Source of the DNA: a virus
Direction: 5' to 3' (one strand)
DNA: 64,000 nt
IMG/VR virus record: IMGVR_UViG_3300024503_000015
Coordinates: 206,182 to 270,181 of that record
Shown piece by piece: positions 1 through 64,000 of the stretch (positions are counted from its first letter, which is position 1; every line of letters starts with the position of its first letter). The position numbers were made by a program, and so were the translations under genes. The notes under the pieces are model-generated. The model was not told the DNA's origin and searched no databases. It saw only the letters and a program-made list of their open reading frames with translations.

Positions 1-880
1 GTCCGCCTGGATGATCTGCTAAGTTTAGCACACCAGTCATATCGCCGCCAGTTTTTAATACAACTTCTGCGGCACGTGGTGCTTGGTTACCTGTGGCGTT
101 TGCTGGCACATTTAAGTGACCAGTCATTGTGTCGCCTGTAATGTTTACATATTTGGAGTCGGCATAACCTTTGTTAATAGCAAAGGAATCTATGCTATAA
201 AGAGTTTCGTGCTGTGTGTTGAAACTATTAACAGCAGTTTGGAAATCTGTTTGATTAATAGGACTGCGTAAGCCGCCGATTAATTGATTACGTGCATCCA
301 GCGCATATTGTAATTTTGGTAATGGGTCGTCCTGTAATTTAGAACTTAATGTATCAATTTTAACGGAACCGTAACTGGTAATAGTACCAGTTGCCGCACT
401 AGTTGATAAGTTTGTTCCTGCGTTTGTATATACTAGAACATTGTCTACTGTGCCAGTTAACAATAGGGCAGAAGTAGTGTTAAATGAAGTATTGTCTGTG
501 GACGCGATTGTAACTCGTTGTCCAGGATCTAAATTGTGGTTTGCTGAAAGTGTAATAGTGGCAACGTTGCTACTTCTTGATACACTAACAATATCAAAGG
601 TTTCTTGCTCGGAATAATCAAACTGGATAGTACCGTTAGGACTGAAAAAGTCTTTGAATACTAAACTAGTACCAATAGAATTAACTACTGGAATCTTATT
701 ACCTTGTCCTACTAATGTATCAGGAGTATCGCTAAGGTCAGTGAACTTTAAAAATCCGCCTTGACCGAAAACAGCATATAACTCTTGGAAGTTTTCATTC
801 GTTTTTCTAAACGCTTCACGGATACTATCACCAGTTCCGTCATTACCTGATACGCCGATGTCGACTATTTTACGTGCCAT
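1..880 (-). CDS. tail fibre protein, N-terminal part (gene runs off window start)
   Basis: Open minus frame from ATG 880-878 (GGAG RBS upstream) to the window edge. Translation MARKIVDIGVSGNDGTGDSIREAFRKTNENFQELY... carries phage tail-fibre repeat motifs (GDTMTGHLNV, GGDMTGVLNL). Absent from the ORF track because there is no stop in the window. Confidence 0.6.
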   Translation of the reverse strand, partial: MARKIVDIGVSGNDGTGDSIREAFRKTNENFQELYAVFGQGGFLKFTDLSDTPDTLVGQGNKIPVVNSIGTSLVFKDFFSPNGTIQFDYSEQETFDIVSVSRSSNVATITLSANHNLDPGQRVTIASTDNTSFNTTSALLLTGTVDNVLVYTNAGTNLSTSAATGTITSYGSVKIDTLSSKLQDDPLPKLQYALDARNQLIGGLRSPINQTDFQTAVNSFNTQHETLYSIDSFAINKGYADSKYVNITGDTMTGHLNVPANATGNQAPRAAEVVLKTGGDMTGVLNLADHPGG

Positions 881-950
881 TGAATACTCCAAAAAAGACT
901 TTGTATCCAATATTTAGCAGATAATTTTATAACCTTAATGTAAATAACTG

Positions 951-1238
951 ATGTTCATACGTATAGATACAGAAAAAAGTCAGCATACACGAACTAGTAA
1001 ACTTGGTCGTGAGCATACTTATGAACGTAAAAAAACTATTGTAGTCCTGCGCTGTGATAACTGCGGTGAAACATTTACTAGGACTAAAGGATCAATGGAT
1101 CCTAATAGGTTAAACAATAATTTCTTTCACTGTTGCCCTAGTTGCGATCCTAAGAGATTTGCACAGAAAAAAGGTGCAGAACGCAAAATCATATGGGATA
1201 AGACTGTTTCGAGCCTGGATGATATTAGTAAACTATAA
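951..1238 (+). CDS. hypothetical protein with CxxC...CxxC zinc-ribbon-like motif
   Basis: 95 aa ORF with CDNCGE and CCPSCD pairs. Confidence 0.3.
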   Translation: MFIRIDTEKSQHTRTSKLGREHTYERKKTIVVLRCDNCGETFTRTKGSMDPNRLNNNFFHCCPSCDPKRFAQKKGAERKIIWDKTVSSLDDISKL

Positions 1239-1242
1239 ATAT
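1235..1242 (+). promoter_or_regulatory. T4-type late promoter motif TATAAATA
   Basis: Exact TATAAATA ~20 nt upstream of ATG 1264. Confidence 0.45.
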
Positions 1243-1263
1243 TTGCTCATGGAGGACACTAGA

Positions 1264-1482
1264 ATGTTGTCATTATTAAAAAAACTATTTGGCGGTAAGT
1301 CTCAAGAAACCGTAGCAGAAGCACCATACAAGGTTGAAGCACCTAAAGTGGAAGAAACTAAAGTAGAAGCACCTGCTCCAGTTGCTGAGGCACCTAAAGC
1401 AGAAGCACCTAAGAAAAAGGCCGCTGGCCGTAAACCAGCAGCCGCAAAAAAGGCTCCTGCTAAGAAAGCCCCTAAGAAGTAA
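1264..1482 (+). CDS. histone H1-like / KAP-repeat lysine-alanine-rich DNA-binding protein
   Basis: Internal ATG 1264 preceded by GGAGGA RBS and a TATAAATA motif. Product consists of AEAPK/AAKKAPAKK repeats. Confidence 0.5.
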   Translation: MLSLLKKLFGGKSQETVAEAPYKVEAPKVEETKVEAPAPVAEAPKAEAPKKKAAGRKPAAAKKAPAKKAPKK

Positions 1483-2599
1483 TCGCTTGTTTGTGTAGTG
1501 CAAACGAGGCTAGATTTTTAGCCTTGCTTTCGCACATAATATCAAACTGATCCCAAAAACTCAGTGCCCATTCGTTCACTGCTGTGTTCCAGTAGAAGTT
1601 CGAATGTGCTCTGAGTTTTGCTTTTTTGTGTCCACTTTCCATTAGTGAAAGTAGGGAGGGAGCGGAGTCTGTGGCATGGCCATTAAGATGCTCTTCCCGT
1701 GAAACACTATAATGTATGACAGGGCGCACACCACGCCAACTATCGATAATCCTTTTAACACGGTCGTCAGTTGCTTCAATATATTCTCCAGTATTAATCC
1801 AATGATGGTGTATGTCTAGCACCAAAGCGAGATCTTTGGCAAGTTCGAGGCTTGAGTCGATTCCCCAGGTGATTTCGTCATTTTCGATGGTGATGCAGTT
1901 TCTTGCTTCGGGGGAAAGTCTCGGGAGGGCACTTTTAATACCGGCTGGACCGGCTCTACCGGCGATGTGGACGTTGATCTTAAAGTCCTGAAATCTTTTA
2001 CCATACCCCATCCATCTCGCCATATCCGCATGATACTCAAACTCCTCTATAGAACGCTGAACAATATCAGGATTGTCGCTTGCCAACACAGTAAATTGAC
2101 CAGGATGAAAACTGAGACGAACGTTGCGGGAACGAGCAATATCTCCCACTTCTGCAAAATGTTTTTGGGCGTATGTCTGCACATCATTTTCACGCCAAAA
2201 CCAGCACCAAGTAGGCTCAGTGTAGACAGGAAGAATATCACTGCTAAGGCGTACCATACGTAAGTCATCATCTAATTGCCCTACCCTTTCTACTAATAAT
2301 TTAGTTGAGTTGATATTTTGTTCAAGCAAAGACCACAATTTTTCAACAGCCACATCTTTGGTTTGACGGTTAAGCCAAGCCACAGTTGTTGCTCCTGTAT
2401 TGTATTTCTTACATTCATCTTTGGGTTTAATACCGTCTACTTGATCTGGACGGTCGATCCATTTACAGGCAAAGCCAATACGTTTGTTCACAAAACTCTC
2501 GATAAAGTTACGATAATATATTATAGCATCGTTACTGCCAGTTGTCAACAATGATTTGGTCCTGGACATCTTCGGGATTTGGTGTTCCGTGGAACGCAA
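1472..2599 (-). CDS. uvdE: UV damage endonuclease UvdE
   Basis: Motifs VRLSSDILP, RLSFHPGQFTVLAS, NVHIAG, IENDE, LDIHHHW and FDIMCESKAKNLASFAL match the UvdE/UvsE TIM-barrel family. Start may be the internal ATG at 2569. Confidence 0.85.
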   Translation of the reverse strand: MRSTEHQIPKMSRTKSLLTTGSNDAIIYYRNFIESFVNKRIGFACKWIDRPDQVDGIKPKDECKKYNTGATTVAWLNRQTKDVAVEKLWSLLEQNINSTKLLVERVGQLDDDLRMVRLSSDILPVYTEPTWCWFWRENDVQTYAQKHFAEVGDIARSRNVRLSFHPGQFTVLASDNPDIVQRSIEEFEYHADMARWMGYGKRFQDFKINVHIAGRAGPAGIKSALPRLSPEARNCITIENDEITWGIDSSLELAKDLALVLDIHHHWINTGEYIEATDDRVKRIIDSWRGVRPVIHYSVSREEHLNGHATDSAPSLLSLMESGHKKAKLRAHSNFYWNTAVNEWALSFWDQFDIMCESKAKNLASFALHKQAITS

Positions 2600-3227
2600 T
2601 TACGCTACAATCCGGGTTCATAGACGGGCTACGCACCGTCTTAAACACGTTTTTACCCTGAACCCTAATCAACTCTTCCCGCTGTCTTATTTCCCACTTG
2701 TAGCTCTGTATCCAAGTTTCAGGGAAAAATTTTATAATACTTTTGTGTGACTGCCAAATCCAATCTTGATCACCTGGGAACTTTTTGGTTAACGCTGGAT
2801 TGTTTTCCAAATCGTCCCAAATATTGCTGAAATGGTTACTGGGCCAACGCAGTACAGCACTACCTAATTTTGGTGGCACACGTCTAAACACTCTGCCTAC
2901 ATCTTCCAAACCAACAAAATTTCCAGGCAGGTACGAAACCAATTTGTCTATATTACCTACAATAACCATATCCAAATCAAAGAACAAATTTACATCACCG
3001 TCTGGAAAATGTCCTTGTTTAAAGATATATGGTTTCCACCACCAACCAGAAAACAGTCCTTTGGGCAAGGGTTTAATTTTAATTGCAGGATTTAAGTTTG
3101 TAGGATCTTCAGTAAAGCAATAAAAATCAAAAGGCACAGTTAAGTGCCTTGAGACCATATTGTAAAGTTTGTTTACATATTCCGGACCGTACTTTGTACC
3201 GTGTTTTAAACTAATGACGTTTAGCAT
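2532..3227 (-). CDS. putative glycosyltransferase (DXD motif)
   Basis: N-terminal KHGTKYGPEYVNKLYNMVSRH and DLDMVIV DxD-like motif. Family not resolved. Confidence 0.4.
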   Translation of the reverse strand: MLNVISLKHGTKYGPEYVNKLYNMVSRHLTVPFDFYCFTEDPTNLNPAIKIKPLPKGLFSGWWWKPYIFKQGHFPDGDVNLFFDLDMVIVGNIDKLVSYLPGNFVGLEDVGRVFRRVPPKLGSAVLRWPSNHFSNIWDDLENNPALTKKFPGDQDWIWQSHKSIIKFFPETWIQSYKWEIRQREELIRVQGKNVFKTVRSPSMNPDCSVIAFHGTPNPEDVQDQIIVDNWQ

Positions 3228-3377
3228 TACCAGTGCCTTATTACACCCGCTACAATGAATATGTTAGTTATTATATAAGTCAATACAATAACAGTTCGAA
3301 TCAATGCAATCCTGTCCGCTTCTTGTTTGGTAACACCGGCTTTCTCTCCTAGTGCCTTGGCCCATAGTCTCCAAAAC

Positions 3378-3935
3378 TTACGTACCATCTTTATAAAAAA
3401 CACTACGACTCTTAGGAGTTTCCCACCATTCGATGCTGTGAACTTTGACGCCTAATTTTTTCATTTTGACATCAACTAATTCTGCCATCCAACTACTTAG
3501 GTGTTCCGATGTTGGAACAAAGTCTACTACCATAAATCCTTCGTAGTATTCTTGTTCAGGACCAGACATATTAGCATAATAGATTGGATGAATATGCCAA
3601 CCTGCAACGTATTCGGTTTCTGGAACATACACTGGAATTAGCTCGACTTTTTCTCCCAGCATCTTAGTAAACAGCGGATCGTTTTTATCAATAATAAATT
3701 GATGATCAATATAAGTGTTGATCCATTTCTTTAGCCATTCTAAATGTCTAAAGTCAGTGACCATTCCAGTTTTATCTAATCCGTCGCCTGTTAAATGAAC
3801 CTGCATTTTACCTTCGTGTCCATGTAAATGTCTGCAAGCACATTTCAAGTCTGCCGCATATTCGCCGTTTAGTGTTTGTGTATGAACACGATGTCCATAA
3901 CAAAATTCAAATGTTTTATCAATGATCCAAGTCAT
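3378..3935 (-). CDS. queD: 6-pyruvoyl-tetrahydropterin synthase / QueD-like protein
   Basis: FEFCYGHRVH and CRHLHGHEG match the QueD/PTPS zinc-ligand and Cys motif. Longer than bacterial QueD. Confidence 0.6.
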   Translation of the reverse strand: MTWIIDKTFEFCYGHRVHTQTLNGEYAADLKCACRHLHGHEGKMQVHLTGDGLDKTGMVTDFRHLEWLKKWINTYIDHQFIIDKNDPLFTKMLGEKVELIPVYVPETEYVAGWHIHPIYYANMSGPEQEYYEGFMVVDFVPTSEHLSSWMAELVDVKMKKLGVKVHSIEWWETPKSRSVFYKDGT

Positions 3936-4025
3936 CTCTTGCCCTTTTTAAGTTAAGTTTGATGACACGCAGAGTATTTAAAGAGGGGTGAGCGTCTAGT
4001 CCTCTATTGATACAGTATATAGGTA

Positions 4026-4664
4026 TTACATTATACTGTCAATAGTTTTGAATTTAACATTTGCCAAAAGCCAACTACTGGGCATCTGCCATTCTGTATT
4101 GTTAAAAACTACAAAGTACTTATCGGGGAAACATTCAAACACGCGAGCAATCTGGTATATCCAATACCTTGGATCCACTGCGGGTTTAGTAGCATCTGCA
4201 TAGTTAGCAGTATCTTTGTAAATGTTATTGACAAACTGTGTTGGGCTGTGTAGATCAAAACCAAATAAGTTTACATGGTCGTCTAGCATAGCGGCTAACA
4301 AAACAGCATACGGACCACTGCCCCATTGAAAAGGCTCGTCAGGTCTAGTAGTGCCCTGGTAAGGCAAGTCTGGTAATATTTTTACAGGATTGTTTTTGTA
4401 GAAGTGTGCCCAATCTTTTCTAGTATAGATTGTGCCAGCAAAGTGGCTATCCAGTGCTTCTTGTACCATACGTCTGTCTACACAGACTAAATGGTCGACT
4501 GAGTAGTCTCTATGTATGGCGTTACAGCCAACTTTAGTTTCTGTAAGTGAATTTAAATCTAAATGTTTTCTGGATTCGCCGTTGCCAAATACAGATATCA
4601 TCTTCCGCCAATATAACCGAACGGCTCCCAAGTACCAGGAGTACCGCTCATTACGCAGATCCAT
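4026..4664 (-). CDS. putative GT42-like (CstII-type sialyltransferase-like) glycosyltransferase
   Basis: ISVFGNGES, VCVDRR and GFDLHSPTQFVNNIYKD resemble the CstII IAGNGPS / CNQF / GIDFY motifs. Real start is probably an internal Met. Confidence 0.4.
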   Translation of the reverse strand: MDLRNERYSWYLGAVRLYWRKMISVFGNGESRKHLDLNSLTETKVGCNAIHRDYSVDHLVCVDRRMVQEALDSHFAGTIYTRKDWAHFYKNNPVKILPDLPYQGTTRPDEPFQWGSGPYAVLLAAMLDDHVNLFGFDLHSPTQFVNNIYKDTANYADATKPAVDPRYWIYQIARVFECFPDKYFVVFNNTEWQMPSSWLLANVKFKTIDSIM

Positions 4665-6211
4665 CCAACGTAACTAGTTCTTACTGGACTGCTATTCCAA
4701 ATGATATCGCCTTTGTTCCAGGCTTTTTCTGTAGGAGCACCTACGCCGTGTGCAAAGCGTTTACCATTGATAACCATCATTCCGTCTACGCTGAATGCCG
4801 CATCTTCTTGTGGGTTGGTAATGTTTACACTTAGTTGTCCATAGATGTTTACATTTCTAGTTGTATTATTTTTGTCACCGATACGGATACTGCCAGCGTT
4901 ATCTACTTCAAAGTCTTCGCCAATGCCAAACTTATCTGCTGTAATACCACTGCTGGATAATCTTAATGTGCCCGAGCCGTCTTTGATTGTTACAGAATTG
5001 TTAATTGTAACTACGCTGTCTTGTACAGTAATGCTGTCTGACAAGTTTACTGTTCCAGCAACATCTAATGATGTCAGTGTGCCTAAACGAGTAAGACTAG
5101 AGTTAACAACGCTAACTCCTAGGTCAGTTCTGTTTAATACACTCTTACCGTCGATCCAGAATTCTTTGTTAATTGCTAATTCAAGACTTTCTGAAGAATA
5201 GATTCTGTCAGGGTTTGGAAGCATAATAAACTGACGTGTACCACCTTCGCCCTTCCATTGCATACCCTTGCCAAAAATACTGTTATCCTTACTGGCTATA
5301 AATTCTATTGGACTAGTTTTTTCGATTCTGATGTCAGATACAATGCTGTCTACTTCTAATCTGCCGTGAACTTTGACTATTGCGCCTTTGCTCTTAGCAT
5401 TGCCAAACTCTGTAGTGTTTCCTGATACTGTAATACGTCTTGTGTTATCGGTAACAATACTGAAACTGTTACTGCCCCAAGTACCTACAAAACCCACTGA
5501 GTCTTGATCCGCACCTAAAATTACTTCTACATTATTGTCAACGGCACTGATAACTGCGTTTGGTTCTTCTGTATTGACACCTAGTCTTCCTAGGGCATTA
5601 ACAAAAACTGTGTCACCTAGGTTTGTTTCGCCTGTAACACGTAGTTCTTCTAAAGGACCCACTGTGCGTAGGTTACTGTCACGTACTGAATTACCTAATC
5701 TTGTGCGCTCTAAAACATCTGTGCCTTCAATTTGATACTTAGAACCTTTGTATAAATCAATAGATTCTGTGCTGAAAATTCTTTTTGGGTTTGCTTTAAA
5801 AACAAACTGATAACTTACATCTGGGCTGTCCCATTGCAAGCCTTTACCATCTAAATCGCTGAGTTGTCTGCTGGCAAAAGAAATGGATTTTGTAAATGAT
5901 TCTAGGCTTTGTTCTGAAATAACATTCTTAACTAACAGCGTATCTGCTTCTAATTTGCCGTTAACTTTTAAGTTAGCAAATTCGCTAGTACCTGCGGCAA
6001 CAATTTTTCCAGCGCCAAGAACGCCTTCTACGTGAATGTTTCCGCTAATTCTGTCAGCACTTAATACGCCAACCTGTACACCTTTATCTGTAACAATCAT
6101 CTGCTCACGTGTAGCAGTATCAGAAATGCCCTTAGATAGTGTGCCACCGTTAGCGGCTGATTTTAGTGCGTCACCTAAATCTTGAAGAATTTTGTCGATG
6201 TTTGAGCTCAT
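4598..6211 (-). CDS. tail fibre protein with internal tandem duplication
   Basis: Start trimmed to ATG 6211 (MSSNIDKILQDLGDAL, an N-terminus shared with the other fibre genes). Two ~100 aa repeats (GKGLQW.../GKGMQW...). Beta-rich C-terminus GTPGTWEPFGYIGG. Confidence 0.6.
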   Translation of the reverse strand: MSSNIDKILQDLGDALKSAANGGTLSKGISDTATREQMIVTDKGVQVGVLSADRISGNIHVEGVLGAGKIVAAGTSEFANLKVNGKLEADTLLVKNVISEQSLESFTKSISFASRQLSDLDGKGLQWDSPDVSYQFVFKANPKRIFSTESIDLYKGSKYQIEGTDVLERTRLGNSVRDSNLRTVGPLEELRVTGETNLGDTVFVNALGRLGVNTEEPNAVISAVDNNVEVILGADQDSVGFVGTWGSNSFSIVTDNTRRITVSGNTTEFGNAKSKGAIVKVHGRLEVDSIVSDIRIEKTSPIEFIASKDNSIFGKGMQWKGEGGTRQFIMLPNPDRIYSSESLELAINKEFWIDGKSVLNRTDLGVSVVNSSLTRLGTLTSLDVAGTVNLSDSITVQDSVVTINNSVTIKDGSGTLRLSSSGITADKFGIGEDFEVDNAGSIRIGDKNNTTRNVNIYGQLSVNITNPQEDAAFSVDGMMVINGKRFAHGVGAPTEKAWNKGDIIWNSSPVRTSYVGWICVMSGTPGTWEPFGYIGGR

Positions 6212-6218
6212 AGTGTAG

Positions 6219-6226
6219 TATTTATA
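6219..6226 (-). promoter_or_regulatory. T4-type late promoter motif TATAAATA (minus strand)
   Basis: Exact motif immediately upstream of the tail fibre start at 6211. Confidence 0.4.
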
Positions 6227-6274
6227 TAGAATCCAACATAGCATAAATATTGGTAACACAGGAATATACCTAAA

Positions 6275-8209
6275 ATGCCAGCAGCCTTTTACGATTTTTT
6301 TAGAAAAATAAGATTTAGACCCAGCGAAAGCGTTACAACTATCCCCAACGCAATTACTGTAGATACTGAAATTGAAGCAGACAGCGTCACGGATACTGCT
6401 ACCATTGTTGCTGGGCAGAATATTGCATTTAGCATTGAGGATAGTTCCACAGCAACGCCTGGACAGACAACTGATACCATTACAATTCATGGTCCAGATT
6501 ATCAAACTTATGTACCGTTAGGCACAACAAAGTTACGTTTAGAGCGCGACCTAGGCGCAGAGACTAGCGATATCGAATTATATCCAGATCCACTAAGTCC
6601 AATTCTTATTACTAGAACTGGCGCAAATCAGATTACAATTGGTTCTAACAGTCCTAGTTTACCATTTAGCCAAGAACAAATTGAAGATTTATCTGCTTCA
6701 CTTTTGACTAACGGAACACATACAGAGTTAACAGTTACCTATCAGGATTCCGTTACTTTGCCATCGACATTTGCTCAAAATGCAACTAGCGGCTCGGGCA
6801 TTAATGCTGTATTCAATATTTCAATTATTAACAATACCTATGTGGCCAGCGTTAGCAATGGTGGTACTGGTTTTGCCGCAGGTAATACCGTAACAGTCTA
6901 TGGAACTAATTTCCCAGGCGGATTGAATCCGGCCAACAATGTAACAATTACTGTAGGCTCTGTTGATGGTAGCGGAACAATTTTAACTATTACTTCTGCA
7001 ACAGGAACTCCAATAGCATCAGATAACATAGATTTGGCTGTTACATCTACACTACAAAATGTTACAAGCCGCGGTGCAACAACTACATCAGCAATTACGA
7101 TTAGTAATGCTACAGGCAGTAGTAATACATCTACTGGCGCATTAAAATTAACCGCCGGCGGCCTTGCTGTATTTGAAAATGCTAACATTGGTGGGTATGT
7201 AAAAGCAACAACATTTGAAAGTACTCAGACAACTGGTACTGCTCCATTTACTGTGGCTAGCACTACCGCTGTGGCAAATTTACAAGCCGCCACTGCAAGT
7301 AAATGGCATACTGCTCGTACAGTTACATTCACAGGCGATGTAACAGGTTCATTCAGCATCGATGGATCGGCAGATGTTACTAGCGTAGCATTAACAGTTG
7401 GCAGTGATACAGTTGCACTTGGTACAGATACTACAGGTAACTATGTTGCTACAGCCGGAGTAAGCGGTAACGGTCTATCAGGAAGTTCGAGTTCAGAAGG
7501 TGGAACATTTACAGTTAGTTCAAATGCTACTGCAAACAACACAGCATCAACTATTGTATTCCGTGATACTAACGGCGACTTTAGTGCAGGCACAATTACA
7601 GCCACAGCGTTTACAGGACCAGCAAGTCAGGTAGCATTAACAGCAACATCGACTAATGCCGCACACTATCTAACATTTGTCGATACAACCACAGGTAACG
7701 AAAATATTAGAACTGATGTAGACTTAGCCTACAATCCTAGCACAAATGTTCTTACAGCAGGGACATTCAGTGGTATTATCAGTGGTAGTACAGTCAGTGC
7801 AAGTAGTACACTTAGCATTGGCACTAGCACAATTGAAACGGTTTCAGTTAACCCAGCGGCACTTACTGGCGCAACAACATTAGATTGCAAAACAAATAGT
7901 GTGTTTTACTATTCCTCTAATGCAGCCGCAAACTGGACACTGAACTTCCGTGGTGACGGAAGTACAACAATGAATACATTCTTAACCACAGGACAGAGTG
8001 TAACAGTAGTATTGCTAGCCACACAAGGCGGCACAGCATACTATCCAACAGCGTTTACTGTCGATGGATCTGCCGTTACTCCTAAATGGTTAGGCGGTGC
8101 CGCACCGACAGGCGGTAATGCTAGTAGCATTGACTCATATTCATTTACAATTATTAAAACAGCCGCAAGTACATATACAATTATTGCTAGTCAGGCTAGA
8201 TTTGCTTAA
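6275..8209 (+). CDS. Ser/Thr/Gly-rich fibrous structural or adhesin-like protein
   Basis: 644 aa low-complexity S/T/G/A-rich protein with a distinct C-terminal domain. Divergent from the fibre gene. Confidence 0.45.
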   Translation: MPAAFYDFFRKIRFRPSESVTTIPNAITVDTEIEADSVTDTATIVAGQNIAFSIEDSSTATPGQTTDTITIHGPDYQTYVPLGTTKLRLERDLGAETSDIELYPDPLSPILITRTGANQITIGSNSPSLPFSQEQIEDLSASLLTNGTHTELTVTYQDSVTLPSTFAQNATSGSGINAVFNISIINNTYVASVSNGGTGFAAGNTVTVYGTNFPGGLNPANNVTITVGSVDGSGTILTITSATGTPIASDNIDLAVTSTLQNVTSRGATTTSAITISNATGSSNTSTGALKLTAGGLAVFENANIGGYVKATTFESTQTTGTAPFTVASTTAVANLQAATASKWHTARTVTFTGDVTGSFSIDGSADVTSVALTVGSDTVALGTDTTGNYVATAGVSGNGLSGSSSSEGGTFTVSSNATANNTASTIVFRDTNGDFSAGTITATAFTGPASQVALTATSTNAAHYLTFVDTTTGNENIRTDVDLAYNPSTNVLTAGTFSGIISGSTVSASSTLSIGTSTIETVSVNPAALTGATTLDCKTNSVFYYSSNAAANWTLNFRGDGSTTMNTFLTTGQSVTVVLLATQGGTAYYPTAFTVDGSAVTPKWLGGAAPTGGNASSIDSYSFTIIKTAASTYTIIASQARFA

Positions 8210-8218
8210 GGTTTAACA

Positions 8219-10300
8219 ATGCCATTATTAACTACATTAGGTAGCGCAGGCGTACAATCATATGGAACTTCTGGAATACAGCCGGGAGGAAGTTTGTACT
8301 TTGTTGGCGGCAGTCAGTACTTAACATTTTCGGGAACTAGTTTAACCTACGGTACGGCAAACTTTACCATAGAGTTTTGGTGGAAACCAATTACTAATTT
8401 GACTGGTATTAAAGTTTTATATGCTCAATGGTTTGGTAACAATAATTATCTTTGGATTTATCAACGTGATGGCCAAATTGTATTTGCCACAGTAGGCGGC
8501 GCCATTCGAGCATTTGGTGGAACATTGACATTAAACACTTGGAATCATATTGCTTTAGTTCGAAACAGTGGTAGTGCTAGATTGTTCGTAAACGGTGTAG
8601 CCTATGCTTCTGCAACCTGTACTAATAACTATGCTACTAATACAACATATAATCCGTGTGTGGGGCAATGGTATCCGGGCAATAGTACTTACCCAGCATT
8701 GGGTTACTTAACCAATTTAAGAATTTCTAAGAGTGCGTTATACACTACAGGATTTACTCCTAGCAAAGTTCCTTTTACTAGAACAAGTCAGGGTGCAACC
8801 GCATCTCTATTATTAAATGTAAAATCTAGTGGAACATTTACTACTGATAGTTCAGCCAATGCGATAGCAGTGACAAACAATCTTGTAACATATATTGCTG
8901 AATCTCCATATACTGAAAATTATGTAACGCCGCCAACAGTAACAGTAGTATCTGCTACAGTAACTCCATCTACTCTTACAGGCAGCGAGGGTAGTGCAAT
9001 TACGTTTACTATTGCTGGAACAAACGTTACAGATGGAACATACTACTATACAATTGAACAAGCATCCGGTAGTACAGCAATTACTACATCTGATTTTACC
9101 TCTGCATCCTTGTCTGGTACATTTACAATGACCAGCAATAGCGGATCATTTAATATAACACCTGCAAAGGATTTATTTACAGAAGGTACCGAAACGTTTT
9201 CTGTTGCAGTAAGACAAACATCGATTACAGGAACAATTATTGGCGCCAGTGATGAAATAACTATAACAGATATTTCTATTACACCAACATTAACACCTGA
9301 CGCGGCAACTGTAAACGAAGGAAGTAGTGTATCGTTCACCGCAGCCAATGTTGGCCCAGACGGAACATACTACTGGACAACATCTGGTATTAGTGCAGGC
9401 GATGTAACTGCTACTAGCGGCTCATTTACAATAAGCGGTAGTACTGGTGGAATAGAAAACGGCACGGGCACATTTAGCATCACTACGTCTTCGGATAGAA
9501 CAACCGAAGGATCTGAAACTATGAACGTACAAGTTCGAAGTGGCAGTACTAGCGGAACTATTATTGTATCAACTAGTGTAACGATACTTGATACCTCATT
9601 GACACCATTTACTTCATTTACTGCCAATAGTACTATTGCAGAAATGGCAGGCAACATATCCGGGTATGCTACATCGACTACATTACAAGTAGGAAACCTT
9701 GGGCCTGCTGGAACATATTATTATACATTTAATAACGTATCTGGAACACTATTGACCACAGATATTTCTACAGGAAGTCTATCAGGATCTTTCACAACAA
9801 CTTCATTAAATCAAACAACTACATTAACTATCGGTGCGGCCTCTGATACTGTAGCAGAAACTAATAGTGTCCAAGTGTTTACAGTTCAAATTAGAGAAGG
9901 TTCTATATCAGGAACAGTATTAGTAACTAGTGGACAGATAATATTATACGATTCATCGATGACAATTTCTGCAGTTTCTCCGAACCCTGCTAGTGAAGGT
10001 AACGGATTAAACATTACAGTAACTACACCATTATCGTCTCCTAACGGAATGGTTCAAGGAACATATTGGTTAACATTTGAAAGCACCAGCTCTGCTGTAG
10101 CCGCAGACGTTAGCGGACTACCGTATTCGTTTAATATTACCAGCCAAGGAAACTATTTTATTAACGGTATAGTTTCTATTCGTGCCACGGACGGAGCAGA
10201 AGCCGCAGAAACATTTAGAATTGGTGTGAGACAAGGGTCCACTACCGGAACCCTTGTTGGACTAAGTCCTGTGATTACAATTAACGCTAGTGCTACTTAA
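8219..10300 (+). CDS. LamG/ConA-like lectin domain protein with five ~95 aa tandem beta-sandwich repeats
   Basis: N-terminus FTIEFWWKP...TWNHIALVRNSGSARLFVNGV is LamG-like. Followed by 5 repeats of ...GTYYYT...SGSFT...TEGSETF.V.VR.GS.SGT... Confidence 0.5.
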   Translation: MPLLTTLGSAGVQSYGTSGIQPGGSLYFVGGSQYLTFSGTSLTYGTANFTIEFWWKPITNLTGIKVLYAQWFGNNNYLWIYQRDGQIVFATVGGAIRAFGGTLTLNTWNHIALVRNSGSARLFVNGVAYASATCTNNYATNTTYNPCVGQWYPGNSTYPALGYLTNLRISKSALYTTGFTPSKVPFTRTSQGATASLLLNVKSSGTFTTDSSANAIAVTNNLVTYIAESPYTENYVTPPTVTVVSATVTPSTLTGSEGSAITFTIAGTNVTDGTYYYTIEQASGSTAITTSDFTSASLSGTFTMTSNSGSFNITPAKDLFTEGTETFSVAVRQTSITGTIIGASDEITITDISITPTLTPDAATVNEGSSVSFTAANVGPDGTYYWTTSGISAGDVTATSGSFTISGSTGGIENGTGTFSITTSSDRTTEGSETMNVQVRSGSTSGTIIVSTSVTILDTSLTPFTSFTANSTIAEMAGNISGYATSTTLQVGNLGPAGTYYYTFNNVSGTLLTTDISTGSLSGSFTTTSLNQTTTLTIGAASDTVAETNSVQVFTVQIREGSISGTVLVTSGQIILYDSSMTISAVSPNPASEGNGLNITVTTPLSSPNGMVQGTYWLTFESTSSAVAADVSGLPYSFNITSQGNYFINGIVSIRATDGAEAAETFRIGVRQGSTTGTLVGLSPVITINASAT

Positions 10301-11493
10301 GAACTAGCCTTAAGAAGAATAATCTCTTCGTTAATGCGTCCATTCATACGAGCCTCTGTAGCATTAATCTCGTCTAAGAACTTACGCAACTGCACCTTAC
10401 CAGCGGCTTTGAACTCTTTCATCTTTTCCTCTGGCTTACGCACAGTCTTCATAATGCTGAGTGTTTCGCTAAAGCCGGTAATTGTGGTGCCTTTAACACC
10501 TAATTCCATATATTCGTTGGCAACATACTTGCCCAACTTACGGCTCTTAGTGTTATAAACCCACAACTCCTTGCTACCGATAATGTCAGTAGGATTAATT
10601 GACACCAATTTCAATGGCTCGTCAGTTTTCTTGTACTTGAGTTTAGCAACAAGTTTGTCAACACTGACTGCTTTCTTAGCACGAGGAGCACGATTCACTT
10701 TGGCTTCCTGCATTAACATAGTACAGGCGTTTTGAATCTCCTGCAAAAATGTAATGAAGTTACGAATCTGCTTTTTGCTACGATGACTGTAACCTTCTTT
10801 CAACTGTTCGTCTGCTTTACCGCTGGCAAGCTCTTCTAGTTCTGCCAAATCGCGAGCATAAAAGTCACGAATGATACGAGCGTGTGCGGCTTTGGCCTGC
10901 TGGCTCTTCAACAAATTAAGAACCTTAAATGCTTTTGGATCAAAGTTTTCCGGATCGATTTGAAACGACTCATAGGCCTTTTCAATTTCTTCAGTCATAT
11001 TCAGCGCAACTTCACGCAGACGTTCTTGAATGCTAGGAGTGTACACTTCTTTTTTGACTTCAACTTTTTCTTCGCCCTCGGTATCGTCTTTGCCTTCGAG
11101 GATTACATTGACAATGGCATTACGCAACCAAGCGGCGGTGTCCTTGCCGCTGTTAAAGTCTGCACGTTGCGGAGTCATACCACGTAACAGACAGTGAGCA
11201 ATGGCGCCCATTGTGGTGCTGATACGATTGTCTTTGACTTTCTTAATAGCAACAATGTCTTCTTTAGCACAGCCTGCATCAGTCATCCACTTAACAATAA
11301 TTGGCTTGTAAGTTTTAATGTCGCTTTCTAAACGATAGTAGTCCATGCTACTACGAAAGTGTTTATGGAACTTGTCGGCATCCCAAGATTCGCAACCTTC
11401 CCAATTTGGGCTAGTATCTTTGACTGCACGAGTGCGGTGTGCAATAACTTGCTTTTTGGTTACACGGGTTTTGGTTGCTGTCTTAGTAGCCAT
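10297..11493 (-). CDS. hypothetical protein (basic N-terminus, charged central region)
   Basis: 398 aa ORF with coherent codon usage. Confidence 0.5.
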   Translation of the reverse strand: MATKTATKTRVTKKQVIAHRTRAVKDTSPNWEGCESWDADKFHKHFRSSMDYYRLESDIKTYKPIIVKWMTDAGCAKEDIVAIKKVKDNRISTTMGAIAHCLLRGMTPQRADFNSGKDTAAWLRNAIVNVILEGKDDTEGEEKVEVKKEVYTPSIQERLREVALNMTEEIEKAYESFQIDPENFDPKAFKVLNLLKSQQAKAAHARIIRDFYARDLAELEELASGKADEQLKEGYSHRSKKQIRNFITFLQEIQNACTMLMQEAKVNRAPRAKKAVSVDKLVAKLKYKKTDEPLKLVSINPTDIIGSKELWVYNTKSRKLGKYVANEYMELGVKGTTITGFSETLSIMKTVRKPEEKMKEFKAAGKVQLRKFLDEINATEARMNGRINEEIILLKASS

Positions 11494-11533
11494 TTTTGCT
11501 CCTGTTAATTAACTTAATAAACATATTATATAG

Positions 11534-11824
11534 TCACTCTTCCGAAATGTCAACTCCGCTCCAATACAGAACAAACCAATCCAAATCCTTTTTATTCTTA
11601 AACCAAAATTGGGTATAGCTCATTCTGCGAGCTCTTTTGGGCCAAATATACGTCTTAAACGTATTGTAACACCAATTACTTATATTTTGGTAAGTAGATT
11701 CGCTAAACGGTTCTTCAAACCCGTCCCATTCCGGAAAGAGTTCTTGTTGTCCACTTTGGGTAACATAATAAACGTCAGCAGTCCAAAACCCGTCTCTTTT
11801 GTCGATTCGGAACTGTGGTTTCAT
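11534..11824 (-). CDS. hypothetical protein
   Basis: 96 aa ORF in operon context. Confidence 0.4.
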   Translation of the reverse strand: MKPQFRIDKRDGFWTADVYYVTQSGQQELFPEWDGFEEPFSESTYQNISNWCYNTFKTYIWPKRARRMSYTQFWFKNKKDLDWFVLYWSGVDISEE

Positions 11825-12129
11825 TACAACATGAAATTTATTTTTTGGATGTTCTCAAACTTAAAACTACGCCAATTGCCAATTACGGTATCCCAAACTG
11901 TACAAAGAACTTCTGAAGTTTTTGGGTTCTCTACTGTAGGGCAAATGCCTTCTTTAAGAGTACACTTCATTTCTCTCAGTGTGCCATCAGTTTTTTTGAA
12001 TGTTACTTCCACTGTGTCGTGCATACGTAGAACGTTAATCAACCATTCGCGAAATGACTTGCGTTCATCTTCTGTGGCAGTAGCATACCAATCACTTTGA
12101 AACTCTACTAAATCTGTTACCTGTGTCAT
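11824..12129 (-). CDS. hypothetical protein
   Basis: 101 aa ORF tightly packed with neighbours. Confidence 0.45.
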   Translation of the reverse strand: MTQVTDLVEFQSDWYATATEDERKSFREWLINVLRMHDTVEVTFKKTDGTLREMKCTLKEGICPTVENPKTSEVLCTVWDTVIGNWRSFKFENIQKINFML

Positions 12130-12130
12130 A

Positions 12131-12694
12131 TTAAAACTCCAAATCTGCGGCTAATACATATCTAAATTCTTTACTCTGTGGAGGAGTTGGTCTGTGATAT
12201 ATCTTGCCAGGATATATTAACCAATGATTCTGCACAGGCTCTATGGTGATTCGTTCTGGCTGACCGACACCGTTAGGGGCAAACTCTGTACCACTTGACT
12301 TATAGTCTGCATCGGTGGGTATCTTTAAATACCAAATGCCTGATACAGTAGTTTTCCCTTCGGTATAATGGTGCGTGTGCCAAAGATTATCTCGATCCTC
12401 GGTAATTTCATTGTTAGTCATGAAACTCCAAGCCATTAATTGATTAATCTTTACTTCTTTACCTAAATACATAAACACACTAAAGATAAAACTCATTCTA
12501 AATTTCATCCAAAGCGGGTCAGGCAATCCAAATAAATTAACCTGTGTTTGATACTTGGGACTGTTTTTAAAATACTGTCCAGAATTTACAATGTCTGTAA
12601 TTCGTTGTATAGCATCGGCCTGGTCTTGTTCTGTAATTACAGAACTAAAATTATATTTTTCAAATTGCCCAGTATGGTCTACGTATGTGGTCAT
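12131..12694 (-). CDS. hypothetical protein, possible cupin/oxygenase-like
   Basis: WHTHHYTEG and IYHRP His-rich motifs. Weak assignment. Confidence 0.4.
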
Positions 12695-13314
12695 TCACGT
12701 TTCTCAATTACTTTATCTGCAAGTCCATATTCAACAGCCTGTTGTGCAGATAAGAATGTATCAAACTTCATGTCGCCAAACATTTCGTCATAGGTTTTAC
12801 CTGCCGTATTGTGTTTAACATACAATTCAGTTAGACGTTTGTTGATACGCTGACTTTCCTCGTAAGTACGTTTAGCATCTTCGAACTGTAGTTCTTGTAC
12901 GTGTACGCTACCACGTGTGCCAGGAGTTCCTGAACTAACACGATGAATCATTGTGCGACTTTCTGGCAATACAAATCGTTTACCTTTTGCACCAGCAGAC
13001 GCTAGGAATGATCCCATACTTGCGGCCTGCCCAACTACGTAAGTGGCAACATCTGGTTTGATAAACTGCATGGTATCGTAAATAGCCAGTCCCGCAGTTA
13101 CACTTCCACCAGGACTGTTAATAAACAGACTAATGTCTTTTTCGCTATTCTCACTTTCGAGGAATAGCAGTTGTGCCACAATCACACTGGCTGAATGTTC
13201 ATTGACGTCGGTGTCTAACATAATTACACGATCCTTTAATAGACGTGAATAAATGTCATAGGCACGTTCGCCTTTGTTTGTGGACTCTACTACCATTGGC
13301 ACCAAATGTGGCAT
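12691..13314 (-). CDS. clpP: ATP-dependent Clp protease proteolytic subunit ClpP
   Basis: Canonical ClpP with [14 protein letters not shown], catalytic Ser in GQAASMGSF and His in MIHRVSSG. Confidence 0.85.
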
Positions 13315-13315
13315 C

Positions 13316-13600
13316 TTATTCTACCTTTTCGTAAGTTTGTTCAAAAATATCTGGCTTGCAGGCATAGAACTCGCCCTGCACTCCTTTAATAATCCAATCG
13401 CCTTCGGTGGCAATATGTTTAACTGTTAAACCTATACCGTCTTCTAATGTGCGTATTTCTGCTTCGGCTGGATCATTGTTATGTTCTTTGCGAATGTTGC
13501 CTAGAGATTCTCCGCAGAATTCTTCTAACTGTGCAACAGATTCGTCTGTGTAAAAAAATTGTACAGCCTCGATAATCACAGGCTTCTTACGAAATTTCAT
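13316..13600 (-). CDS. hypothetical protein
   Basis: 94 aa ORF. Confidence 0.45.
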
Positions 13601-14303
13601 TATGTTCCTTTGCTAACGTAAAATTAAAAAGTTTATAAAAATACAATTGATCTATCCTGTCAACTTCATAGAAGGTATCAAACGCAACTTCAGTCTTGTC
13701 AACAACTAACTGCTTAAACATCTCCAATAAAGGATTATCGCTGGCTACTTCGATGTTGTATAGATAACGGTCATCTGTAAACCAAAAACGATTAATATTT
13801 CGCTTCTGTTGTCTGCTAGAAGTAGTCTTCAAATACTTTAATTTTAGTTGACTCTTAACAGGCTTACCCATACCACGAATTATACGTGGAACATCTGTGG
13901 TGTTATATTGTTTTTTGAAATCATCGTATATCATATCTTCTTCGTAAAAGTAAGGAAGTTTATAATATATACCTAGGTCTTTGCCTTCGCAGGTATGAAT
14001 ACGATTTTCTAACAAATAGCAAACACGACTTCTAAAGTCACTGATATTTCTAGCATTAGTAAGATTAGACCAAAAGTATTTCTTACCGTAATATTTTCTA
14101 ATCTTTTCGGCTAATGTTCTAGTTTCATCTTTGATATTATTTTTTACACGGTCGTCTTCCATGGAATAAAAAGAACCTGGATTTCCCTCCATAAGTTCTT
14201 TTAGACTTACAGACAACACCAGTGGATCTTCTTGAAACTCCGTGGCTTTTTCTTTATAAGTTGCGGAAAAAATATTATCAAGATCTGAAACTACAACGTT
14301 CAT
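13587..14303 (-). CDS. hypothetical protein
   Basis: 238 aa ORF. Confidence 0.5.
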   Translation of the reverse strand: MNVVVSDLDNIFSATYKEKATEFQEDPLVLSVSLKELMEGNPGSFYSMEDDRVKNNIKDETRTLAEKIRKYYGKKYFWSNLTNARNISDFRSRVCYLLENRIHTCEGKDLGIYYKLPYFYEEDMIYDDFKKQYNTTDVPRIIRGMGKPVKSQLKLKYLKTTSSRQQKRNINRFWFTDDRYLYNIEVASDNPLLEMFKQLVVDKTEVAFDTFYEVDRIDQLYFYKLFNFTLAKEHNEIS

Positions 14304-14539
14304 TATCTGCCCTCTGTATATTTTTGACCTTTTGGTCCGTTACTAATAAAATCCATTCCGGCCATACGACCTTCGTAAACTCTGCCATTCCAGTTCATTA
14401 ATAGTTTAACACTTTTGTTCATTACCACAGTTAAGTTACGACCTTCATTGAATGCCATAACATCTGCTTGAACAACTCTACCCGAACTTTCCTGTTTAAC
14501 TTCGCAGGTAGCATCGTATCTCACTTTAATATTACTCAT
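14303..14539 (-). CDS. hypothetical protein
   Basis: 78 aa ORF. Start overlaps the upstream stop. Confidence 0.4.
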   Translation of the reverse strand: MSNIKVRYDATCEVKQESSGRVVQADVMAFNEGRNLTVVMNKSVKLLMNWNGRVYEGRMAGMDFISNGPKGQKYTEGR

Positions 14540-14925
14540 GGCGCACTCTGTACTTGTTCTGATTCGGATTCATATTTGCCAGCAATGGCTTCTAATAAAT
14601 CAAAGTTTTCTTCTGCACGTTGAATTGCTTCATATGCTTTCTTCAGTGCGGGATTATTTTCTGCGGCATATTTTCTGGCCTGTTGCTTACTACGCTGTTC
14701 ACGTGCCCACTCTAACAAACTTTCTGCTTCTTGTGTAAGTTCAACAGTGGCATAATTCATGTTTAGTTGTTGCCATGAATTGCCATCGTTGACTTCCATA
14801 GCACTCGTGTTAGGGTTATACCGCAACATACCTGCACCACTGGAGCCAGGACTAATATAGTTACTGCTGGGCTGGCCACCAGATACAGTAACAAATCTTC
14901 CACTAGAATTAATACCTTTAATCAT
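14536..14925 (-). CDS. hypothetical protein
   Basis: 129 aa ORF. Confidence 0.45.
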   Translation of the reverse strand: MIKGINSSGRFVTVSGGQPSSNYISPGSSGAGMLRYNPNTSAMEVNDGNSWQQLNMNYATVELTQEAESLLEWAREQRSKQQARKYAAENNPALKKAYEAIQRAEENFDLLEAIAGKYESESEQVQSAP

Positions 14926-15347
14926 TTATACTCCTTATCTAATTCTACATTAGTTAGTCCAGCCACTGTTTGAAATTTATCCCATGCCGCCTTGGCCGCG
15001 GGATTAGTAGCCAACTCACTGCTAGGCAAAACTGTTTCTAACCAAATCTCTGGGCGACGACTTGGATGTGCGCCAAACTTTCTTGGCTGGTGCATTTTAC
15101 CCGAATCATACAATTCGATGCTAATATCACGAAACTGTTGTTCGTTATGATAACCAGTCCATTCTGGGTTACTCCAGATACTGCCCGCACTACGACCACC
15201 GCCGTAGCCTTCCCAAATATTGCCCCATTGTTCATCGTTATGCGGATCAAAGTCCGTACGAGTAATGAGAACAAGAACATCATTGATATCTACAACACCA
15301 TCAACAATGTCTCGAACACAACGGCTATAACTTAATCCAACTTTCAT
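14922..15347 (-). CDS. hypothetical protein
   Basis: 141 aa ORF. Confidence 0.45.
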   Translation of the reverse strand: MKVGLSYSRCVRDIVDGVVDINDVLVLITRTDFDPHNDEQWGNIWEGYGGGRSAGSIWSNPEWTGYHNEQQFRDISIELYDSGKMHQPRKFGAHPSRRPEIWLETVLPSSELATNPAAKAAWDKFQTVAGLTNVELDKEYK

Positions 15348-16234
15348 TATACTTCCAATACTATGTTAGGGTTCCAGCCACTATCTTCGCTGTAACCATC
15401 TGATTCGTAACCACGTGGATTACACACAACTCTTGTTTCACCAATCATATAATCAAAACAATGATGAGTGTGACCGTGTACCCACAGTTTGATTTGTGGA
15501 CGATCCAAGATGAACTCACTCAAATCACTGTGGTAAGCACCGTTCATTAGTGTTTCACCTCTGTACTGTTCGTGTACACTTTGGAAACTCGGCGAATGAT
15601 GTCCTACTACAACAAACTTTTCGTCAGGGCGTTCTGCTACTACATTTTTGATGTAGCCAAGCATATGACGATGACGGATAACAGTATCATGTGGCTTAAG
15701 GTTAGTGTAACCTTCTTCTTCCTTTTTGATAACACGAAAGTCATTCATCATATCCCGCACAGCATGGAGTGTCAAAGGATCACCTTTGTTCATGTCAGTC
15801 CACAATGTACCACCAATAAATGTTACATCATCAATTTTCTTTGAGCCTGCCTCCAAGAAGTAGACATTAGGGAACTGAGCGCACTCCTCAGATAGTACAG
15901 TAAGTGTACGATTCCATTTACCGTGATAGAATTCATGGTTACCCGCTACGTAAATTGTATTTGGGAATTGGAAACTGCAACGTTTCAAAAAGTCACGAAA
16001 GCGAGCTACCCTTTGTTGTTTACGTCCAAGGTCAGCAAACGCACCATACTCGTAGATGCTGGGCACAACAGGATGGTCGTAGAGTTCCTCTGCAATCATA
16101 ATATCGCCGGCAAGAATAAGCACATCGTAATCCTGATCATTTTGGATATTGATGTCGCTAAACTCTAAATGGAGATCTGACACAAGTTTAATTTTCATAC
16201 TAGTATTATACTTGAAATGTACCGATTCTGTCAA
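15347..16234 (-). CDS. calcineurin-like metallophosphoesterase
   Basis: Motifs VSDLHLEF, LAGDIM, GNHEFY and GHTHH. Confidence 0.7.
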   Translation of the reverse strand: MTESVHFKYNTSMKIKLVSDLHLEFSDINIQNDQDYDVLILAGDIMIAEELYDHPVVPSIYEYGAFADLGRKQQRVARFRDFLKRCSFQFPNTIYVAGNHEFYHGKWNRTLTVLSEECAQFPNVYFLEAGSKKIDDVTFIGGTLWTDMNKGDPLTLHAVRDMMNDFRVIKKEEEGYTNLKPHDTVIRHRHMLGYIKNVVAERPDEKFVVVGHHSPSFQSVHEQYRGETLMNGAYHSDLSEFILDRPQIKLWVHGHTHHCFDYMIGETRVVCNPRGYESDGYSEDSGWNPNIVLEV

Positions 16235-16691
16235 TGCTATTGCCCCATTTTAATATAAAAAATGTAGCATCTTGAGCAGTTAGTTTGGCTGTTATAGCAT
16301 AATCGGTATGATAGTTCATTGGAGCCATATGTCTATGCCATATAGGAGTTTCTACAGCGTGACTCATAACCCATTTACCCGATTCGCTTTCCTGCCATTC
16401 TAATAATGGTTGTGCGGCATACAGGTCTGGATCTTCCACATCTCCCATTTTAAATCGATGTACAATTAGTTCTTTGAACTCTACAACCTTGTCATCGATT
16501 AAATTATATTGATGTTTGTAATGACCCGGAGGATTATTATTGTAATTGTTTGGAGTGGGCATAGTTACAGGCCAATTAAAACGGCCACTTATTGTTCCCA
16601 TTTTCTTCCTGCCATTTTCGAACAGACTCAGCAAGTTCTTCTCTAGTACGTAATTTAACGTTTTCTTCAACAACAGTACCGTCATCTTCAC
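16206..16691 (-). CDS. hypothetical protein
   Basis: 161 aa ORF. Start may be downstream to avoid overlap. Confidence 0.4.
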   Translation of the reverse strand: MKMTVLLLKKTLNYVLEKNLLSLFENGRKKMGTISGRFNWPVTMPTPNNYNNNPPGHYKHQYNLIDDKVVEFKELIVHRFKMGDVEDPDLYAAQPLLEWQESESGKWVMSHAVETPIWHRHMAPMNYHTDYAITAKLTAQDATFFILKWGNSIDRIGTFQV

Positions 16692-17115
16692 AGAGACTGA
16701 CTTGGAAAGGAGCGTCGATAACTAGGTAGTCATCTTCAACTTGCCAATCATGATTGCCTTCAAACAACCAAGCCGCACCACTGCGCTCGTCGTCATCGTC
16801 TGGATCGCCTTCTAGGTAACACTCTTTAATTTGTTCTTGCTCTTCTTCAGTGATATCATCGCTAAATTCAAACCAACAAGCGTGTTGGTCATCTAATTCA
16901 GACCCCCAACCGCAGTCTGTCTTAGCGTGTGCTTGAGCATCGCCTTCTAAAGGCAAGTTACAATCCATGTCTTCTTCAACAAACCCTTGACCCCAACGAT
17001 AGTGATCATCGATGTTGAACCAACTAATTGAACCATCCGCATTTTCGCGGTACATTTCAATGTGCCAGCAGATACTTTTCTTTTCTAACGGTTTGATCAG
17101 ATATACTTTGCTCAT
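16576..17115 (-). CDS. hypothetical acidic protein
   Basis: 179 aa, D/E-rich. Confidence 0.45.
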   Translation of the reverse strand: MSKVYLIKPLEKKSICWHIEMYRENADGSISWFNIDDHYRWGQGFVEEDMDCNLPLEGDAQAHAKTDCGWGSELDDQHACWFEFSDDITEEEQEQIKECYLEGDPDDDDERSGAAWLFEGNHDWQVEDDYLVIDAPFQVSLCEDDGTVVEENVKLRTREELAESVRKWQEENGNNKWPF

Positions 17116-17118
17116 TCT

Positions 17119-17340
17119 TCAACTCCGAAATGTTCTTGCCACATACGCTTGGGTTCGCTGATTATTGGTTGCCTTGCCATGAAACCATTCAGATTCTACC
17201 ATTGCATCCAACACCATTCGTTCCATCAACTCTACATACTTTTCTGCGTATGCTTGACTATACGGCATTGCTGTAGTTTCGTTTTGCTTGACAGCATAGA
17301 TACGAGCCTGTTGCTCAAGTTGTTGAATTCGTTCGTTCAT
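17119..17340 (-). CDS. hypothetical protein
   Basis: 73 aa ORF. Confidence 0.4.
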   Translation of the reverse strand: MNERIQQLEQQARIYAVKQNETTAMPYSQAYAEKYVELMERMVLDAMVESEWFHGKATNNQRTQAYVARTFRS

Positions 17341-17948
17341 TCTTCGTCCTTAAAGTCAATAACATTACCGTCTTCATCTGCACAGATGATGCGTACAGTT
17401 TCGCCGTCTTCGTTTTTAATCTCAATAGGACCCCAAATCCACCATTCAGTTTCATCTTGATACCATGAATCTTCGCGATCTTCTAAATCGTAAATGCTAT
17501 TCTCGTCGATAAACTCTTGCAGTTCTTCTTCCTCTTCTTCTGTTAGGCCATCAAACTCGATATCATACCAGCAACCACCGTCGTCCATACTGATAAGTTC
17601 AACTTCTTCAATATTATTGTATGAGCAGTCTAGCATATTGATGCTGTCTTTTCGGCCATCGCCTCCAGGAACTTCTGTAAATTCAAATTCTGGAGGATTG
17701 TCGTCACTGGTTTCTACTGACCATTCTCCCCAACGGAATCCATTGGTGGTAGTAATTCTGCCTTTACCTTCTCGTTGAACCCAAAATTCAACTTCTTGTA
17801 CACTCTTTTTGTAATAAGTTCTTACTGTCCAGGTTGCCATGCTACTTCTCCTTAAAGTTCTAAACCGTTTTGTTTGGCATAATCCTCGGGTGATTGACGT
17901 TTTTTCTGATACTCTGCTTCGTGCATATCGCATAGCGTACGAATCCAT
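17337..17948 (-). CDS. hypothetical acidic protein
   Basis: 203 aa with a D/E-rich C-terminus. Confidence 0.45.
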   Translation of the reverse strand: MDSYAMRYARSRVSEKTSITRGLCQTKRFRTLRRSSMATWTVRTYYKKSVQEVEFWVQREGKGRITTTNGFRWGEWSVETSDDNPPEFEFTEVPGGDGRKDSINMLDCSYNNIEEVELISMDDGGCWYDIEFDGLTEEEEEELQEFIDENSIYDLEDREDSWYQDETEWWIWGPIEIKNEDGETVRIICADEDGNVIDFKDEE

Positions 17949-18334
17949 CCGCCATCTCTACGTTTGCCAGGAGCACAACATTCTTCGCAACAAGAGTCTG
18001 CCCAGGATTCTGCCATGGTAACCATGCCGTGAATGTATTCGTCACCGCCTTGATAATAGAAACGAAGCCCGCCAAACTTTTCTTTAATTTGTTCTACAAC
18101 TACCTGCGGAATAAGTTCACGAGCAGGTTCTTTTTTATTTTCAACGTCCCAATCGTGTTGCTTCTTTGCCCAATCAATCCTGCCCTGTATATTGGCACAG
18201 AGATTTTCTAGGATAGGCCACCAACCTTTACCTACAGCAAATCCGCCGTAGCGTTCCGCAAACATTAATGGAAATCTTTCTTCCATACGTTTAGCAAAGG
18301 CTTCGTATTCGTTATACTCTTGATCTTCTGTCAT
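17852..18334 (-). CDS. hypothetical protein (Cys-rich C-terminus)
   Basis: 160 aa with a CCEECCAPG motif. Confidence 0.45.
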   Translation of the reverse strand: MTEDQEYNEYEAFAKRMEERFPLMFAERYGGFAVGKGWWPILENLCANIQGRIDWAKKQHDWDVENKKEPARELIPQVVVEQIKEKFGGLRFYYQGGDEYIHGMVTMAESWADSCCEECCAPGKRRDGGWIRTLCDMHEAEYQKKRQSPEDYAKQNGLEL

Positions 18335-18585
18335 TTTATATCATCCGAGGTTTCAGGGAAATGGCTAATAATTAAATCTAATGCTTCAATGGTACGCATA
18401 TTGATTACAACATCTTCAGGGTGTAACCAATAGCCGTCTGGATTTGATTCTGTTTTAGGATTCTTTTTCCATTGACGTAATTCTTTTTTCAAGTAAGCAC
18501 GATAGTCTTTTAGATTAAGACTAGTAATTCGATCCGCAGTTTCGCCATCAATCCATTGATAAGGTTTATGCTTTGCTTTACTCAC
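18331..18585 (-). CDS. hypothetical protein
   Basis: 84 aa ORF. Confidence 0.4.
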   Translation of the reverse strand: MSKAKHKPYQWIDGETADRITSLNLKDYRAYLKKELRQWKKNPKTESNPDGYWLHPEDVVINMRTIEALDLIISHFPETSDDIK

Positions 18586-18887
18586 GACTTCAGTCCTTCT
18601 AACGTTTGACGTTTGGCTTCTTCTTTGACTTCTTGTTTATGAATTGTCTGCAATCCGCGAAACATTTCTTCGACTACATGAATAATAGCATTCTTACCGT
18701 CTTCAGTTAAGTGACTGTATTCAGGACTTACAGTACTTTCGTGCCAGACTCTACCGTTTTGGCTAAGTTCTAGTAATGCTCCATAGAGCATATCCTTGTG
18801 CATACTTCTGCGGATATCAAATTTTCTCGCCACTTTGGAACCCTCTAAAATGTAAGAAGCGCGGAAAGCGTAAAGAGTAACTTCCAT
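18582..18887 (-). CDS. hypothetical protein (start uncertain)
   Basis: The track ORF overlaps the ligase 3' end. Trimmed to an internal Met. Confidence 0.3.
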   Translation of the reverse strand: MEVTLYAFRASYILEGSKVARKFDIRRSMHKDMLYGALLELSQNGRVWHESTVSPEYSHLTEDGKNAIIHVVEEMFRGLQTIHKQEVKEEAKRQTLEGLKS

Positions 18888-20139
18888 CCTGGTTTTGTGT
18901 GATAGCGTCAGCACGTACCTCAACGATTTTGCCAACCACCTCTTCACGACCGGACCAATAAGCATCGCGATCAGCATCAGTAAAACCGCTACCAACATTA
19001 ACAATGATATCACGTCCATCGTCTCTGCCTTCGCAAACAAAAGCGCCAAGTTTTCCGACATTTTTACCTGTTCCTTCTTCTACTGCTGTAACAGCCAATG
19101 ACACTTCGATAAATGGCTTTAGTTTAAGCCAAGCCACACTACGTTTACATTCATATCCAGCATTAGGATCTTTGATCATAATACCTTCGTAACCGCCATC
19201 GATTGCCTTTTGATTAATTTCTTTGAAACGTTTTTTACCTGCATCAGTATCGAGATCGACAAGTTCGTGTCCAACAACTGCTACATTAGGTAACGCATCT
19301 TTATGTTTCTTGTGCCAGTAGTAGACCATATCGCTACGATCCGATTGGCTTTTATCCCAAGAGCCTTGTTCAAAGTTTGACAAAGGTAGTACGTCAAACA
19401 AATTAAGTACAGCATCATCGCTTTGTACATCACTCTTGCGGTGTACCTGCTTCATCAAATCTTGGAAACTGCTAGACATAACTTCGCCGTCTAGCACCAA
19501 ATCATATGGCGGAGGATCTTGTTTAACTACTGCACTAATCTGCTCTGCTATGTGAGGAAAATTGACAAGCTCTTTGCCGTTACGACTAAACATATCAACA
19601 CGCCCGTCGGCCCTGACGATAGTAATAACTCGTACTCCATCAAGTTTGACTTCGATAAGTTTCTTTCCAACCACCTTAGCCTCATGATTTGCGCTATCGT
19701 GAGCGAGCTGGCAACTAAACACAGGCACACTATAGTGAGCATATTTCTTCTCCACAACTTTGTTGATTGTTTTTTCGCTTACGCCACAACGCAAGTCTTT
19801 AATAAGGATACGACGATACCAGCCATTCCACTGTTTCTTAGTGGCTGACTTTATCATTGTTTGAATCATATCCCTCGCTGTATTACCGGTGACATTGCGA
19901 GTGACAAAGCCAGTAATAGCGAGAGTAAAACTGCCCCAGTCTAAGCCTGGACCGTCTGCATCTGTTTTCTCTGGGATTTGTTTAAGTCCAAAGGTAATCA
20001 TTGGATCTAATGCAAGACGCACACCTTCGAAGAATTCGTTGTTACCTGCCTCCGCTTGTGCAAGAATGATTGCTTCTTTGTTCAAACGACTAGGATGATC
20101 TTCTAGTGTACTAATAACATTTTGGCATGGATCGCTCAC
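18817..20139 (-). CDS. ATP-dependent DNA ligase
   Basis: KxDG adenylation motif in IEVKLDGVRV, plus downstream nucleotidyltransferase and OB-fold motifs. Confidence 0.85.
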   Translation of the reverse strand: MSDPCQNVISTLEDHPSRLNKEAIILAQAEAGNNEFFEGVRLALDPMITFGLKQIPEKTDADGPGLDWGSFTLAITGFVTRNVTGNTARDMIQTMIKSATKKQWNGWYRRILIKDLRCGVSEKTINKVVEKKYAHYSVPVFSCQLAHDSANHEAKVVGKKLIEVKLDGVRVITIVRADGRVDMFSRNGKELVNFPHIAEQISAVVKQDPPPYDLVLDGEVMSSSFQDLMKQVHRKSDVQSDDAVLNLFDVLPLSNFEQGSWDKSQSDRSDMVYYWHKKHKDALPNVAVVGHELVDLDTDAGKKRFKEINQKAIDGGYEGIMIKDPNAGYECKRSVAWLKLKPFIEVSLAVTAVEEGTGKNVGKLGAFVCEGRDDGRDIIVNVGSGFTDADRDAYWSGREEVVGKIVEVRADAITQNQDGSYSLRFPRFLHFRGFQSGEKI

Positions 20140-20171
20140 AATATCTCCTAAAATTTAACTATGCTATTATT

Positions 20172-20885
20172 TTACTGCCAAATTAACTCTTTGTCAATTG
20201 GTTTGACATAATTTAATTGGGTTTCAATGGATTTGGTTGTGTAATTTACACCGTGTGCTTTGACTCTGGCACGTATAGTTTGAGTCTCTCCAGTCTTACC
20301 TAGTGCAGACTTATTCAAAAAGTTTACCAAATGACCGCCATCTGTGACAGCATCGTGGGCATAGCAGTTAAGTTTTTTGACATATCTAGTATTAACATAT
20401 CTAATATTCAGTAAAATTGGCTCACCTACTACTCCGATATGCTCTTGTTTGGCAGTTTTGGACTCTGTGATAATACGTTTCTTTTCCATTTCTTTGAAAT
20501 ACAAACTAGGAACGCTGGCCAAAATACCAAAGTCTTTAAAAATTACTTCAGGTTTTTGAGTACTAGAAAACACTCGTTGCATATAGTCGTTGAGATTGTC
20601 TGCAATAACACCAAATGTCAGTCTACGATAATAATGTATAATAGCACTGGCTGTATCTGTATCTTCCTGAGTAACTTTGACCAGTACTTTATAATCTTTA
20701 TTCAAGTCCGGAACCATTTGATAACTCAAATGTTCTTTGCTATTCCAGCGTTCATCGCTGTCAGGATCTGCATTGGTAAAAGCACTAACGCTGGTATAGC
20801 CTTTAGTTCTAAAAATAGCACAGGCCATAGCCAAAACATTTTCAGCAGGCCATGTACGTTCATTTAATGGAGTAAAATCATTCAT
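20172..20885 (-). CDS. hypothetical protein
   Basis: 237 aa ORF. Confidence 0.5.
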   Translation of the reverse strand: MNDFTPLNERTWPAENVLAMACAIFRTKGYTSVSAFTNADPDSDERWNSKEHLSYQMVPDLNKDYKVLVKVTQEDTDTASAIIHYYRRLTFGVIADNLNDYMQRVFSSTQKPEVIFKDFGILASVPSLYFKEMEKKRIITESKTAKQEHIGVVGEPILLNIRYVNTRYVKKLNCYAHDAVTDGGHLVNFLNKSALGKTGETQTIRARVKAHGVNYTTKSIETQLNYVKPIDKELIWQ

Positions 20886-21123
20886 AATCGATCATCGTTT
20901 GTTGTTGAATAAGAATGTTTTTGCCTATTTCAAATAAGCCTACCCCGCCAATAAGGTCTTTAACGCTGGCGTGAATGTTTACTTCGCCATCTTTGTCTAT
21001 ACTGGCCATGACAAATTCTTCCATGCTACCTTCTTCGATACGCTTACGCACTTCTTCGATAACATCCAGCATATTTTCTTTGCGACGTTTTTCGTTGCGG
21101 TCGTTGATGTTAATTACTTCCAT
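20878..21123 (-). CDS. hypothetical protein
   Basis: 81 aa ORF. Confidence 0.4.
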   Translation of the reverse strand: MEVININDRNEKRRKENMLDVIEEVRKRIEEGSMEEFVMASIDKDGEVNIHASVKDLIGGVGLFEIGKNILIQQQTMIDYE

Positions 21124-21604
21124 TAGATTCTCCTTTATTACCCTTAAGATAATCTTTTTCTTTGTAAGTCTTAATCATGTGACAACGACAGCAGAGTGTT
21201 TGAATATTTTCTGCAACATCTTTACCACCATCGCTTTGACGTTCTAAGTGGTCGCCGTGCATTACACCACGCATACAACGTAATTTATGGAACGGATCTT
21301 CGATATCGTCAAACTGCGGATCAACACGAGGATCGTATCCACACTTCTCGCACACCCACCCACGATAGAATGTGTGTGGACGATCCGCTTTGCCCATACC
21401 ACCGTACTCTGTTAATTGCAGTTGGTGTTCACGACAGTAACCATCGCTACCAGGACCATCGAAGATTGTAAGGTCATTGTCACAATCTTCTAACTTACAT
21501 TTGCATTGTAAGCGATATTGTTCCTTAAGGATACTCTGTCCTTTGAGTTTATCCTTATTAGGATCTCTGAGCTTGGACATATTACCACAAGTCTTTCTTA
21601 GCAA
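21110..21604 (-). CDS. HNH endonuclease
   Basis: HGDHLERQSDGG...NIQTLCCRCHMIKT HNH motif, plus CxxC pairs. Confidence 0.6.
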   Translation of the reverse strand: MLRKTCGNMSKLRDPNKDKLKGQSILKEQYRLQCKCKLEDCDNDLTIFDGPGSDGYCREHQLQLTEYGGMGKADRPHTFYRGWVCEKCGYDPRVDPQFDDIEDPFHKLRCMRGVMHGDHLERQSDGGKDVAENIQTLCCRCHMIKTYKEKDYLKGNKGESNGSN

Positions 21605-22727
21605 CAGTAAAACCGTTGTTAGCAGAATATTCTGGTGTCTTCAATTTAGTACTCTTCTTAACCTGTGCAATCAAGAACGGAATACCTGTACGCATTTCTG
21701 AAGTAAAGCCACGCAATCCTGACTCTGCGTATGACTCTGGGTTGGCCTTCTTGTACCATTCTTCATAGGCCATCTTAACCTTATCCCAGAACGGACCGTT
21801 GGGGCCAAAGTCACCATCGAAGTATTCTTTTGTAAATGCCGCAAAGTCTAGCAAGTATTTGTCATCAACAGTAATGCCTTGTTCAAAACACAGATTAAAG
21901 TATTCGTATAACTGACGTGCTTCCTTAGGTTCTACAGGACGTTGTTGGTTTAAGTAAGTCCAGTACTGAGCAAACATACGGGTGACTTCCGGATCCTTAC
22001 GAGTCTTCAGACTCTTGCTCATAAGTGTGTCAGCCAACAAACTGAACGCACCAGGTTGGTCTTCGTCACCAAACTTGCTGTGTGTGGCAAACAAGCCAGC
22101 GGCCGCAAGATAATCGTTCTTCTTGGCTGTGTCAGTCCATTCGGTGTCATCTGCACCGTCAACCTTAGAGCCATAAACCATTTGCTTGTACTTGTCAATG
22201 AAGTCAAGTTCTTCTTTAGCATCGCCGTTTAACAAAATAAAGTTACGACGAATTTCTAATTTGTGTTTTACATTATACACAACCACTGGCACCATTGTTT
22301 GTGCTGTGCGTTCACCGAACACTTTGGTAAGAATAATGTAAAGAGTAATTGCGGTGTGCTGTCCGTCCCAGGCAATGTAATAACCAGGCTTGTCTTCGTC
22401 AATATAAACTTGAATAGCCATAGTCATTGTGCTACGGAAGTGTTGAAGAATGTTTAGAACATGTCGCAGATTAAGACTGCGTTGCATCGTGGAGTCAATT
22501 AGGATCTTGTCCATTGGCACCATGATTGCTTGGCACAACAGCAGGTCGGTAAAGGTTGTCCATTCTTTGTGACGACGTTTAAATTCGTCAACTACTCCGG
22601 TGAGTAGTCCAACAAACATAGGAGCGGTTTTGAGTGCTTCAGCCAAACGTTCTTGTAGAGTTACAAAATGGCTATCCGATTTGAGATATTGCTCGTTGAT
22701 AATCTGAGCATGGGTTTTTTGTGTCAT
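21582..22727 (-). CDS. DGQHR/ParB-like (DndB-like) nuclease-fold domain protein
   Basis: IAWDGQHTAITLYII matches the DGQHR/DUF262 core motif. Confidence 0.5.
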   Translation of the reverse strand: MTQKTHAQIINEQYLKSDSHFVTLQERLAEALKTAPMFVGLLTGVVDEFKRRHKEWTTFTDLLLCQAIMVPMDKILIDSTMQRSLNLRHVLNILQHFRSTMTMAIQVYIDEDKPGYYIAWDGQHTAITLYIILTKVFGERTAQTMVPVVVYNVKHKLEIRRNFILLNGDAKEELDFIDKYKQMVYGSKVDGADDTEWTDTAKKNDYLAAAGLFATHSKFGDEDQPGAFSLLADTLMSKSLKTRKDPEVTRMFAQYWTYLNQQRPVEPKEARQLYEYFNLCFEQGITVDDKYLLDFAAFTKEYFDGDFGPNGPFWDKVKMAYEEWYKKANPESYAESGLRGFTSEMRTGIPFLIAQVKKSTKLKTPEYSANNGFTVAKKDLW

Positions 22728-22822
22728 ATAATTTCCTTTCTAGGCCTTCTCTTGGCCACCTACACACAACATTATTATTGTGTATATGGAATATTATACA
22801 GTCAAATTATTTAAAAGTCAAG

Positions 22823-23038
22823 TCAAAGGCGGTATGTAATTCGGCCTTTGGACAAATCGTAAGGGCTCATTTCAATCCGAACTTTGTCGCCCAAGATGAT
22901 TTTGATTTTATTTTGGCGCAGTCGGCCATTAGTGTAGCAAGTAAGAACATGCCCATTTTCCAAAGTTACCCTAAACATATTGCTAGGTAATACTTCAGAA
23001 ATGGATCCTTCCATTTCTAATAAATCGCTTTTGCTCAT
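22823..23038 (-). CDS. infA: translation initiation factor IF-1
   Basis: 71 aa. [71 protein letters not shown] aligns along its full length with bacterial IF-1 (S1/OB fold). Confidence 0.85.
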
Positions 23039-23208
23039 TCTTTAGTAAAGATCATACGACCATCGGTTACGGAGATATGAATTTTATCTCCTTCTTTCCA
23101 TCCCATTTTTTCACAGATTTCAGGAGGAATTTTGAACATGACATTATCTGGATCTCCAGGTATGTCTTCGAATATTTCCTCTACCGTGTACGTTTTTGAT
23201 TCGTTCAT
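23035..23208 (-). CDS. small hypothetical protein, translationally coupled to infA
   Basis: 57 aa ORF ([18 protein letters not shown]...). Its stop overlaps the infA start as ATGA. Below the ORF-track size cutoff. Confidence 0.3.
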
Positions 23209-23247
23209 AATCCTTAGTTTATTATATTAGTTTAAAAATGTCAACTT

Positions 23248-25902
23248 TTAGTTTACCGATATATTGACATTTGGTGCAGGAAATATCCCCAAACGCACAT
23301 TCATAGTCAGCGCCGATTGGGTGTTAATAGTTATTGGTAATGATGCGGTATTACTGCTAACCGTCATTACTCCAGTTAATGGAACACTAACATCACCAGC
23401 CGCAAATGGATATGTTGCTACAGTAGTAGACCAACGAGCGTTAACTCCTGTATGTACATCAACTTGATTAGGAGTGGCTTCGTAAAAGACTGCTTCGTAA
23501 ACCATATTAGGTGAACCTAGTGTGCCAGATGTAGACGCTGTTCCCTCCCAGCGAACACGGAAAGTTCTGTTAGGTGCTGTGCCTTCTGCACCATAATAGA
23601 TTCGTTGACAACTATTGTCTGCAGAACTTATCATTATCTTTGGATAAGGAGGGTTAGTACCATTTAACTGACTCCAGTTTGATGAACCAGCACCAAATGT
23701 GATATATGTATTTGTTCCAATATAAATTGTATTGTATGTTGTACCACAGAATGTTACATTGAACGGCAGTGGAACAGTCCAGTATCCATCGTCTTGACTG
23801 CCAACAAAGGTCAACGCTCCAGGCACAGTAGGTGTTGAACTAGACAATGCTAGGGCACCTAATATACTATTTGTAATAACACTACTGGAACCGTTAGGTA
23901 AACCAGTAGTTAAGAATCTATTTCCGCTGTTAGGTCTTGTATCTAAAGTTATACCAGTAACTATAGCATCAGCAGTATAAACACCAGAGAACGCAGTAGT
24001 AGTCAATGAACCGGACGGCGCAGGCTTTGCTGTAATAATATAAGGAACCTGTGTACCATTAGCAACGTTAGTAGTAGTTAATGTTACTGTAGCAGTTTGA
24101 GTATTTGATACTGTTGAATCGTCTACTGCTAGACTAAATGTTGCGGCCTTATTATAACTGTTAAGAGTTTTCTTTCTTGGATATACTTGTCCACTGGTAG
24201 GTCTGTACCAGTTGTTTACTGTTGGGAAAGGTGTTGGATAATATCCACCGACTTCTTGACCTGGATGTCTTGTTCCTTGAAAGAACAACATCTTTCTACA
24301 ACTATTTGGATTGTAAGTAAACCCAGCATCTTTACCATCAAACGTTCCGCCGTTGGTACTTAATACTGTGTCTGTACTAATTGCGGCTATTAATGCACGA
24401 GCATCTGCCTGTGTCATACGAGGATATTTTTCTGCATAACAGGCAATTACACCTACGGTATTAGGACAACTCATACTAGTGCCAGGACACTTTTTAAAAT
24501 TATTATTAATTGAGTCAGATCCGCCTAATGCAGTAACTCTTGGATCAGTAGCGGCAGTCCCATCATACAACGATGCTCCACTATTCCAAACACTTTGAAC
24601 ACCAGAACCGGGTGCATATACATCAATGCGAGGACCGTAGTTACTAAATTCTGCTTTGTAGTCGCCGACCTCAATACCAGTCGAGGCGTAGATACTAGCA
24701 TTTGTTGCTTCGTTGTGTTGTCCTATTGCTCCGCTACAGATAATTTTTGTATCTTCTGTGCCACCATTTGCCGAGCCAGGACTACTACCTCGGTGAATAT
24801 AGTAACTAACTCCTCCGTAGACCATATAATTGTCATAGTCAGGACCTCCAGGAACATCTATATACCAATAACTATTTCCTGCGCTGGCTACAATGATGAC
24901 GCCTTCGCTCATCGCCTCAATCATATCTATATCCGTTGCGGAACTTTGTGTTGGCAATGCCGCACCAGTACGGATCCTAAATGTGTCTAAATCTGCTGTA
25001 GTCCATCCTGTACTAGGACGATTATATGTAACACCTCTATAATACACAGAACTAATGCTAGACTCTGTAATTCCATTTAAACGATATCCCCAACTGTTAT
25101 TCATAACTGTTGGATTTTTAACACCAGTCAACGGATTGATTGGTTTATTTTTATGAAATTCTCTTACATAATCTATGCTATCGTAGAATGTAATATTATA
25201 GATATTAGCATCGCGAGCAAACCCTTGTGTGTTACCTGCACAGTTTCCAGTAGTATGTCCACCATGTTCTTGTAATCGGTAACCCGGATAACTGTATTCG
25301 CCTGCCGCACCACCAGTTACTACAGGATTGTGTTGCTCCCAGTTGTATTCAACCATTCGGCTATAACCAGTACCATCTGGATTCTGTGCATATTCGTACA
25401 CAGTAGGGTACGGAGTTCCATCGTCCATAACAACTACGTCAACATTTTTACCACTGGCATCCATAATAATAGTTGCCGCTTGATTAACTGTGCCAGTAAT
25501 ACCCCAATTACTAATATCTGTTTTTCTGTTTAGTCGTAACAGGCCCCAGTTGATATCGACGCTGTCGCTGGCCACACGTTTGTCAAAGTTTGAACTAGTT
25601 TGAGTAAACCCGTCACAGCCGATAACCATACCAAGATCTGTATGATTTAATTCAACAGTAAAAACTCTAGGATCGTTTCTAACCTGTGCCGCTTCGTCAT
25701 AGGTCAACATATAATGTGTATTTCGACTAATAGGTCGTCTGTTAACACACTCTACCATTCGATCAGGAATGTATAAATTTCCGCTAGGTGTTTCCATATC
25801 TTTATAAAACTCTTCCGAGTCTTTAAAGTCTTTTAAGGTAACAATGTATTCTTTAAGACTTTGATCTTCTGGATTCCCTAGATGAGGAATTGGTGTTGTC
25901 AT
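23248..25902 (-). CDS. subtilisin-like (S8) peptidase fused to a Ser/Thr-rich fibre-like C-terminal region
   Basis: I9-like propeptide N-terminus. HGGHTTGNCAGN (His) and GTSMSCP (Ser) subtilase motifs. C-terminal ~350 aa is T/S-rich. Confidence 0.6.
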   Translation of the reverse strand: MTTPIPHLGNPEDQSLKEYIVTLKDFKDSEEFYKDMETPSGNLYIPDRMVECVNRRPISRNTHYMLTYDEAAQVRNDPRVFTVELNHTDLGMVIGCDGFTQTSSNFDKRVASDSVDINWGLLRLNRKTDISNWGITGTVNQAATIIMDASGKNVDVVVMDDGTPYPTVYEYAQNPDGTGYSRMVEYNWEQHNPVVTGGAAGEYSYPGYRLQEHGGHTTGNCAGNTQGFARDANIYNITFYDSIDYVREFHKNKPINPLTGVKNPTVMNNSWGYRLNGITESSISSVYYRGVTYNRPSTGWTTADLDTFRIRTGAALPTQSSATDIDMIEAMSEGVIIVASAGNSYWYIDVPGGPDYDNYMVYGGVSYYIHRGSSPGSANGGTEDTKIICSGAIGQHNEATNASIYASTGIEVGDYKAEFSNYGPRIDVYAPGSGVQSVWNSGASLYDGTAATDPRVTALGGSDSINNNFKKCPGTSMSCPNTVGVIACYAEKYPRMTQADARALIAAISTDTVLSTNGGTFDGKDAGFTYNPNSCRKMLFFQGTRHPGQEVGGYYPTPFPTVNNWYRPTSGQVYPRKKTLNSYNKAATFSLAVDDSTVSNTQTATVTLTTTNVANGTQVPYIITAKPAPSGSLTTTAFSGVYTADAIVTGITLDTRPNSGNRFLTTGLPNGSSSVITNSILGALALSSSTPTVPGALTFVGSQDDGYWTVPLPFNVTFCGTTYNTIYIGTNTYITFGAGSSNWSQLNGTNPPYPKIMISSADNSCQRIYYGAEGTAPNRTFRVRWEGTASTSGTLGSPNMVYEAVFYEATPNQVDVHTGVNARWSTTVATYPFAAGDVSVPLTGVMTVSSNTASLPITINTQSALTMNVRLGIFPAPNVNISVN

Positions 25903-25903
25903 A

Positions 25904-28063
25904 TTATGCTTCCAATTGTAGTAGTTTTACTGTAACAGTAATAGCCGCTGTTGAGCCGCTTCTGTTAACTACTTTAATTTGTATATCTGTAGTTGGACTA
26001 GATTCATCGTTATAGCCAAATACACCAGGAGTAAATGTTTGTGTTTGTGCTCCGGTAGTAATTACCTCAGCAATTACTCCACTACCTGGTACTGGATCAT
26101 CTGTAATTGCACGACTAGCATCTGCTGTACGTGCCGCAGAAGATGTATAAACAGTTACCCAAGCCGCCGCACTAGTTTGAATACTTAATAACGCATAACC
26201 ACTGAAGCCTGTAATTGTAGCATTAGCACTGGCTAAGTTTGCTATCGAAGAAGTAGTAACAGAACGTGTTGTTCTGGTCGATAGTGTACCACCGCCGCCC
26301 CCGCCACCAGTTGCATCGGTATCATTAACCCATGCACTACCATTCCATTTTAAAACTTGCCCAACACTTGGACTAGAAACAGTCACATCTGCCAGGTCAT
26401 TAATACTGGCCGTAGAAATATCTGTGCCACCACCTCCGCCGCTAATTGTTGTCCATGCCAATGTTCCTGAACCGTTTGTTGCTAGAACTTGTCCACTGGT
26501 TCCGTCTGTGGCTGGGAATGTGAACCCTGGAAATCTTGTTGTGCCGTTTTCTTTGAATACCCATGTAGGCTTGGTAATATCGTTGAACGTTTGAATATAG
26601 ATATCGTTCTCAGCATATAGCCCCCAACCAATAGTTGGACCTGCTAGGAATTCTTTCCAACCAACTGATGCTTGTCCATTGGCAGCACTGCCTGCATTAA
26701 TAATACCGTTGTTAGGTAGTGTTACTGAACCGTCTGTATTAAATGTAAAATCTTTAGTACCGTTTGTAGTTAATTTAACACCGGTATTATTTAAAATAAT
26801 TTTATTAGTATATGCGCTATGACTTACACCCCAGTTAAGTGTAATGCTACCTGCGGTATCGGCAACATTAATGGCAAACGGGTCGTTAGTATTTCTTGTA
26901 TATCCGTCCACAGCCAATGTACCGTTGTCAAATGCAATAGTGCCACCTGCTGGTAATGTTAGAGTACCATCGTCTCCAAATATCCAACCATGCACGGTTG
27001 CACCATAGTTACCAGTTGAAATCTTTACTGCCTTTAATCCATCGGAATCAGAATTAAAGCCAATGGTCGCCAAATCGAGACCGTTAGAAGATGTCCAGCC
27101 TACTAATATCTGAGAATTATTACCCGGTGCCGCAATATGTATTGATTCATTTAGTGCCTGAATCATCATCGTTCCGAGACTTGGGCTATAGTCGCCTAAC
27201 TTAGCAATTTTTAAATTAGTAGGAAAATCTAACGCACCGTCTGTACCAAATGACCAAGTATTAGTACTATTAGTAATCGAAGGAGTTGTGACGTCTGCAA
27301 ATTCTACGCTATCTGTTGTGTTTAAATTTTGATTAGGTGCATCTAACAAATCGTTATAACTTACACTCTGACCAATAGTTGCACTTAAAGTGGTAGCAGT
27401 TGCTTGACAGCGAACAGCGAAAGGAATCTGTTGCCAATCGGACGCTACAAAGGAGGCAAACGGATCAGTTACGCCACCGATGTAAACATACATATAATCT
27501 GTACAGATTGTAGCAACATCAACAACTCCATTGATATCGCTGTCAGAATAGTGGTTACCGCCAGTGTCTACGGTGGCGCCGCTGATATAACCATCAGCAT
27601 CTAATGTTGCAGAATACGTTGCTCTGATCCATCCATAGGGAACAGTTAGTTGTGTACCACCTAATACTGCCCATGCAAAAGCATCGATTAATTTAACATT
27701 TAAAGCGTTCCCCCATGTTCTGTCTTGTACTGGACCTGCTTTGGGATAGACTTCAACTGCTTGGTGTCCAGTAGGATCATAAACACCAGGAAGAATAACC
27801 TGTCCATTAGTAGTTGCTGATAGTTTGGCATCGCCAATATACACAGATCCAGAACCAACATATAAACTGTGCCAACGATTTGTAGGGCTACCTAAGTTGT
27901 ATGTTAAATCACTGTCTGGAACAATATTTTGTGATACTGCTGAAAAGTCACCTTCTGGAATTGTAGTGTACAATTCTCCGATCATTGTATCAATCTTTTT
28001 TAAGGCTGATCCTAACGGTTCTCTACTAATGCCGTCGCCTAAATTTAATGGTGTATATGCCAT
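25904..28063 (-). CDS. tail fibre-like structural protein with poly-Gly linkers
   Basis: N-terminus MAYTPLNLGDGISREPLGSALKKIDTMIGELY is related to the other fibre N-termini. Beta-rich with GGGGG / GGGGGGG runs. Confidence 0.5.
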   Translation of the reverse strand: MAYTPLNLGDGISREPLGSALKKIDTMIGELYTTIPEGDFSAVSQNIVPDSDLTYNLGSPTNRWHSLYVGSGSVYIGDAKLSATTNGQVILPGVYDPTGHQAVEVYPKAGPVQDRTWGNALNVKLIDAFAWAVLGGTQLTVPYGWIRATYSATLDADGYISGATVDTGGNHYSDSDINGVVDVATICTDYMYVYIGGVTDPFASFVASDWQQIPFAVRCQATATTLSATIGQSVSYNDLLDAPNQNLNTTDSVEFADVTTPSITNSTNTWSFGTDGALDFPTNLKIAKLGDYSPSLGTMMIQALNESIHIAAPGNNSQILVGWTSSNGLDLATIGFNSDSDGLKAVKISTGNYGATVHGWIFGDDGTLTLPAGGTIAFDNGTLAVDGYTRNTNDPFAINVADTAGSITLNWGVSHSAYTNKIILNNTGVKLTTNGTKDFTFNTDGSVTLPNNGIINAGSAANGQASVGWKEFLAGPTIGWGLYAENDIYIQTFNDITKPTWVFKENGTTRFPGFTFPATDGTSGQVLATNGSGTLAWTTISGGGGGTDISTASINDLADVTVSSPSVGQVLKWNGSAWVNDTDATGGGGGGGTLSTRTTRSVTTSSIANLASANATITGFSGYALLSIQTSAAAWVTVYTSSAARTADASRAITDDPVPGSGVIAEVITTGAQTQTFTPGVFGYNDESSPTTDIQIKVVNRSGSTAAITVTVKLLQLEA

Positions 28064-28114
28064 GGGAAATCCTCGCTTATCCTATATTTAGCGAGTTTTG
28101 GTATAGATACAATA

Positions 28115-28145
28115 GTCAAAAAAATACCCGCCGAAGCGGGTAAAG
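28115..28145 (-). terminator. rho-independent terminator
   Basis: ACCCGCTTCGGCGGGT hairpin followed by ATTTTTTT on the minus strand. Confidence 0.6.
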
Positions 28146-28153
28146 TTTGTAGT

Positions 28154-28747
28154 TTATTCGTCTTCCCAGGGTACAGGAATCCAACCTAGTTTAAGTAAAT
28201 CTGCTTCTATTTCTTCTGTAACAATGCCTTCGGGCACATATCCTGTACGCTTTTGCCATTGTTCATTAGTTTCTTTAGCATCGTACTCTTGATTAAGTCC
28301 GCCCATACCTGAACAGTACCAATCAATGTAATCACCTTCTTGACGCATATCTGCAACAATGCCGCCAGCACTACGCCAACTAGCACTCCACAAATCTTTG
28401 TCAGGATCTTGTCGCAGATAAGGAAACATTTCTTTACGAACAAAACGCATATTACACATAGCCGCATAAAGATTCTGTGCATAGGCATCGCTGTTACGAA
28501 CCTTGGCTAGAATCCAATCTGTACTACGTAGGTCGTATTCTAAATTATTTTCCTGCCATTCGGGGTTAGACATGTTTTCTTCGTCTTGTTCACGAAAGGT
28601 TTTAAAAAGATTTAAGTAATCTTCTCTAGGCTCTTTACCTTCTTCCGCACAACGTTCGATATATCCGTTTAATTGAAAACTATGACGCTCTGGGCTTGAG
28701 CTTATTTTAACGTTTGTATCCGGTGAATCCGAGTTTTCTGTAGGCAT
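28154..28747 (-). CDS. hypothetical protein
   Basis: 197 aa ORF followed by a strong terminator. Confidence 0.45.
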   Translation of the reverse strand: MPTENSDSPDTNVKISSSPERHSFQLNGYIERCAEEGKEPREDYLNLFKTFREQDEENMSNPEWQENNLEYDLRSTDWILAKVRNSDAYAQNLYAAMCNMRFVRKEMFPYLRQDPDKDLWSASWRSAGGIVADMRQEGDYIDWYCSGMGGLNQEYDAKETNEQWQKRTGYVPEGIVTEEIEADLLKLGWIPVPWEDE

Positions 28748-29240
28748 TACGCACTCCTATAGCCTGTCGTTTAGCATCTTCTAACGCATTGTGTTTTGCA
28801 TCCTGCGGCATTTCAGGATCTGCTAGTTCAAACAATGTACGTGTGTCACGCATTTCCCAGAAGTTCCAAGGATATGCACGACCTAATTTTTCGTAGATAT
28901 TCTGCAAAATCATTAAGTCAAAAGTAGCACCGTGACTCCAAAAATGACTGCACCCCCATGCTAGTGCATGAAACTGATTAATAACTTCATGGATTGGAAT
29001 ACGATCCCTTGGATCAAATGCTTCCTCCATGATGTTAGTATCCTGCTGATTCCACCATTTTAGTGTGTCGTCGCTTACAGTACAACCTAGAGCATCTTGG
29101 CTGTCTATCTCCACACGCAGATAAAGTTCTTTCATGGGTGCATTTGTAAACGGATCAAACCTTACTGCGCCCAAGGTAAGAATAGTTGCTGTAGTCTTTG
29201 TGTCAAGAGTTTCCAAGTCGACCATTAAGTGTTGTGCCAT
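28707..29240 (-). CDS. dexA: DEDDh 3'-5' exonuclease, DexA-like
   Basis: VDLETLDT and ILTLGAV (Exo I) and HNALEDAKRQA (Exo III H-x4-D) motifs. Confidence 0.6.
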   Translation of the reverse strand: MAQHLMVDLETLDTKTTATILTLGAVRFDPFTNAPMKELYLRVEIDSQDALGCTVSDDTLKWWNQQDTNIMEEAFDPRDRIPIHEVINQFHALAWGCSHFWSHGATFDLMILQNIYEKLGRAYPWNFWEMRDTRTLFELADPEMPQDAKHNALEDAKRQAIGVRNAYRKLGFTGYKR

Positions 29241-29243
29241 ATA

Positions 29244-29606
29244 TTATACCAGAATGAAAATGATTAAAAGATAACCTAGTTGATGAGCCATTTGATCTAG
29301 GCCTAAATGATTCCAAAATTCCTTAGTAGTAATATCTCTATTACCCCAATTCATTTTAGCCCAGTCTATGTGGTAGTGCATTATAAAATCTAACGCACCC
29401 ATAGCCAGTGCTACATTAAGATTGGCCACAGTTAGCACGACTACGGTTGTACCAAAGCCGTGTTTTAGACTGTGTTTAATGCCACGCCAGTCGAGATAAA
29501 TTCCTTTATGCTTGACCTCTTCGTCACTTTGATTAACAAAGTCAATGTACCAATGCTTAACCTGAAGTAAAGCCAATAGAATGAGTGCAATAGTTAGATA
29601 GTCCAT
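29244..29606 (-). CDS. hypothetical membrane protein
   Basis: 120 aa with several hydrophobic helices. Confidence 0.45.
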   Translation of the reverse strand: MDYLTIALILLALLQVKHWYIDFVNQSDEEVKHKGIYLDWRGIKHSLKHGFGTTVVVLTVANLNVALAMGALDFIMHYHIDWAKMNWGNRDITTKEFWNHLGLDQMAHQLGYLLIIFILV

Positions 29607-29644
29607 GCTTATGATTATACTATCTTATTAATGTAAAGTCAAGT

Positions 29645-29830
29645 TTACTTCTTGGGTTTATCGTTCGATTCGTCCAAATCGTAGTATTCGTTTTTCATTA
29701 TTGCTTCATCAAACTTTTCTGCATCTGTCTTTTTATTTTTTCGAAAAATGTTATCGTAATTATTACGATAGTTGTCAGTGACTCCTTTGGTTTGAATAGA
29801 GTCGCCTGTGATGTCGTTTCTTGCTACCAT
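29645..29830 (-). CDS. small hypothetical protein
   Basis: 61 aa ORF. Confidence 0.3.
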   Translation of the reverse strand: MVARNDITGDSIQTKGVTDNYRNNYDNIFRKNKKTDAEKFDEAIMKNEYYDLDESNDKPKK

Positions 29831-29866
29831 ACCACACTCCTTAAAAGTATAGTTATCTGGAGAAGG

Positions 29867-30325
29867 TCAAGTTCTCCAGATTTCCTTAAAGCCTTCGTCT
29901 TCGGTTGGCATTTCAAAAGTATCAATCATGCTACGCATAACTGAATCTGGAATGTTCTTGCCTGGACGACTGGCTAAACGTCGATCCAATTCTTCCTTTT
30001 TAGGAGTTGGAAATACCACAGCAATATGTTCATAGTTAGGCAACATATTGAACTTACGCTTACGGCTCTTAATCGAAACACTGGTCTGATCCCAGATGAT
30101 ATCTAAATTATTTGCCTTACAAATTTCGACTTGGTTAGCCATCAACTTTACGGCAATAGGCATATATTCATCAAAAACTTCGTTGTAGGTTTTACCCATT
30201 TTTTCAGCGTATTCTTCCACAAACTTATCTGTGCTAACCACAGGAATATCCTTAGCCCAGTCTTGATTCTTAATCCAAGTGCTCTTACCTGCACCTGGCA
30301 CTCCGATTAATTGATAACACTTCAT
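29867..30325 (-). CDS. pseT: polynucleotide 5'-kinase (T4 Pnk kinase domain only)
   Basis: LIGVPGAGKSTW P-loop, DIIWDQTSVSIKSRKR and IPDSVMRSMIDTFEMP align with the T4 Pnkp kinase domain. No HAD phosphatase domain is present. Confidence 0.8.
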   Translation of the reverse strand: MKCYQLIGVPGAGKSTWIKNQDWAKDIPVVSTDKFVEEYAEKMGKTYNEVFDEYMPIAVKLMANQVEICKANNLDIIWDQTSVSIKSRKRKFNMLPNYEHIAVVFPTPKKEELDRRLASRPGKNIPDSVMRSMIDTFEMPTEDEGFKEIWRT

Positions 30326-30582
30326 GGTTGAAAGTTGTCCCTTCCTTTTGTATGCTTACTGATTTCGGCTAAGGTTGCCCTTAGCATTTGAATTTCCATT
30401 GCGGCTTCTTCTAACAAGTTAGCAATCTTGTCGGGCTTACCTTCTGTGACTGCTAACCTGCCAGGAATCTGCCTACGTATCTCTGCTCGTTTATACAAGC
30501 GGAACACTAGGCTTTGCTCTGCTACAGGCAAATGACTTTCATCTTCACATCTCATACTGTCTCCATATAGTTGCGTACCCAA
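30322..30582 (-). CDS. hypothetical protein
   Basis: 86 aa ORF between the kinase and ligase genes. Confidence 0.4.
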   Translation of the reverse strand: MGTQLYGDSMRCEDESHLPVAEQSLVFRLYKRAEIRRQIPGRLAVTEGKPDKIANLLEEAAMEIQMLRATLAEISKHTKGRDNFQP

Positions 30583-31436
30583 GATAAACGAGCTTGCTCG
30601 TCCATAGCAGTATACTCCTCAATGTTAGCACGGATAGCATCCACTAGTGGATAGTATTCTTCGTCTAAATTGTGCTTGATGTCTTTGTTCAAGTCTACTA
30701 ACTTGTCTGTGCGTGGATTGCGAGCAACCCACTTTGAAGTCAAGTAGTAAGGTGACTTGATCTTAGAACCAACGCCGTCCTTAGTATAGAATACAAAACC
30801 TTCGTGCTTAACAGTCTTTACTAGAGCCTTTAACTCGCCTACTGTAGTAGTAAAGATATCCACAGGGAGGCATCCAAGATGCTTGCCCAAAGGTTCTAGC
30901 GTAAACTTTTCGTAGTATAACTTACCGTTCCAGTCTTTGTGACGGAATCCGATAAAGTACAGTCCAGGTTCTTCAGGTATGATGTGTGGGTCAGTTGGAT
31001 GAACGCACTCAAACATAAAAGTAAAATCTGGGGCACATCTTAGTACATCACGGAAGTTATCAGTGATATATTCCTTTGCCATATCGACAAACTCGCCTGA
31101 AGTAGAACCTGTTGTTGAAACTAGGATATCTCCATTGTGCCAAGTCATAGCAACCATAAAGCCGTTAACTTTACGAAGTGCTGTGATCTCAGTATCGTCG
31201 GATAGCACTGGTGCTTCCTTTTCAATACCATAGTTATAGATCTTTGTGAATGGTCGTTGTACTACATTAAACTCAGAGTCTACAATAGTACCTCGACATT
31301 CGGCGATGTATTCGTTCCACAAGTTATCGTAGAACACTTTCTTCTTGTACTTTAGCACATAGATACCATCGCCACATTCTTTCATGTTGACTAGGTTACT
31401 AGTGTTTACATACTCCTTCAATTCATCTTTAAACAT
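30552..31436 (-). CDS. rnlA: RNA ligase, T4 Rnl1 (RnlA) family
   Basis: Start trimmed to MFKDEL. ECRGTIV, LRKVNGFMV (KxNG motif I) and FMFECVHPTD parallel T4 Rnl1 ECRGIMF / TKEDGS / FEFVAPTN. Confidence 0.8.
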   Translation of the reverse strand: MFKDELKEYVNTSNLVNMKECGDGIYVLKYKKKVFYDNLWNEYIAECRGTIVDSEFNVVQRPFTKIYNYGIEKEAPVLSDDTEITALRKVNGFMVAMTWHNGDILVSTTGSTSGEFVDMAKEYITDNFRDVLRCAPDFTFMFECVHPTDPHIIPEEPGLYFIGFRHKDWNGKLYYEKFTLEPLGKHLGCLPVDIFTTTVGELKALVKTVKHEGFVFYTKDGVGSKIKSPYYLTSKWVARNPRTDKLVDLNKDIKHNLDEEYYPLVDAIRANIEEYTAMDEQARLSWVRNYMETV

Positions 31437-31977
31437 GATGACCCTTAATTTCGTTGTTTTTAATTCTGCCAATCGCATATTCCATTGACACAACAATCTC
31501 ACCGGTTGAATCCATACCTACATCGAATGCACGATACTTTTCTAATCCACTAACACCTCCGTGTAAGTGACCATGAAAATGTAATGCTCCTCTGTGCATT
31601 TGATCCCACTCAGCAATCGGATAGTGAAACATGACAATCTTGTGACCATCATATGTAATATCCAAATACTCGTGTACTTCTGCAAACGCACCACGGAACG
31701 TTTCGTCCATCAATGTCTTACGGTCATGATTTCCTCTAATTAAAATCTTTGTGCCATTCAAACGCTTTACCATTCTACCAGCATCACTACCTGACATGAA
31801 CGCTACATCGCCTAAGATGTAGACTGTGTCTTCAGGTTTGACTTTATGGTTCCATTCTTCGGCCATGGCGTTGTTCATATATGCAACGTCGTCTTTAAAT
31901 CGTGCTCTCGTCACTGGACAGAACTTCATGATGTTCTTATGTCCAAAGTGTAAGTCGCTTGTAATCCATGTTTTCAT
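31429..31977 (-). CDS. calcineurin-like metallophosphoesterase (candidate RNA 2',3'-end healing phosphatase)
   Basis: Start trimmed to MKTWITSDLHFGH. GDVAF, GNHD and GHLHGG motifs. Overlaps the rnlA start by 8 nt. Confidence 0.7.
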   Translation of the reverse strand: MKTWITSDLHFGHKNIMKFCPVTRARFKDDVAYMNNAMAEEWNHKVKPEDTVYILGDVAFMSGSDAGRMVKRLNGTKILIRGNHDRKTLMDETFRGAFAEVHEYLDITYDGHKIVMFHYPIAEWDQMHRGALHFHGHLHGGVSGLEKYRAFDVGMDSTGEIVVSMEYAIGRIKNNEIKGHHV

Positions 31978-32057
31978 TTTTTCGCTCTTCTTTCTTGTTA
32001 TATTATACAGCCAAAAGAACGCCCTGTCAACTCTCGAAGACAGGGCAAATGTTGTTT

Positions 32058-32525
32058 TTATACAACGGGCTTGTATGTGCGCCAATCGTCGATGTTGGGC
32101 TTTTCGTCCGCATCGTAGGTCCAACCCAAGGCTCGCATCATTCTGTGCTTAACGAGCAGATTAGGGCTTCTAAACCGCCCTGTATCCTGAAAGCCCAGCA
32201 TTACGCCTACTTCGCATACAGCACCGCTACGACAAATTCCAGCAAAACAATGAACAACAACGTTCATTTTGTTATCCAAAGCGTGTTGTAAAAGAGCCAC
32301 AAGTTGATTGGCTTGTTCTTGACTACACTTCATTGCTTCGTCGTCTACGTGGTCGTTTTCCTCCACGTCCAAAAATTCAAAGTTATGAATTTCCTTGAAC
32401 TTATGGGCAGGAGTAGGACGCCAGCTCGCCGGGTCAACGATACTAATCAGCATACTATTTTCGCCTGCTTCGTGATGAAATCTTTTTGGGATATCATCGG
32501 CGGCTACATTTTCAATCCAAGGCAT
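32058..32525 (-). CDS. Cys-based protein-tyrosine / dual-specificity phosphatase
   Basis: HCFAGICRSG CX5R P-loop. Confidence 0.7.
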   Translation of the reverse strand: MPWIENVAADDIPKRFHHEAGENSMLISIVDPASWRPTPAHKFKEIHNFEFLDVEENDHVDDEAMKCSQEQANQLVALLQHALDNKMNVVVHCFAGICRSGAVCEVGVMLGFQDTGRFRSPNLLVKHRMMRALGWTYDADEKPNIDDWRTYKPVV

Positions 32526-32534
32526 AATGCCTCC

Positions 32535-32903
32535 TTATTTTTTCATTGCTTCCATCATTCCGAAAAGTTCAGCCCATTGTTCACTAGGCTTTTGACCTTC
32601 GTTAAGATTCATAATAGCAAGAAAATCCTTGTAGTTTTCTGGAACCTTGAAATAGATGTTAGCATAAGTGCAGTCAAATGAGTCGTCCTCATCATGACTG
32701 TACCAAGGATGTTCTGACATTTCATCAAAAACATCTTCGTAGTCTTCACGGTTACCACCACCATTACGTGTATGAACAACAATGTAACCTTCATCCATAT
32801 AGACATTACGGAAACGACCAAAGTCGCTTGCAGTTTTGCCTAGAATTTCAAGTAACTTTCCGCTATCGGGATTCATGCCAAATATCATGTTGTACATTGA
32901 CAT
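32535..32903 (-). CDS. hypothetical protein
   Basis: 122 aa ORF. Confidence 0.45.
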   Translation of the reverse strand: MSMYNMIFGMNPDSGKLLEILGKTASDFGRFRNVYMDEGYIVVHTRNGGGNREDYEDVFDEMSEHPWYSHDEDDSFDCTYANIYFKVPENYKDFLAIMNLNEGQKPSEQWAELFGMMEAMKK

Positions 32904-32905
32904 AA

Positions 32906-33277
32906 TTACTCCTTTACAAAATCAACTCTTTCACTGTAATAGCCATTCGATTGACCTAGCCAACGAATGTCCACATAACCCTTGCGAGTTGCAAACTTGT
33001 AGAAAGTCCATGTGTAAGACTCGTATGCTTCGAAGTCGGCTGGGCTTTCGCCATCAACTTCTTCTGCTATTAGAATCTCTGAACCTACTAAGTCCTGCAA
33101 ATCGCCGACTATGCTTTCTATGCTTACGCTTTCGCAACAGTCTTGCTCGTGATACATACGATAGCGTTCGCCATCTGTGGTTTCAAAAACGATCTCGTCG
33201 CCACTCTCGTTGATGTTGGACAAAGTCTTGCCCTTCAACACATCAACGTTACAATATTCTCTGTCCCAATATCCCAT
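32906..33277 (-). CDS. hypothetical protein
   Basis: 123 aa ORF. Confidence 0.45.
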   Translation of the reverse strand: MGYWDREYCNVDVLKGKTLSNINESGDEIVFETTDGERYRMYHEQDCCESVSIESIVGDLQDLVGSEILIAEEVDGESPADFEAYESYTWTFYKFATRKGYVDIRWLGQSNGYYSERVDFVKE

Positions 33278-33286
33278 GATATCTCC

Positions 33287-33505
33287 TTACTGCTTTCGCC
33301 GTTTCATCCAGGTGTAATCTACACCGTCTGGACACTTTCCATCTACAATGCTGTCAGCACCAAACATGCCAACAATTTCGTATTCGCTACTTTTGATAGT
33401 TACAAATACTGCCAATGTTTTTGCCCAATCCATTGCTGGGCCAAGATTATCAAAATCTCGTTCGTAAACATTCTTGTTTACATCTTTCCATATTACTTTA
33501 TACAT
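33287..33505 (-). CDS. hypothetical protein
   Basis: 72 aa ORF. Confidence 0.4.
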   Translation of the reverse strand: MYKVIWKDVNKNVYERDFDNLGPAMDWAKTLAVFVTIKSSEYEIVGMFGADSIVDGKCPDGVDYTWMKRRKQ

Positions 33506-33541
33506 TCAATTATTATATCTTCACTTCAATATTTTGTCAAT

Positions 33542-33616
33542 TGGTCCCGCTACTACGAATCGAACGTAGACTTACTCTTTAGGAGAGAGTCGTTCTATCC
33601 ATTGAACTATAGCGAG
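33542..33616 (-). tRNA. tRNA-Arg (anticodon CCT)
   Basis: Hand-folded cloverleaf. Acceptor CTCGCTA/TAGCGGG, T-arm CTACG-TTCGATT-CGTAG, anticodon loop CTCCTAA, encoded CCA. Confidence 0.6.
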
Positions 33617-33626
33617 GGAGGGAATT

Positions 33627-33734
33627 TGGTGTGACCGGGAGGGTTCGAACCTCCAAGGACGGCATATCGCCTAGTCCCGACCCACGGAGTGTTTCACAAC
33701 AGTCCTGGAGCTCTGCCTATTCGCTCACGGTCAC
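33627..33734 (-). tRNA. atypical 108 nt tRNA-like gene with ~50 nt structured insert in the anticodon/variable region
   Basis: Perfect acceptor GTGACCG/CGGTCAC, D-arm, T-arm GGAGG-TTCGAAC-CCTCC and CCA. Middle has AGGAC...GTCCT enclosing GNRA-capped hairpins. No canonical anticodon loop. Confidence 0.35.
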
Positions 33735-33765
33735 ATACTAAGTATATAACCTTTTCAGCAGTTTG

Positions 33766-34221
33766 TCAACGGGTTATGAGGTATTCGTAGTTCACTGTGT
33801 TGTCGTTTTCTTGCAACACACAGGCACCATTTCTGATATGGAACTTGTAGGCCATTTCAGTTTTTGGGCTAAGTGTTACAAAACGATTAACAGTTGGGAA
33901 AAGTTCTTTTATTTGATCCACTACACCAAAAAGTAGCTCTGCGGCCGCACCCGGCGCATAACTCCAAATTGTATAGAAGATTGCTGTAGTTGGTTCTGTG
34001 GGTGTTTTAGCCAAATCTTCAACAGTTGTTGGCACAAAATCGTGCAGACTAACACAGACCATTGCACGTGGTTTTTCGCCTTCTACAGTGGTGGCGACAA
34101 ATCTGCTACCGCTAACACGAAATTCTTTGGGAATTTCTGGACGTACTGGATCATCCTTGATATAGTCAAGTAATGGATTAGTAGTTTCTCTGATTAATGT
34201 TAGCATATAACTATTTAGCAT
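33766..34221 (-). CDS. hypothetical protein embedded in tRNA array
   Basis: 151 aa ORF between tRNA genes. Confidence 0.45.
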   Translation of the reverse strand: MLNSYMLTLIRETTNPLLDYIKDDPVRPEIPKEFRVSGSRFVATTVEGEKPRAMVCVSLHDFVPTTVEDLAKTPTEPTTAIFYTIWSYAPGAAAELLFGVVDQIKELFPTVNRFVTLSPKTEMAYKFHIRNGACVLQENDNTVNYEYLITR

Positions 34222-34244
34222 TTAGTGGGCAGATTATGGTGTTA

Positions 34245-34319
34245 TGGTGGTAACGGTGAGATTCGAACTCACACCTTGCTCCGTATGAAGGAGGTGCACG
34301 ACCATTATGCTACGTTACC
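34245..34319 (-). tRNA. tRNA-Met (anticodon CAT; Met or lysidine-Ile not distinguishable)
   Basis: Acceptor GGTAACG/CGTTACC, T-arm GTGAG-TTCGAAT-CTCAC, anticodon loop TTCATAC, CCA. Confidence 0.6.
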
Positions 34320-34858
34320 AGATTATTAGTAAGATGTCCCGAGAGTTTTGGTTTGGGTAAGGCCATCCGACGGTGCGATTCGTCCCTCTCTTTGTCTAGC
34401 CCAACATGAAGTTCTTGTAGTCTCAATCCGCTCACCTTGCACCGGCGCTTGATACATATACTCTACAGCATTAAAGTTTATAACTTCAATTAACAAAAAC
34501 TTCCGATCTTTGTTAACTCCTTGCGGATGCTTTTAGAACCTTAACTACTTACTAATAAAAGGGGTGGAGAGAGAAAGGCAAGTAATAGACTGGACAATGT
34601 ACAAGCGGGCTCTATAAAGATACCCTTAACAAGTCACAAGGCGCAAAGCACAGGGACCTGTATATTTCCAGTTAGCAACTCACAAAGTCGATTAATATAT
34701 AGAACTGGTTCACACAAGCACGAAACGTTTTCAAGACGTTTTGCCAGTAGTTGATGTTCGGTCTCTATAAGAGATCAAACCTTAGGCATGTAGCCTAAGT
34801 CTGTCTATCCTAATCTCCTTCTCTACTCCAGGCTCGGGCTTTCGCCTTTGCCAAAACT

Positions 34859-34932
34859 TGGTTGCGGGACCTGGAATCGAACCAGGATCTAGAGCTTATG
34901 AGACTCTTGAGTTACCGTTTCTCTATCCCGCG
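34859..34932 (-). tRNA. tRNA-Met (anticodon CAT) with C1-A72 mismatch, initiator-like
   Basis: Acceptor CGCGGGA/TCCCGCA with an unpaired 1-72, anticodon stem-loop AGAGT-CTCATAA-GCTCT, T-arm CCTGG-TTCGATT-CCAGG, CCA. Confidence 0.55.
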
Positions 34933-35269
34933 ATAACTTTATAGGTGCTCTCTGTTCGACTCGAACGAAACCTGCTGAGCTCCTTATCTTCCTGGCACTT
35001 TCGGTGGGTAGTCGACTTAGCACCTAACTCGTGTTATCCAGTGTAGTTCAGCTCAGAGAGCATTTATAAAGTGTCTAGCCACTCCCACCACAGGAGCCCT
35101 AAACCGAGCTGTTACTCTGTCCACTAGCCTTTCCATTTAGACGGTGCTGAGGTCCGCCTTTGTGATTTCTCAAGTCGCTTTAAACAAGCCTTGCGGTAGA
35201 TCCAATGCACCGAGCCATTAAGGTGTAGCAATTACCTAACTCTATCACGCTGAGTTAACGCGGGGTCTG

Positions 35270-35842
35270 TTACAGTAAACCTTCTGCTTGCAGAACTGCT
35301 TCTGTTTTGTCAGACAATTGGATAGTTGTCTGAACATTTAACTCTAGGATTTCATCCTGAAGTTTTTGTTTCTGCTTTTTAGCAGTTGCCACTCTACGAC
35401 GGAATCCGTCTAGATCTTCACGAGTGAGCACACTAGTGTCTACTGTGTCGTTGTAGCCATAGATGCTACGACGGTTTTCGCTTTTGTCGTTACGGATCTT
35501 GTCCAAACGACCTGCTACAACCTTTGCGCTTTCGCGAACGGTCTTACTAGCCAATCCGTTGTAGAATTGGATTTGTTTTTCTAGATGTGCAACATCGGCC
35601 AATCTAGTGTCGATTCTAACTTCTGTGTTAGCACCGCTGACACTTTTACGAATCTCGTAAAGTGCTTCCACTAACGCATCTCTGCGTGTAAGGTTGTCGC
35701 AGAGTGTTCCTGCAACTTTGGAAATTTCTTGTTCCGCTTCTTGGAACTCGTTGATTTTTACTGTGGTCTCAAACTGGAAACCTTTGACGGTATCGTTGAT
35801 ACTGTTCTGAAGTGCATTTGCCTTACGTAGGGAGATATTCAT
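35270..35842 (-). CDS. hypothetical coiled-coil protein
   Basis: Trimmed to ATG 35842 so it does not overlap tRNA-Gly. Confidence 0.45.
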   Translation of the reverse strand: MNISLRKANALQNSINDTVKGFQFETTVKINEFQEAEQEISKVAGTLCDNLTRRDALVEALYEIRKSVSGANTEVRIDTRLADVAHLEKQIQFYNGLASKTVRESAKVVAGRLDKIRNDKSENRRSIYGYNDTVDTSVLTREDLDGFRRRVATAKKQKQKLQDEILELNVQTTIQLSDKTEAVLQAEGLL

Positions 35843-35908
35843 TTGTTTTTCCTTTAATGTTTCTATTATACAATCTTTTAAATCTAAATCAATGCCTTTT
35901 GGCAAAAC

Positions 35909-35984
35909 TGGAGCGGGAGACGAGGTTCGAACTCGCGACATTTACCTTGGCAAGGTAATGCTCTACCAACTGAGCTACTCCCGC
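35909..35984 (-). tRNA. tRNA-Gly (GCC)
   Basis: GCGGGAG/CTCCCGC, D-arm GCTCAGTTGGTAGAGC, anticodon TTACC-TTGCCAA-GGTAA, CCA. Confidence 0.7.
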
Positions 35985-36032
35985 ATATGAAGAACCTAAG
36001 GCAAAGTTTATAACTTATCCAAAGGCCATATA

Positions 36033-36108
36033 TGGTACACGGTACGGGAATCGAACCCGTCTTACTGACGTGAAAGGCCAGTGTCCTAAACCGATAGACG
36101 AACCGTGC
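36033..36108 (-). tRNA. tRNA-Glu (TTC)
   Basis: Acceptor GCACGGT/ACCGTGT, anticodon loop CTTTCAC, T-arm ACGGG-TTCGATT-CCCGT, CCA. Confidence 0.65.
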
Positions 36109-36114
36109 ATTACT

Positions 36115-36190
36115 TGGCTCCCCAGGGTGGGATCGAACCACCGACACCCTGATTAACAGTCAGGTGCTACTACCGCTGAGCTACTAGGGA
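36115..36190 (-). tRNA. tRNA-Asn (GTT)
   Basis: TCCCTAG/CTGGGGA, anticodon loop CTGTTAA, T-arm GGTGG-TTCGATC-CCACC, CCA. Confidence 0.7.
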
Positions 36191-36197
36191 ATAAACT

Positions 36198-36272
36198 TGG
36201 TACCTGGTGACAGTTTCGAACTGCCGACCCTCTCGGTGTAAACGAGACGCTCTACCACTGAGCTAACCAGGC
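36198..36272 (-). tRNA. tRNA-Val (TAC)
   Basis: GCCTGGT/ACCAGGT, anticodon loop TTTACAC, CCA. Confidence 0.7.
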
Positions 36273-36282
36273 AAACTAACAT

Positions 36283-36359
<77 letters not shown>

Positions 36360-36364
36360 AATGA

Positions 36365-36440
36365 TGGAGCGGGAGGCGAGAGTTGAACTCGTCTATTTCA
36401 GTTTGGAAGACTGACGTGTAACCACAAACACTTCACCCGC
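36365..36440 (-). tRNA. tRNA-Gly (TCC)
   Basis: GCGGGTG/CTCCCGC (one mismatch), anticodon TCAGT-CTTCCAA-ACTGA, CCA. Confidence 0.6.
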
Positions 36441-36446
36441 ATATTT

Positions 36447-36530
36447 TGGTGCCCCAGGAGAGACTCGAACTCTCACGGCTCTCGCCACTGGCTTCTAAGA
36501 CCAGCGTGTCTACCATTCCACCACCAGGGC
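36447..36530 (-). tRNA. tRNA-Leu (TAG), type II
   Basis: Anticodon loop CTTAGAA, 13 nt variable arm, T-arm GAGAG-TTCGAGT-CTCTC, CCA. Confidence 0.65.
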
Positions 36531-36531
36531 A

Positions 36532-37335
36532 TTAACTGACAATACTATTTAAGTATTCCTGAATTGTCGTTGCAATTTTTTCTTGCACAGACAATTTAAT
36601 TTTTGCATTCTCACCATTAGCACTCATATACTGTTTTCCGTATTCAGTACAATCTATACCAGTGTGCATAAACTCTTTAAAAATTTCTGAGTTGTCAGGA
36701 TTAGGATCTCCAAACCTAACAGTCGTCCATTTAATATTTTGAGAATCTAAAAACTTAATTAACATATTGTAACCATTTCTATGTCTACGAATATGCCAAT
36801 CTTTGCTTTGACTTTTTTGAAAAGCAATACCGTTTAATCGCTTTTTATGAACTTCAATTGGATATCTATCTGGATTCCATTCTCCGTCTACATAATTTTC
36901 ACGTTCAAATACATATCGTTGATTGTTATATTTGAAACTGTGTGCTATATGACTAAACGTGTAATCTGTAACTAATACATGATCCGGTTTAGGATTCTCT
37001 GCTAGGTACTGTTTTAATCTTTTGTGATGACCTATAAAATGTCCACCGTTAATAGATATATTAACTACATTGGAAACATTTAAGAAATTAGGCCATGCGG
37101 CTTTTTGTTCTTCTTCCCATAGATAATGCCAAACAACATTTTCCATATTGCCATTGGGCATAGGTGTTGTAACATTGTTTTCTTTTCTATGTTTTAGATA
37201 CCATTTAAAAACACTTCTAAAATCATTATGGAAACGTAGACTCCAAGTCCTCGGAGCATCGTCGTTGACTATGTCACCAGCCAAACAATTATTGCCATTA
37301 CTTTGGCAATCTCCTAAAATTAAAAGTGTTTTCAT
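36532..37335 (-). CDS. hypothetical protein embedded in tRNA array
   Basis: 267 aa ORF. LLILGDCQSNG N-terminus, possibly SGNH-like. Confidence 0.5.
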   Translation of the reverse strand: MKTLLILGDCQSNGNNCLAGDIVNDDAPRTWSLRFHNDFRSVFKWYLKHRKENNVTTPMPNGNMENVVWHYLWEEEQKAAWPNFLNVSNVVNISINGGHFIGHHKRLKQYLAENPKPDHVLVTDYTFSHIAHSFKYNNQRYVFERENYVDGEWNPDRYPIEVHKKRLNGIAFQKSQSKDWHIRRHRNGYNMLIKFLDSQNIKWTTVRFGDPNPDNSEIFKEFMHTGIDCTEYGKQYMSANGENAKIKLSVQEKIATTIQEYLNSIVS

Positions 37336-37349
37336 ATTAATAGTTATCT

Positions 37350-37426
37350 TGGCGCACCGTAGGGGACTTGAACCCCTGGCCTCCGACGTGACAGGCCGGC
37401 GCTCTGACCAACTGAGCTAACGGTGC
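37350..37426 (-). tRNA. tRNA-Asp (GTC)
   Basis: GCACCGT/ACGGTGC, anticodon CCGGC-CTGTCAC-GTCGG, T-arm AGGGG-TTCAAGT-CCCCT, CCA. Confidence 0.7.
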
Positions 37427-37564
37427 AAATTCTATTCTGAAACACACTAACCAACTACCAGAAGCATTTATAATGCCGTTATTCGGTTCGAGCTAATGTG
37501 TTTTAGAATAGTGCTAACGCTGAGATTATACGTTAGCCAATAGTGCCTCTAGCATTATAGTCAG

Positions 37565-37798
37565 CCTTGCGAGCCAACCTTCTCTAGACATCCACATAAG
37601 CCATTACTGTACCTATGTCCACTATCAGCATCGCCGTTTTTAAAGACAGGCAGTAGTCTTGTCGCCATATGCTATTCTACGCTATCTACTCCGTTGACCT
37701 TGCGAGCCATTCAGCGGCGCTAACCACTTACGAAACTTCCAGCATAAACAGATTTCACCTTGCGAGCTACGTCTGACTCGATTACCTTGCGGCTCGAG
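37565..37798. repeat. four dispersed copies of CCTTGCGAGC(C) motif in an ORF-free spacer
   Basis: Copies at 37565, 37698, 37758 and 37785. Related CCTTGCGG copies at 34521, 35180 and 38183. Confidence 0.5.
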
Positions 37799-37844
37799 TA
37801 TTAGATGCTTTTCACATATGACCGAGGCAGTCTTTGCATTTTAT

Positions 37845-37916
37845 AATCGATAGTTGGGATCGAACCAACAGTCCATTGCTTAAGAGGCAATTGCGTTACC
37901 ATTACGCTATATCAAA
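37845..37916 (-). tRNA. tRNA-Lys (CTT)
   Basis: Anticodon ATTGC-CTCTTAA-GCAAT, T-arm GTTGG-TTCGATC-CCAAC. No encoded CCA. First acceptor pair weak. Confidence 0.55.
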
Positions 37917-38566
37917 CCTACCGCGATGAGCTGCCTCTGTTGCTCAATAACCTTTTGGATTACTGAATACAACTCACCACATACCTTTTGTCTCGCGGAC
38001 TACTCAGTGATATTTCACGATCAATGTCCTGCATCAAAACAGTCCACTAACCATTAATATTGCATACAAGCCCTTAGGAGCGACCCCTTGGACAAATACA
38101 CTACCCTTTCTCATACCAATTCGCAAGTTGGTTTTGTTAGGAAGTCAGCACCACCCGTTACTTTTCATGCACCCTGGTTCCCTTGCGGGCCAGTCGATAC
38201 ACATTCTTTCCCTAACACTTGCTTCATTGTTACATCCACCGGTCTTCTCAGTGAACGCTACCTCGCGGTAGTGAGCAGGCTTGTTTACATGAACCATTAC
38301 TGGCGGAGTTGCGTAGGCTTACCTCCTTTGGGTTGATCACTCAACTTATTCTTCGTCAACGGCGAACCGCCAACAGGATAATAAACTACCCTTAAATTTT
38401 TACCATTAAAAAATAACATTACACCCTATGGGATGAAACGTATTTCTGAGTGGAGTTCGATTCTCCTCATAAGCCATTGTTCACGGTTTTCTCAGAAGGG
38501 TAAGATGGCCTTATCCTTCATAAGTCTATGCGTCCATAGACGATACCCGTCAATGCTATTTCTTAA

Positions 38567-38652
38567 TGGTGGATGCGGCTGGAGTCGAACCAGCAGTGCC
38601 GTAAGGCGGCGGATTTACAGTCCACTGGGGTTACCAATTTTCCTACACATCC
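38567..38652 (-). tRNA. tRNA-Tyr (GTA), type II
   Basis: GGATGTG/CGCATCC, anticodon GTGGA-CTGTAAA-TCCGC, long variable arm, CCA. Confidence 0.6.
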
Positions 38653-38739
38653 ATATCTGCTTGAAATTTTTAAAGAACTAGGTTAATTTCTTAACTAGTC
38701 TCTATTGTATATGAACTTTAGAAACTAGTCAAGACATTT

Positions 38740-38834
38740 TGGCAGTGAGTAAGGGATTCGAACCCTTGATCCCCGTTTTTGCAGGAATGCCTTCTTAGCA
38801 GGAAGGTGCCTTCGACCAGCTCGGCCAACTCACT
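38740..38834 (-). tRNA. tRNA-Ser (GCT), type II
   Basis: AGTGAGT/ACTCACT, anticodon CCTTC-CTGCTAA-GAAGG, long variable arm, CCA. Confidence 0.65.
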
Positions 38835-38878
38835 ATATTTGTATTATACGATCAACTGTTAAACAAGTCAACACCTTT

Positions 38879-38968
38879 TGGCCGAAGCGGTGAGATTCGA
38901 ACTCACGGACCCTTTCGGATCGTCTGTTTTCAAGACAGGTGCAATAAACCGGACTCTGCCACGCTTCG
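38879..38968 (-). tRNA. tRNA-Ser (TGA), type II
   Basis: CGAAGCG/CGCTTCG, anticodon CCTGT-CTTGAAA-ACAGA, long variable arm, CCA. Confidence 0.65.
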
Positions 38969-39014
38969 TTGTTTTACTTGTATAATTCGTTGTAGATAGA
39001 ATCTGCTACAAATG

Positions 39015-39092
39015 TGGTACCCCTGCTCCGATTCGAACGGAGAGAACTTCTCCTTTTGAGAGAGACGACTTTACCAATTTGTCCACAGGGGT
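39015..39092 (-). tRNA. tRNA with anticodon CAA (Leu-decoding) but short type-I variable loop
   Basis: ACCCCTG/CAGGGGT, anticodon TCTCT-CTCAAAA-GGAGA, 6 nt variable loop, CCA. Identity uncertain. Confidence 0.45.
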
Positions 39093-39097
39093 ATATC

Positions 39098-39171
39098 TGG
39101 TGCTCAAGGAAAGAATCGAACTTTCGATTGTGTCGTACCAAGACACTGGTATACCATTTACCTACAAGAGC
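39098..39171 (-). tRNA. tRNA-Thr (GGT)
   Basis: Anticodon GTGTC-TTGGTAC-GACAC. Acceptor stem has two U-U mismatches. CCA. Confidence 0.5.
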
Positions 39172-39173
39172 CT

Positions 39174-39245
39174 TGGCGCCTCTGAGTAGATTCGAACTAC
39201 TATAACCTGGTTTAGAAGACCTGGCACTGCTCCATCAGCAGAGGC
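39174..39245 (-). tRNA. tRNA-Arg (TCT)
   Basis: GCCTCTG/CAGAGGC, anticodon loop CTTCTAA with one A-A mismatch in the stem, CCA. Confidence 0.5.
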
Positions 39246-39246
39246 A

Positions 39247-39323
39247 TGGTACCCTTGGTTGGATTCGAACCTACACACAACGGATTTTAAATCCATTCGC
39301 ATTACCAATTAGCGTACAAGGGC
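39247..39323 (-). tRNA. tRNA with anticodon TAA (Leu-decoding) but type-I architecture
   Basis: GCCCTTG/CAAGGGT, anticodon ATGGA-TTTAAAA-TCCGT, 5 nt variable loop, CCA. Confidence 0.45.
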
Positions 39324-39330
39324 ATAATTA

Positions 39331-39406
39331 TGGTGCCGCCCCTTGGGATCGAACCAAGTTCCTCGGTGCTTCAAACCGGTGCAATGACCACATTTGCTAA
39401 AGCGGC
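39331..39406 (-). tRNA. tRNA-Phe (GAA)
   Basis: GCCGCTT/GGGCGGC (G-U pairs), anticodon loop TTGAAGC, T-arm CTTGG-TTCGATC-CCAAG, CCA. Confidence 0.6.
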
Positions 39407-39412
39407 GATATT

Positions 39413-39487
39413 TGGGGTGAAGCCGGGAATCGAACCCTGCCTTACTGTTTCACAGACAGCCGTGCGGACCACTACACTAGCAACACC
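39413..39487 (-). tRNA. tRNA-His (GTG) with extra 5' G-1
   Basis: G-1:C73 pair, anticodon GCTGT-CTGTGAA-ACAGT. Acceptor has two U-U mismatches. Confidence 0.6.
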
Positions 39488-39489
39488 AT

Positions 39490-39566
39490 TGGCCGGCCCT
39501 GAGAGACTCGAACTCCCAACCTCCAGTTTCGAAGACTGGCACTCTAATCCATTGAGTTAAGGACCG
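39490..39566 (-). tRNA. tRNA-Arg (TCG)
   Basis: CGGTCCT/AGGGCCG, anticodon CCAGT-CTTCGAA-ACTGG, CCA. Confidence 0.6.
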
Positions 39567-39573
39567 TTAAAAT

Positions 39574-39647
39574 TGGCAGGCCTACCAGGACTCGAACCTG
39601 GAACGACTGAGTCAAAGTCAGTTGTGTTACCATTACACCATAGGCCA
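39574..39647 (-). tRNA. tRNA-Gln (TTG)
   Basis: Anticodon ACTGA-CTTTGAC-TCAGT, T-arm CCAGG-TTCGAGT-CCTGG, weak 1-72 pair, CCA. Confidence 0.6.
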
Positions 39648-39873
39648 ACAGATTGAATTTGTAAGTAGTTGCCCCATCGTTATAGCAACCATTCACCCAT
39701 GTATATAAAGCCGGCTGGGACTCGGTACGTCACTTGGGATACTAGTCCAGTTAGCAACCAATCTGCAGGGATCTTCCGATCCCCCGGGAGTTGAACCCGT
39801 CCCCTTTTACTATTAAGGTAGTTCGAACTTACCTACAATAGCGTGACATTCTCTTGCTGACACTTACAAAACT

Positions 39874-39946
39874 TGGTGCCCCAGGATGGAATCGAACCAC
39901 CACACCCTGCTTACAAAACAGGACCTCTACCACTAAGGATACAAGG
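39874..39946 (-). tRNA. tRNA-Thr (TGT)
   Basis: GCCCTTG/CTGGGGC, anticodon CCTGT-TTTGTAA-GCAGG, CCA. Confidence 0.6.
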
Positions 39947-39953
39947 GCAAAAT

Positions 39954-40031
39954 TGGTCTCCACGGTACGATTCGAACGTACAGCCTCCTGACTCCAGATC
40001 AGGCCGTCTACCAGATTGACATTACGCAGAG
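39954..40031 (-). tRNA. tRNA of uncertain identity (loop TCTGGAG, C at position 33)
   Basis: Good acceptor CTCTGCG/CGTGGAG and T-arm GTACG-TTCGAAT-CGTAC with CCA. Anticodon loop is non-canonical. Confidence 0.35.
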
Positions 40032-40041
40032 ATAAAAATAA

Positions 40042-40117
40042 TTGCGACCGAAGGACTCGAACCTTCGCGGTAATCTAGAATGCCCCGGCAAGGCCGGTTA
40101 ACCCACCATTGTCGCAA
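40042..40117 (-). tRNA. tRNA-like element whose anticodon arm is replaced by a 5 bp/3 nt hairpin
   Basis: Perfect acceptor TTGCGAC/GTCGCAA, D-arm and T-arm CGAAGG-TTCGAGT-CCTTCG. Middle CCGGC-CTT-GCCGG hairpin. No CCA. Confidence 0.35.
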
Positions 40118-40120
40118 ATT

Positions 40121-40195
40121 TGGTGGAGGCCGAGGAAATCGAATCCTTCTAGACATCTTCCTTGCAAGGGAAGACCGTAGCCCACTACTGCCCCC
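40121..40195 (-). tRNA. tRNA-Ala-like (TGC) with truncated D-arm and degenerate T-arm
   Basis: Anticodon CTTCC-CTTGCAA-GGAAG, T-loop TTCGATT with a stem mismatch, D region only 12 nt, CCA. Confidence 0.35.
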
Positions 40196-40280
40196 AAATT
40201 GGTGTTAGTTTCTATACCACCCATTGAAACTAACAAACATTGAGAGAACATGGATGAACCCACAAGATCTCTATTTGCTC

Positions 40281-40355
40281 TGGTATAGCGTACGGGGATC
40301 GAACCCGCCTAGTCACCTTGAAAGGGTGATGACCTCCCCAGAAGTCGAACGCTAT
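40281..40355 (-). tRNA. tRNA-Glu (TTC), second copy
   Basis: ATAGCGT/ACGCTAT, anticodon TCACC-CTTTCAA-GGTGA, CCA. Confidence 0.55.
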
Positions 40356-40361
40356 GTAAAT

Positions 40362-40435
40362 TGGTTCCTGGACCGAGAATTGAACTCAGAATGACCGGTT
40401 ATCAGCCGATTGTTATACCATTTAACTATCCAGGA
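40362..40435 (-). tRNA. tRNA-Ile (GAT)
   Basis: TCCTGGA/TCCAGGA, anticodon ATCGG-CTGATAA-CCGGT, CCA. Confidence 0.65.
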
Positions 40436-40617
40436 ATAATACTATACAAAAAGAAACTAACGACAATGCGCTATGCACCCAGAGTCTATAGTTCCTGGCT
40501 GTGGTTAGTTTGTTTTTATACACTACCATATGGAAGCACTCTTATGCCTTTTTCGTCATAAGATGGTGGCCCGTCCTTACTACTGACGCTATGCGACCAG
40601 TTAAGAATGCTTTCATA

Positions 40618-40692
40618 TGGTAGGGGCACAGAGAATCGAACTCTGATTTACGGGTTAAAAGCCCGCTACTTTAACCATTAAGTTATACCCCC
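40618..40692 (-). tRNA. tRNA-Lys (TTT)
   Basis: GGGGGTA/TGCCCCT, anticodon GCGGG-CTTTTAA-CCCGT, CCA. Confidence 0.65.
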
Positions 40693-40695
40693 ATA

Positions 40696-40771
40696 TGGTC
40701 CCTGCTGTGAGATTCGAACTCACACCTCATTGATTAAGAGTCAAGTGCGCTACCATTGACGCTAAACAGGG
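40696..40771 (-). tRNA. tRNA-Lys (CTT), second copy
   Basis: CCCTGTT/AGCAGGG, anticodon loop CTCTTAA, T-arm GTGAG-TTCGAAT-CTCAC, CCA. Confidence 0.5.
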
Positions 40772-40942
40772 TTGTACGTATTGATTTGATTTTACGTGCC
40801 AACCCTAGACCATACGGGAGATCTAGAGTGACACTAACGTTTAGCACGTTTCATGCTACTCTCCTTTTAATATTTTTTCAAAACTTGATACAACACGAAC
40901 ATTATAACTAACACTACAAGTACTGCCATAATATTCTCCTTA

Positions 40943-41032
40943 TGGTCCCCCGTTGAGGAATCGAACCTCATCCTGGACCTTATCTAGATTAATCGGTTAT
41001 AAGCCGACCTGCTCTCCATGAGCTAACGGGGG
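40943..41032 (-). tRNA. type II (long variable arm) tRNA with anticodon TAT
   Basis: Perfect acceptor CCCCCGT/ACGGGGG, anticodon GTCGG-CTTATAA-CCGAT, ~21 nt variable arm, CCA. Confidence 0.45.
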
Positions 41033-41040
41033 ATATAACC

Positions 41041-41118
41041 TGGAGCAACGGGTCAGATTTGAACTGACGGTTTTACGGATTTGCAATCCGTTGCATTGGG
41101 CCTCTCTGCCACCGTTGC
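41041..41118 (-). tRNA. tRNA-Cys (GCA)
   Basis: GCAACGG/CCGTTGC, anticodon ACGGA-TTGCAAA-TCCGT, T-arm GTCAG-TTCAAAT-CTGAC, CCA. Confidence 0.65.
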
Positions 41119-41123
41119 ATTAT

Positions 41124-41198
41124 TGGCGTACCCCCAGGGACTCGAACCCCGACTAGCAGTTTTGGAGACTGTCGTGCTGCCATTAACACTAGGGATAC
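41124..41198 (-). tRNA. tRNA-Trp (CCA)
   Basis: GTATCCC/GGGGTAC, anticodon loop CTCCAAA, CCA. Confidence 0.65.
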
Positions 41199-41203
41199 AT
41201 AAC

Positions 41204-41282
41204 ACTCTCTTTCGAAAGTGTGTATTAAAGCATACTACTCATCGGCTACTGCCATTTGATTGTTCGGCAGTATGCTTTAATA
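41204..41282. repeat. palindrome plus 15 bp perfect inverted repeat (nested hairpin) at tRNA-array boundary
   Basis: CTTTCGAAAG palindrome. GTATTAAAGCATACT...AGTATGCTTTAATAC enclosing inner stem TACTGCC/GGCAGTA. Confidence 0.5.
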
Positions 41283-41398
41283 CGCTACCTTTTTACACAT
41301 TCTAGTTATCGCCTAGAACTTACCATCCGGTAGGCCGCCCACATTAAGCCCATGTTTTACGTGCAGGCAGGGTCGCGTTCCCTATAACACGTTTGAGA

Positions 41399-41569
41399 TT
41401 AGTCTTGCTCTACGAGCTCAACTTCTCTCTTGTAAAGTGCTGTGTGATAAGCACGAGCACGATTAAACTTTTCTTCGATGAGTTTTTCAAAAGCATCGTC
41501 GTCCAGTTCATGCTCACTTAGCACTTTGGCACTTTTCTGTTTTCTAAAATCTTCAAAATTCATTTTCAT
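41399..41569 (-). CDS. small hypothetical protein
   Basis: 56 aa ORF (MKMNFEDFRKQKSAKVLSEHELDDDAFEKL...) just past the tRNA array. Below the track cutoff. Confidence 0.2.
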   Translation of the reverse strand: MKMNFEDFRKQKSAKVLSEHELDDDAFEKLIEEKFNRARAYHTALYKREVELVEQD

Positions 41570-41584
41570 TTCCAAATCTTACAA

Positions 41585-41620
41585 AACAAAAAACCCTGGG
41601 TTTTTAGTCCAGGGTTCTTA
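41585..41620 (-). terminator. rho-independent terminator
   Basis: CCCTGG...CCAGGG hairpin followed by TTTTTTGTTTTG on the minus strand. Confidence 0.6.
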
Positions 41621-41642
41621 AAAGTTATTGTGTATGTTACTG

Positions 41643-41804
41643 TTAACTTACACGATCCTCCAAGAACCCTACGATAATCTCAGGTGTACGATCATTACCT
41701 AGACCTAGCCCGACATTACTAAACTGTGACCAATAGGCGGACATACATGCCGGCGCTTTGGCTTGTTTAGATATCGTTTGTCTATGTAAACTAATCGTTT
41801 GCAT
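41643..41804 (-). CDS. small hypothetical protein
   Basis: 53 aa ORF directly upstream of a minus-strand terminator. Confidence 0.2.
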   Translation of the reverse strand: MQTISLHRQTISKQAKAPACMSAYWSQFSNVGLGLGNDRTPEIIVGFLEDRVS

Positions 41805-42041
41805 TTTGTTTCTCTTTTTCTTACCTTCTTAAAAGTTGTAGCGGAATTGCTACTGTCTTTGTATTGTAATGCCTTTCAACATCTTTGTCAACATCTTTTT
41901 GTCTTTTTTGGACAACCTAATGTTTTGTGGAAAGTGATTGCTTTACAATATTTGTATTATATGAGTATTTATAAAACTTGTCAATACCTATGTTGAAATG
42001 TGGCGATTTTGCAACATTTTGAAAACCGCCACACTTTTGTA

Positions 42042-42560
42042 TTAACCGTTTAGTACTTTTGCTAGACTATTGATCACTGCGGCAATACGTCCGATGTCAC
42101 GAAGTTGTTCTACGGTGTAGCCTTCCTTCTTCAATGTTTCGTAGTGCGCCTTAACACAGAAATGACACTTGCCAACAATACTTGCGGCAAGACTGTATGC
42201 TTCAAAGCGAGCCTTGGTAGTTCCGCCATGGCTTGCGATAGCGTTCATGCGTAACTGTGCTGGCAAGCCCTTTAGTTGCTCATCGTCTGCCATCTCAACA
42301 TATGGATACCAAACGTTGTTCTGTGCCATAATTGAACCAGCGGTCATCGCGGCATCACGTTCTTTTTCGTCTGTGATGTTGCTCATGATGAAACTAATCA
42401 ATTTTCCATTGCCGGTGCTCATAGCCGCGGCCAATGCACAACCTTCTGCTTCTACAACATCTGATAGTGTACTACGCTTGATTACTGCATCCAGATTTAG
42501 TTTTGTGTCCTTGGCGTATTCTGGTAAACCTTCTTTTAATTGATCAACCCATTGTGTCAT
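42042..42560 (-). CDS. ahpD: alkylhydroperoxidase AhpD (carboxymuconolactone decarboxylase family)
   Basis: KCHFCVKAH CxxCxxxH catalytic motif. Confidence 0.8.
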   Translation of the reverse strand: MTQWVDQLKEGLPEYAKDTKLNLDAVIKRSTLSDVVEAEGCALAAAMSTGNGKLISFIMSNITDEKERDAAMTAGSIMAQNNVWYPYVEMADDEQLKGLPAQLRMNAIASHGGTTKARFEAYSLAASIVGKCHFCVKAHYETLKKEGYTVEQLRDIGRIAAVINSLAKVLNG

Positions 42561-42994
42561 AGTGTGTCTCCTTTAGTTGCTTTGGCTATGCTTTTATAGC
42601 CTTTGTAAGTTGGGTGTACGTGATCCGGGCTAGTTTCGTGCTTTCTAGCATCTATTACAAAGTCCTTGTATTTTTCTGCTACTGCAAGAACTGCCCGTCT
42701 CTTATCGTCCTTGATATTAGGTACAATCCAATAAACACGAGTGGCGTCTACTAGTTGTCTTAGACTGTCTAGTTCCTCCACTGTGTTTATTTTTGCTGTA
42801 TCGTTTGACCCTAGACTAATGATTACATTTTTTGCCTGTGTAGTGCCCTGAGTGTGTAACACATGACGATTAACATAGTCATAACTGTTAATGCCACTCT
42901 TAGCACGAGTAACACATTCTGTACGAACTTGTCCTACTCCTACTGCTAGGCTATCGCCTAGGATTAAACAATCAAGCATAATTGATCCTATCAA
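42557..42994 (-). CDS. SGNH/GDSL hydrolase
   Basis: LILGDSLAVG block I and DHVHP DxxH block V. Confidence 0.55.
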   Translation of the reverse strand: MIGSIMLDCLILGDSLAVGVGQVRTECVTRAKSGINSYDYVNRHVLHTQGTTQAKNVIISLGSNDTAKINTVEELDSLRQLVDATRVYWIVPNIKDDKRRAVLAVAEKYKDFVIDARKHETSPDHVHPTYKGYKSIAKATKGDTL

Positions 42995-43530
42995 AGAGTT
43001 TCGCCGCCTACTGTACGGTTACAAGCGCACAACTCACCAGTTTGTAGCGCATCAAGAATACGTAAAGTTTCTTCTGGGCTACGACCAACGTTCAAGTTGT
43101 TGACAGTAACGTGCTGGATAACGTTCTCTGGGTCAACAATAAATGTAGCACGTAGAGCCGCACCTGCTGGAGCATAAAATACACCCAACTGCTCAATCAA
43201 TGACAACTCGCCACGCTGTGTGTCTGCAAATTGTGTATGTGTAATTTTCTGTAAGTCTGGGTGTGCTTTTTGCCATGCGATTTTACAAAACTCGTTATCT
43301 GTGCTACCTGTTAGCAATACTGCGTCACGGTCAGCAAAGTCACCTGCTAGTTTATCGTAGGCTACAATCTCTGTAGGGCAAACGAATGTGAAGTCCTTTG
43401 GGTAGTAAACGATTACTTTCCACTTGCCAGCAAAACTTTCATCTGTAATGTCAAAGAAAGCATCTTCTGGTTGTCCTGGCTTAACACCAGTAATTGCGAA
43501 TTTTTCTAATTTATGTCCAACTGTTTTCAT
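42991..43530 (-). CDS. ahpC: peroxiredoxin AhpC/Prx
   Basis: FTFVCPTE peroxidatic Cys motif and C-terminal GELCAC resolving Cys. Confidence 0.85.
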   Translation of the reverse strand: MKTVGHKLEKFAITGVKPGQPEDAFFDITDESFAGKWKVIVYYPKDFTFVCPTEIVAYDKLAGDFADRDAVLLTGSTDNEFCKIAWQKAHPDLQKITHTQFADTQRGELSLIEQLGVFYAPAGAALRATFIVDPENVIQHVTVNNLNVGRSPEETLRILDALQTGELCACNRTVGGETL

Positions 43531-43659
43531 TTGTTTCTCCTTGTGTGTGTTTGAAAACTATAACAACTCTTCGTTGTATGTGTATATTATATATCCTATT
43601 AAAATGCAAAATCAATAGGTTTTTCCAATAATTATTTTAATAACGCTTATAGGTTTTTT

Positions 43660-43695
43660 CAATAACAAAAGGGCCCGAAGGCCCTTTATTAATTT
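43660..43695. terminator. bidirectional terminator hairpin GGGCCCGAAGGCCC
   Basis: GC hairpin with T-runs on both strands. Same hairpin recurs at 52114. Confidence 0.55.
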
Positions 43696-43703
43696 TGGTT
43701 TGA

Positions 43704-44264
43704 TTAGAAACCGTACTTGTAACCAACACTTACTACGTTACTGTTGATATCACCTTCCTGGCGATCAAATCCAAGAAAGGCTGTACCATTTTTAGTAACA
43801 CCGTAGTCAGCACCAATTCTCCAAGTGCGTGTCATGTAGTTGTCGCCACTGGAGAAACCAGTACGATAACGATAACCAGCTCTTAGACCAAAACGATCAT
43901 TAACTGCAATCTTAACACCTGGTTCAACAGAGTAGTAATCGAAACGATTACCAACTTGCCATTTCTCACCGACTGCACCGCGAACATATCCGCTTAGTTT
44001 GTCTGTAATACCAACTGTTGGAGTAACACCAACTTCTAGTTTACTAGAGTTTGCACCGTTACCATTTGTGTACATGTTTTCACCTTTTAGGTCAACACCA
44101 ACATTTGATGCGGCTTGTGTACCGATAGTAAACTCATAACCTTGTTGGTTGGCTCCTGTGCCACGTGGATCTTCGAATTTATATTCCAATCCAACTACGT
44201 TACCTGCCGCAGAAGCGACACCGGCAACAGCGGCAAACAGAGTTGCAATAACAAATTTTTTCAT
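43704..44264 (-). CDS. outer-membrane beta-barrel protein with signal peptide
   Basis: Signal peptide MKKFVIATLFAAVAGVASA. Alternating amphipathic beta-strands and a C-terminal aromatic (YKYGF). Confidence 0.6.
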   Translation of the reverse strand: MKKFVIATLFAAVAGVASAAGNVVGLEYKFEDPRGTGANQQGYEFTIGTQAASNVGVDLKGENMYTNGNGANSSKLEVGVTPTVGITDKLSGYVRGAVGEKWQVGNRFDYYSVEPGVKIAVNDRFGLRAGYRYRTGFSSGDNYMTRTWRIGADYGVTKNGTAFLGFDRQEGDINSNVVSVGYKYGF

Positions 44265-44399
44265 TTTAAATTTTCCTTATGTGTAAACCGTACGGCAAAT
44301 TTACATACCTTCCGTACGGCAATTAAAAGCGATTATACTAAATCACTTTGTATAGTATATATAAGTGTAAATCAGTAGTCAATATATTTTAGTGCCAAA

Positions 44400-44939
44400 T
44401 CAACTATATTCAAACGGTGTACTTGGGTGTCCATAGTCGACATGTAAATTGGATCCTTTAGTGTCATCGTATTGTGTGTAGTACGACTCGTTTGGTTTAA
44501 CTTCTCTCCAATCATCATACTTGAGTTGGGCGAACGTTACTTGTTTCCTATCCAAAAGATCACAAATAATAAATGTACTAGTACATCTACCTTGAATGTA
44601 TTTCATAGGACCGTGCTTGTATTCGTTAGCCAACAATGCTTTGTGCATTTCGCTATGAGGTCTAAACATAATTCTAGTAATACCTAACTTTTGGTTACGT
44701 AGTCTAAATTTATCTATTAACGTGAGTTCGGAGATTTGAGCATTGTTTTCATCGTCGACACGTAATAGTACGTTCTTGACTTTAATGCTACCTTTTGTAT
44801 GACTGTTGTCTGGTGTTTCCTTGGTGCTCCAAGCAACTGTACAGTCTACGTGATTGACATATAATGTCTCCCCATGAAATTTTAAGACCCACATAGGTAT
44901 GGTCTGATCTTCTAAGTGTTTTTTGTTAAAATGGAACAC
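44400..44939 (-). CDS. hypothetical protein
   Basis: 179 aa ORF. Confidence 0.45.
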   Translation of the reverse strand: MFHFNKKHLEDQTIPMWVLKFHGETLYVNHVDCTVAWSTKETPDNSHTKGSIKVKNVLLRVDDENNAQISELTLIDKFRLRNQKLGITRIMFRPHSEMHKALLANEYKHGPMKYIQGRCTSTFIICDLLDRKQVTFAQLKYDDWREVKPNESYYTQYDDTKGSNLHVDYGHPSTPFEYS

Positions 44940-45020
44940 TAGGTCCTTACAAGCATATTCAATCTATTTCATTTTCGTTTCCTTTAGTTAAAGGGGGACT
45001 TTCACCCCCCGTGTTTTTAT

Positions 45021-45779
45021 TTACGCAAATATTTCTAATGCAGTACCGCATTCTGAACAGAACTTAGCGTGAGCTTTATTCTGCTTGCCGCAAGTTACGC
45101 ATTTTGGTTTGGCTTTAACTGTCACTGCCTTTTCAACAGGTTTGTTATCTCCCAAGTCGCCTACTAGTCTCAGCACAATATTGTGTACTGTAGATTCTAG
45201 TGCGCCAACTGTGACATGTTGGAATGACTGAGTGGACTTGCTACCTGGAACAGTAATGCCGGTTTCATTTTTAAAACTTGCGGCACTTGCTGTTACATTC
45301 ATACTGTTAAGACTGGCATTGGTAGAGTAAGTAGCACCCATCGGGCTTGCCCAATCTCCTGTACTACCACTAATACCCCTAGTAAGAGTAGTTGAGCTCC
45401 AAGTAGGAATGTTTAGAATAGGGCGTGGAATTTCAAATTGATATTCAACACGGATTAACCCGTCTTCTAGTTTGATACCACGTGGACCATCTTCAATTGC
45501 ACTTGTGCGTTCGATAAACTTAAACTTGTTACCTTCGGAGAGATTGCCGTTTTTAATCCAACGCTCTAAGTCGACAGTCCGACCCGGGTCAATGACCAAT
45601 CCGCCAGGGACGACATTCTCTCCGTCGATAAACACATTTACGACAGCACGAGTTGTATTAAGATTTTTGAGTAAGATACTATATTCGCTAGCGAACGGAA
45701 TATAGACTGTGTCCTTGAATTCACGGAGCACTTTGCCTTTTGATTTGATAGAGGCTACTAGTTTTTGATTATACATCAT
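45021..45779 (-). CDS. hypothetical protein with C-terminal zinc ribbon
   Basis: C-terminal CVTCGK...CSECG motif. TATAAATA motif upstream on the minus strand. Confidence 0.5.
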   Translation of the reverse strand: MMYNQKLVASIKSKGKVLREFKDTVYIPFASEYSILLKNLNTTRAVVNVFIDGENVVPGGLVIDPGRTVDLERWIKNGNLSEGNKFKFIERTSAIEDGPRGIKLEDGLIRVEYQFEIPRPILNIPTWSSTTLTRGISGSTGDWASPMGATYSTNASLNSMNVTASAASFKNETGITVPGSKSTQSFQHVTVGALESTVHNIVLRLVGDLGDNKPVEKAVTVKAKPKCVTCGKQNKAHAKFCSECGTALEIFA

Positions 45780-45855
45780 GGTTCTTCCTTTTTACGGCGT
45801 ACACTCTAAACGCCTAGTTATTAAAGAGTGTTAGTGTAGGACCACCCTACAAATT

Positions 45856-45863
45856 TATTTATA
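45856..45863 (-). promoter_or_regulatory. T4-type late promoter motif TATAAATA (minus strand)
   Basis: Exact motif ~75 nt upstream of the gene starting at 45779. Confidence 0.35.
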
Positions 45864-46083
45864 TCGGCACTTCGATCAGTTGAAAAATTCTCCAATCTCT
45901 GCGATCAGCCACTTTTTTCTTCTTGTTCTCTTCCTGAACATACTTCAAGAAGCTCTGTGCCTGTTCCATAGTACCGTAGAAGATGTCATTACCGTAAGCA
46001 TAAGTTCCTACCGAGCCGGTTTCGCCTTCCCAGTAATGTCCTACTGCGTAGTTAAACTGTTTTGCTTGTTTCTTCTTTGCCAT
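45859..46083 (-). CDS. hypothetical protein
   Basis: 74 aa ORF. Confidence 0.4.
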   Translation of the reverse strand: MAKKKQAKQFNYAVGHYWEGETGSVGTYAYGNDIFYGTMEQAQSFLKYVQEENKKKKVADRRDWRIFQLIEVPI

Positions 46084-46300
46084 GATTGTCTTTCATATAT
46101 GGCGGAATCTTTTCAGATTCTTCTTGTGTCATAAACCGTTGTGGTTCATGTGCCCAATGTGGCATCCATGACCAACCCCACGACTTCCAATATTTGGCAA
46201 CTAAGTTATTAGCGATAAGAATACCGCCTAGGATTATCAAGAATCCTAAAACTGTTAAAACTGATCCGGCTAAAAATACTGCCGCCTGATCCATATCCAT
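46052..46300 (-). CDS. hypothetical membrane protein
   Basis: 82 aa with an N-terminal transmembrane helix. Confidence 0.4.
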   Translation of the reverse strand: MDMDQAAVFLAGSVLTVLGFLIILGGILIANNLVAKYWKSWGWSWMPHWAHEPQRFMTQEESEKIPPYMKDNHGKEETSKTV

Positions 46301-46321
46301 ACTACTTCTCTTTCTTAAAAA

Positions 46322-46395
46322 TGGTGCGCTAGACAGGAATCGAACCTGCTATCGGGAGTTTAGAAGTCCCTGCCTATCCATTGAGCTTCAAGCGC
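46322..46395 (-). tRNA. isolated tRNA, best fold gives anticodon CTA (amber-suppressor-like); alternative register TCT
   Basis: Acceptor GCGCTTG/CTAGCGC, T-arm GCAGG-TTCGATT-CCTGT, CCA. Anticodon stem GGGA/TCCC with loop TTCTAAA. Confidence 0.4.
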
Positions 46396-46396
46396 A

Positions 46397-46606
46397 TTAT
46401 CGTTCCCAAATTGTAGTCATGTTGAGCCAACGTGCTACGGGTTTAACTACCAGCGGAATCATTAAGCAAAGAATCCAAACCATTTGGATGTATTCTGCTT
46501 CTGTAAATTTGTAGGCAATGTTAGCAAAGCCAACTACTAGATAAATGGCGGACAGCCAAAAGAGGTAATGTCCGCCACTGCGTTGCCAAAGTAAACGTTT
46601 TAACAT
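46397..46606 (-). CDS. hypothetical membrane protein
   Basis: 69 aa with two predicted transmembrane segments. Confidence 0.4.
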   Translation of the reverse strand: MLKRLLWQRSGGHYLFWLSAIYLVVGFANIAYKFTEAEYIQMVWILCLMIPLVVKPVARWLNMTTIWER

Positions 46607-46607
46607 A

Positions 46608-47408
46608 TTACTTACCGTTGGTAGTAACAGTAGGAGTTACAACACCGTTGATAACCAAAGTTTGACCTTTGAAGTTGGCAATAGCATCGGGCAACTTACG
46701 CATGGCTTCTGCTTCTGCCTCCGCCTTCAACAATGGAATTGCCATCGGATTGGCCTGCATCGATTCGTTACGTTTCTTAGCAGTAGCAACTTTGACTTCT
46801 TCGGTCTTGTACTCGTTCTTGGCTTTGACCAATTCGTTGGCGCTGGCTACAACAGAGTCTGCAGGCACAATGTTACGAATAAGAACTTGTCCAATTACAA
46901 TAGTACCATCCAACTTTTCTTCAGCCAGTGTACGAGTAACTTGTTCTTTGATTTCAGTTTCCATTGCTTGACGTGCATCACCCATTTCCAATGCTTCATA
47001 CTTACGTGCGGCTTTGTAGATAGCATTACGTGAAGCATTAAAGATGTAATTATACATCAAGTAAACATCGCCATTATGACTAGCGTGGAATGATTTATTT
47101 TTTGTATTATAAATCTCGGCCACTTGTGCTTGATTGATATTATAAGTAACCAACGCATCAAAGTCCTTCATTGTGCTATTATCTTTAGCCAATGGAGTCA
47201 TGTCTTCAACTTTGACACTAATTTCCTTAGTTGGGAATGTAAGTACATCGCCGATAATAGTTTGGTTAAACGAACCAGGAAGCAATTCCTCATTCTTGAC
47301 CTGCTTGTCAAAACCGACACGGAGACCAACTTCACCAGTTTCGATACGAGTACAACCCGTTGCCAAAACTGCGGCGGCAAGAATAGAGAGAGTTAAAATA
47401 CGCTTCAT
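46608..47408 (-). CDS. SPFH/band-7 (stomatin-prohibitin-like) lipoprotein
   Basis: Signal peptide with lipobox-like LATGC. SPFH core followed by an AEAEAEA coiled coil. Confidence 0.7.
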   Translation of the reverse strand: MKRILTLSILAAAVLATGCTRIETGEVGLRVGFDKQVKNEELLPGSFNQTIIGDVLTFPTKEISVKVEDMTPLAKDNSTMKDFDALVTYNINQAQVAEIYNTKNKSFHASHNGDVYLMYNYIFNASRNAIYKAARKYEALEMGDARQAMETEIKEQVTRTLAEEKLDGTIVIGQVLIRNIVPADSVVASANELVKAKNEYKTEEVKVATAKKRNESMQANPMAIPLLKAEAEAEAMRKLPDAIANFKGQTLVINGVVTPTVTTNGK

Positions 47409-47590
47409 TGTTTTTCCTTAAAATAAAATTACGATTGCTGTCATCACCATTAGTGCTAACAGTGAAACAATTATACTATAGGCCAATGACTTTGTCAATG
47501 ACCAACGCTCCTTGCCCTCCATTTTCCTCCAGGTAGTAATACCTAAATGGATCAGGACGGCAAGGATTGCAAAGACTAGCCAAAGTCTAA

Positions 47591-48412
47591 TCATTGTGTT
47601 ACCTTAAGAGCGGCATCGACTGCGGCCTTAACAGCGGCATCCAACTGCTCTTGTGTGTAGGCTTCATCCTGGACAGGTGCTTTGAAAGCATCGTCTGGAT
47701 GTACGCCCAATTCACCAATAACTTCGTAGCGGCAAGCACGACCCTTAGACGCATTGTAGTCAGTAGGAATGCTTACAACATCACGTGGATTGATCTTAAG
47801 GATCACTGTACGTTCACCACCAAAGTGGTCCAAGTACTCACGTGAGCAGAAGTGCAGACCAGAACTACAAGTGTTTTCGGCCTTGTCGTCAACTTGGTTG
47901 CGCTCCATTTCAACAATCTGTCCAACAGAGTTATCCATTGTACCACTGTGGCAATCCTTATAGTCCTTACGAACTTTCTTGTATGCCAAGAAGTGACCGT
48001 CATTGGTAATTGGCAAATTACCCTTTTCCAAAAACTTGTACAGTTCTGTAACAGCACGATGACTTGGGTTGCTCATCAAGTTCTCCATAAACTGAACCAT
48101 AGGCTCAATTGGGAAACCATCTTGGTACATAGAAATAATTCTATCTGCCAATGTGTTGTGGAACTCTTGTCCCTTCCAGTAGAACTTGTCTCCTTGGATA
48201 GCGATGTTACCAGCACCATATTCGAGCACAATTTTCTTTGGCTCAATTACTTCCTGTACTGTGTCCCAGTCACCTGTCTTAATTGCTTCTTTGACTTTCT
48301 CATAGGCAATATGAGTAGAAGTAATTGTATGTGGATTGTTGTTAATTACAACAACAATATTTTTGCCTTGAATCAAATATGGAAACATTTTAAACACCTT
48401 TCTGTGTGTCAA
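47591..48412 (-). CDS. rIIB: rIIB lysis-inhibition protein
   Basis: FMENLMSNPSHRAVTELYKF...CSSGLHFCSREYLDHFGG...INPRDVVSIPTDYNASKGRACRYEV parallels the T4 rIIB C-terminal half. Confidence 0.85.
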   Translation of the reverse strand: MTHRKVFKMFPYLIQGKNIVVVINNNPHTITSTHIAYEKVKEAIKTGDWDTVQEVIEPKKIVLEYGAGNIAIQGDKFYWKGQEFHNTLADRIISMYQDGFPIEPMVQFMENLMSNPSHRAVTELYKFLEKGNLPITNDGHFLAYKKVRKDYKDCHSGTMDNSVGQIVEMERNQVDDKAENTCSSGLHFCSREYLDHFGGERTVILKINPRDVVSIPTDYNASKGRACRYEVIGELGVHPDDAFKAPVQDEAYTQEQLDAAVKAAVDAALKVTQ

Positions 48413-50552
48413 TCAAATTAACGTACTCAGCAACTTCATGATTTGGCGCACTACGCAAGTATGCCAACAACGGATAACGCTTACTAATGGTTGCACATTC
48501 ATCAGTAAACTTCTGCACTTGAGCTTCTGGACTAAAGGTTACACCAGGAGCATAACGATTGCACAAACGCTTCAAACTTTGTTCACTGTACTTAATCTTT
48601 TCATAGCCCTTGAACTGTTTTACCAATTCAACATACGGACTATTTTTGTTAGTAACATTAAACATGATGCTTTCATTATACTGCAACAGGTTGAAATTGT
48701 CAACAGCCTGCAATACCAAACTCATAACAAGTTTATTATCAATTGGCTTGCTCAAAACACTAACAATGTGCTCTTCAATGTTGACCCAATTCTTTTGAGT
48801 CTTAATAAACTCAATGTCGCCTTTACGCACACCGTAGATTGTAGTCTTCAAACCAGTTAAACCACAGTCTTTCAAATCGTTGTAAAACTCTTTGACGTTG
48901 CTCATACCATACTTACTTTGAACTTCAAAACCGCTCAAAGGCAAGTAGTAGTAAGTAGTAGCATCATCAAAACTGTCAGCCTTACCAGCATCACGCCAAA
49001 CCATTTCGCGTTCACGATAGTAGCCACCTGTGCCACGTTCTTGCAAACACAAGATTGTAACGTTCTTTGCCAAACCAACTTGACGTTCTTTCTTCGACAA
49101 CGAACTGGCTTTTACAATACGATCCTCTGGAGGATTAGCAATAGCCTTAAAGAACGCCTTAGTGTTCATGACTTTGTCTTTGTTTAATTTATCTAAGACA
49201 AAGACTGTAGCACTATTGTCTGGCTTAGTTTCACGATAGTGGAACTTGGCACGTTCAAGGGCACCGATATTGGTATCATTAACGATAAACTGTACACGGT
49301 CCTCTACAGTAATGCCCCAGTAGGCAAACATATCGTAATGCCCTTGAGCGTTCTTGTTATCACTGTATTGTGTGTCAGCCTTACGGTTAGGATATGCCTT
49401 AGTGTGCTTGGCATAGTTAAAACCTCTGATAACGATGTTGTATTTCTTAGCAAGATCTTCAACACCCATTTTGAAAGTCTTAGTACCGCCGTAACGGCTG
49501 TCATCGAATGTAGACAGGTTAGTGTCTGCTACATACTTCTTAACCGCCGCTTGCCACAAACCATTATGATACTTCTTAGTCAAGAAGATAGCACGATCCC
49601 ACAGGTTAGGAATAGCATCTGCTTCTTTGGCTACGTGAACAGCCAACTGAGCATTTACTGCCTCTAACTTGCGCTTGATGGCATCTACAGTCTGAGGAAT
49701 GTATGACAAACCTTCACGGCTTGCTTGGAAGTCTAATTCGCCAATAGCAAAGTGCATTTCCAAACCACAGTTCAACAACAGGCGCAATTCGCCCATAGCC
49801 TGTTCTGTGTTAGGAACATCTATAGGATAGGCAATATTGCCCATGATGGCTACAGCACGACGGTGTCCGTCTGTGTATGAGTGAACGCCTGGAATGATAT
49901 CCTTAGCATCATATTCTACATCACGGAAACGGAAGTCGCTGACACCGCTGATAACTGGGCGCAGAGCAAAATAAGTGTAGACATATCGTGCTTCTTCTTG
50001 GAACTTACTAAAGTCCCAACGGTCACTGACTGAGAATTTAACTTCGACACCGTCGGGTTCGCTGGTTTGTTCTTCACCCATCTTGGCAATACTAGGCACA
50101 CCTGCTTCGTTAATAAAAGCAGAGTAAACACCTTTAACGCCGTCTTTGATTGCGGTTACCGTGAAGTTATCTGTATAACTAAAAGGACTCTTAGAACCCA
50201 AACCTAATGCGCCGATAAAATCGTTGCTGTTGGTCTTAGTACTTTCAAAGTATGTGGTATAGATGTTTGTAACTTGTTCGTGGCTCAAACCAGTACCATA
50301 GTCACGAATACTAAACCAAGGTTCCAATTGGTTGGGCAAGTGTACATCAAAAGGAGTATCTTGTTTGCCTGCGGCAGTATGGCTATCTACTGCGTTACAA
50401 CTCAGTTCACGGATGATAGCACGGATCTTGTTAGCATACAAGCCTGAACTCAAAATGTTAAATGCCTTAGCAGAGTTGCGAATACGGAACTCGCCCACTT
50501 CACTTACATTACTCAAAATTGCTTCGTTTTGCGGAGCATTGTTAATAATCAT
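48390..50552 (-). CDS. rIIA: rIIA protein (GHKL ATPase-like N-terminus)
   Basis: Start trimmed to MIINN. AKAFNILSSGLYANKIRAIIRELSCNAVDS, DYGTGLSH and GALGLGSKSPFSYTD match the T4 rIIA N-terminus. Confidence 0.85.
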   Translation of the reverse strand: MIINNAPQNEAILSNVSEVGEFRIRNSAKAFNILSSGLYANKIRAIIRELSCNAVDSHTAAGKQDTPFDVHLPNQLEPWFSIRDYGTGLSHEQVTNIYTTYFESTKTNSNDFIGALGLGSKSPFSYTDNFTVTAIKDGVKGVYSAFINEAGVPSIAKMGEEQTSEPDGVEVKFSVSDRWDFSKFQEEARYVYTYFALRPVISGVSDFRFRDVEYDAKDIIPGVHSYTDGHRRAVAIMGNIAYPIDVPNTEQAMGELRLLLNCGLEMHFAIGELDFQASREGLSYIPQTVDAIKRKLEAVNAQLAVHVAKEADAIPNLWDRAIFLTKKYHNGLWQAAVKKYVADTNLSTFDDSRYGGTKTFKMGVEDLAKKYNIVIRGFNYAKHTKAYPNRKADTQYSDNKNAQGHYDMFAYWGITVEDRVQFIVNDTNIGALERAKFHYRETKPDNSATVFVLDKLNKDKVMNTKAFFKAIANPPEDRIVKASSLSKKERQVGLAKNVTILCLQERGTGGYYREREMVWRDAGKADSFDDATTYYYLPLSGFEVQSKYGMSNVKEFYNDLKDCGLTGLKTTIYGVRKGDIEFIKTQKNWVNIEEHIVSVLSKPIDNKLVMSLVLQAVDNFNLLQYNESIMFNVTNKNSPYVELVKQFKGYEKIKYSEQSLKRLCNRYAPGVTFSPEAQVQKFTDECATISKRYPLLAYLRSAPNHEVAEYVNLIDTQKGV

Positions 50553-50660
50553 CTTTAGCCTTTCTGCGCCTAGTTGTTTACTGTATGTGTATATTATAGC
50601 AAATGAACTGTGGTCTGTCAACTGTCGATGAGTCCAAAATATGAACCCATCGACACAAGA

Positions 50661-50852
50661 TTAACCAATTTGATCTATGCGGGCTCTCCAATAGATCTCA
50701 TAAGTGCCTTGATTACAGGCTTCTGCGTAGGTTTCGGCCTCTTCGCGGGTAGTGAAGAATTTGGTTTCTTCTGGGCAAGGACGCTGTCCCCATCCTGCTT
50801 CGTACTCAGTTACGGTGACTTTGTACAGGGTGCTAACTCTAACTTCGGACAT
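50661..50852 (-). CDS. hypothetical protein
   Basis: 63 aa ORF. Confidence 0.4.
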   Translation of the reverse strand: MSEVRVSTLYKVTVTEYEAGWGQRPCPEETKFFTTREEAETYAEACNQGTYEIYWRARIDQIG

Positions 50853-50947
50853 TTTGGGCTCCTTTCTTACTAGGCTTTTAGTATAAGCGATCTAGTAAGA
50901 AATGTCAATCGTAAAAAAGGTGTTGTATTTCTACAACACCCTTGCGC

Positions 50948-52027
50948 TTAAAAAGCGTCCCAGTAAGAGTAAGTCTTCTCTTTAACTTTGGTAAGGATAA
51001 GGCTTGCACCTTCCTTGTTAGTGAACACGTACTTGGTACCATTGTCATCAATCTTCTTCAACTCGTCCGGAGTGAATCGGATACCCTGCCAATCCCAATC
51101 TTCGTCACCAGTTTCTTCGTCACGTTCAATAACCTTGTAAGAAATGTTGACATTCTTGTTAAGAGGATTGCCTTCCCATTCCTTGTCTTCAAAATTGTTT
51201 TCTTTGACTTCTTCGCCATTGATAACCAACTTGATTGCATAACGAGAAGTCGAACCGTATTCTGGTTTGGCATTCAGCATAGTCATTGCTTCCTGCGGAG
51301 TTTCGTCGAAACGATTCATTTCTTCAACCAATGCCTTCAGCATGTCAAAGTTGAATTGGTCAAACGTACCAGCAATACCTACAATCTTTTCAATGTGTTC
51401 TTTGTTTTGAAGATTGTCCATGCAGTATTCACGAATGAAGTCTGCATCCAAGCCCTTATACTCAAGGCTGTAATAAACACGACCAGGACGATTACGCATA
51501 TGGCTATTAACACGCCATTTGTCGTTACAAGTAAGCACAAACAACTTTTTGGTTGGGTACACACCGTCCAGCAGAGTCAGCATCTGTTCTTGCTCGTGTT
51601 CATCATAGACTTTTTCAAATTCATCAAACACTACAATTACAGGTTGTTCAATACTTTGAATGAACGCATTGAATTGGTCTCCACACCAAGGAGCATTGAT
51701 TACAATAGTAGGAATACCTTTGTCATATCCCTTGACAGAAAGCATCTTAGCCAATAGTGTTTTGCCAGAACCTTTTTCACCAGTAAGCATTACGCCAGTA
51801 GTACTGGGACGATCCTCAAACGCATAAAGAATACGGTCGGCACGTTTGTTTGTATCGCCGTAAATCTTGCCTTTGATTTCGAACTTGTCAATTGTTTCAA
51901 GAAACAACTGCCCAGACATCTCGTCCTTTTTAACGACATAGTTACCAGCCGGCAACTTCTCTTGAATATCAAGTGCTTCTTTTTTGGATACTCGGTAAGT
52001 GCTACCTTGCTTTAGGAAATAGGTCAT
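50948..52027 (-). CDS. AAA+ ATPase
   Basis: Walker A GEKGSGKT and Walker B VVFDEFEK. Confidence 0.6.
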   Translation of the reverse strand: MTYFLKQGSTYRVSKKEALDIQEKLPAGNYVVKKDEMSGQLFLETIDKFEIKGKIYGDTNKRADRILYAFEDRPSTTGVMLTGEKGSGKTLLAKMLSVKGYDKGIPTIVINAPWCGDQFNAFIQSIEQPVIVVFDEFEKVYDEHEQEQMLTLLDGVYPTKKLFVLTCNDKWRVNSHMRNRPGRVYYSLEYKGLDADFIREYCMDNLQNKEHIEKIVGIAGTFDQFNFDMLKALVEEMNRFDETPQEAMTMLNAKPEYGSTSRYAIKLVINGEEVKENNFEDKEWEGNPLNKNVNISYKVIERDEETGDEDWDWQGIRFTPDELKKIDDNGTKYVFTNKEGASLILTKVKEKTYSYWDAF

Positions 52028-52104
52028 GTGATCTTTCTATGAAATAAAACTGCGATACTGTGTATTATAGGCTCGGACAGGGCATCTGTCAATGTGTTTG
52101 GTAA

Positions 52105-52135
52105 AATAAAAAAGGGCCCGAAGGCCCTTTGGTTG
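52105..52135 (-). terminator. rho-independent terminator (second copy of GGGCCCGAAGGCCC hairpin)
   Basis: Hairpin followed by TTTTTTATTTT on the minus strand. Confidence 0.55.
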
Positions 52136-52395
52136 TTTGGGTTACAAGGTAAGTCCTACCCCGGAGTTGCAGTTTCTTAGGCTGCTACTAGACCATTGTC
52201 GGCTGTGAAGCCTTCAACAGTGAAGTACTCAAATGTAGATGCGTTTGCATTTACTAGTTTTGCTTGATTTACGGTCATCGCCTACCGTGTTGCCGTCTCT
52301 ACTATCTACCCCTGTCGAAACCATGGCAGGCCCATCATAAAAACACAATACCAAAGTAAATTTACAATGAATACCAAAGTAAATTTATGTCCTTA

Positions 52396-52435
52396 TGGTG
52401 GACCTGGCGGGAGTCGAACCCGCGTCCAGAAGTCC
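52396..52435 (-). other. tRNA 3'-half-like minihelix (T-arm + acceptor + CCA) lacking D and anticodon arms
   Basis: GCGGG-TTCGACT-CCCGC T-arm, then CAGGTCC-A-CCA, with a complementary GGACTTC only 5 nt upstream. Confidence 0.3.
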
Positions 52436-52463
52436 TTCGCTTTGAAGGGATTACAACAATTCT

Positions 52464-53042
52464 TTAAACGCCTGCCTTTGCTAATGTGCCAAATATCCAA
52501 GGTTTTGGATCTAAGTCAATTGTCCAAGATGTCGGTTCATTTCTCATATCTTTTTTGTACACAATATTTATTTGGTCGTGTGTTAGTTTGACTAAGAAGC
52601 CGTCTGTTAATTGTTTTAGATTAGCCTTAACTGTTGCGTAATCTACAAAGGCAACAGCGAATGTTCCTTTAATTTGGACTATCATTAAATGATTAAAAAC
52701 TTTGTCTAGTGTAGTTCTTTGATTCTTACTTTCGTAAACATTTTTTAATTTAAGACTGATTGTCTTTTTAGGAGTTCCTGACTTTGCGTAGAACAAAGGT
52801 TCGTTGCCAGTTTTAACTTCTACGTCGCCATTGGTCCAATCGGTAAATTTTATATCGTAATCGCGAACGTCAGTCCACTCGATGTTCTTTTTATGATTAG
52901 ATAATTGCATTGCCGCAATAATGAATTTTTCTTTCATCATTCGATTTGTGGATTCATTTAATACTGTCTGATGACAGATGTTATTACAAGCATCTGAAAA
53001 CTTGTCAATATCTACCCAATCTAAAAATTCATTGTACTGCAT
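52464..53042 (-). CDS. hypothetical protein
   Basis: 192 aa ORF. Confidence 0.5.
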   Translation of the reverse strand: MQYNEFLDWVDIDKFSDACNNICHQTVLNESTNRMMKEKFIIAAMQLSNHKKNIEWTDVRDYDIKFTDWTNGDVEVKTGNEPLFYAKSGTPKKTISLKLKNVYESKNQRTTLDKVFNHLMIVQIKGTFAVAFVDYATVKANLKQLTDGFLVKLTHDQINIVYKKDMRNEPTSWTIDLDPKPWIFGTLAKAGV

Positions 53043-53136
53043 TGTTATTCGCCATCTGGAAATTTATCGTGCCAGTCCATGATCCACCAAATGACCCAAC
53101 CGACCACTGCGGCGATAATTAACCAGAACAGCAACG

Positions 53137-53322
53137 TCATAATAAATCTAAGTCCTTCTTAAATTTTTCAATTTCATCTTTAAGATGTAATTTTTCTTTT
53201 TTAAGATTACTTACTGCTTTGTCGTCTTGGTATCTATTAAACTCTTCTTGAATTAAACGATCCAATTCGTCGTGCTTCTTTTGTAAATGCTTAATGTGGT
53301 GTTGAATTTTTTCACGATCCAT
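53137..53322 (-). CDS. small coiled-coil protein
   Basis: 61 aa, heptad-rich. Confidence 0.35.
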   Translation of the reverse strand: MDREKIQHHIKHLQKKHDELDRLIQEEFNRYQDDKAVSNLKKEKLHLKDEIEKFKKDLDLL

Positions 53323-53521
53323 TGCTACTCCTATTCATTGCATTTCTAATTATATCAAGTTCGCTTTTTAAACGACTGCGTTCTCGATTTATATACTCAA
53401 CGCTTTCCTGTAACAGTCGAACCTGCTCTTGAAGTTGTCGAACCTGTTGCTCCAGCGGAAGAAGATTTGGATCTTTTTCATGTACATGAATCTTTACTTC
53501 TTCACTGTATGCTGGAATCAT
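53312..53521 (-). CDS. small coiled-coil protein
   Basis: 69 aa, heptad-rich. Confidence 0.35.
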   Translation of the reverse strand: MIPAYSEEVKIHVHEKDPNLLPLEQQVRQLQEQVRLLQESVEYINRERSRLKSELDIIRNAMNRSSNGS

Positions 53522-53901
53522 TGTGCTACTTCCTCTTTTGCTGGCTCTTCTGCCGGTGCTTCTGTATTTACTTCAGGCTTAGGAGCTCTTGCTTCAAATC
53601 CACTGAGTAAGTTGGCTCTTGCAGTTTGGACTATTGTATCTAATTCTGCATCACTAACACGACCTCTAGTAAATTCTTTTAGTACATCAGCAAAGGCCGC
53701 CCCAACTACTGCGGCAATATCTGCTACTGTACCAATTGGCTTGCCTTCATTATGTTTTACTAATACTGCGGTTCTGCCATAGATGAAATGCTGAATGTCG
53801 CGATCCAATGTTACTAGTACATCTGGTGTAGGATCGTTCATTAACTCCTTGAGCATATGAGCGAATGTTGCTACATCGCGTTTGATTTCTTTTTTATCCA
53901 T
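53518..53901 (-). CDS. hypothetical protein
   Basis: 127 aa ORF. Confidence 0.45.
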   Translation of the reverse strand: MDKKEIKRDVATFAHMLKELMNDPTPDVLVTLDRDIQHFIYGRTAVLVKHNEGKPIGTVADIAAVVGAAFADVLKEFTRGRVSDAELDTIVQTARANLLSGFEARAPKPEVNTEAPAEEPAKEEVAQ

Positions 53902-54101
53902 TACTTACCTGCGGATTCTTTACGTTCGTTCTTTACTGCGGTTACATCGTTACGAACTTCTTTACATAGTTTGGCTAACTCTTGTAAGTGCTTGCGAACA
54001 CGAGTACCTGCGGCATTAACACCCTTGTCATAGAACTTTTCAAAGTCACCTTCTGCGGCTTCGATTAGTTTTGAAAAATCTTGAAATCTGTTTGTTGCCA
54101 T
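53901..54101 (-). CDS. small hypothetical protein
   Basis: Trimmed to the internal ATG preceded by GGAG (MATNRFQDFSKLIEAAEG...). Confidence 0.4.
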   Translation of the reverse strand: MATNRFQDFSKLIEAAEGDFEKFYDKGVNAAGTRVRKHLQELAKLCKEVRNDVTAVKNERKESAGK

Positions 54102-54291
54102 AATGTTTCTCCTTGTTATTATGTTTATTACTTTTAGCCAACTTGGCTGGGCTTTTCTGGCCGTGTAGTACAGAATTGACACTCTGGATCCTTGCACGGT
54201 TCTTCTAGCCACTTATTACACAACTCGCAAAAATACGCATCGTACTTGTTGCTATATTGTTTCTCACTTTCACAGACAGGACACTTATAAC

Positions 54292-55128
54292 TTATGTCCA
54301 TAATCCGTGCCTCACTTTGATTAGGCGAATCATCATAGCCTCATCTTCTTTTTCATAGTCTGCTTCGATTTTACGAAGTAACTTGTGTGCTTTATCGCTC
54401 ATCTTTCTAAGTTCAGGAGTCTTGTCATTACTGAAACTTAATTTGCCACCGTTGGCTAAACGTGCGGCTTCACAGTAAGCAGTCCAGCCACTTGCTTCCA
54501 TCGGCTCTGGACGATTACGATATACCTGTGTCCACCATGTGTACAAGTCTAAGATTTCCTGCGCTTTGACTGCCTGCGGAGTAAGTTCGCCAAGGTTCTT
54601 ACTGTCTGGTCCAACTTCGTCTTCTTTCCAACGTAGATTACGTTGCCATTCAAGGTTGTCAAGTCCGGCTTGAGGACAACGCCAAGTGCGCCATCTGAAC
54701 CAACCAGTAGCCCAAAACGGTGCTTTGTATTTTTCTCTTTCACTCTTGTCACTCCATGCTATGTGCCACCAGGCTAGTTCAACCTCGACAAAATCTTGAA
54801 GTTCATTAAAGAGACAAGGTAAAAAACGATTACCAACATCGTGCCAATCACCGGGCTTGATATCACGAGGATGAGCGGTAAGGGCATGAGTTTTAGTAAC
54901 CCAACGGTTGTTAATGTAATATTTGAGAGCATGTAGTTTATCCGGAATAAAAAATACAACTGTTTGTAAATGATCCAATCCTTCTTCTGCTAACCACCAA
55001 CGGATAGGATACGCGGCTTTAGCACGAGATTCCCACTCGTCCCACTCTTCGCTAGTCCCACACTTTAGTTTAGTAGTACCACGAAGCCAATCTGCAAATT
55101 TTGAACAAGTCCAATAATGATTACGCAT
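54292..55128 (-). CDS. hypothetical Trp-rich protein
   Basis: 278 aa ORF. Confidence 0.5.
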   Translation of the reverse strand: MRNHYWTCSKFADWLRGTTKLKCGTSEEWDEWESRAKAAYPIRWWLAEEGLDHLQTVVFFIPDKLHALKYYINNRWVTKTHALTAHPRDIKPGDWHDVGNRFLPCLFNELQDFVEVELAWWHIAWSDKSEREKYKAPFWATGWFRWRTWRCPQAGLDNLEWQRNLRWKEDEVGPDSKNLGELTPQAVKAQEILDLYTWWTQVYRNRPEPMEASGWTAYCEAARLANGGKLSFSNDKTPELRKMSDKAHKLLRKIEADYEKEDEAMMIRLIKVRHGLWT

Positions 55129-55266
55129 TTTAATCTATCTTATCTATTCCGTAGAGTTGCATGAAGCCGACCTTGTACACCGAAAACTCTATTGCCTCAC
55201 TTAGTGTAGCAAACGTTCTCGATGAAAGTGTTCCAGCAGTCATGTAGTATCTTACCTTATACATCA

Positions 55267-55830
55267 CTATACTATATGATCCGCTACCCCAAAGTCAACC
55301 ACTTCTTGTGCAGTTAGGTAAACATCGCTGGCTGGTAGTAGTTTTGCTTTAACTCTACTTTTAACCAAGCCTGTTGTTTCGGTTAGAATTGTTATCATCT
55401 TTTCATTTAACAATTCGGTTTCTTTCATTTCTGCTTTTAGGTCGTGATACTTAGCATCCATTCCGGATGTAAATTGGTGACACATAAAACTAGTATTACT
55501 AGCCGCATAACGATGCTTTTTATCACCGCAGGCAAAAATTAAAAATGCCGCACTCATGACAGCACCAATTCCAATAGTTCTTACAATATGTGGACTGCTA
55601 CGCATTACATCAATTAACGCTAGAGCCTGATACAAATCTCCGCCCGTGCTGTTAATATACAAGGTCAAAGTTCTACCTTCGCCTTGTAAATTTTCATAGA
55701 GAATCCATTTGATGGCTTCGCCTACTGTATCTTCATCTATCTCTCCATTCAAATAAAAAGTAGAATTTTCCAGTAATCTAAGATCAATTCTATCTTCCGC
55801 ATTGAACTCATCAATTTTTTTCATTTTCAC
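55267..55830 (-). CDS. divergent ClpP-like serine protease (second Clp paralog)
   Basis: Clp-fold motifs INSTGGDLYQALALIDV, Ser in GAVMSAAF and His in FMCHQF. Diverged from canonical ClpP. Confidence 0.6.
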   Translation of the reverse strand: MKMKKIDEFNAEDRIDLRLLENSTFYLNGEIDEDTVGEAIKWILYENLQGEGRTLTLYINSTGGDLYQALALIDVMRSSPHIVRTIGIGAVMSAAFLIFACGDKKHRYAASNTSFMCHQFTSGMDAKYHDLKAEMKETELLNEKMITILTETTGLVKSRVKAKLLPASDVYLTAQEVVDFGVADHIV

Positions 55831-56114
55831 TCCGGTATATATTGTCCAAAGCCGTTCTCTTGGAAGTGTGTGTATACGGCATCTTTATCTATTTCATCTA
55901 ATGCTTTTACTTCTTGTGCAAATGTATTAATGTTAATAGTTCCGTTTGAACTTTTAGAACTTTTTAACATTTGGAGTATATCTGCTAAATGGCCTAATCT
56001 TTCCAATCCAACATCTACTTCTCCATCTTCAAATAACTTGTATGCCCTTTCGGCATGGTCCGAGCAATACTCAAACATAGATGCTTCGAACTTCTGAACG
56101 TGTGCTTGTGACAT
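55827..56114 (-). CDS. hypothetical protein
   Basis: 95 aa ORF. Confidence 0.4.
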   Translation of the reverse strand: MSQAHVQKFEASMFEYCSDHAERAYKLFEDGEVDVGLERLGHLADILQMLKSSKSSNGTININTFAQEVKALDEIDKDAVYTHFQENGFGQYIPE

Positions 56115-56220
56115 GATTCCTTACTTTATTAAGTGCTACTATTATAACACATTTATTTAACCTGTCAAATACTTATCTACTCAGTTAACATAAATACACG
56201 TATAAAGAGCGGAGCGTAAA

Positions 56221-56502
56221 ATGGGTGATATATTCAAAATAATTGGTGATTTGGGTATGCCGGTAGCGGCGGCATTGGCAGGTGGATACTTTGTTTACCT
56301 AACAATCAAATTACTACTACAAGGTGTTTTGGGAAGTATCAAAGGTATGGCCGGTATTATTACTGCGTTAGACAATCGTGTAAAAACAATGAACCACGAT
56401 GTTGTACGTATTGATACTATTGTGTCCAACGCATTAGGTTTACGCCCTGACGTAGATCGTATTGCTAGAGCAGATGGTAAGAACGATGCTAGACGAGACT
56501 AA
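56221..56502 (+). CDS. small membrane protein (holin-like topology)
   Basis: 93 aa with two hydrophobic helices and a charged C-terminus. CATAAATA motif ~25 nt upstream. Confidence 0.4.
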   Translation: MGDIFKIIGDLGMPVAAALAGGYFVYLTIKLLLQGVLGSIKGMAGIITALDNRVKTMNHDVVRIDTIVSNALGLRPDVDRIARADGKNDARRD

Positions 56503-56656
56503 TACAAAATTACAAGATGCAATTATAACGTTGCATGACATAGCCAGACTAATTGAACAAGAAGTTGGCCGAGGTAACCTTAGTGACGATATTAGAAACT
56601 GTGCTAATAGAGTCAATGTATTGATTAAGGAAAGAGTCGAAAATGCTGTATGTTGA
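56462..56656 (+). CDS. small hypothetical protein
   Basis: 64 aa ORF overlapping its neighbours in the plus-strand block. Confidence 0.3.
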   Translation: MLEQMVRTMLDETNTKLQDAIITLHDIARLIEQEVGRGNLSDDIRNCANRVNVLIKERVENAVC

Positions 56657-56840
56657 TTACAGTTGGGATTTAAATCCTAGCGGTATCATATTCGATGAAG
56701 AACTTGATATTGATAAGTTAGGTTGGAAGCACGGCGATTGCTTTAGAATTACCAACGTTAATGGTAAGGCAATGCTGGTTAAAATGCACCCAGTAGAGCA
56801 ATTTGTAAAAGGATACCCAGTAAATGTTCAAGAAGAATAA
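56643..56840 (+). CDS. small hypothetical protein
   Basis: 65 aa ORF. Confidence 0.3.
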   Translation: MLYVDYSWDLNPSGIIFDEELDIDKLGWKHGDCFRITNVNGKAMLVKMHPVEQFVKGYPVNVQEE

Positions 56841-56924
56841 ATGGCAGTTGTGGTATGATGCACAACCCCAACACATCAAAGATTGGATGGATCAGCCAAG
56901 AGCAATTTGGTATGACAGCGATAT

Positions 56925-57359
56925 GTGGAAGGCTGGCATTACTGGATTAGTTGTTGGTTTAATAATAGGGATGATTATATAATGGATGTCGTAGAGTTAG
57001 TCAATAAGTATGGGTTTCCAATCGTTATGGCGGTTGGTATGGGTTTCATTATCAAATACGTTTGGGAATGGGCCACAAAAGAAGTTAAGCCAGTTATCAG
57101 CGATGCTAATACTGTGTTGATTGCTCTTATCGACCGTATCCGTATGCTAGACAATGACTTGATTCGTCTTAACCAAAAAGTTAATACAGTCTTACACCTA
57201 CGTGGTAAGATGATTGAATCGGATCGTGTTATGGAAACTGCACTTGTAGAAGCACAGGCTAACAAGAAGTTCCACGAAGCAATGGAAGAAGCAGACAAGA
57301 TTGGCGCAAAGAAAGTTGACCCGGACGATAAAAAGACTGCGGCCGCTGGCGAGAGTTAA
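56925..57359 (+). CDS. membrane-anchored coiled-coil protein (i-spanin-like topology)
   Basis: N-terminal transmembrane helix FPIVMAVGMGFII, then coiled coil. Real start probably the internal MDVVEL. Confidence 0.4.
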   Translation: MEGWHYWISCWFNNRDDYIMDVVELVNKYGFPIVMAVGMGFIIKYVWEWATKEVKPVISDANTVLIALIDRIRMLDNDLIRLNQKVNTVLHLRGKMIESDRVMETALVEAQANKKFHEAMEEADKIGAKKVDPDDKKTAAAGES

Positions 57360-57361
57360 TA

Positions 57362-58066
57362 ATGTCAACAATTATAGCCACCTTGGTGATGGTTCAAATC
57401 ACCATAGCCTGTGTTACCCTTTATCTTCATAGAGGACAAACACACAGAGCAGTAACATTCCATCCAGCAGTAAATCACTTCATGCGTTTTTGGCTTTGGC
57501 TTACAACAGGTATGGTTACCAAGCAATGGGTAGCAATACATCGCAAACATCATCAAGCCAGCGATACAGATTTAGATCCGCACAGTCCACAAGTTTACGG
57601 TATTAAAACTGTGCTATTCAAAGGCTGGAGTTTATATCACTCTGCCAGTAAAGATACCGCAATGGTTGAAAAGTTAGGAGTAGGTACTCCTGATGATTGG
57701 CTAGAGCGTAATGTTTACACCCTACACAGCCGCCTTGGAATTCTCTTAATGTTAGTCATAGACTTATTGTTCTTTGGTCCTTGGGGTATTCTTGTGTGGG
57801 GCATTCAAATGATATGGATTCCATTCTGGGCCGCTGGTGTTATTAATGGACTGGCACATTGGTGGGGATATCGTAATACTGACACCAAAGACACTAGCCG
57901 TAACTTATGGCCTTGGGCTATTTGGATCGGTGGTGAGGAACTACATAACAATCATCATGCCGATGGGGCCAATGCTAGTTTCCGTCAACGTTGGTTTGAA
58001 TTAGATATCGGTTGGATCTATATTAAGGTACTACGCTTCTTTAACCTTGCACAGGTTAGGAATTAA
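57362..58066 (+). CDS. membrane fatty-acid (acyl-CoA/acyl-lipid delta-9-like) desaturase
   Basis: Three His boxes HRGQTH, HRKHH and HNNHH, with multiple transmembrane helices. Confidence 0.8.
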   Translation: MSTIIATLVMVQITIACVTLYLHRGQTHRAVTFHPAVNHFMRFWLWLTTGMVTKQWVAIHRKHHQASDTDLDPHSPQVYGIKTVLFKGWSLYHSASKDTAMVEKLGVGTPDDWLERNVYTLHSRLGILLMLVIDLLFFGPWGILVWGIQMIWIPFWAAGVINGLAHWWGYRNTDTKDTSRNLWPWAIWIGGEELHNNHHADGANASFRQRWFELDIGWIYIKVLRFFNLAQVRN

Positions 58067-58805
58067 CAGCAATAAACTCTGCTTCAGGAATACGTGTCTT
58101 AGTATTCTTACTTCCTAGTACTACTACAATTCTGCGTCCTATTTCTGTATCCAACATCATTACTATGCAACCTCCACTGGCTCTTATGTAGCCAGTTTTG
58201 CTGACAATAAATTCATGACGCTTGCCAATAATTGGATTAGTATTATTAAAGATAAACCACTTTTTCTTTATCTTAATTTTAACCTGCGGTGTGCGTGATG
58301 CTTCAATAATCTCTGCGTAGTTCTTTGCCGCTAGAACTAGTTTAATTAAATCAGTGGCTGTGCTTACATTAAACACACTAAGCCCTGTAGGTTCGACATA
58401 CTTTGTGTCGTGCATACCTAACAGATGTGCTTTAGTATTCATTGCTCTAACACAGGCATCCTTACCATTAGGATAGTATTGACACAGTAGATCAGCCGCT
58501 TTGTTGTCGCTGTGTACTAATGCTAGTTGTATTGTTTCGGCTCGGGTATACTTACCGATTTGTTCATCTAAGTTTTGATTAGCATCTAACACAACCATTG
58601 CCGTCATTAGTTTAGTAATGCTGGCAATACTACGCTGTTGATCTATGTTTTCGCTTTGAATAATTCTGCCGGATTCATCGGCCACGAGCCAGCTCTGAGC
58701 GGTGATAGACAGAGGTTTGGCAGTGGCGGCGCTTGTTTGCCCATGATGTAAAAAGGCAAAAAATACCAATATAGATATAACTCTACACATCTGTCTATTG
58801 TACAC
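58056..58805 (-). CDS. D-alanyl-D-alanine carboxypeptidase (S11, PBP5/DacA-like) with signal peptide
   Basis: SITK (SxxK), SDN and KTG motifs. N-terminal signal peptide. Confidence 0.8.
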   Translation of the reverse strand: MYNRQMCRVISILVFFAFLHHGQTSAATAKPLSITAQSWLVADESGRIIQSENIDQQRSIASITKLMTAMVVLDANQNLDEQIGKYTRAETIQLALVHSDNKAADLLCQYYPNGKDACVRAMNTKAHLLGMHDTKYVEPTGLSVFNVSTATDLIKLVLAAKNYAEIIEASRTPQVKIKIKKKWFIFNNTNPIIGKRHEFIVSKTGYIRASGGCIVMMLDTEIGRRIVVVLGSKNTKTRIPEAEFIAVNS

Positions 58806-58826
58806 TCTGCTATAATCTCTGTCAAA

Positions 58827-60878
58827 TTATTTTTCATGTGCTATGAATTCACCATTCCAATTATCTGGAAGGTTCTGTTCTTTCATAAACTCGCAACGTT
58901 CAATCCAGATTTTGTAGTACTTGTCCATTTGTCCACCAAAGTTGCCTTTTAGTTTTTTACACATAGCGGCTGCTTCGTCGAACTTCTTTTGTTTATACAA
59001 GGCATGCATCAACTCGTGCTGTACTTTATCTTTACTGTAATCTTCACCTTTGGTTCTTAATGCTGTATAGATTAAGTCTGCTACAGTTTTGCCTTTAGGT
59101 TGTAAGTTATCTAGCATTAGATAGAAGAAGTCATCTTTAGTACGGTTGTAAGTTTCAGCACCGATGATACATAACACGCCATAGGCCTTACAACGTGCTT
59201 CTAAACGAGCGGCGGTTGAAACCATGTCACCTAAGATGTCGTAACTATGTCTGTCAGTTGATCCCATCTCACCAATAAAGCCAATACCTGAGTTACAACC
59301 CCAACCCATTGCGGCTGGTGGTAAGCCTTGTGCTTCCATTAGTTTAGTATACTCATCAACAGCATCTAACATCTGTAAACCAACAGCAACAATAGTACGG
59401 GCATGATTAGGATCTTCAATCGGAGCACCGTGTATGTGCATACTTGCGTCACCTACATACTTTATGACCATACCCTTGTTGTCCATGATAGGCTGACTAA
59501 TAGCATCCATGTAACCGTTCATATACTTGCCTAATCCAGCAACATCATCACCGTAGTGTTCTCCAATGGGTGTAAAGCCACGCAAGTCACTGAACATAAC
59601 GGATACGTCTTTACGCACACCACGCTTGATTAGGTCTGGATCTTTTTGTAGCATTTCTACTACTTCCTTACTACAGTATCCAGCGAACTGTTTCTTAATT
59701 GCCTGTTTCTGTAAAAACTCGCTTATAAACTTAACGCCATAACAATGAAGAGCAACGATAATAAGGCCAAACGCGATCGCAGTCGCGTCTCCCAAGACGA
59801 GCCAATTATTGAAAGCGTAGATAGTACCAGGAACGATGGCACCAACAATAACCACAGTAGCACCAATGCCAACATAAGTCCACCTCGATAAGAAAATTAA
59901 TAATATGCCAAGTGATACTAATGCTAAAATTTCAACCCCGTCGGCATAGTCGGGACGTTGAATAACAATGCCGTTAACCATTGTACCAATTACTGCGGCC
60001 TGCACTTCGTGAGGAAATACAGCACCTTTGCTTGTCGGTAACGGATTACTAATACCAGCGGCAGTAGGACCTACAATAACGACGGCGCCACCTAAATCTT
60101 TTGGAAGTTTAACAGCACTAACGCTATGAGCTTCTTGGCTCCAATCGATCCAAATTCTTCCTAAACTATCTGTAGCAATAGGACCAAACTTTGGAATACG
60201 CATTTTCTCAACGCCGCCTTCAAAAAGTTTTACTTGGAAGGTAGAGTCTCCTGCGGCGACTCTAAGTGTCTCTAAACTCAATGCTGGATATAATTTGCCG
60301 TCTACAGTAACAATTAACGGCATGCGGCGATTAACACCATCTACTTCTGGAAGTGTTCCTGTAATGCCAACACCTGCGGCATTTTGTTCTAGTTGAGGAA
60401 CGTTGGCGATTAGTCCCGGGTATTGAATAATTTGATCTAGATGTTCTGGACCTAGTACAGCCGATCCTGGAACACGTGGTGTATTCTTTGTTTTCTGTGC
60501 TGGCGCACTTCCTAGTACTACAGGGAACTCTTTTAGAGTTTGTCCTAGCGCACCATCTCCACCAGTACGATCTGTCTCTGGCATAAGAACATTAAGTACA
60601 ACAAGTCCTGCATTTCTTTGGTATAGTTCCTTCACAAGTTTAGCATATTCTGCTCTTGGTAAGGGCCACTGACCATATTTGTCTAACGTGGCTTCGTCGA
60701 TATTTACAGTAACTATGTTGTTAACTGTAACTTCTTTACTTGTAATTAATGTGTCAAAATAACGTAGTCTTACGCTTTCAACAAATGTAGGATCTGCAAC
60801 TCTGACACCAACAACTAGTGCTAGAGTTAGTAAAGCAGTCCATGGACTTACTAGTATTTTTTTGAATTGTATTTTCAT
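58827..60878 (-). CDS. CHASE2 sensor domain fused to class III adenylate/guanylate cyclase
   Basis: N-terminal transmembrane plus periplasmic CHASE2-like region and further transmembrane helices. Cyclase core FSDLRGFTPIGE...GDASMHIHG. Extra C-terminal ~100 aa. Confidence 0.8.
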   Translation of the reverse strand: MKIQFKKILVSPWTALLTLALVVGVRVADPTFVESVRLRYFDTLITSKEVTVNNIVTVNIDEATLDKYGQWPLPRAEYAKLVKELYQRNAGLVVLNVLMPETDRTGGDGALGQTLKEFPVVLGSAPAQKTKNTPRVPGSAVLGPEHLDQIIQYPGLIANVPQLEQNAAGVGITGTLPEVDGVNRRMPLIVTVDGKLYPALSLETLRVAAGDSTFQVKLFEGGVEKMRIPKFGPIATDSLGRIWIDWSQEAHSVSAVKLPKDLGGAVVIVGPTAAGISNPLPTSKGAVFPHEVQAAVIGTMVNGIVIQRPDYADGVEILALVSLGILLIFLSRWTYVGIGATVVIVGAIVPGTIYAFNNWLVLGDATAIAFGLIIVALHCYGVKFISEFLQKQAIKKQFAGYCSKEVVEMLQKDPDLIKRGVRKDVSVMFSDLRGFTPIGEHYGDDVAGLGKYMNGYMDAISQPIMDNKGMVIKYVGDASMHIHGAPIEDPNHARTIVAVGLQMLDAVDEYTKLMEAQGLPPAAMGWGCNSGIGFIGEMGSTDRHSYDILGDMVSTAARLEARCKAYGVLCIIGAETYNRTKDDFFYLMLDNLQPKGKTVADLIYTALRTKGEDYSKDKVQHELMHALYKQKKFDEAAAMCKKLKGNFGGQMDKYYKIWIERCEFMKEQNLPDNWNGEFIAHEK

Positions 60879-61411
60879 TTTTTAAATCCTGGCTTTGGTA
60901 AGTGGTTGCGGCCGTAACTAATTCTACTGCCTATAATTTGTTCTAATGCTGTATGTAAGGCTTGTCCTGATAAATGTTTACGCAACCATTTTTCTGCTAA
61001 GTTGTTAATAATCTTTTCATTAGCGTGTGCAAAGCCGCCTTTACTTTTAGCGTGTACATAAGCGTGATATGCTTCGTGGGCCGCAACAGCAACGTCTCGT
61101 GCCGCGGTGCTGTCTAGATTTGGTAAGTTGATACTGCCAACGCCGTCGCCTGTATCCCTAAACATTGGATCTCCGCTACTCTGGTAGACATAATACATTC
61201 CAGGACCTAATTCGTCATCATCGTCAGTTACTCTATCTCTACCTAGAATATTTCTAACTACATCATATGCTGTCCAAAGCGTGGCTGCAGGTTCTCTGCT
61301 TAATTTTGTAGTTGGAAGCATTATTTTATCTTCAGGATCGAAGTCACCATATCTTGCTTTTAAATCGGCGTCACTTGCTTCTGCTTCTTTTATAAATTCT
61401 TTTGCTCTCAT
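60875..61411 (-). CDS. putative HExxH zinc metallopeptidase
   Basis: AAHEAYHAYVH motif. Start trimmed to MRAKEF. Confidence 0.4.
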   Translation of the reverse strand: MRAKEFIKEAEASDADLKARYGDFDPEDKIMLPTTKLSREPAATLWTAYDVVRNILGRDRVTDDDDELGPGMYYVYQSSGDPMFRDTGDGVGSINLPNLDSTAARDVAVAAHEAYHAYVHAKSKGGFAHANEKIINNLAEKWLRKHLSGQALHTALEQIIGSRISYGRNHLPKPGFKK

Positions 61412-61569
61412 GATCTTGGTGCCGCGCCGTTTCGAGTAGCAGGATCCCATGAGTGGCAACCCTTGGGTCGTCCGTCTTTGTCGCAAAATGCTATTCCGGC
61501 GCAGCCTGCTAAGGTTGTAATAATTGCTAATATTAAGATGTTTTTCAGCATCCAATATTTAGTTAGATT

Positions 61570-63963
61570 TTATTGGCGAACAACTGTGCTACAACCCGCT
61601 GGATTTGTACAACTTTGAATGATGCTAAATGATTTGCCGCCTGTTTGTTGCAGGTCAACACTGGCTGGGCCACCTGCGTTAGTTACATCAATAACTGCTC
61701 TGTTAGCAGTATTTCCTGTTTGTGTCACTAGTGCTGAGTTGTTATTTCCTGTTAGTGTAATATCAGCGAAATGGCCAGCACCGCCAGACTGTGTAGTGTT
61801 TACAGTATTAATATCGCCTGTAACTTTACTGAACAATATGTGATTACCGGTTTGTGTATGATTTACAGTATTACCATTTCCTTGTATTTTAGTTTCAGCA
61901 TAATTTGAACCACTAGCATTTGACTGATTAGTAGTTATGTTATTGCCCCACCCAGGCACTTCTTGCTTTAAGTAGTTACTGCCAGTTTGAGTATTATTAA
62001 CAATATTGTTGTTTCCTTCTAAGGTAAATTCGATTTTGTTCTTAGTACCACTTTGTGTAATAGTTACATTATTGTTAGTACCGTATGTTTGTGTGATGTA
62101 CAATTCGTTATTGTAGTTTTGTGTACCGTTGTTCCAAGTATTAATTCTAGTTTGTTTAACATCTATATCTGCTGGAGGAACGTATGAGCCACCGCTACCT
62201 ATAACTTGATCACCAGGCGCATTTGTTTGTGTAATTGTTCCACCTTCAACTACTGGTCCTAATAAAACTGTTGTACCCGACACGTCAACTACTGCGCTGT
62301 TAGAATAAACAAATCCACTAGTGTCAATTGTATTTGTTTCAGTAATCCACCCTGTAGTAAATGCAGAGTTAGGTACGTTCATACGGCCTGCACCGTAGTC
62401 CCATTGAAAACGTAGTCCATAGCCGCCGGTGTCGTTCCAGTACCATGCTTCAAAATTATAAGTCTGTCCTGCTACTATGTCTATCCAGCCAGACGCTGTA
62501 TAGCCACCTATACTCTGAAGTTGGAATGTAGATCTATCGTTGATAACTGTTTGTCCGTTTACACTCATAACAAATCCGTCATCGCTGTTGCTATAGAAGT
62601 ATAATCTATATACAGTACCTGCAGGATAATTTTGTGTCGTCGGAGCAGTAATCGTTCCGTTGAATCTAACTAAGGTACCAGTGTCCATATTTGGAAAACT
62701 GCCGTTAGTCGGAACATAAACTCCGTTACTAGTTGTACCAATACTAACAGGCTGTCCACCAGGTGGCATATCAGGTACACGATATGGCCCTAACCAGTTT
62801 TTAATACAACCTAACCAACCGCAGTTATAAGTGTAAGGATCGAATTTGTAGACTTTATAGTTTAATCCCTGCTGTATGTTTTGTGTTGTAGTTGTTGCTG
62901 TGCCGTTTGCTTCTATGGTGCTGCCATTAACGCCGGTTGTAGTAACTGTATTAATTGGTGTTGTAGTTGTTGTCAGAACACCGTTTACAATTTTTGTAGT
63001 TACTACGTTAGACGCAACCTTAGTTTGATATACTGCTTCAGTACCATTTGTACTTGTGCTAGTTCCGTCGCTGTAAGTTGTTGTAGTTACAGGTGTGCGA
63101 TAAACAGTAGTTGTATTACCATTAACCACAGTTCTAGTTGTATAAGTTACACTAGTTCCTGTTACTGTAGGAGTCGGAGCAGGAGCCGCACCGGCAGTTG
63201 CGCCCGTGCCAGCATTGGTCACTGACATTGTGTTATTATATCCACCAGCAGTACCACTAGTAGTACCACCAGTAGCACTAGGGCCGCCACCGTTAGCGTT
63301 AGCAACTAAGCCAACTGTACTCGAACCAGGCACTCCATCGCTGTTAACGATACAGGCATTTGATCCGCCCCATGCACCTTGACAAGCACCGAACCCTGGA
63401 TTTGATACCCAACCTTGTGCTGTTATATTATTATAAGGCCCAAACTCCGGGTTATACAATAAGTTGCCGCCGCCATTAAGTTGGAATGTAGGAGCACGAT
63501 ACCAAGGACCATAATCACCTGCCCAGTAACTTCCATCAATACCGTACATACTGACTGTGGCATAGGCTACTTGGCTTGCTTGTGCCGCAGTAAGCGTTGC
63601 ACTGATAGTTACTGTAGTCCAAGGTACCGCAGTATCAATACAAGGATTACCACACACAGCATTTGGGTTTGGTAAGTTAGCAGAGTTAGTTGAGTTTACG
63701 CTAGTGATTAATCCACCACTGCTGTTATAGAACTGTATCTTTACGTTAGCCGTATCACTTTGTCCTGCACGGCCGCCGCCGTTGTGTGCTAGTACACTCA
63801 TTGTAAATGTACCGCCTTGTTGCATATTACTATCAAACACTACTTGTTGACTAATTGTAGTAGTAACATAAGCAGTAGCAATAGCATTATAAGTCACAGC
63901 CTGACTATGTGCGCTAATGCACACAGTTAAAAACACAAGGAACTGTAATAAACGTTTTATCAT
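61570..63963 (-). CDS. secreted PA14-domain protein, Thr/Gly/Asn-rich
   Basis: Signal peptide MIKRLLQFLVFLTVCISAHSQA. PA14-like block GTVYRLYFYSNSDDGFVMSVNGQTVINDRS...GLRFQWDYG. Confidence 0.6.
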   Translation of the reverse strand: MIKRLLQFLVFLTVCISAHSQAVTYNAIATAYVTTTISQQVVFDSNMQQGGTFTMSVLAHNGGGRAGQSDTANVKIQFYNSSGGLITSVNSTNSANLPNPNAVCGNPCIDTAVPWTTVTISATLTAAQASQVAYATVSMYGIDGSYWAGDYGPWYRAPTFQLNGGGNLLYNPEFGPYNNITAQGWVSNPGFGACQGAWGGSNACIVNSDGVPGSSTVGLVANANGGGPSATGGTTSGTAGGYNNTMSVTNAGTGATAGAAPAPTPTVTGTSVTYTTRTVVNGNTTTVYRTPVTTTTYSDGTSTSTNGTEAVYQTKVASNVVTTKIVNGVLTTTTTPINTVTTTGVNGSTIEANGTATTTTQNIQQGLNYKVYKFDPYTYNCGWLGCIKNWLGPYRVPDMPPGGQPVSIGTTSNGVYVPTNGSFPNMDTGTLVRFNGTITAPTTQNYPAGTVYRLYFYSNSDDGFVMSVNGQTVINDRSTFQLQSIGGYTASGWIDIVAGQTYNFEAWYWNDTGGYGLRFQWDYGAGRMNVPNSAFTTGWITETNTIDTSGFVYSNSAVVDVSGTTVLLGPVVEGGTITQTNAPGDQVIGSGGSYVPPADIDVKQTRINTWNNGTQNYNNELYITQTYGTNNNVTITQSGTKNKIEFTLEGNNNIVNNTQTGSNYLKQEVPGWGNNITTNQSNASGSNYAETKIQGNGNTVNHTQTGNHILFSKVTGDINTVNTTQSGGAGHFADITLTGNNNSALVTQTGNTANRAVIDVTNAGGPASVDLQQTGGKSFSIIQSCTNPAGCSTVVRQ

Positions 63964-64000
63964 TTTTGTATCAAGATAATAATAGTATTACCTCCCTGAT

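Follow-up and report, generated by a model that had tools for sequence, protein, structure and literature searches.

The last 8 kb of the viral window analysed here (64,000 nucleotides of IMG/VR record IMGVR_UViG_3300024503_000015) probably belongs to a secretion module of type VIII (curli-like) encoded by the phage, of which it would form the distal half, together with variable cargo. The module most likely serves to display curli fibres with lectin heads on infected cells late in infection, with a link to periplasmic sensing. Viral modules that combine a T8SS, FecR and an adenylate cyclase are of a known kind: one has been published for pelagiphages (Wittmers et al., 2022; PMC9599517), and phage Melnitz has one as well. 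Here it is arranged in two convergent units. Unit 1 encodes, in order, CsgF, an SH3-bearing CsgG, a curlin-repeat subunit of 324 aa, a FecR-domain protein and a PA14-curlin fusion of 797 aa; after these come a lipoprotein of 47 aa, a zincin-like accessory protein, the CHASE2 adenylate cyclase and, also accessory, a DD-endopeptidase of the PBP7-like kind. Unit 2 comprises the genes for a pair of PHROG-18771 membrane proteins, three further small ORFs and the gene for a DesA-type desaturase, again accessory (Table 1); it accounts for the strand switch that an earlier sequence-only reading had pointed out, a plus-strand block at 56221-58066 flanked by minus-strand genes. The csgF-to-cyclase operon extends past the window end, and the identical cyclase turns up on an 85-kb and a 78-kb contig. 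The FecR gene was identified via the longer contigs L002 and L003, whose genes are identical (Pfam FecR 3e-09), and upstream of it on both contigs lie the genes for the 324-aa curlin-repeat protein, the SH3-bearing CsgG and CsgF. The operon structure is also evident in the 4-nt overlaps at the FecR/797-aa, lipoprotein/HExxH and HExxH/cyclase junctions.

Table 1. Features of the module and its cargo within the window
Feature	Position	Strand	Remarks
TAAATA motif, T4-late-promoter-like	56191..56196	+	25 nt upstream of sm93; followed by GGAGCG ribosome-binding leader
sm93, 93-aa single-pass membrane protein	56221..56502	+	TM ~15-33 (hydropathy); C-terminal helical region
Small soluble helical protein, 56-64 aa by start codon	56474..56656	+	homologue in ~15/80 loci
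65-aa soluble protein	56643..56840	+	~60 loci, 46-75% identity
52-aa protein	56824..56982	+	C-terminal TM segment 34-52; ~25 loci
sm125, 125-aa membrane-anchored helical protein	56982..57359	+	PHROG 18771 paralogue B, 1e-28
Compact DesA-family, SCD1-like membrane fatty-acid desaturase, 234 aa	57362..58066	+	Pfam FA_desaturase 2.7e-14
Secreted S11 penicillin-binding peptidase, PBP7/PbpG type	58056..58790 (or to 58805)	-	Pfam Peptidase_S11 1.6e-40
CHASE2 receptor-type class III adenylate cyclase	58827..60878	-	Pfam CHASE2 7e-37, Guanylate_cyc 8e-14
Accessory 178-aa cytoplasmic HExxH protein, zincin-like fold	60875..61411	-	stop overlaps cyclase start by 4 nt
47-aa lipoprotein gene, previously missed	61408..61551	-	lipobox LAGC; directly upstream of HExxH gene
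Secreted lectin-curlin fusion, 797 aa	61570..63963	-	signal peptide, beta-sandwich domain ~26-207, then disordered linker
FecR-domain periplasmic protein gene, 3' end	63960..64000	-	cut by window end; stop overlaps 797-aa gene start by 4 nt

The earlier reading had placed these bacterial-type envelope and second-messenger genes inside a phage genome, and the genome is genuinely that of a phage. Bacterial-type genes, and nine matches in metagenome-assembled genomes (MAGs) found in a bacterial-genome scan, are what might be expected if the window end came from the host, from the edge of a prophage or from a chimeric assembly, a reading that the contig evidence excludes. GC content remains at 0.38-0.42 across the junction, and 21 further similar places were found besides the 85-kb and 78-kb contigs. 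The 23 contigs read, drawn from 57 collection blocks, repeat this gene order and have phage genes flanking it; it recurs in 80 IMG/VR viral loci and in Melnitz, and the module is present in two cultured phage types. Because the MAG matches lie on contigs of 0.7-36 kb spread over five unrelated phyla or orders, they suggest mis-binned phage DNA. The core is conserved across about 80 related viral contigs, and the operon is not bounded by the window. The description of the phage as T4-like is apt only loosely: some window proteins are closest to T4-like cyanophages, but rIIA is closest to jumbo phage XacN1 and others to PA5oct-like jumbo phages. The sole link of the window to Melnitz and HTVC008M is the module itself.

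Both transcription units start behind a T4-late-like TAAATA motif, which may act as a late promoter. The motif occurs at −50 to −10 in 51 of 55 distinct upstream regions of sm93 homologues and in 34 of 38 of csgF homologues (0-3 for internal genes), and precedes tail-fibre and structural genes within the window. sm93 is paralogue A of PHROG 18771 (match 1e-29), is 70-100% identical across related loci and has Melnitz gp97 as its orthologue (55% identity); sm125, present in about 75 of 80 loci, aligns with its Melnitz orthologue gp98. This pair is tied to the module in both layouts, upstream of csgF (Melnitz, L061) and convergent (this window). Family searches, including Pfam and PHROG, matched nothing to the two small soluble proteins encoded between them.

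The sequence-only reading had called the small proteins holin- and spanin-like and had suggested a role in lysis, and a lysis-timing device has been proposed for Melnitz (Buchholz et al., 2022; PMC9004378). Read onto this locus, CsgGF would be a gated pore, the small proteins holin- or i-spanin-like and the lipoprotein an o-spanin, with the endopeptidase weakening the wall. The N-terminal TM and helical region of the small proteins, the late-type promoter motif, the size of the Cys- and Pro-containing 47-aa lipoprotein and the presence of a peptidoglycan endopeptidase are all in agreement with this proposal. However, the sole holin PHROG signal, in sm125 (E=0.008), spans 20 residues and is not significant, and none of the small membrane proteins matches a holin or spanin significantly. 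The cluster contains no endolysin, the lipoprotein neither adjoins nor sits inside the putative i-spanin genes and is missing in Melnitz, and more than half of the loci lack the endopeptidase. Furthermore, complete fibre subunits with lectin heads would be pointless for a pore. We therefore consider lysis timing unlikely.

Fibre display is supported by the 797-aa protein, for which the earlier call of a secreted PA14 protein proved correct. Its linker is followed by a Thr-rich beta-hairpin stalk (~267-362), a PA14 domain (~365-540) with the fold and the invariant DD motif (D461-D462), and about seven C-terminal curlin repeats (~609-797) with CsgA fold and sequence. The Pfam Curlin_rpt match is marginal (21.5, cutoff 20.7), and the Pfam PA14 model does not score the sequence itself. 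At the same gene position, relatives encode proteins with curlin repeats only (198 aa) or with PA14 or F5/8-type-C heads, and in locus L010 an autotransporter beta-domain replaces the curlin repeats. The head is thus exchangeable, as is the anchor in at least one relative, and this variation at one gene position suggests that what is selected for is surface display. Known PA14 adhesins (Marinomonas MpIBP, yeast Flo5, Epa1) are anchored by RTX, GPI or the cell wall, whereas the 797-aa protein has curlin repeats for this. With its folded domains, the 797-aa protein may not fit through the narrow CsgG channel, which counts against fibre display.

The sensing arm would consist of FecR, the small lipoprotein and the cyclase. 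The assignment of the cyclase as a CHASE2 class III enzyme was borne out by both Pfam matches; it comprises a TM segment, a ~280-aa periplasmic CHASE2 domain, three TM segments, the cyclase domain and a ~80-aa helical tail, and its nearest solved relatives are Cya2 and CyaB. Five of the six canonical catalytic residues are retained, whereas the transition-state Asn is replaced by Ser554. The set is conserved: D431, K473, D477, D547 and R558, which include the metal, substrate and Arg residues, are invariant in 82 phage homologues, which also have Ser554 for Asn, and Asp547/Ser554 co-vary against the Ser-Thr/Asn pair of relatives in 140 aligned sequences. The phage set is conserved though unusual, and activity or product is uncertain because the canonical transition-state Asn is missing.

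The lipoprotein came to light within what had been read as a 226-aa HExxH ORF. The HExxH gene is real, but this ORF was rejected as over-extended, its first 48 codons carrying stops in relatives, and the stretch splits into the 178-aa protein and, in another frame, the lipoprotein. The mature lipoprotein of ~31 aa has two further Cys and a WDPAT motif; its frame is conserved directly upstream of the cyclase in six other loci (L005, L006, L009, L013, L014 and L032), and lipobox-bearing ORFs of 46-73 aa occupy the same position in further loci.

Bacteria are known to pair FecR with a CHASE2 sensor (PMC5192318). Here, as in an operon of Burkholderia that regulates biofilms (LysM-FecR and a CHASE2 histidine kinase), a periplasmic FecR protein is encoded alongside a membrane CHASE2 sensor in a surface- or biofilm-trait context; in the phage, however, the output is a class III cyclase, with no response regulator, FecR lacks LysM, and a fibre-subunit gene lies between FecR and the cyclase. 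FecR-type proteins are classically tied to transport signalling and csgE is absent, both of which would suit an import or permeability device, among the options of Zaragoza-Solas et al. (PMC7029224) and Wittmers et al. (PMC9599517), in which an un-gated CsgGF channel admits small solutes or cofactors, FecR and the CHASE2 cyclase report, and the curlins are secondary. Such a device would leave the conserved fibre subunits, lectin heads and autotransporter swap unexplained; moreover, this FecR protein carries a signal peptide, and no sigma or anti-sigma partner or TonB-dependent receptor was found in the cluster. We regard it as very unlikely.

The desaturase, S11 peptidase and HExxH protein are facultative add-ons, not core parts of the module. 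The three-His-box acyl desaturase was correctly recognised by the sequence-only reading: its HRGQTH, HRKHH, NGLAH and HNNHH motifs line up with the iron ligands in mouse SCD1 (4ymk), and it keeps the His boxes and Asn/His ligands of Pseudomonas aeruginosa DesA and mammalian SCD1. It nevertheless scores under the equivalog cutoff of NCBIfam DesA_fam_desat (397.4 bits against 400); the match spans positions 10-240 of the 385 in the profile, and roughly the C-terminal third is lacking. The supposed PBP5-like DD-carboxypeptidase is indeed an S11 protein with SxxK, SDN and KTG motifs (S62-I-T-K, S99-D-N and K203-T-G, kept in 24 of 24 distinct homologues), but it lacks the PBP5 C-terminal domain and is closest to PBP7/PbpG. 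Its best structure matches are both DD-endopeptidases (PDB 6azi, 4e-38; 6muq, 5e-36), and it resembles Escherichia coli PBP7 in S11 fold and in the SxxK, SxN and KTG motifs, although at 176 bits it falls under the equivalog cutoff of 294 (PRK11669).

That five real domains with intact catalytic motifs occur here had led to the proposal of a self-contained island whose proteins act in concert to rewire the host's lipids, wall and cNMP signalling. The fixed positions of two of the genes agree with it: the peptidase always lies on the cyclase strand immediately downstream of the cyclase, and the desaturase, its motifs conserved, always lies on the small-gene strand after sm125. The SH3 domain on CsgG and LysM on bacterial FecR partners also hint at a peptidoglycan theme. 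However, presence is patchy (peptidase in 32 of 71 loci, desaturase in 25 of 71, HExxH gene in only about 9 of 80), and elsewhere the same slot is filled by other genes, including those for isocitrate lyase, glycosyltransferases, an amidotransferase-like protein and a protein of the radical-SAM kind. The partners that are truly conserved (CsgF, CsgG, FecR and curlin) lie outside 56221-63963, a stretch that makes up the 3' half of a bigger operon with three genes of variable cargo. A co-acting island is thus quite unlikely.

Zaragoza-Solas et al. (2020; PMC7029224) were the first to note the viral T8SS module, which has been described as HK-CsgF-CsgG-CsgA/B-FecR-CsgA/B-AC, with metatranscriptome expression (PMC9599517). 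The module here shares with the pelagiphages the order CsgF, CsgG, curlin subunit, FecR, second curlin subunit and CHASE2 adenylate cyclase. Pelagiphage modules also include one or two small 'HK' genes; from position in Melnitz, we infer that these encode the PHROG-18771 proteins. No kinase domains were detected in the corresponding proteins, and sm125 gave no HisKA or HATPase_c match at E<=10. In contrast to the pelagiphage module, the small-gene unit here is inverted and convergent instead of upstream of csgF, the second subunit is enlarged by a PA14 lectin head and a stalk and reaches 797 aa, extra lipoprotein, zincin, S11 endopeptidase and desaturase genes are present, and the phage backbone is not that of a pelagiphage.

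The closest cultured relative of the module is gp97-gp104 of the Methylophilales (OM43) phage Melnitz (MZ577097; Buchholz et al., 2022, PMC9004378), which shares the small membrane-protein pair, CsgF, CsgG, two curlin-repeat proteins, FecR and a cyclase 45-46% identical to that of the window, and, like this phage, has a tmRNA. Unlike here, all Melnitz genes lie on one strand, the second curlin protein has 339 aa, and the lipoprotein, HExxH, S11 and desaturase genes are missing from the cluster. The text of the Melnitz paper reports csgA and csgB as lacking and leaves FecR and the cyclase undiscussed (PMC9004378). The published accounts consulted on the viral curli module were found to contain neither the lectin–curlin fusion with exchangeable head and anchor, nor the 47-aa lipoprotein gene upstream of the cyclase, the phage-clade Asp/Ser active-site pair or the T4-late-like TAAATA at both transcription units.

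Compared with bacterial curli (CsgBAC/CsgDEFG; CsgA structures 8c50, 8enq), phage CsgG and CsgF match the Pfam families, but the phage subunit bears ~600 aa of N-terminal folded cargo and phage CsgG a C-terminal SH3. CsgD is missing, and regulation would go via FecR and the CHASE2 cyclase instead. CsgE and CsgC are also absent, which counts against the curli-fibre reading, as does the lack of clumping in Melnitz cultures (Buchholz et al., 2022; PMC9004378).

Together, these features suggest how lectin-fibre display might work. Late in infection, Sec would export CsgG and CsgF, which would form an outer-membrane channel, and the 324-aa subunit would polymerise into a beta-solenoid fibre. The 797-aa protein would join this fibre via its C-terminal curlin repeats, thereby holding a Ca-dependent PA14 sugar-binding head on its Thr-rich stalk at the infected-cell surface. 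FecR, the small lipoprotein and the CHASE2 domain would provide the periplasmic sensing route, with cAMP made by the cyclase as the output. The likely benefit to the phage would be that surface glycans are masked or occupied, excluding other phages and protecting progeny from debris; alternatively, the fibres may stick cells and particles together.

The region at 56221-63963 is in all likelihood a viral T8SS-FecR-adenylate cyclase module, and the finding is largely this already-described module, cut by the window edge, together with ordinary cargo genes. The ORF listing places minus-strand genes up to position 56114, a plus-strand block at 56221-58066 and minus-strand genes from 58056 to the window end, in agreement with the strand switch that the sequence-only reading had seen in the last 8 kb; GC content is flat across the region (0.38-0.42). 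The exact cyclase protein occurs in 57 collection blocks; 23 contigs were read and 21 further places are similar. In L002 (85 kb) and L003 (78 kb), two related contigs that extend past the window end, every gene of the region is present at 100% identity, and upstream of the gene for the 797-aa protein, beyond the window, follow FecR (Pfam, 3e-9), a 324-aa curlin-repeat protein, CsgG-SH3, CsgF and a Bax1-I/YccA-like membrane protein. CsgF (Pfam, 1.8e-7) and CsgG (1.2e-46) are adjacent and on the same strand. The 324-aa protein matches Curlin_rpt at 5e-4 with 20.4 bits, just below the 20.7 cutoff, and its repeats are visible. Thus curlin subunit genes flank the FecR gene, with the cyclase next, an order kept in about 60 loci. 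Overlaps of 4 nt are found between FecR and the 797-aa gene, between the lipoprotein and HExxH genes, and between the HExxH and cyclase genes. Canonical CsgG has no SH3 domain, whereas the phage CsgG carries a bacterial SH3 domain at its C terminus (SH3_4, 1e-7; SH3_3, 5e-6), which may bind peptidoglycan. The membrane protein, of the FtsH-modulator or Bax-inhibitor type, lies directly upstream of csgF and is also found in the related locus L079.

Coordinates of the features, relative to the window unless a related contig is named
Feature	Position	Strand	Remark
tRNA array	33542-41198	-	31 tRNA genes
Separate tRNA	46322-46395	-	CTA anticodon
tmRNA	52086-52488	-	permuted
rIIA	48390-50621	-	
Hc1 protein	53901-54212	-	PF07432
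ClpP-family protease	55267-55830	-	
Sigma-70 promoter	56141-56168	-	
sm93	56221-56502	+	PHROG 18771
sm125	56982-57359	+	PHROG 18771
FA_desaturase	57362-58066	+	domain search
Peptidase_S11	58056-58805	-	domain search
CHASE2 + Guanylate_cyc	58827-60878	-	domain search
HExxH protein	60875-61411	-	
47-aa lipoprotein	61408-61551	-	
797-aa protein gene	61570-63963	-	Curlin_rpt sole domain-search match
3' end of FecR gene	last 41 nt of window	-	stop overlaps 797-aa gene start
517-aa protein	L002:527-2080		outside window
Bax1-I/YccA-family protein	L002:2229-2918		outside window
Phage CsgG	L002:3576-4745		outside window
124-aa cargo protein	L005:12820-13194		related locus
Autotransporter variant	L010:7124-9175		related locus

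The core of the finding is a known kind of module. CsgF and CsgG with unknown partners were described in pelagimyophages (Zaragoza-Solas et al., 2020, PMC7029224), and the full viral module HK-CsgF-CsgG-CsgA/B-FecR-CsgA/B-AC was reported with its ocean-wide distribution and expression (Wittmers et al., 2022, PMC9599517). For the Methylophilales phage Melnitz, csgA and csgB were stated to be absent and a lysis-timing pore was proposed (Buchholz et al., 2022, PMC9004378). In Melnitz, the cyclase ends a one-strand cluster of two small proteins, CsgF, CsgG, a curlin-repeat protein, FecR and a second curlin-repeat protein. Among cultured phages, a CHASE2 cyclase is found in Melnitz and HTVC008M only; a DNA-level match by blastn is confined to four Melnitz isolates and to the cyclase gene (about 71% identity), and megablast against cultured phages gave no match. 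A pairing of FecR with a CHASE2 sensor is also known from a Burkholderia biofilm operon (PMC5192318).

In a scan of viral contigs the cyclase had 503 relatives; 80 loci were retained, and all genes of the region were compared with these by tblastn. The conserved core consists of CsgF, CsgG, a curlin protein, FecR, a variable protein and the cyclase. Convergent on this core lie sm125, a 65-aa ORF and sm93 (sm93 and sm125 being small membrane proteins of 93 and 125 aa). The two are on the opposite, convergent strand in the window and directly upstream of csgF on the same strand in Melnitz and in the related locus L061; since two different arrangements are found, the pair travels with the module. 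In 71 loci, between 7 bp and 5.4 kb separate the cyclase from sm125. This gap holds an S11 peptidase in 32 of the 71 loci, always on the cyclase strand, and a desaturase in 25 of 71, always on the opposite strand. Other genes in the gap, assigned by reading the sequences without domain search, resemble isocitrate lyase, amidotransferases, glycosyltransferases, LpxH, radical-SAM and Rieske proteins. The HExxH gene is present in about 9 of the 80 loci. This patchy presence argues that peptidase, desaturase and HExxH protein are facultative cargo and not core, and it goes against the proposal that the genes of the island act together. Overall, the sequence-only reading was partly confirmed in what it observed and partly supported in how it interpreted this.

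The catalytic motifs of the cargo genes are kept wherever the genes are present. In the S11 protein, S62ITK, S99DN and K203TG are found, and they are conserved in 24 of 24 distinct homologues. The three motifs of the predicted DD-carboxypeptidase are therefore real, but its assignment to the PBP5 type does not hold: at only 244-249 aa, the protein has neither the C-terminal beta-sandwich domain nor the membrane anchor of PBP5, its best matches are the solved DD-endopeptidases 6azi and 6muq and the PbpG model, and the DacA, DacC and DacD models match residues about 8-75 alone and score 33-51 bits where the cutoffs lie at 610-765. With PRK11669 scoring 176 bits, below the NCBIfam cutoff of 294, PBP7/PbpG is its closest relative and not its equivalog. 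The three-His-box desaturase is upheld by the FA_desaturase match. Its HRGQTH, HRKHH, NGLAH and HNNHH boxes align to SCD1, with all SCD1 iron ligands aligned, and are kept in 20-21 of 21 homologues. The DesA family model reaches 397.4 bits against a cutoff of 400, with profile positions 10-240 of 385 covered.

A contribution of host DNA or an assembly chimera at the window end was considered. In long contigs phage genes flank the module, and when the cyclase alignment was run against the genomes of 185,579 bacterial and archaeal species, the only matches were nine MAG contigs (0.7-36 kb, most of them short) from unrelated taxa, which suggests that these are mis-binned phage DNA. The flanking phage genes and the inconsistency of the MAG matches exclude host DNA or a chimera. 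These species genomes yielded no bacterial source for the phage cyclase clade. The window itself contains 32 tRNA genes, a permuted tmRNA, rIIA, DNA ligase, and baseplate and fibre genes. The separate tRNA has an amber-reading anticodon (Pyl in ARAGORN) and the tmRNA encodes the tag ANASTFEYFTVEGFTADNGLVAA; Melnitz also has a tmRNA. The rIIA protein has its closest counterpart in the jumbo phage XacN1 (385 kb), and other window proteins are closest to T4-like cyanophages or PA5oct-like jumbo phages; judged by these affinities, the T4-like label fits the backbone only loosely. Several of the module-bearing IMG/VR contigs (L010, L020, L064 and L076) are 300-360 kb. The XacN1-like rIIA, these large relatives and the many tRNA genes suggest that the window may come from a jumbo myovirus rather than from a Melnitz-like phage of 140 kb. 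A small Hc1 protein (chlamydial histone H1-like) is encoded outside the module, with a ClpP-family protease immediately upstream.

The arrangement of promoter-like motifs points to late expression. TAAATA, the core of the T4 late promoter TATAAATA, is found 20-40 nt before the start codon in 51 of 55 distinct sm93 upstream regions and 34 of 38 csgF upstream regions, followed by a similar GGGAGCGAA leader, and before internal genes in only 0-3 upstream regions per gene. It also precedes tail-fibre and structural genes in the window. The exact T4 late promoter TATAAATA has four matches in the window, no more than expected by chance; it is the shorter TAAATA core alone that is positionally conserved. 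Two late transcription units can be inferred from this distribution, one running from csgF to the cyclase and then the peptidase, the other from sm93 to sm125 and then the desaturase. Immediately ahead of the start codon, homologues of sm93 and csgF (L004-L083) also have in common a conserved leader, CCGGGAGCGAA, which could be a translational or RNA-level control element. Scans for sigma-70 promoters and terminators gave the same counts as shuffled sequence, apart from one perfect consensus promoter facing away from the region. This promoter (TTGACA, 16 nt, TG-TATAAT; 12/12) faces the orf95-ClpP genes and sits in the divergent intergenic region beside the late-type motif of sm93.

The small plus-strand proteins sm93 and sm125 had been taken for holin- and spanin-like proteins. 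Only one match, to a holin PHROG with E=0.008 over 20 aa, speaks for this; there is no adjacent spanin pair, the lipoprotein gene being 4 kb away on the other strand, nor an endolysin in the region, and a lysis cassette was rejected. Both proteins fall into one PHROGs family of unlabelled function, phrog_18771, beyond which Pfam, NCBIfam and PHROGs gave nothing informative on the small ORFs. From their position we infer that these are the 'HK' genes of the published viral module. For neither protein does Pfam give a kinase-domain match (HisKA/DHp or HATPase_c) even at E<=10, and NCBIfam gives none.

The 797-aa protein was modelled with AlphaFold on 30 homologues (pLDDT 71.5). From the N terminus, the model places a signal peptide before a beta-sandwich (about 26-207); a disordered linker then leads to a Thr-rich stalk built of long beta-hairpins (about 267-362), behind which come a second beta-sandwich (about 365-540), another linker and a beta-solenoid (about 609-797). 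The solenoid consists of curlin repeats in the CsgA fold, and the C-terminal 180 residues match 8c50 by sequence (1.4e-6). For the middle domain, Foldseek returns the PA14 lectins MpIBP, Flo5, Epa1 and RsgI. D461-D462 is invariant among the homologues and is presumably located at the Ca2+/sugar-binding site of PA14 lectins (DcisD motif), and the PA14 beta-sandwich with this Asp-Asp pair forms a predicted Ca/sugar site. Pfam PF07691 (PA14) does not match the 797-aa protein itself even at E<=10; it matches 6 of the 30 aligned homologues (best 2.3e-8). The PA14 domain of the sequence-only reading thus stands by fold and by homologues, not by Pfam on the protein itself, and calling it required both the homologues and the structure model. 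CsgA and CsgB are about 130-150 aa long, with the CsgG-targeting segment directly before the repeats, whereas in the 797-aa protein about 600 aa of folded domains precede the repeats.

At the same gene position, related loci encode proteins ranging from repeats-only, CsgA-sized forms of 190-235 aa up to about 1100 aa. Among the homologues are some with F5/8-type-C domains in place of PA14, and such heads were seen in two of the proteins scanned at this position. In the related locus L010, a C-terminal autotransporter beta-domain (Pfam Autotransporter, 6.7e-13) replaces the curlin repeats, so that in at least one relative a T5SS anchor stands in place of the T8SS anchor. The corresponding proteins of L020, L039, L048 and L055 share with autotransporters an aromatic last residue but have no Pfam Autotransporter match. 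Heads and outer-membrane anchors that can both be exchanged are the mark of an adhesin displayed at the surface, and swaps between lineages, of the head and in at least one relative also of the anchor, are what surface adhesins under diversifying selection typically show. These swaps are the strongest argument that the module's job is display and not pore formation.

Upstream of the cyclase, the 226-aa HExxH ORF is an artefact of a TTG start, as relatives have stops in the reading frame of its first 48 codons. A conserved lipoprotein of 47 aa, MLKNILILAIITTLAGC then CAGIAFCDKDGRPKGCHSWDPAT, is encoded in another frame and has a LAGC lipobox, three Cys and a WDPAT motif. In several loci the lipoprotein gene lies immediately upstream of the cyclase, and lipobox ORFs of 46-73 aa occur at the same place in others; several relatives show translational coupling of the lipoprotein gene to that of the cyclase. 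We speculate that the lipoprotein may act as a sensor partner in the outer membrane, in the manner of RcsF or NlpE. The HExxH motif survives this revision and is invariant (H112, E113 and H116, with N131-E132-K133). The real protein, of 178 aa and without a signal peptide, is plausibly a small metallopeptidase. Pfam, NCBIfam and PHROGs gave nothing informative for it or for the lipoprotein. A relation to the 517-aa protein upstream of the module was rejected, only the first seven residues, MRAKEFI, being common. The 124-aa cargo protein of the related locus L005 begins with MRATEFI and is otherwise unrelated to both.

The CHASE2 class III cyclase is borne out by both of its domains. CHASE2 matches residues 18-325 (Pfam, 7.2e-37) and Guanylate_cyc the catalytic domain (7.9e-14), with solved cyclases matching at 1e-15 to 1e-20; hydrophobic segments at 7-33 and 310-386 give a topology of TM, periplasmic CHASE2, three TM, cyclase domain and helical tail. 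The protein was aligned to solved cyclases, to 82 phage homologues and to 139 cluster representatives of the wider CHASE2-cyclase family (140 with the window protein). The metal Asp D431 is invariant in the phage family (82/82) and D477 is present in 81 of 82, with one gap; both positions are Asp in 140/140 aligned sequences. R558 is kept in practically all of the aligned sequences. K473 is Lys in 82/82 phage homologues and in 137/140 of the wider family, and D547 is present in the phage cyclase at a position where the wider family mostly has Ser or Thr. In class III cyclases a Lys/Asp pair predicts ATP as substrate, and K473/D547 accordingly predict ATP for the phage cyclase. One canonical residue is replaced: the transition-state Asn, found in 131/140 aligned sequences, is Ser554, invariant in the phage clade. 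Mutation of this Asn in mammalian cyclases causes a strong drop in kcat. The conservation of Ser554 in the phage clade argues against decay of the enzyme, and a loss of catalytic residues in that sense, which would have refuted the sequence-only reading, is not seen. Asp547 and Ser554 co-vary perfectly, the same six of 140 sequences having both, and within the phage clade the pair does not vary. Two cluster representatives, P0248 and P0304, are more distant CHASE2 cyclases (about 32-40% identity) with the phage-type Asp/Ser pair. A Pycsar or other cyclase-based defence system was considered and rejected: the PADLOC PycC model (best 1.4e-13) covers the generic cyclase domain only, and no effector model matches.

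The three papers on phage curli genes cited above, and text searches of the literature, gave neither the lectin-curlin fusion nor the anchor swap, neither the mini-lipoprotein nor the co-varying Asp/Ser active site, and likewise no TAAATA-defined late units, no mention that the 'HK' proteins are without kinase domains and no S11, desaturase or zincin cargo at this site. The locus and its relatives suggest that the exported item is a fibre subunit with a sugar-binding-domain head. In the mechanism we propose, and consider reasonably probable as a whole, the phage would have curli fibres that bear lectins displayed late in infection, a sensing branch of FecR, CHASE2 and cAMP would be coupled to this display, and facultative envelope-modifying cargo would be carried alongside. 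A more ambitious joint reading, which we hold to be rather unlikely, combines late modular surface-lectin display with a dedicated trans-envelope sensing chain and an altered cyclase chemistry. The curli fibre (an autotransporter in sister lineages) would then be an exchangeable anchor, and PA14 or discoidin domains would be exchangeable heads recognising host or competitor glycans. The outer-membrane mini-lipoprotein, periplasmic FecR and the CHASE2 cyclase would form the sensing chain, and the Asp547/Ser554 site would give altered chemistry, for instance a different nucleotide product or a strict dependence on activation.

Curli genes in phages have been a puzzle since the annotation of HTVC008M, with proposals from lysis pores to 'sibling capture'. 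The present findings make the question directly testable, by asking whether the PA14 head binds glycans, whether the repeats form fibres and whether CsgGF brings about surface display, and the CHASE2 cyclase clade with its conserved Asn-to-Ser change is a defined biochemical target. At least 503 viral contigs have the module, which makes it probable that its function is important in the infection of abundant aquatic bacteria. If the joint reading were true, the viral T8SS would be a programmable device, for adhesion or for receptor masking, equipped with second-messenger feedback of its own, and neither a pore nor a biofilm relic.
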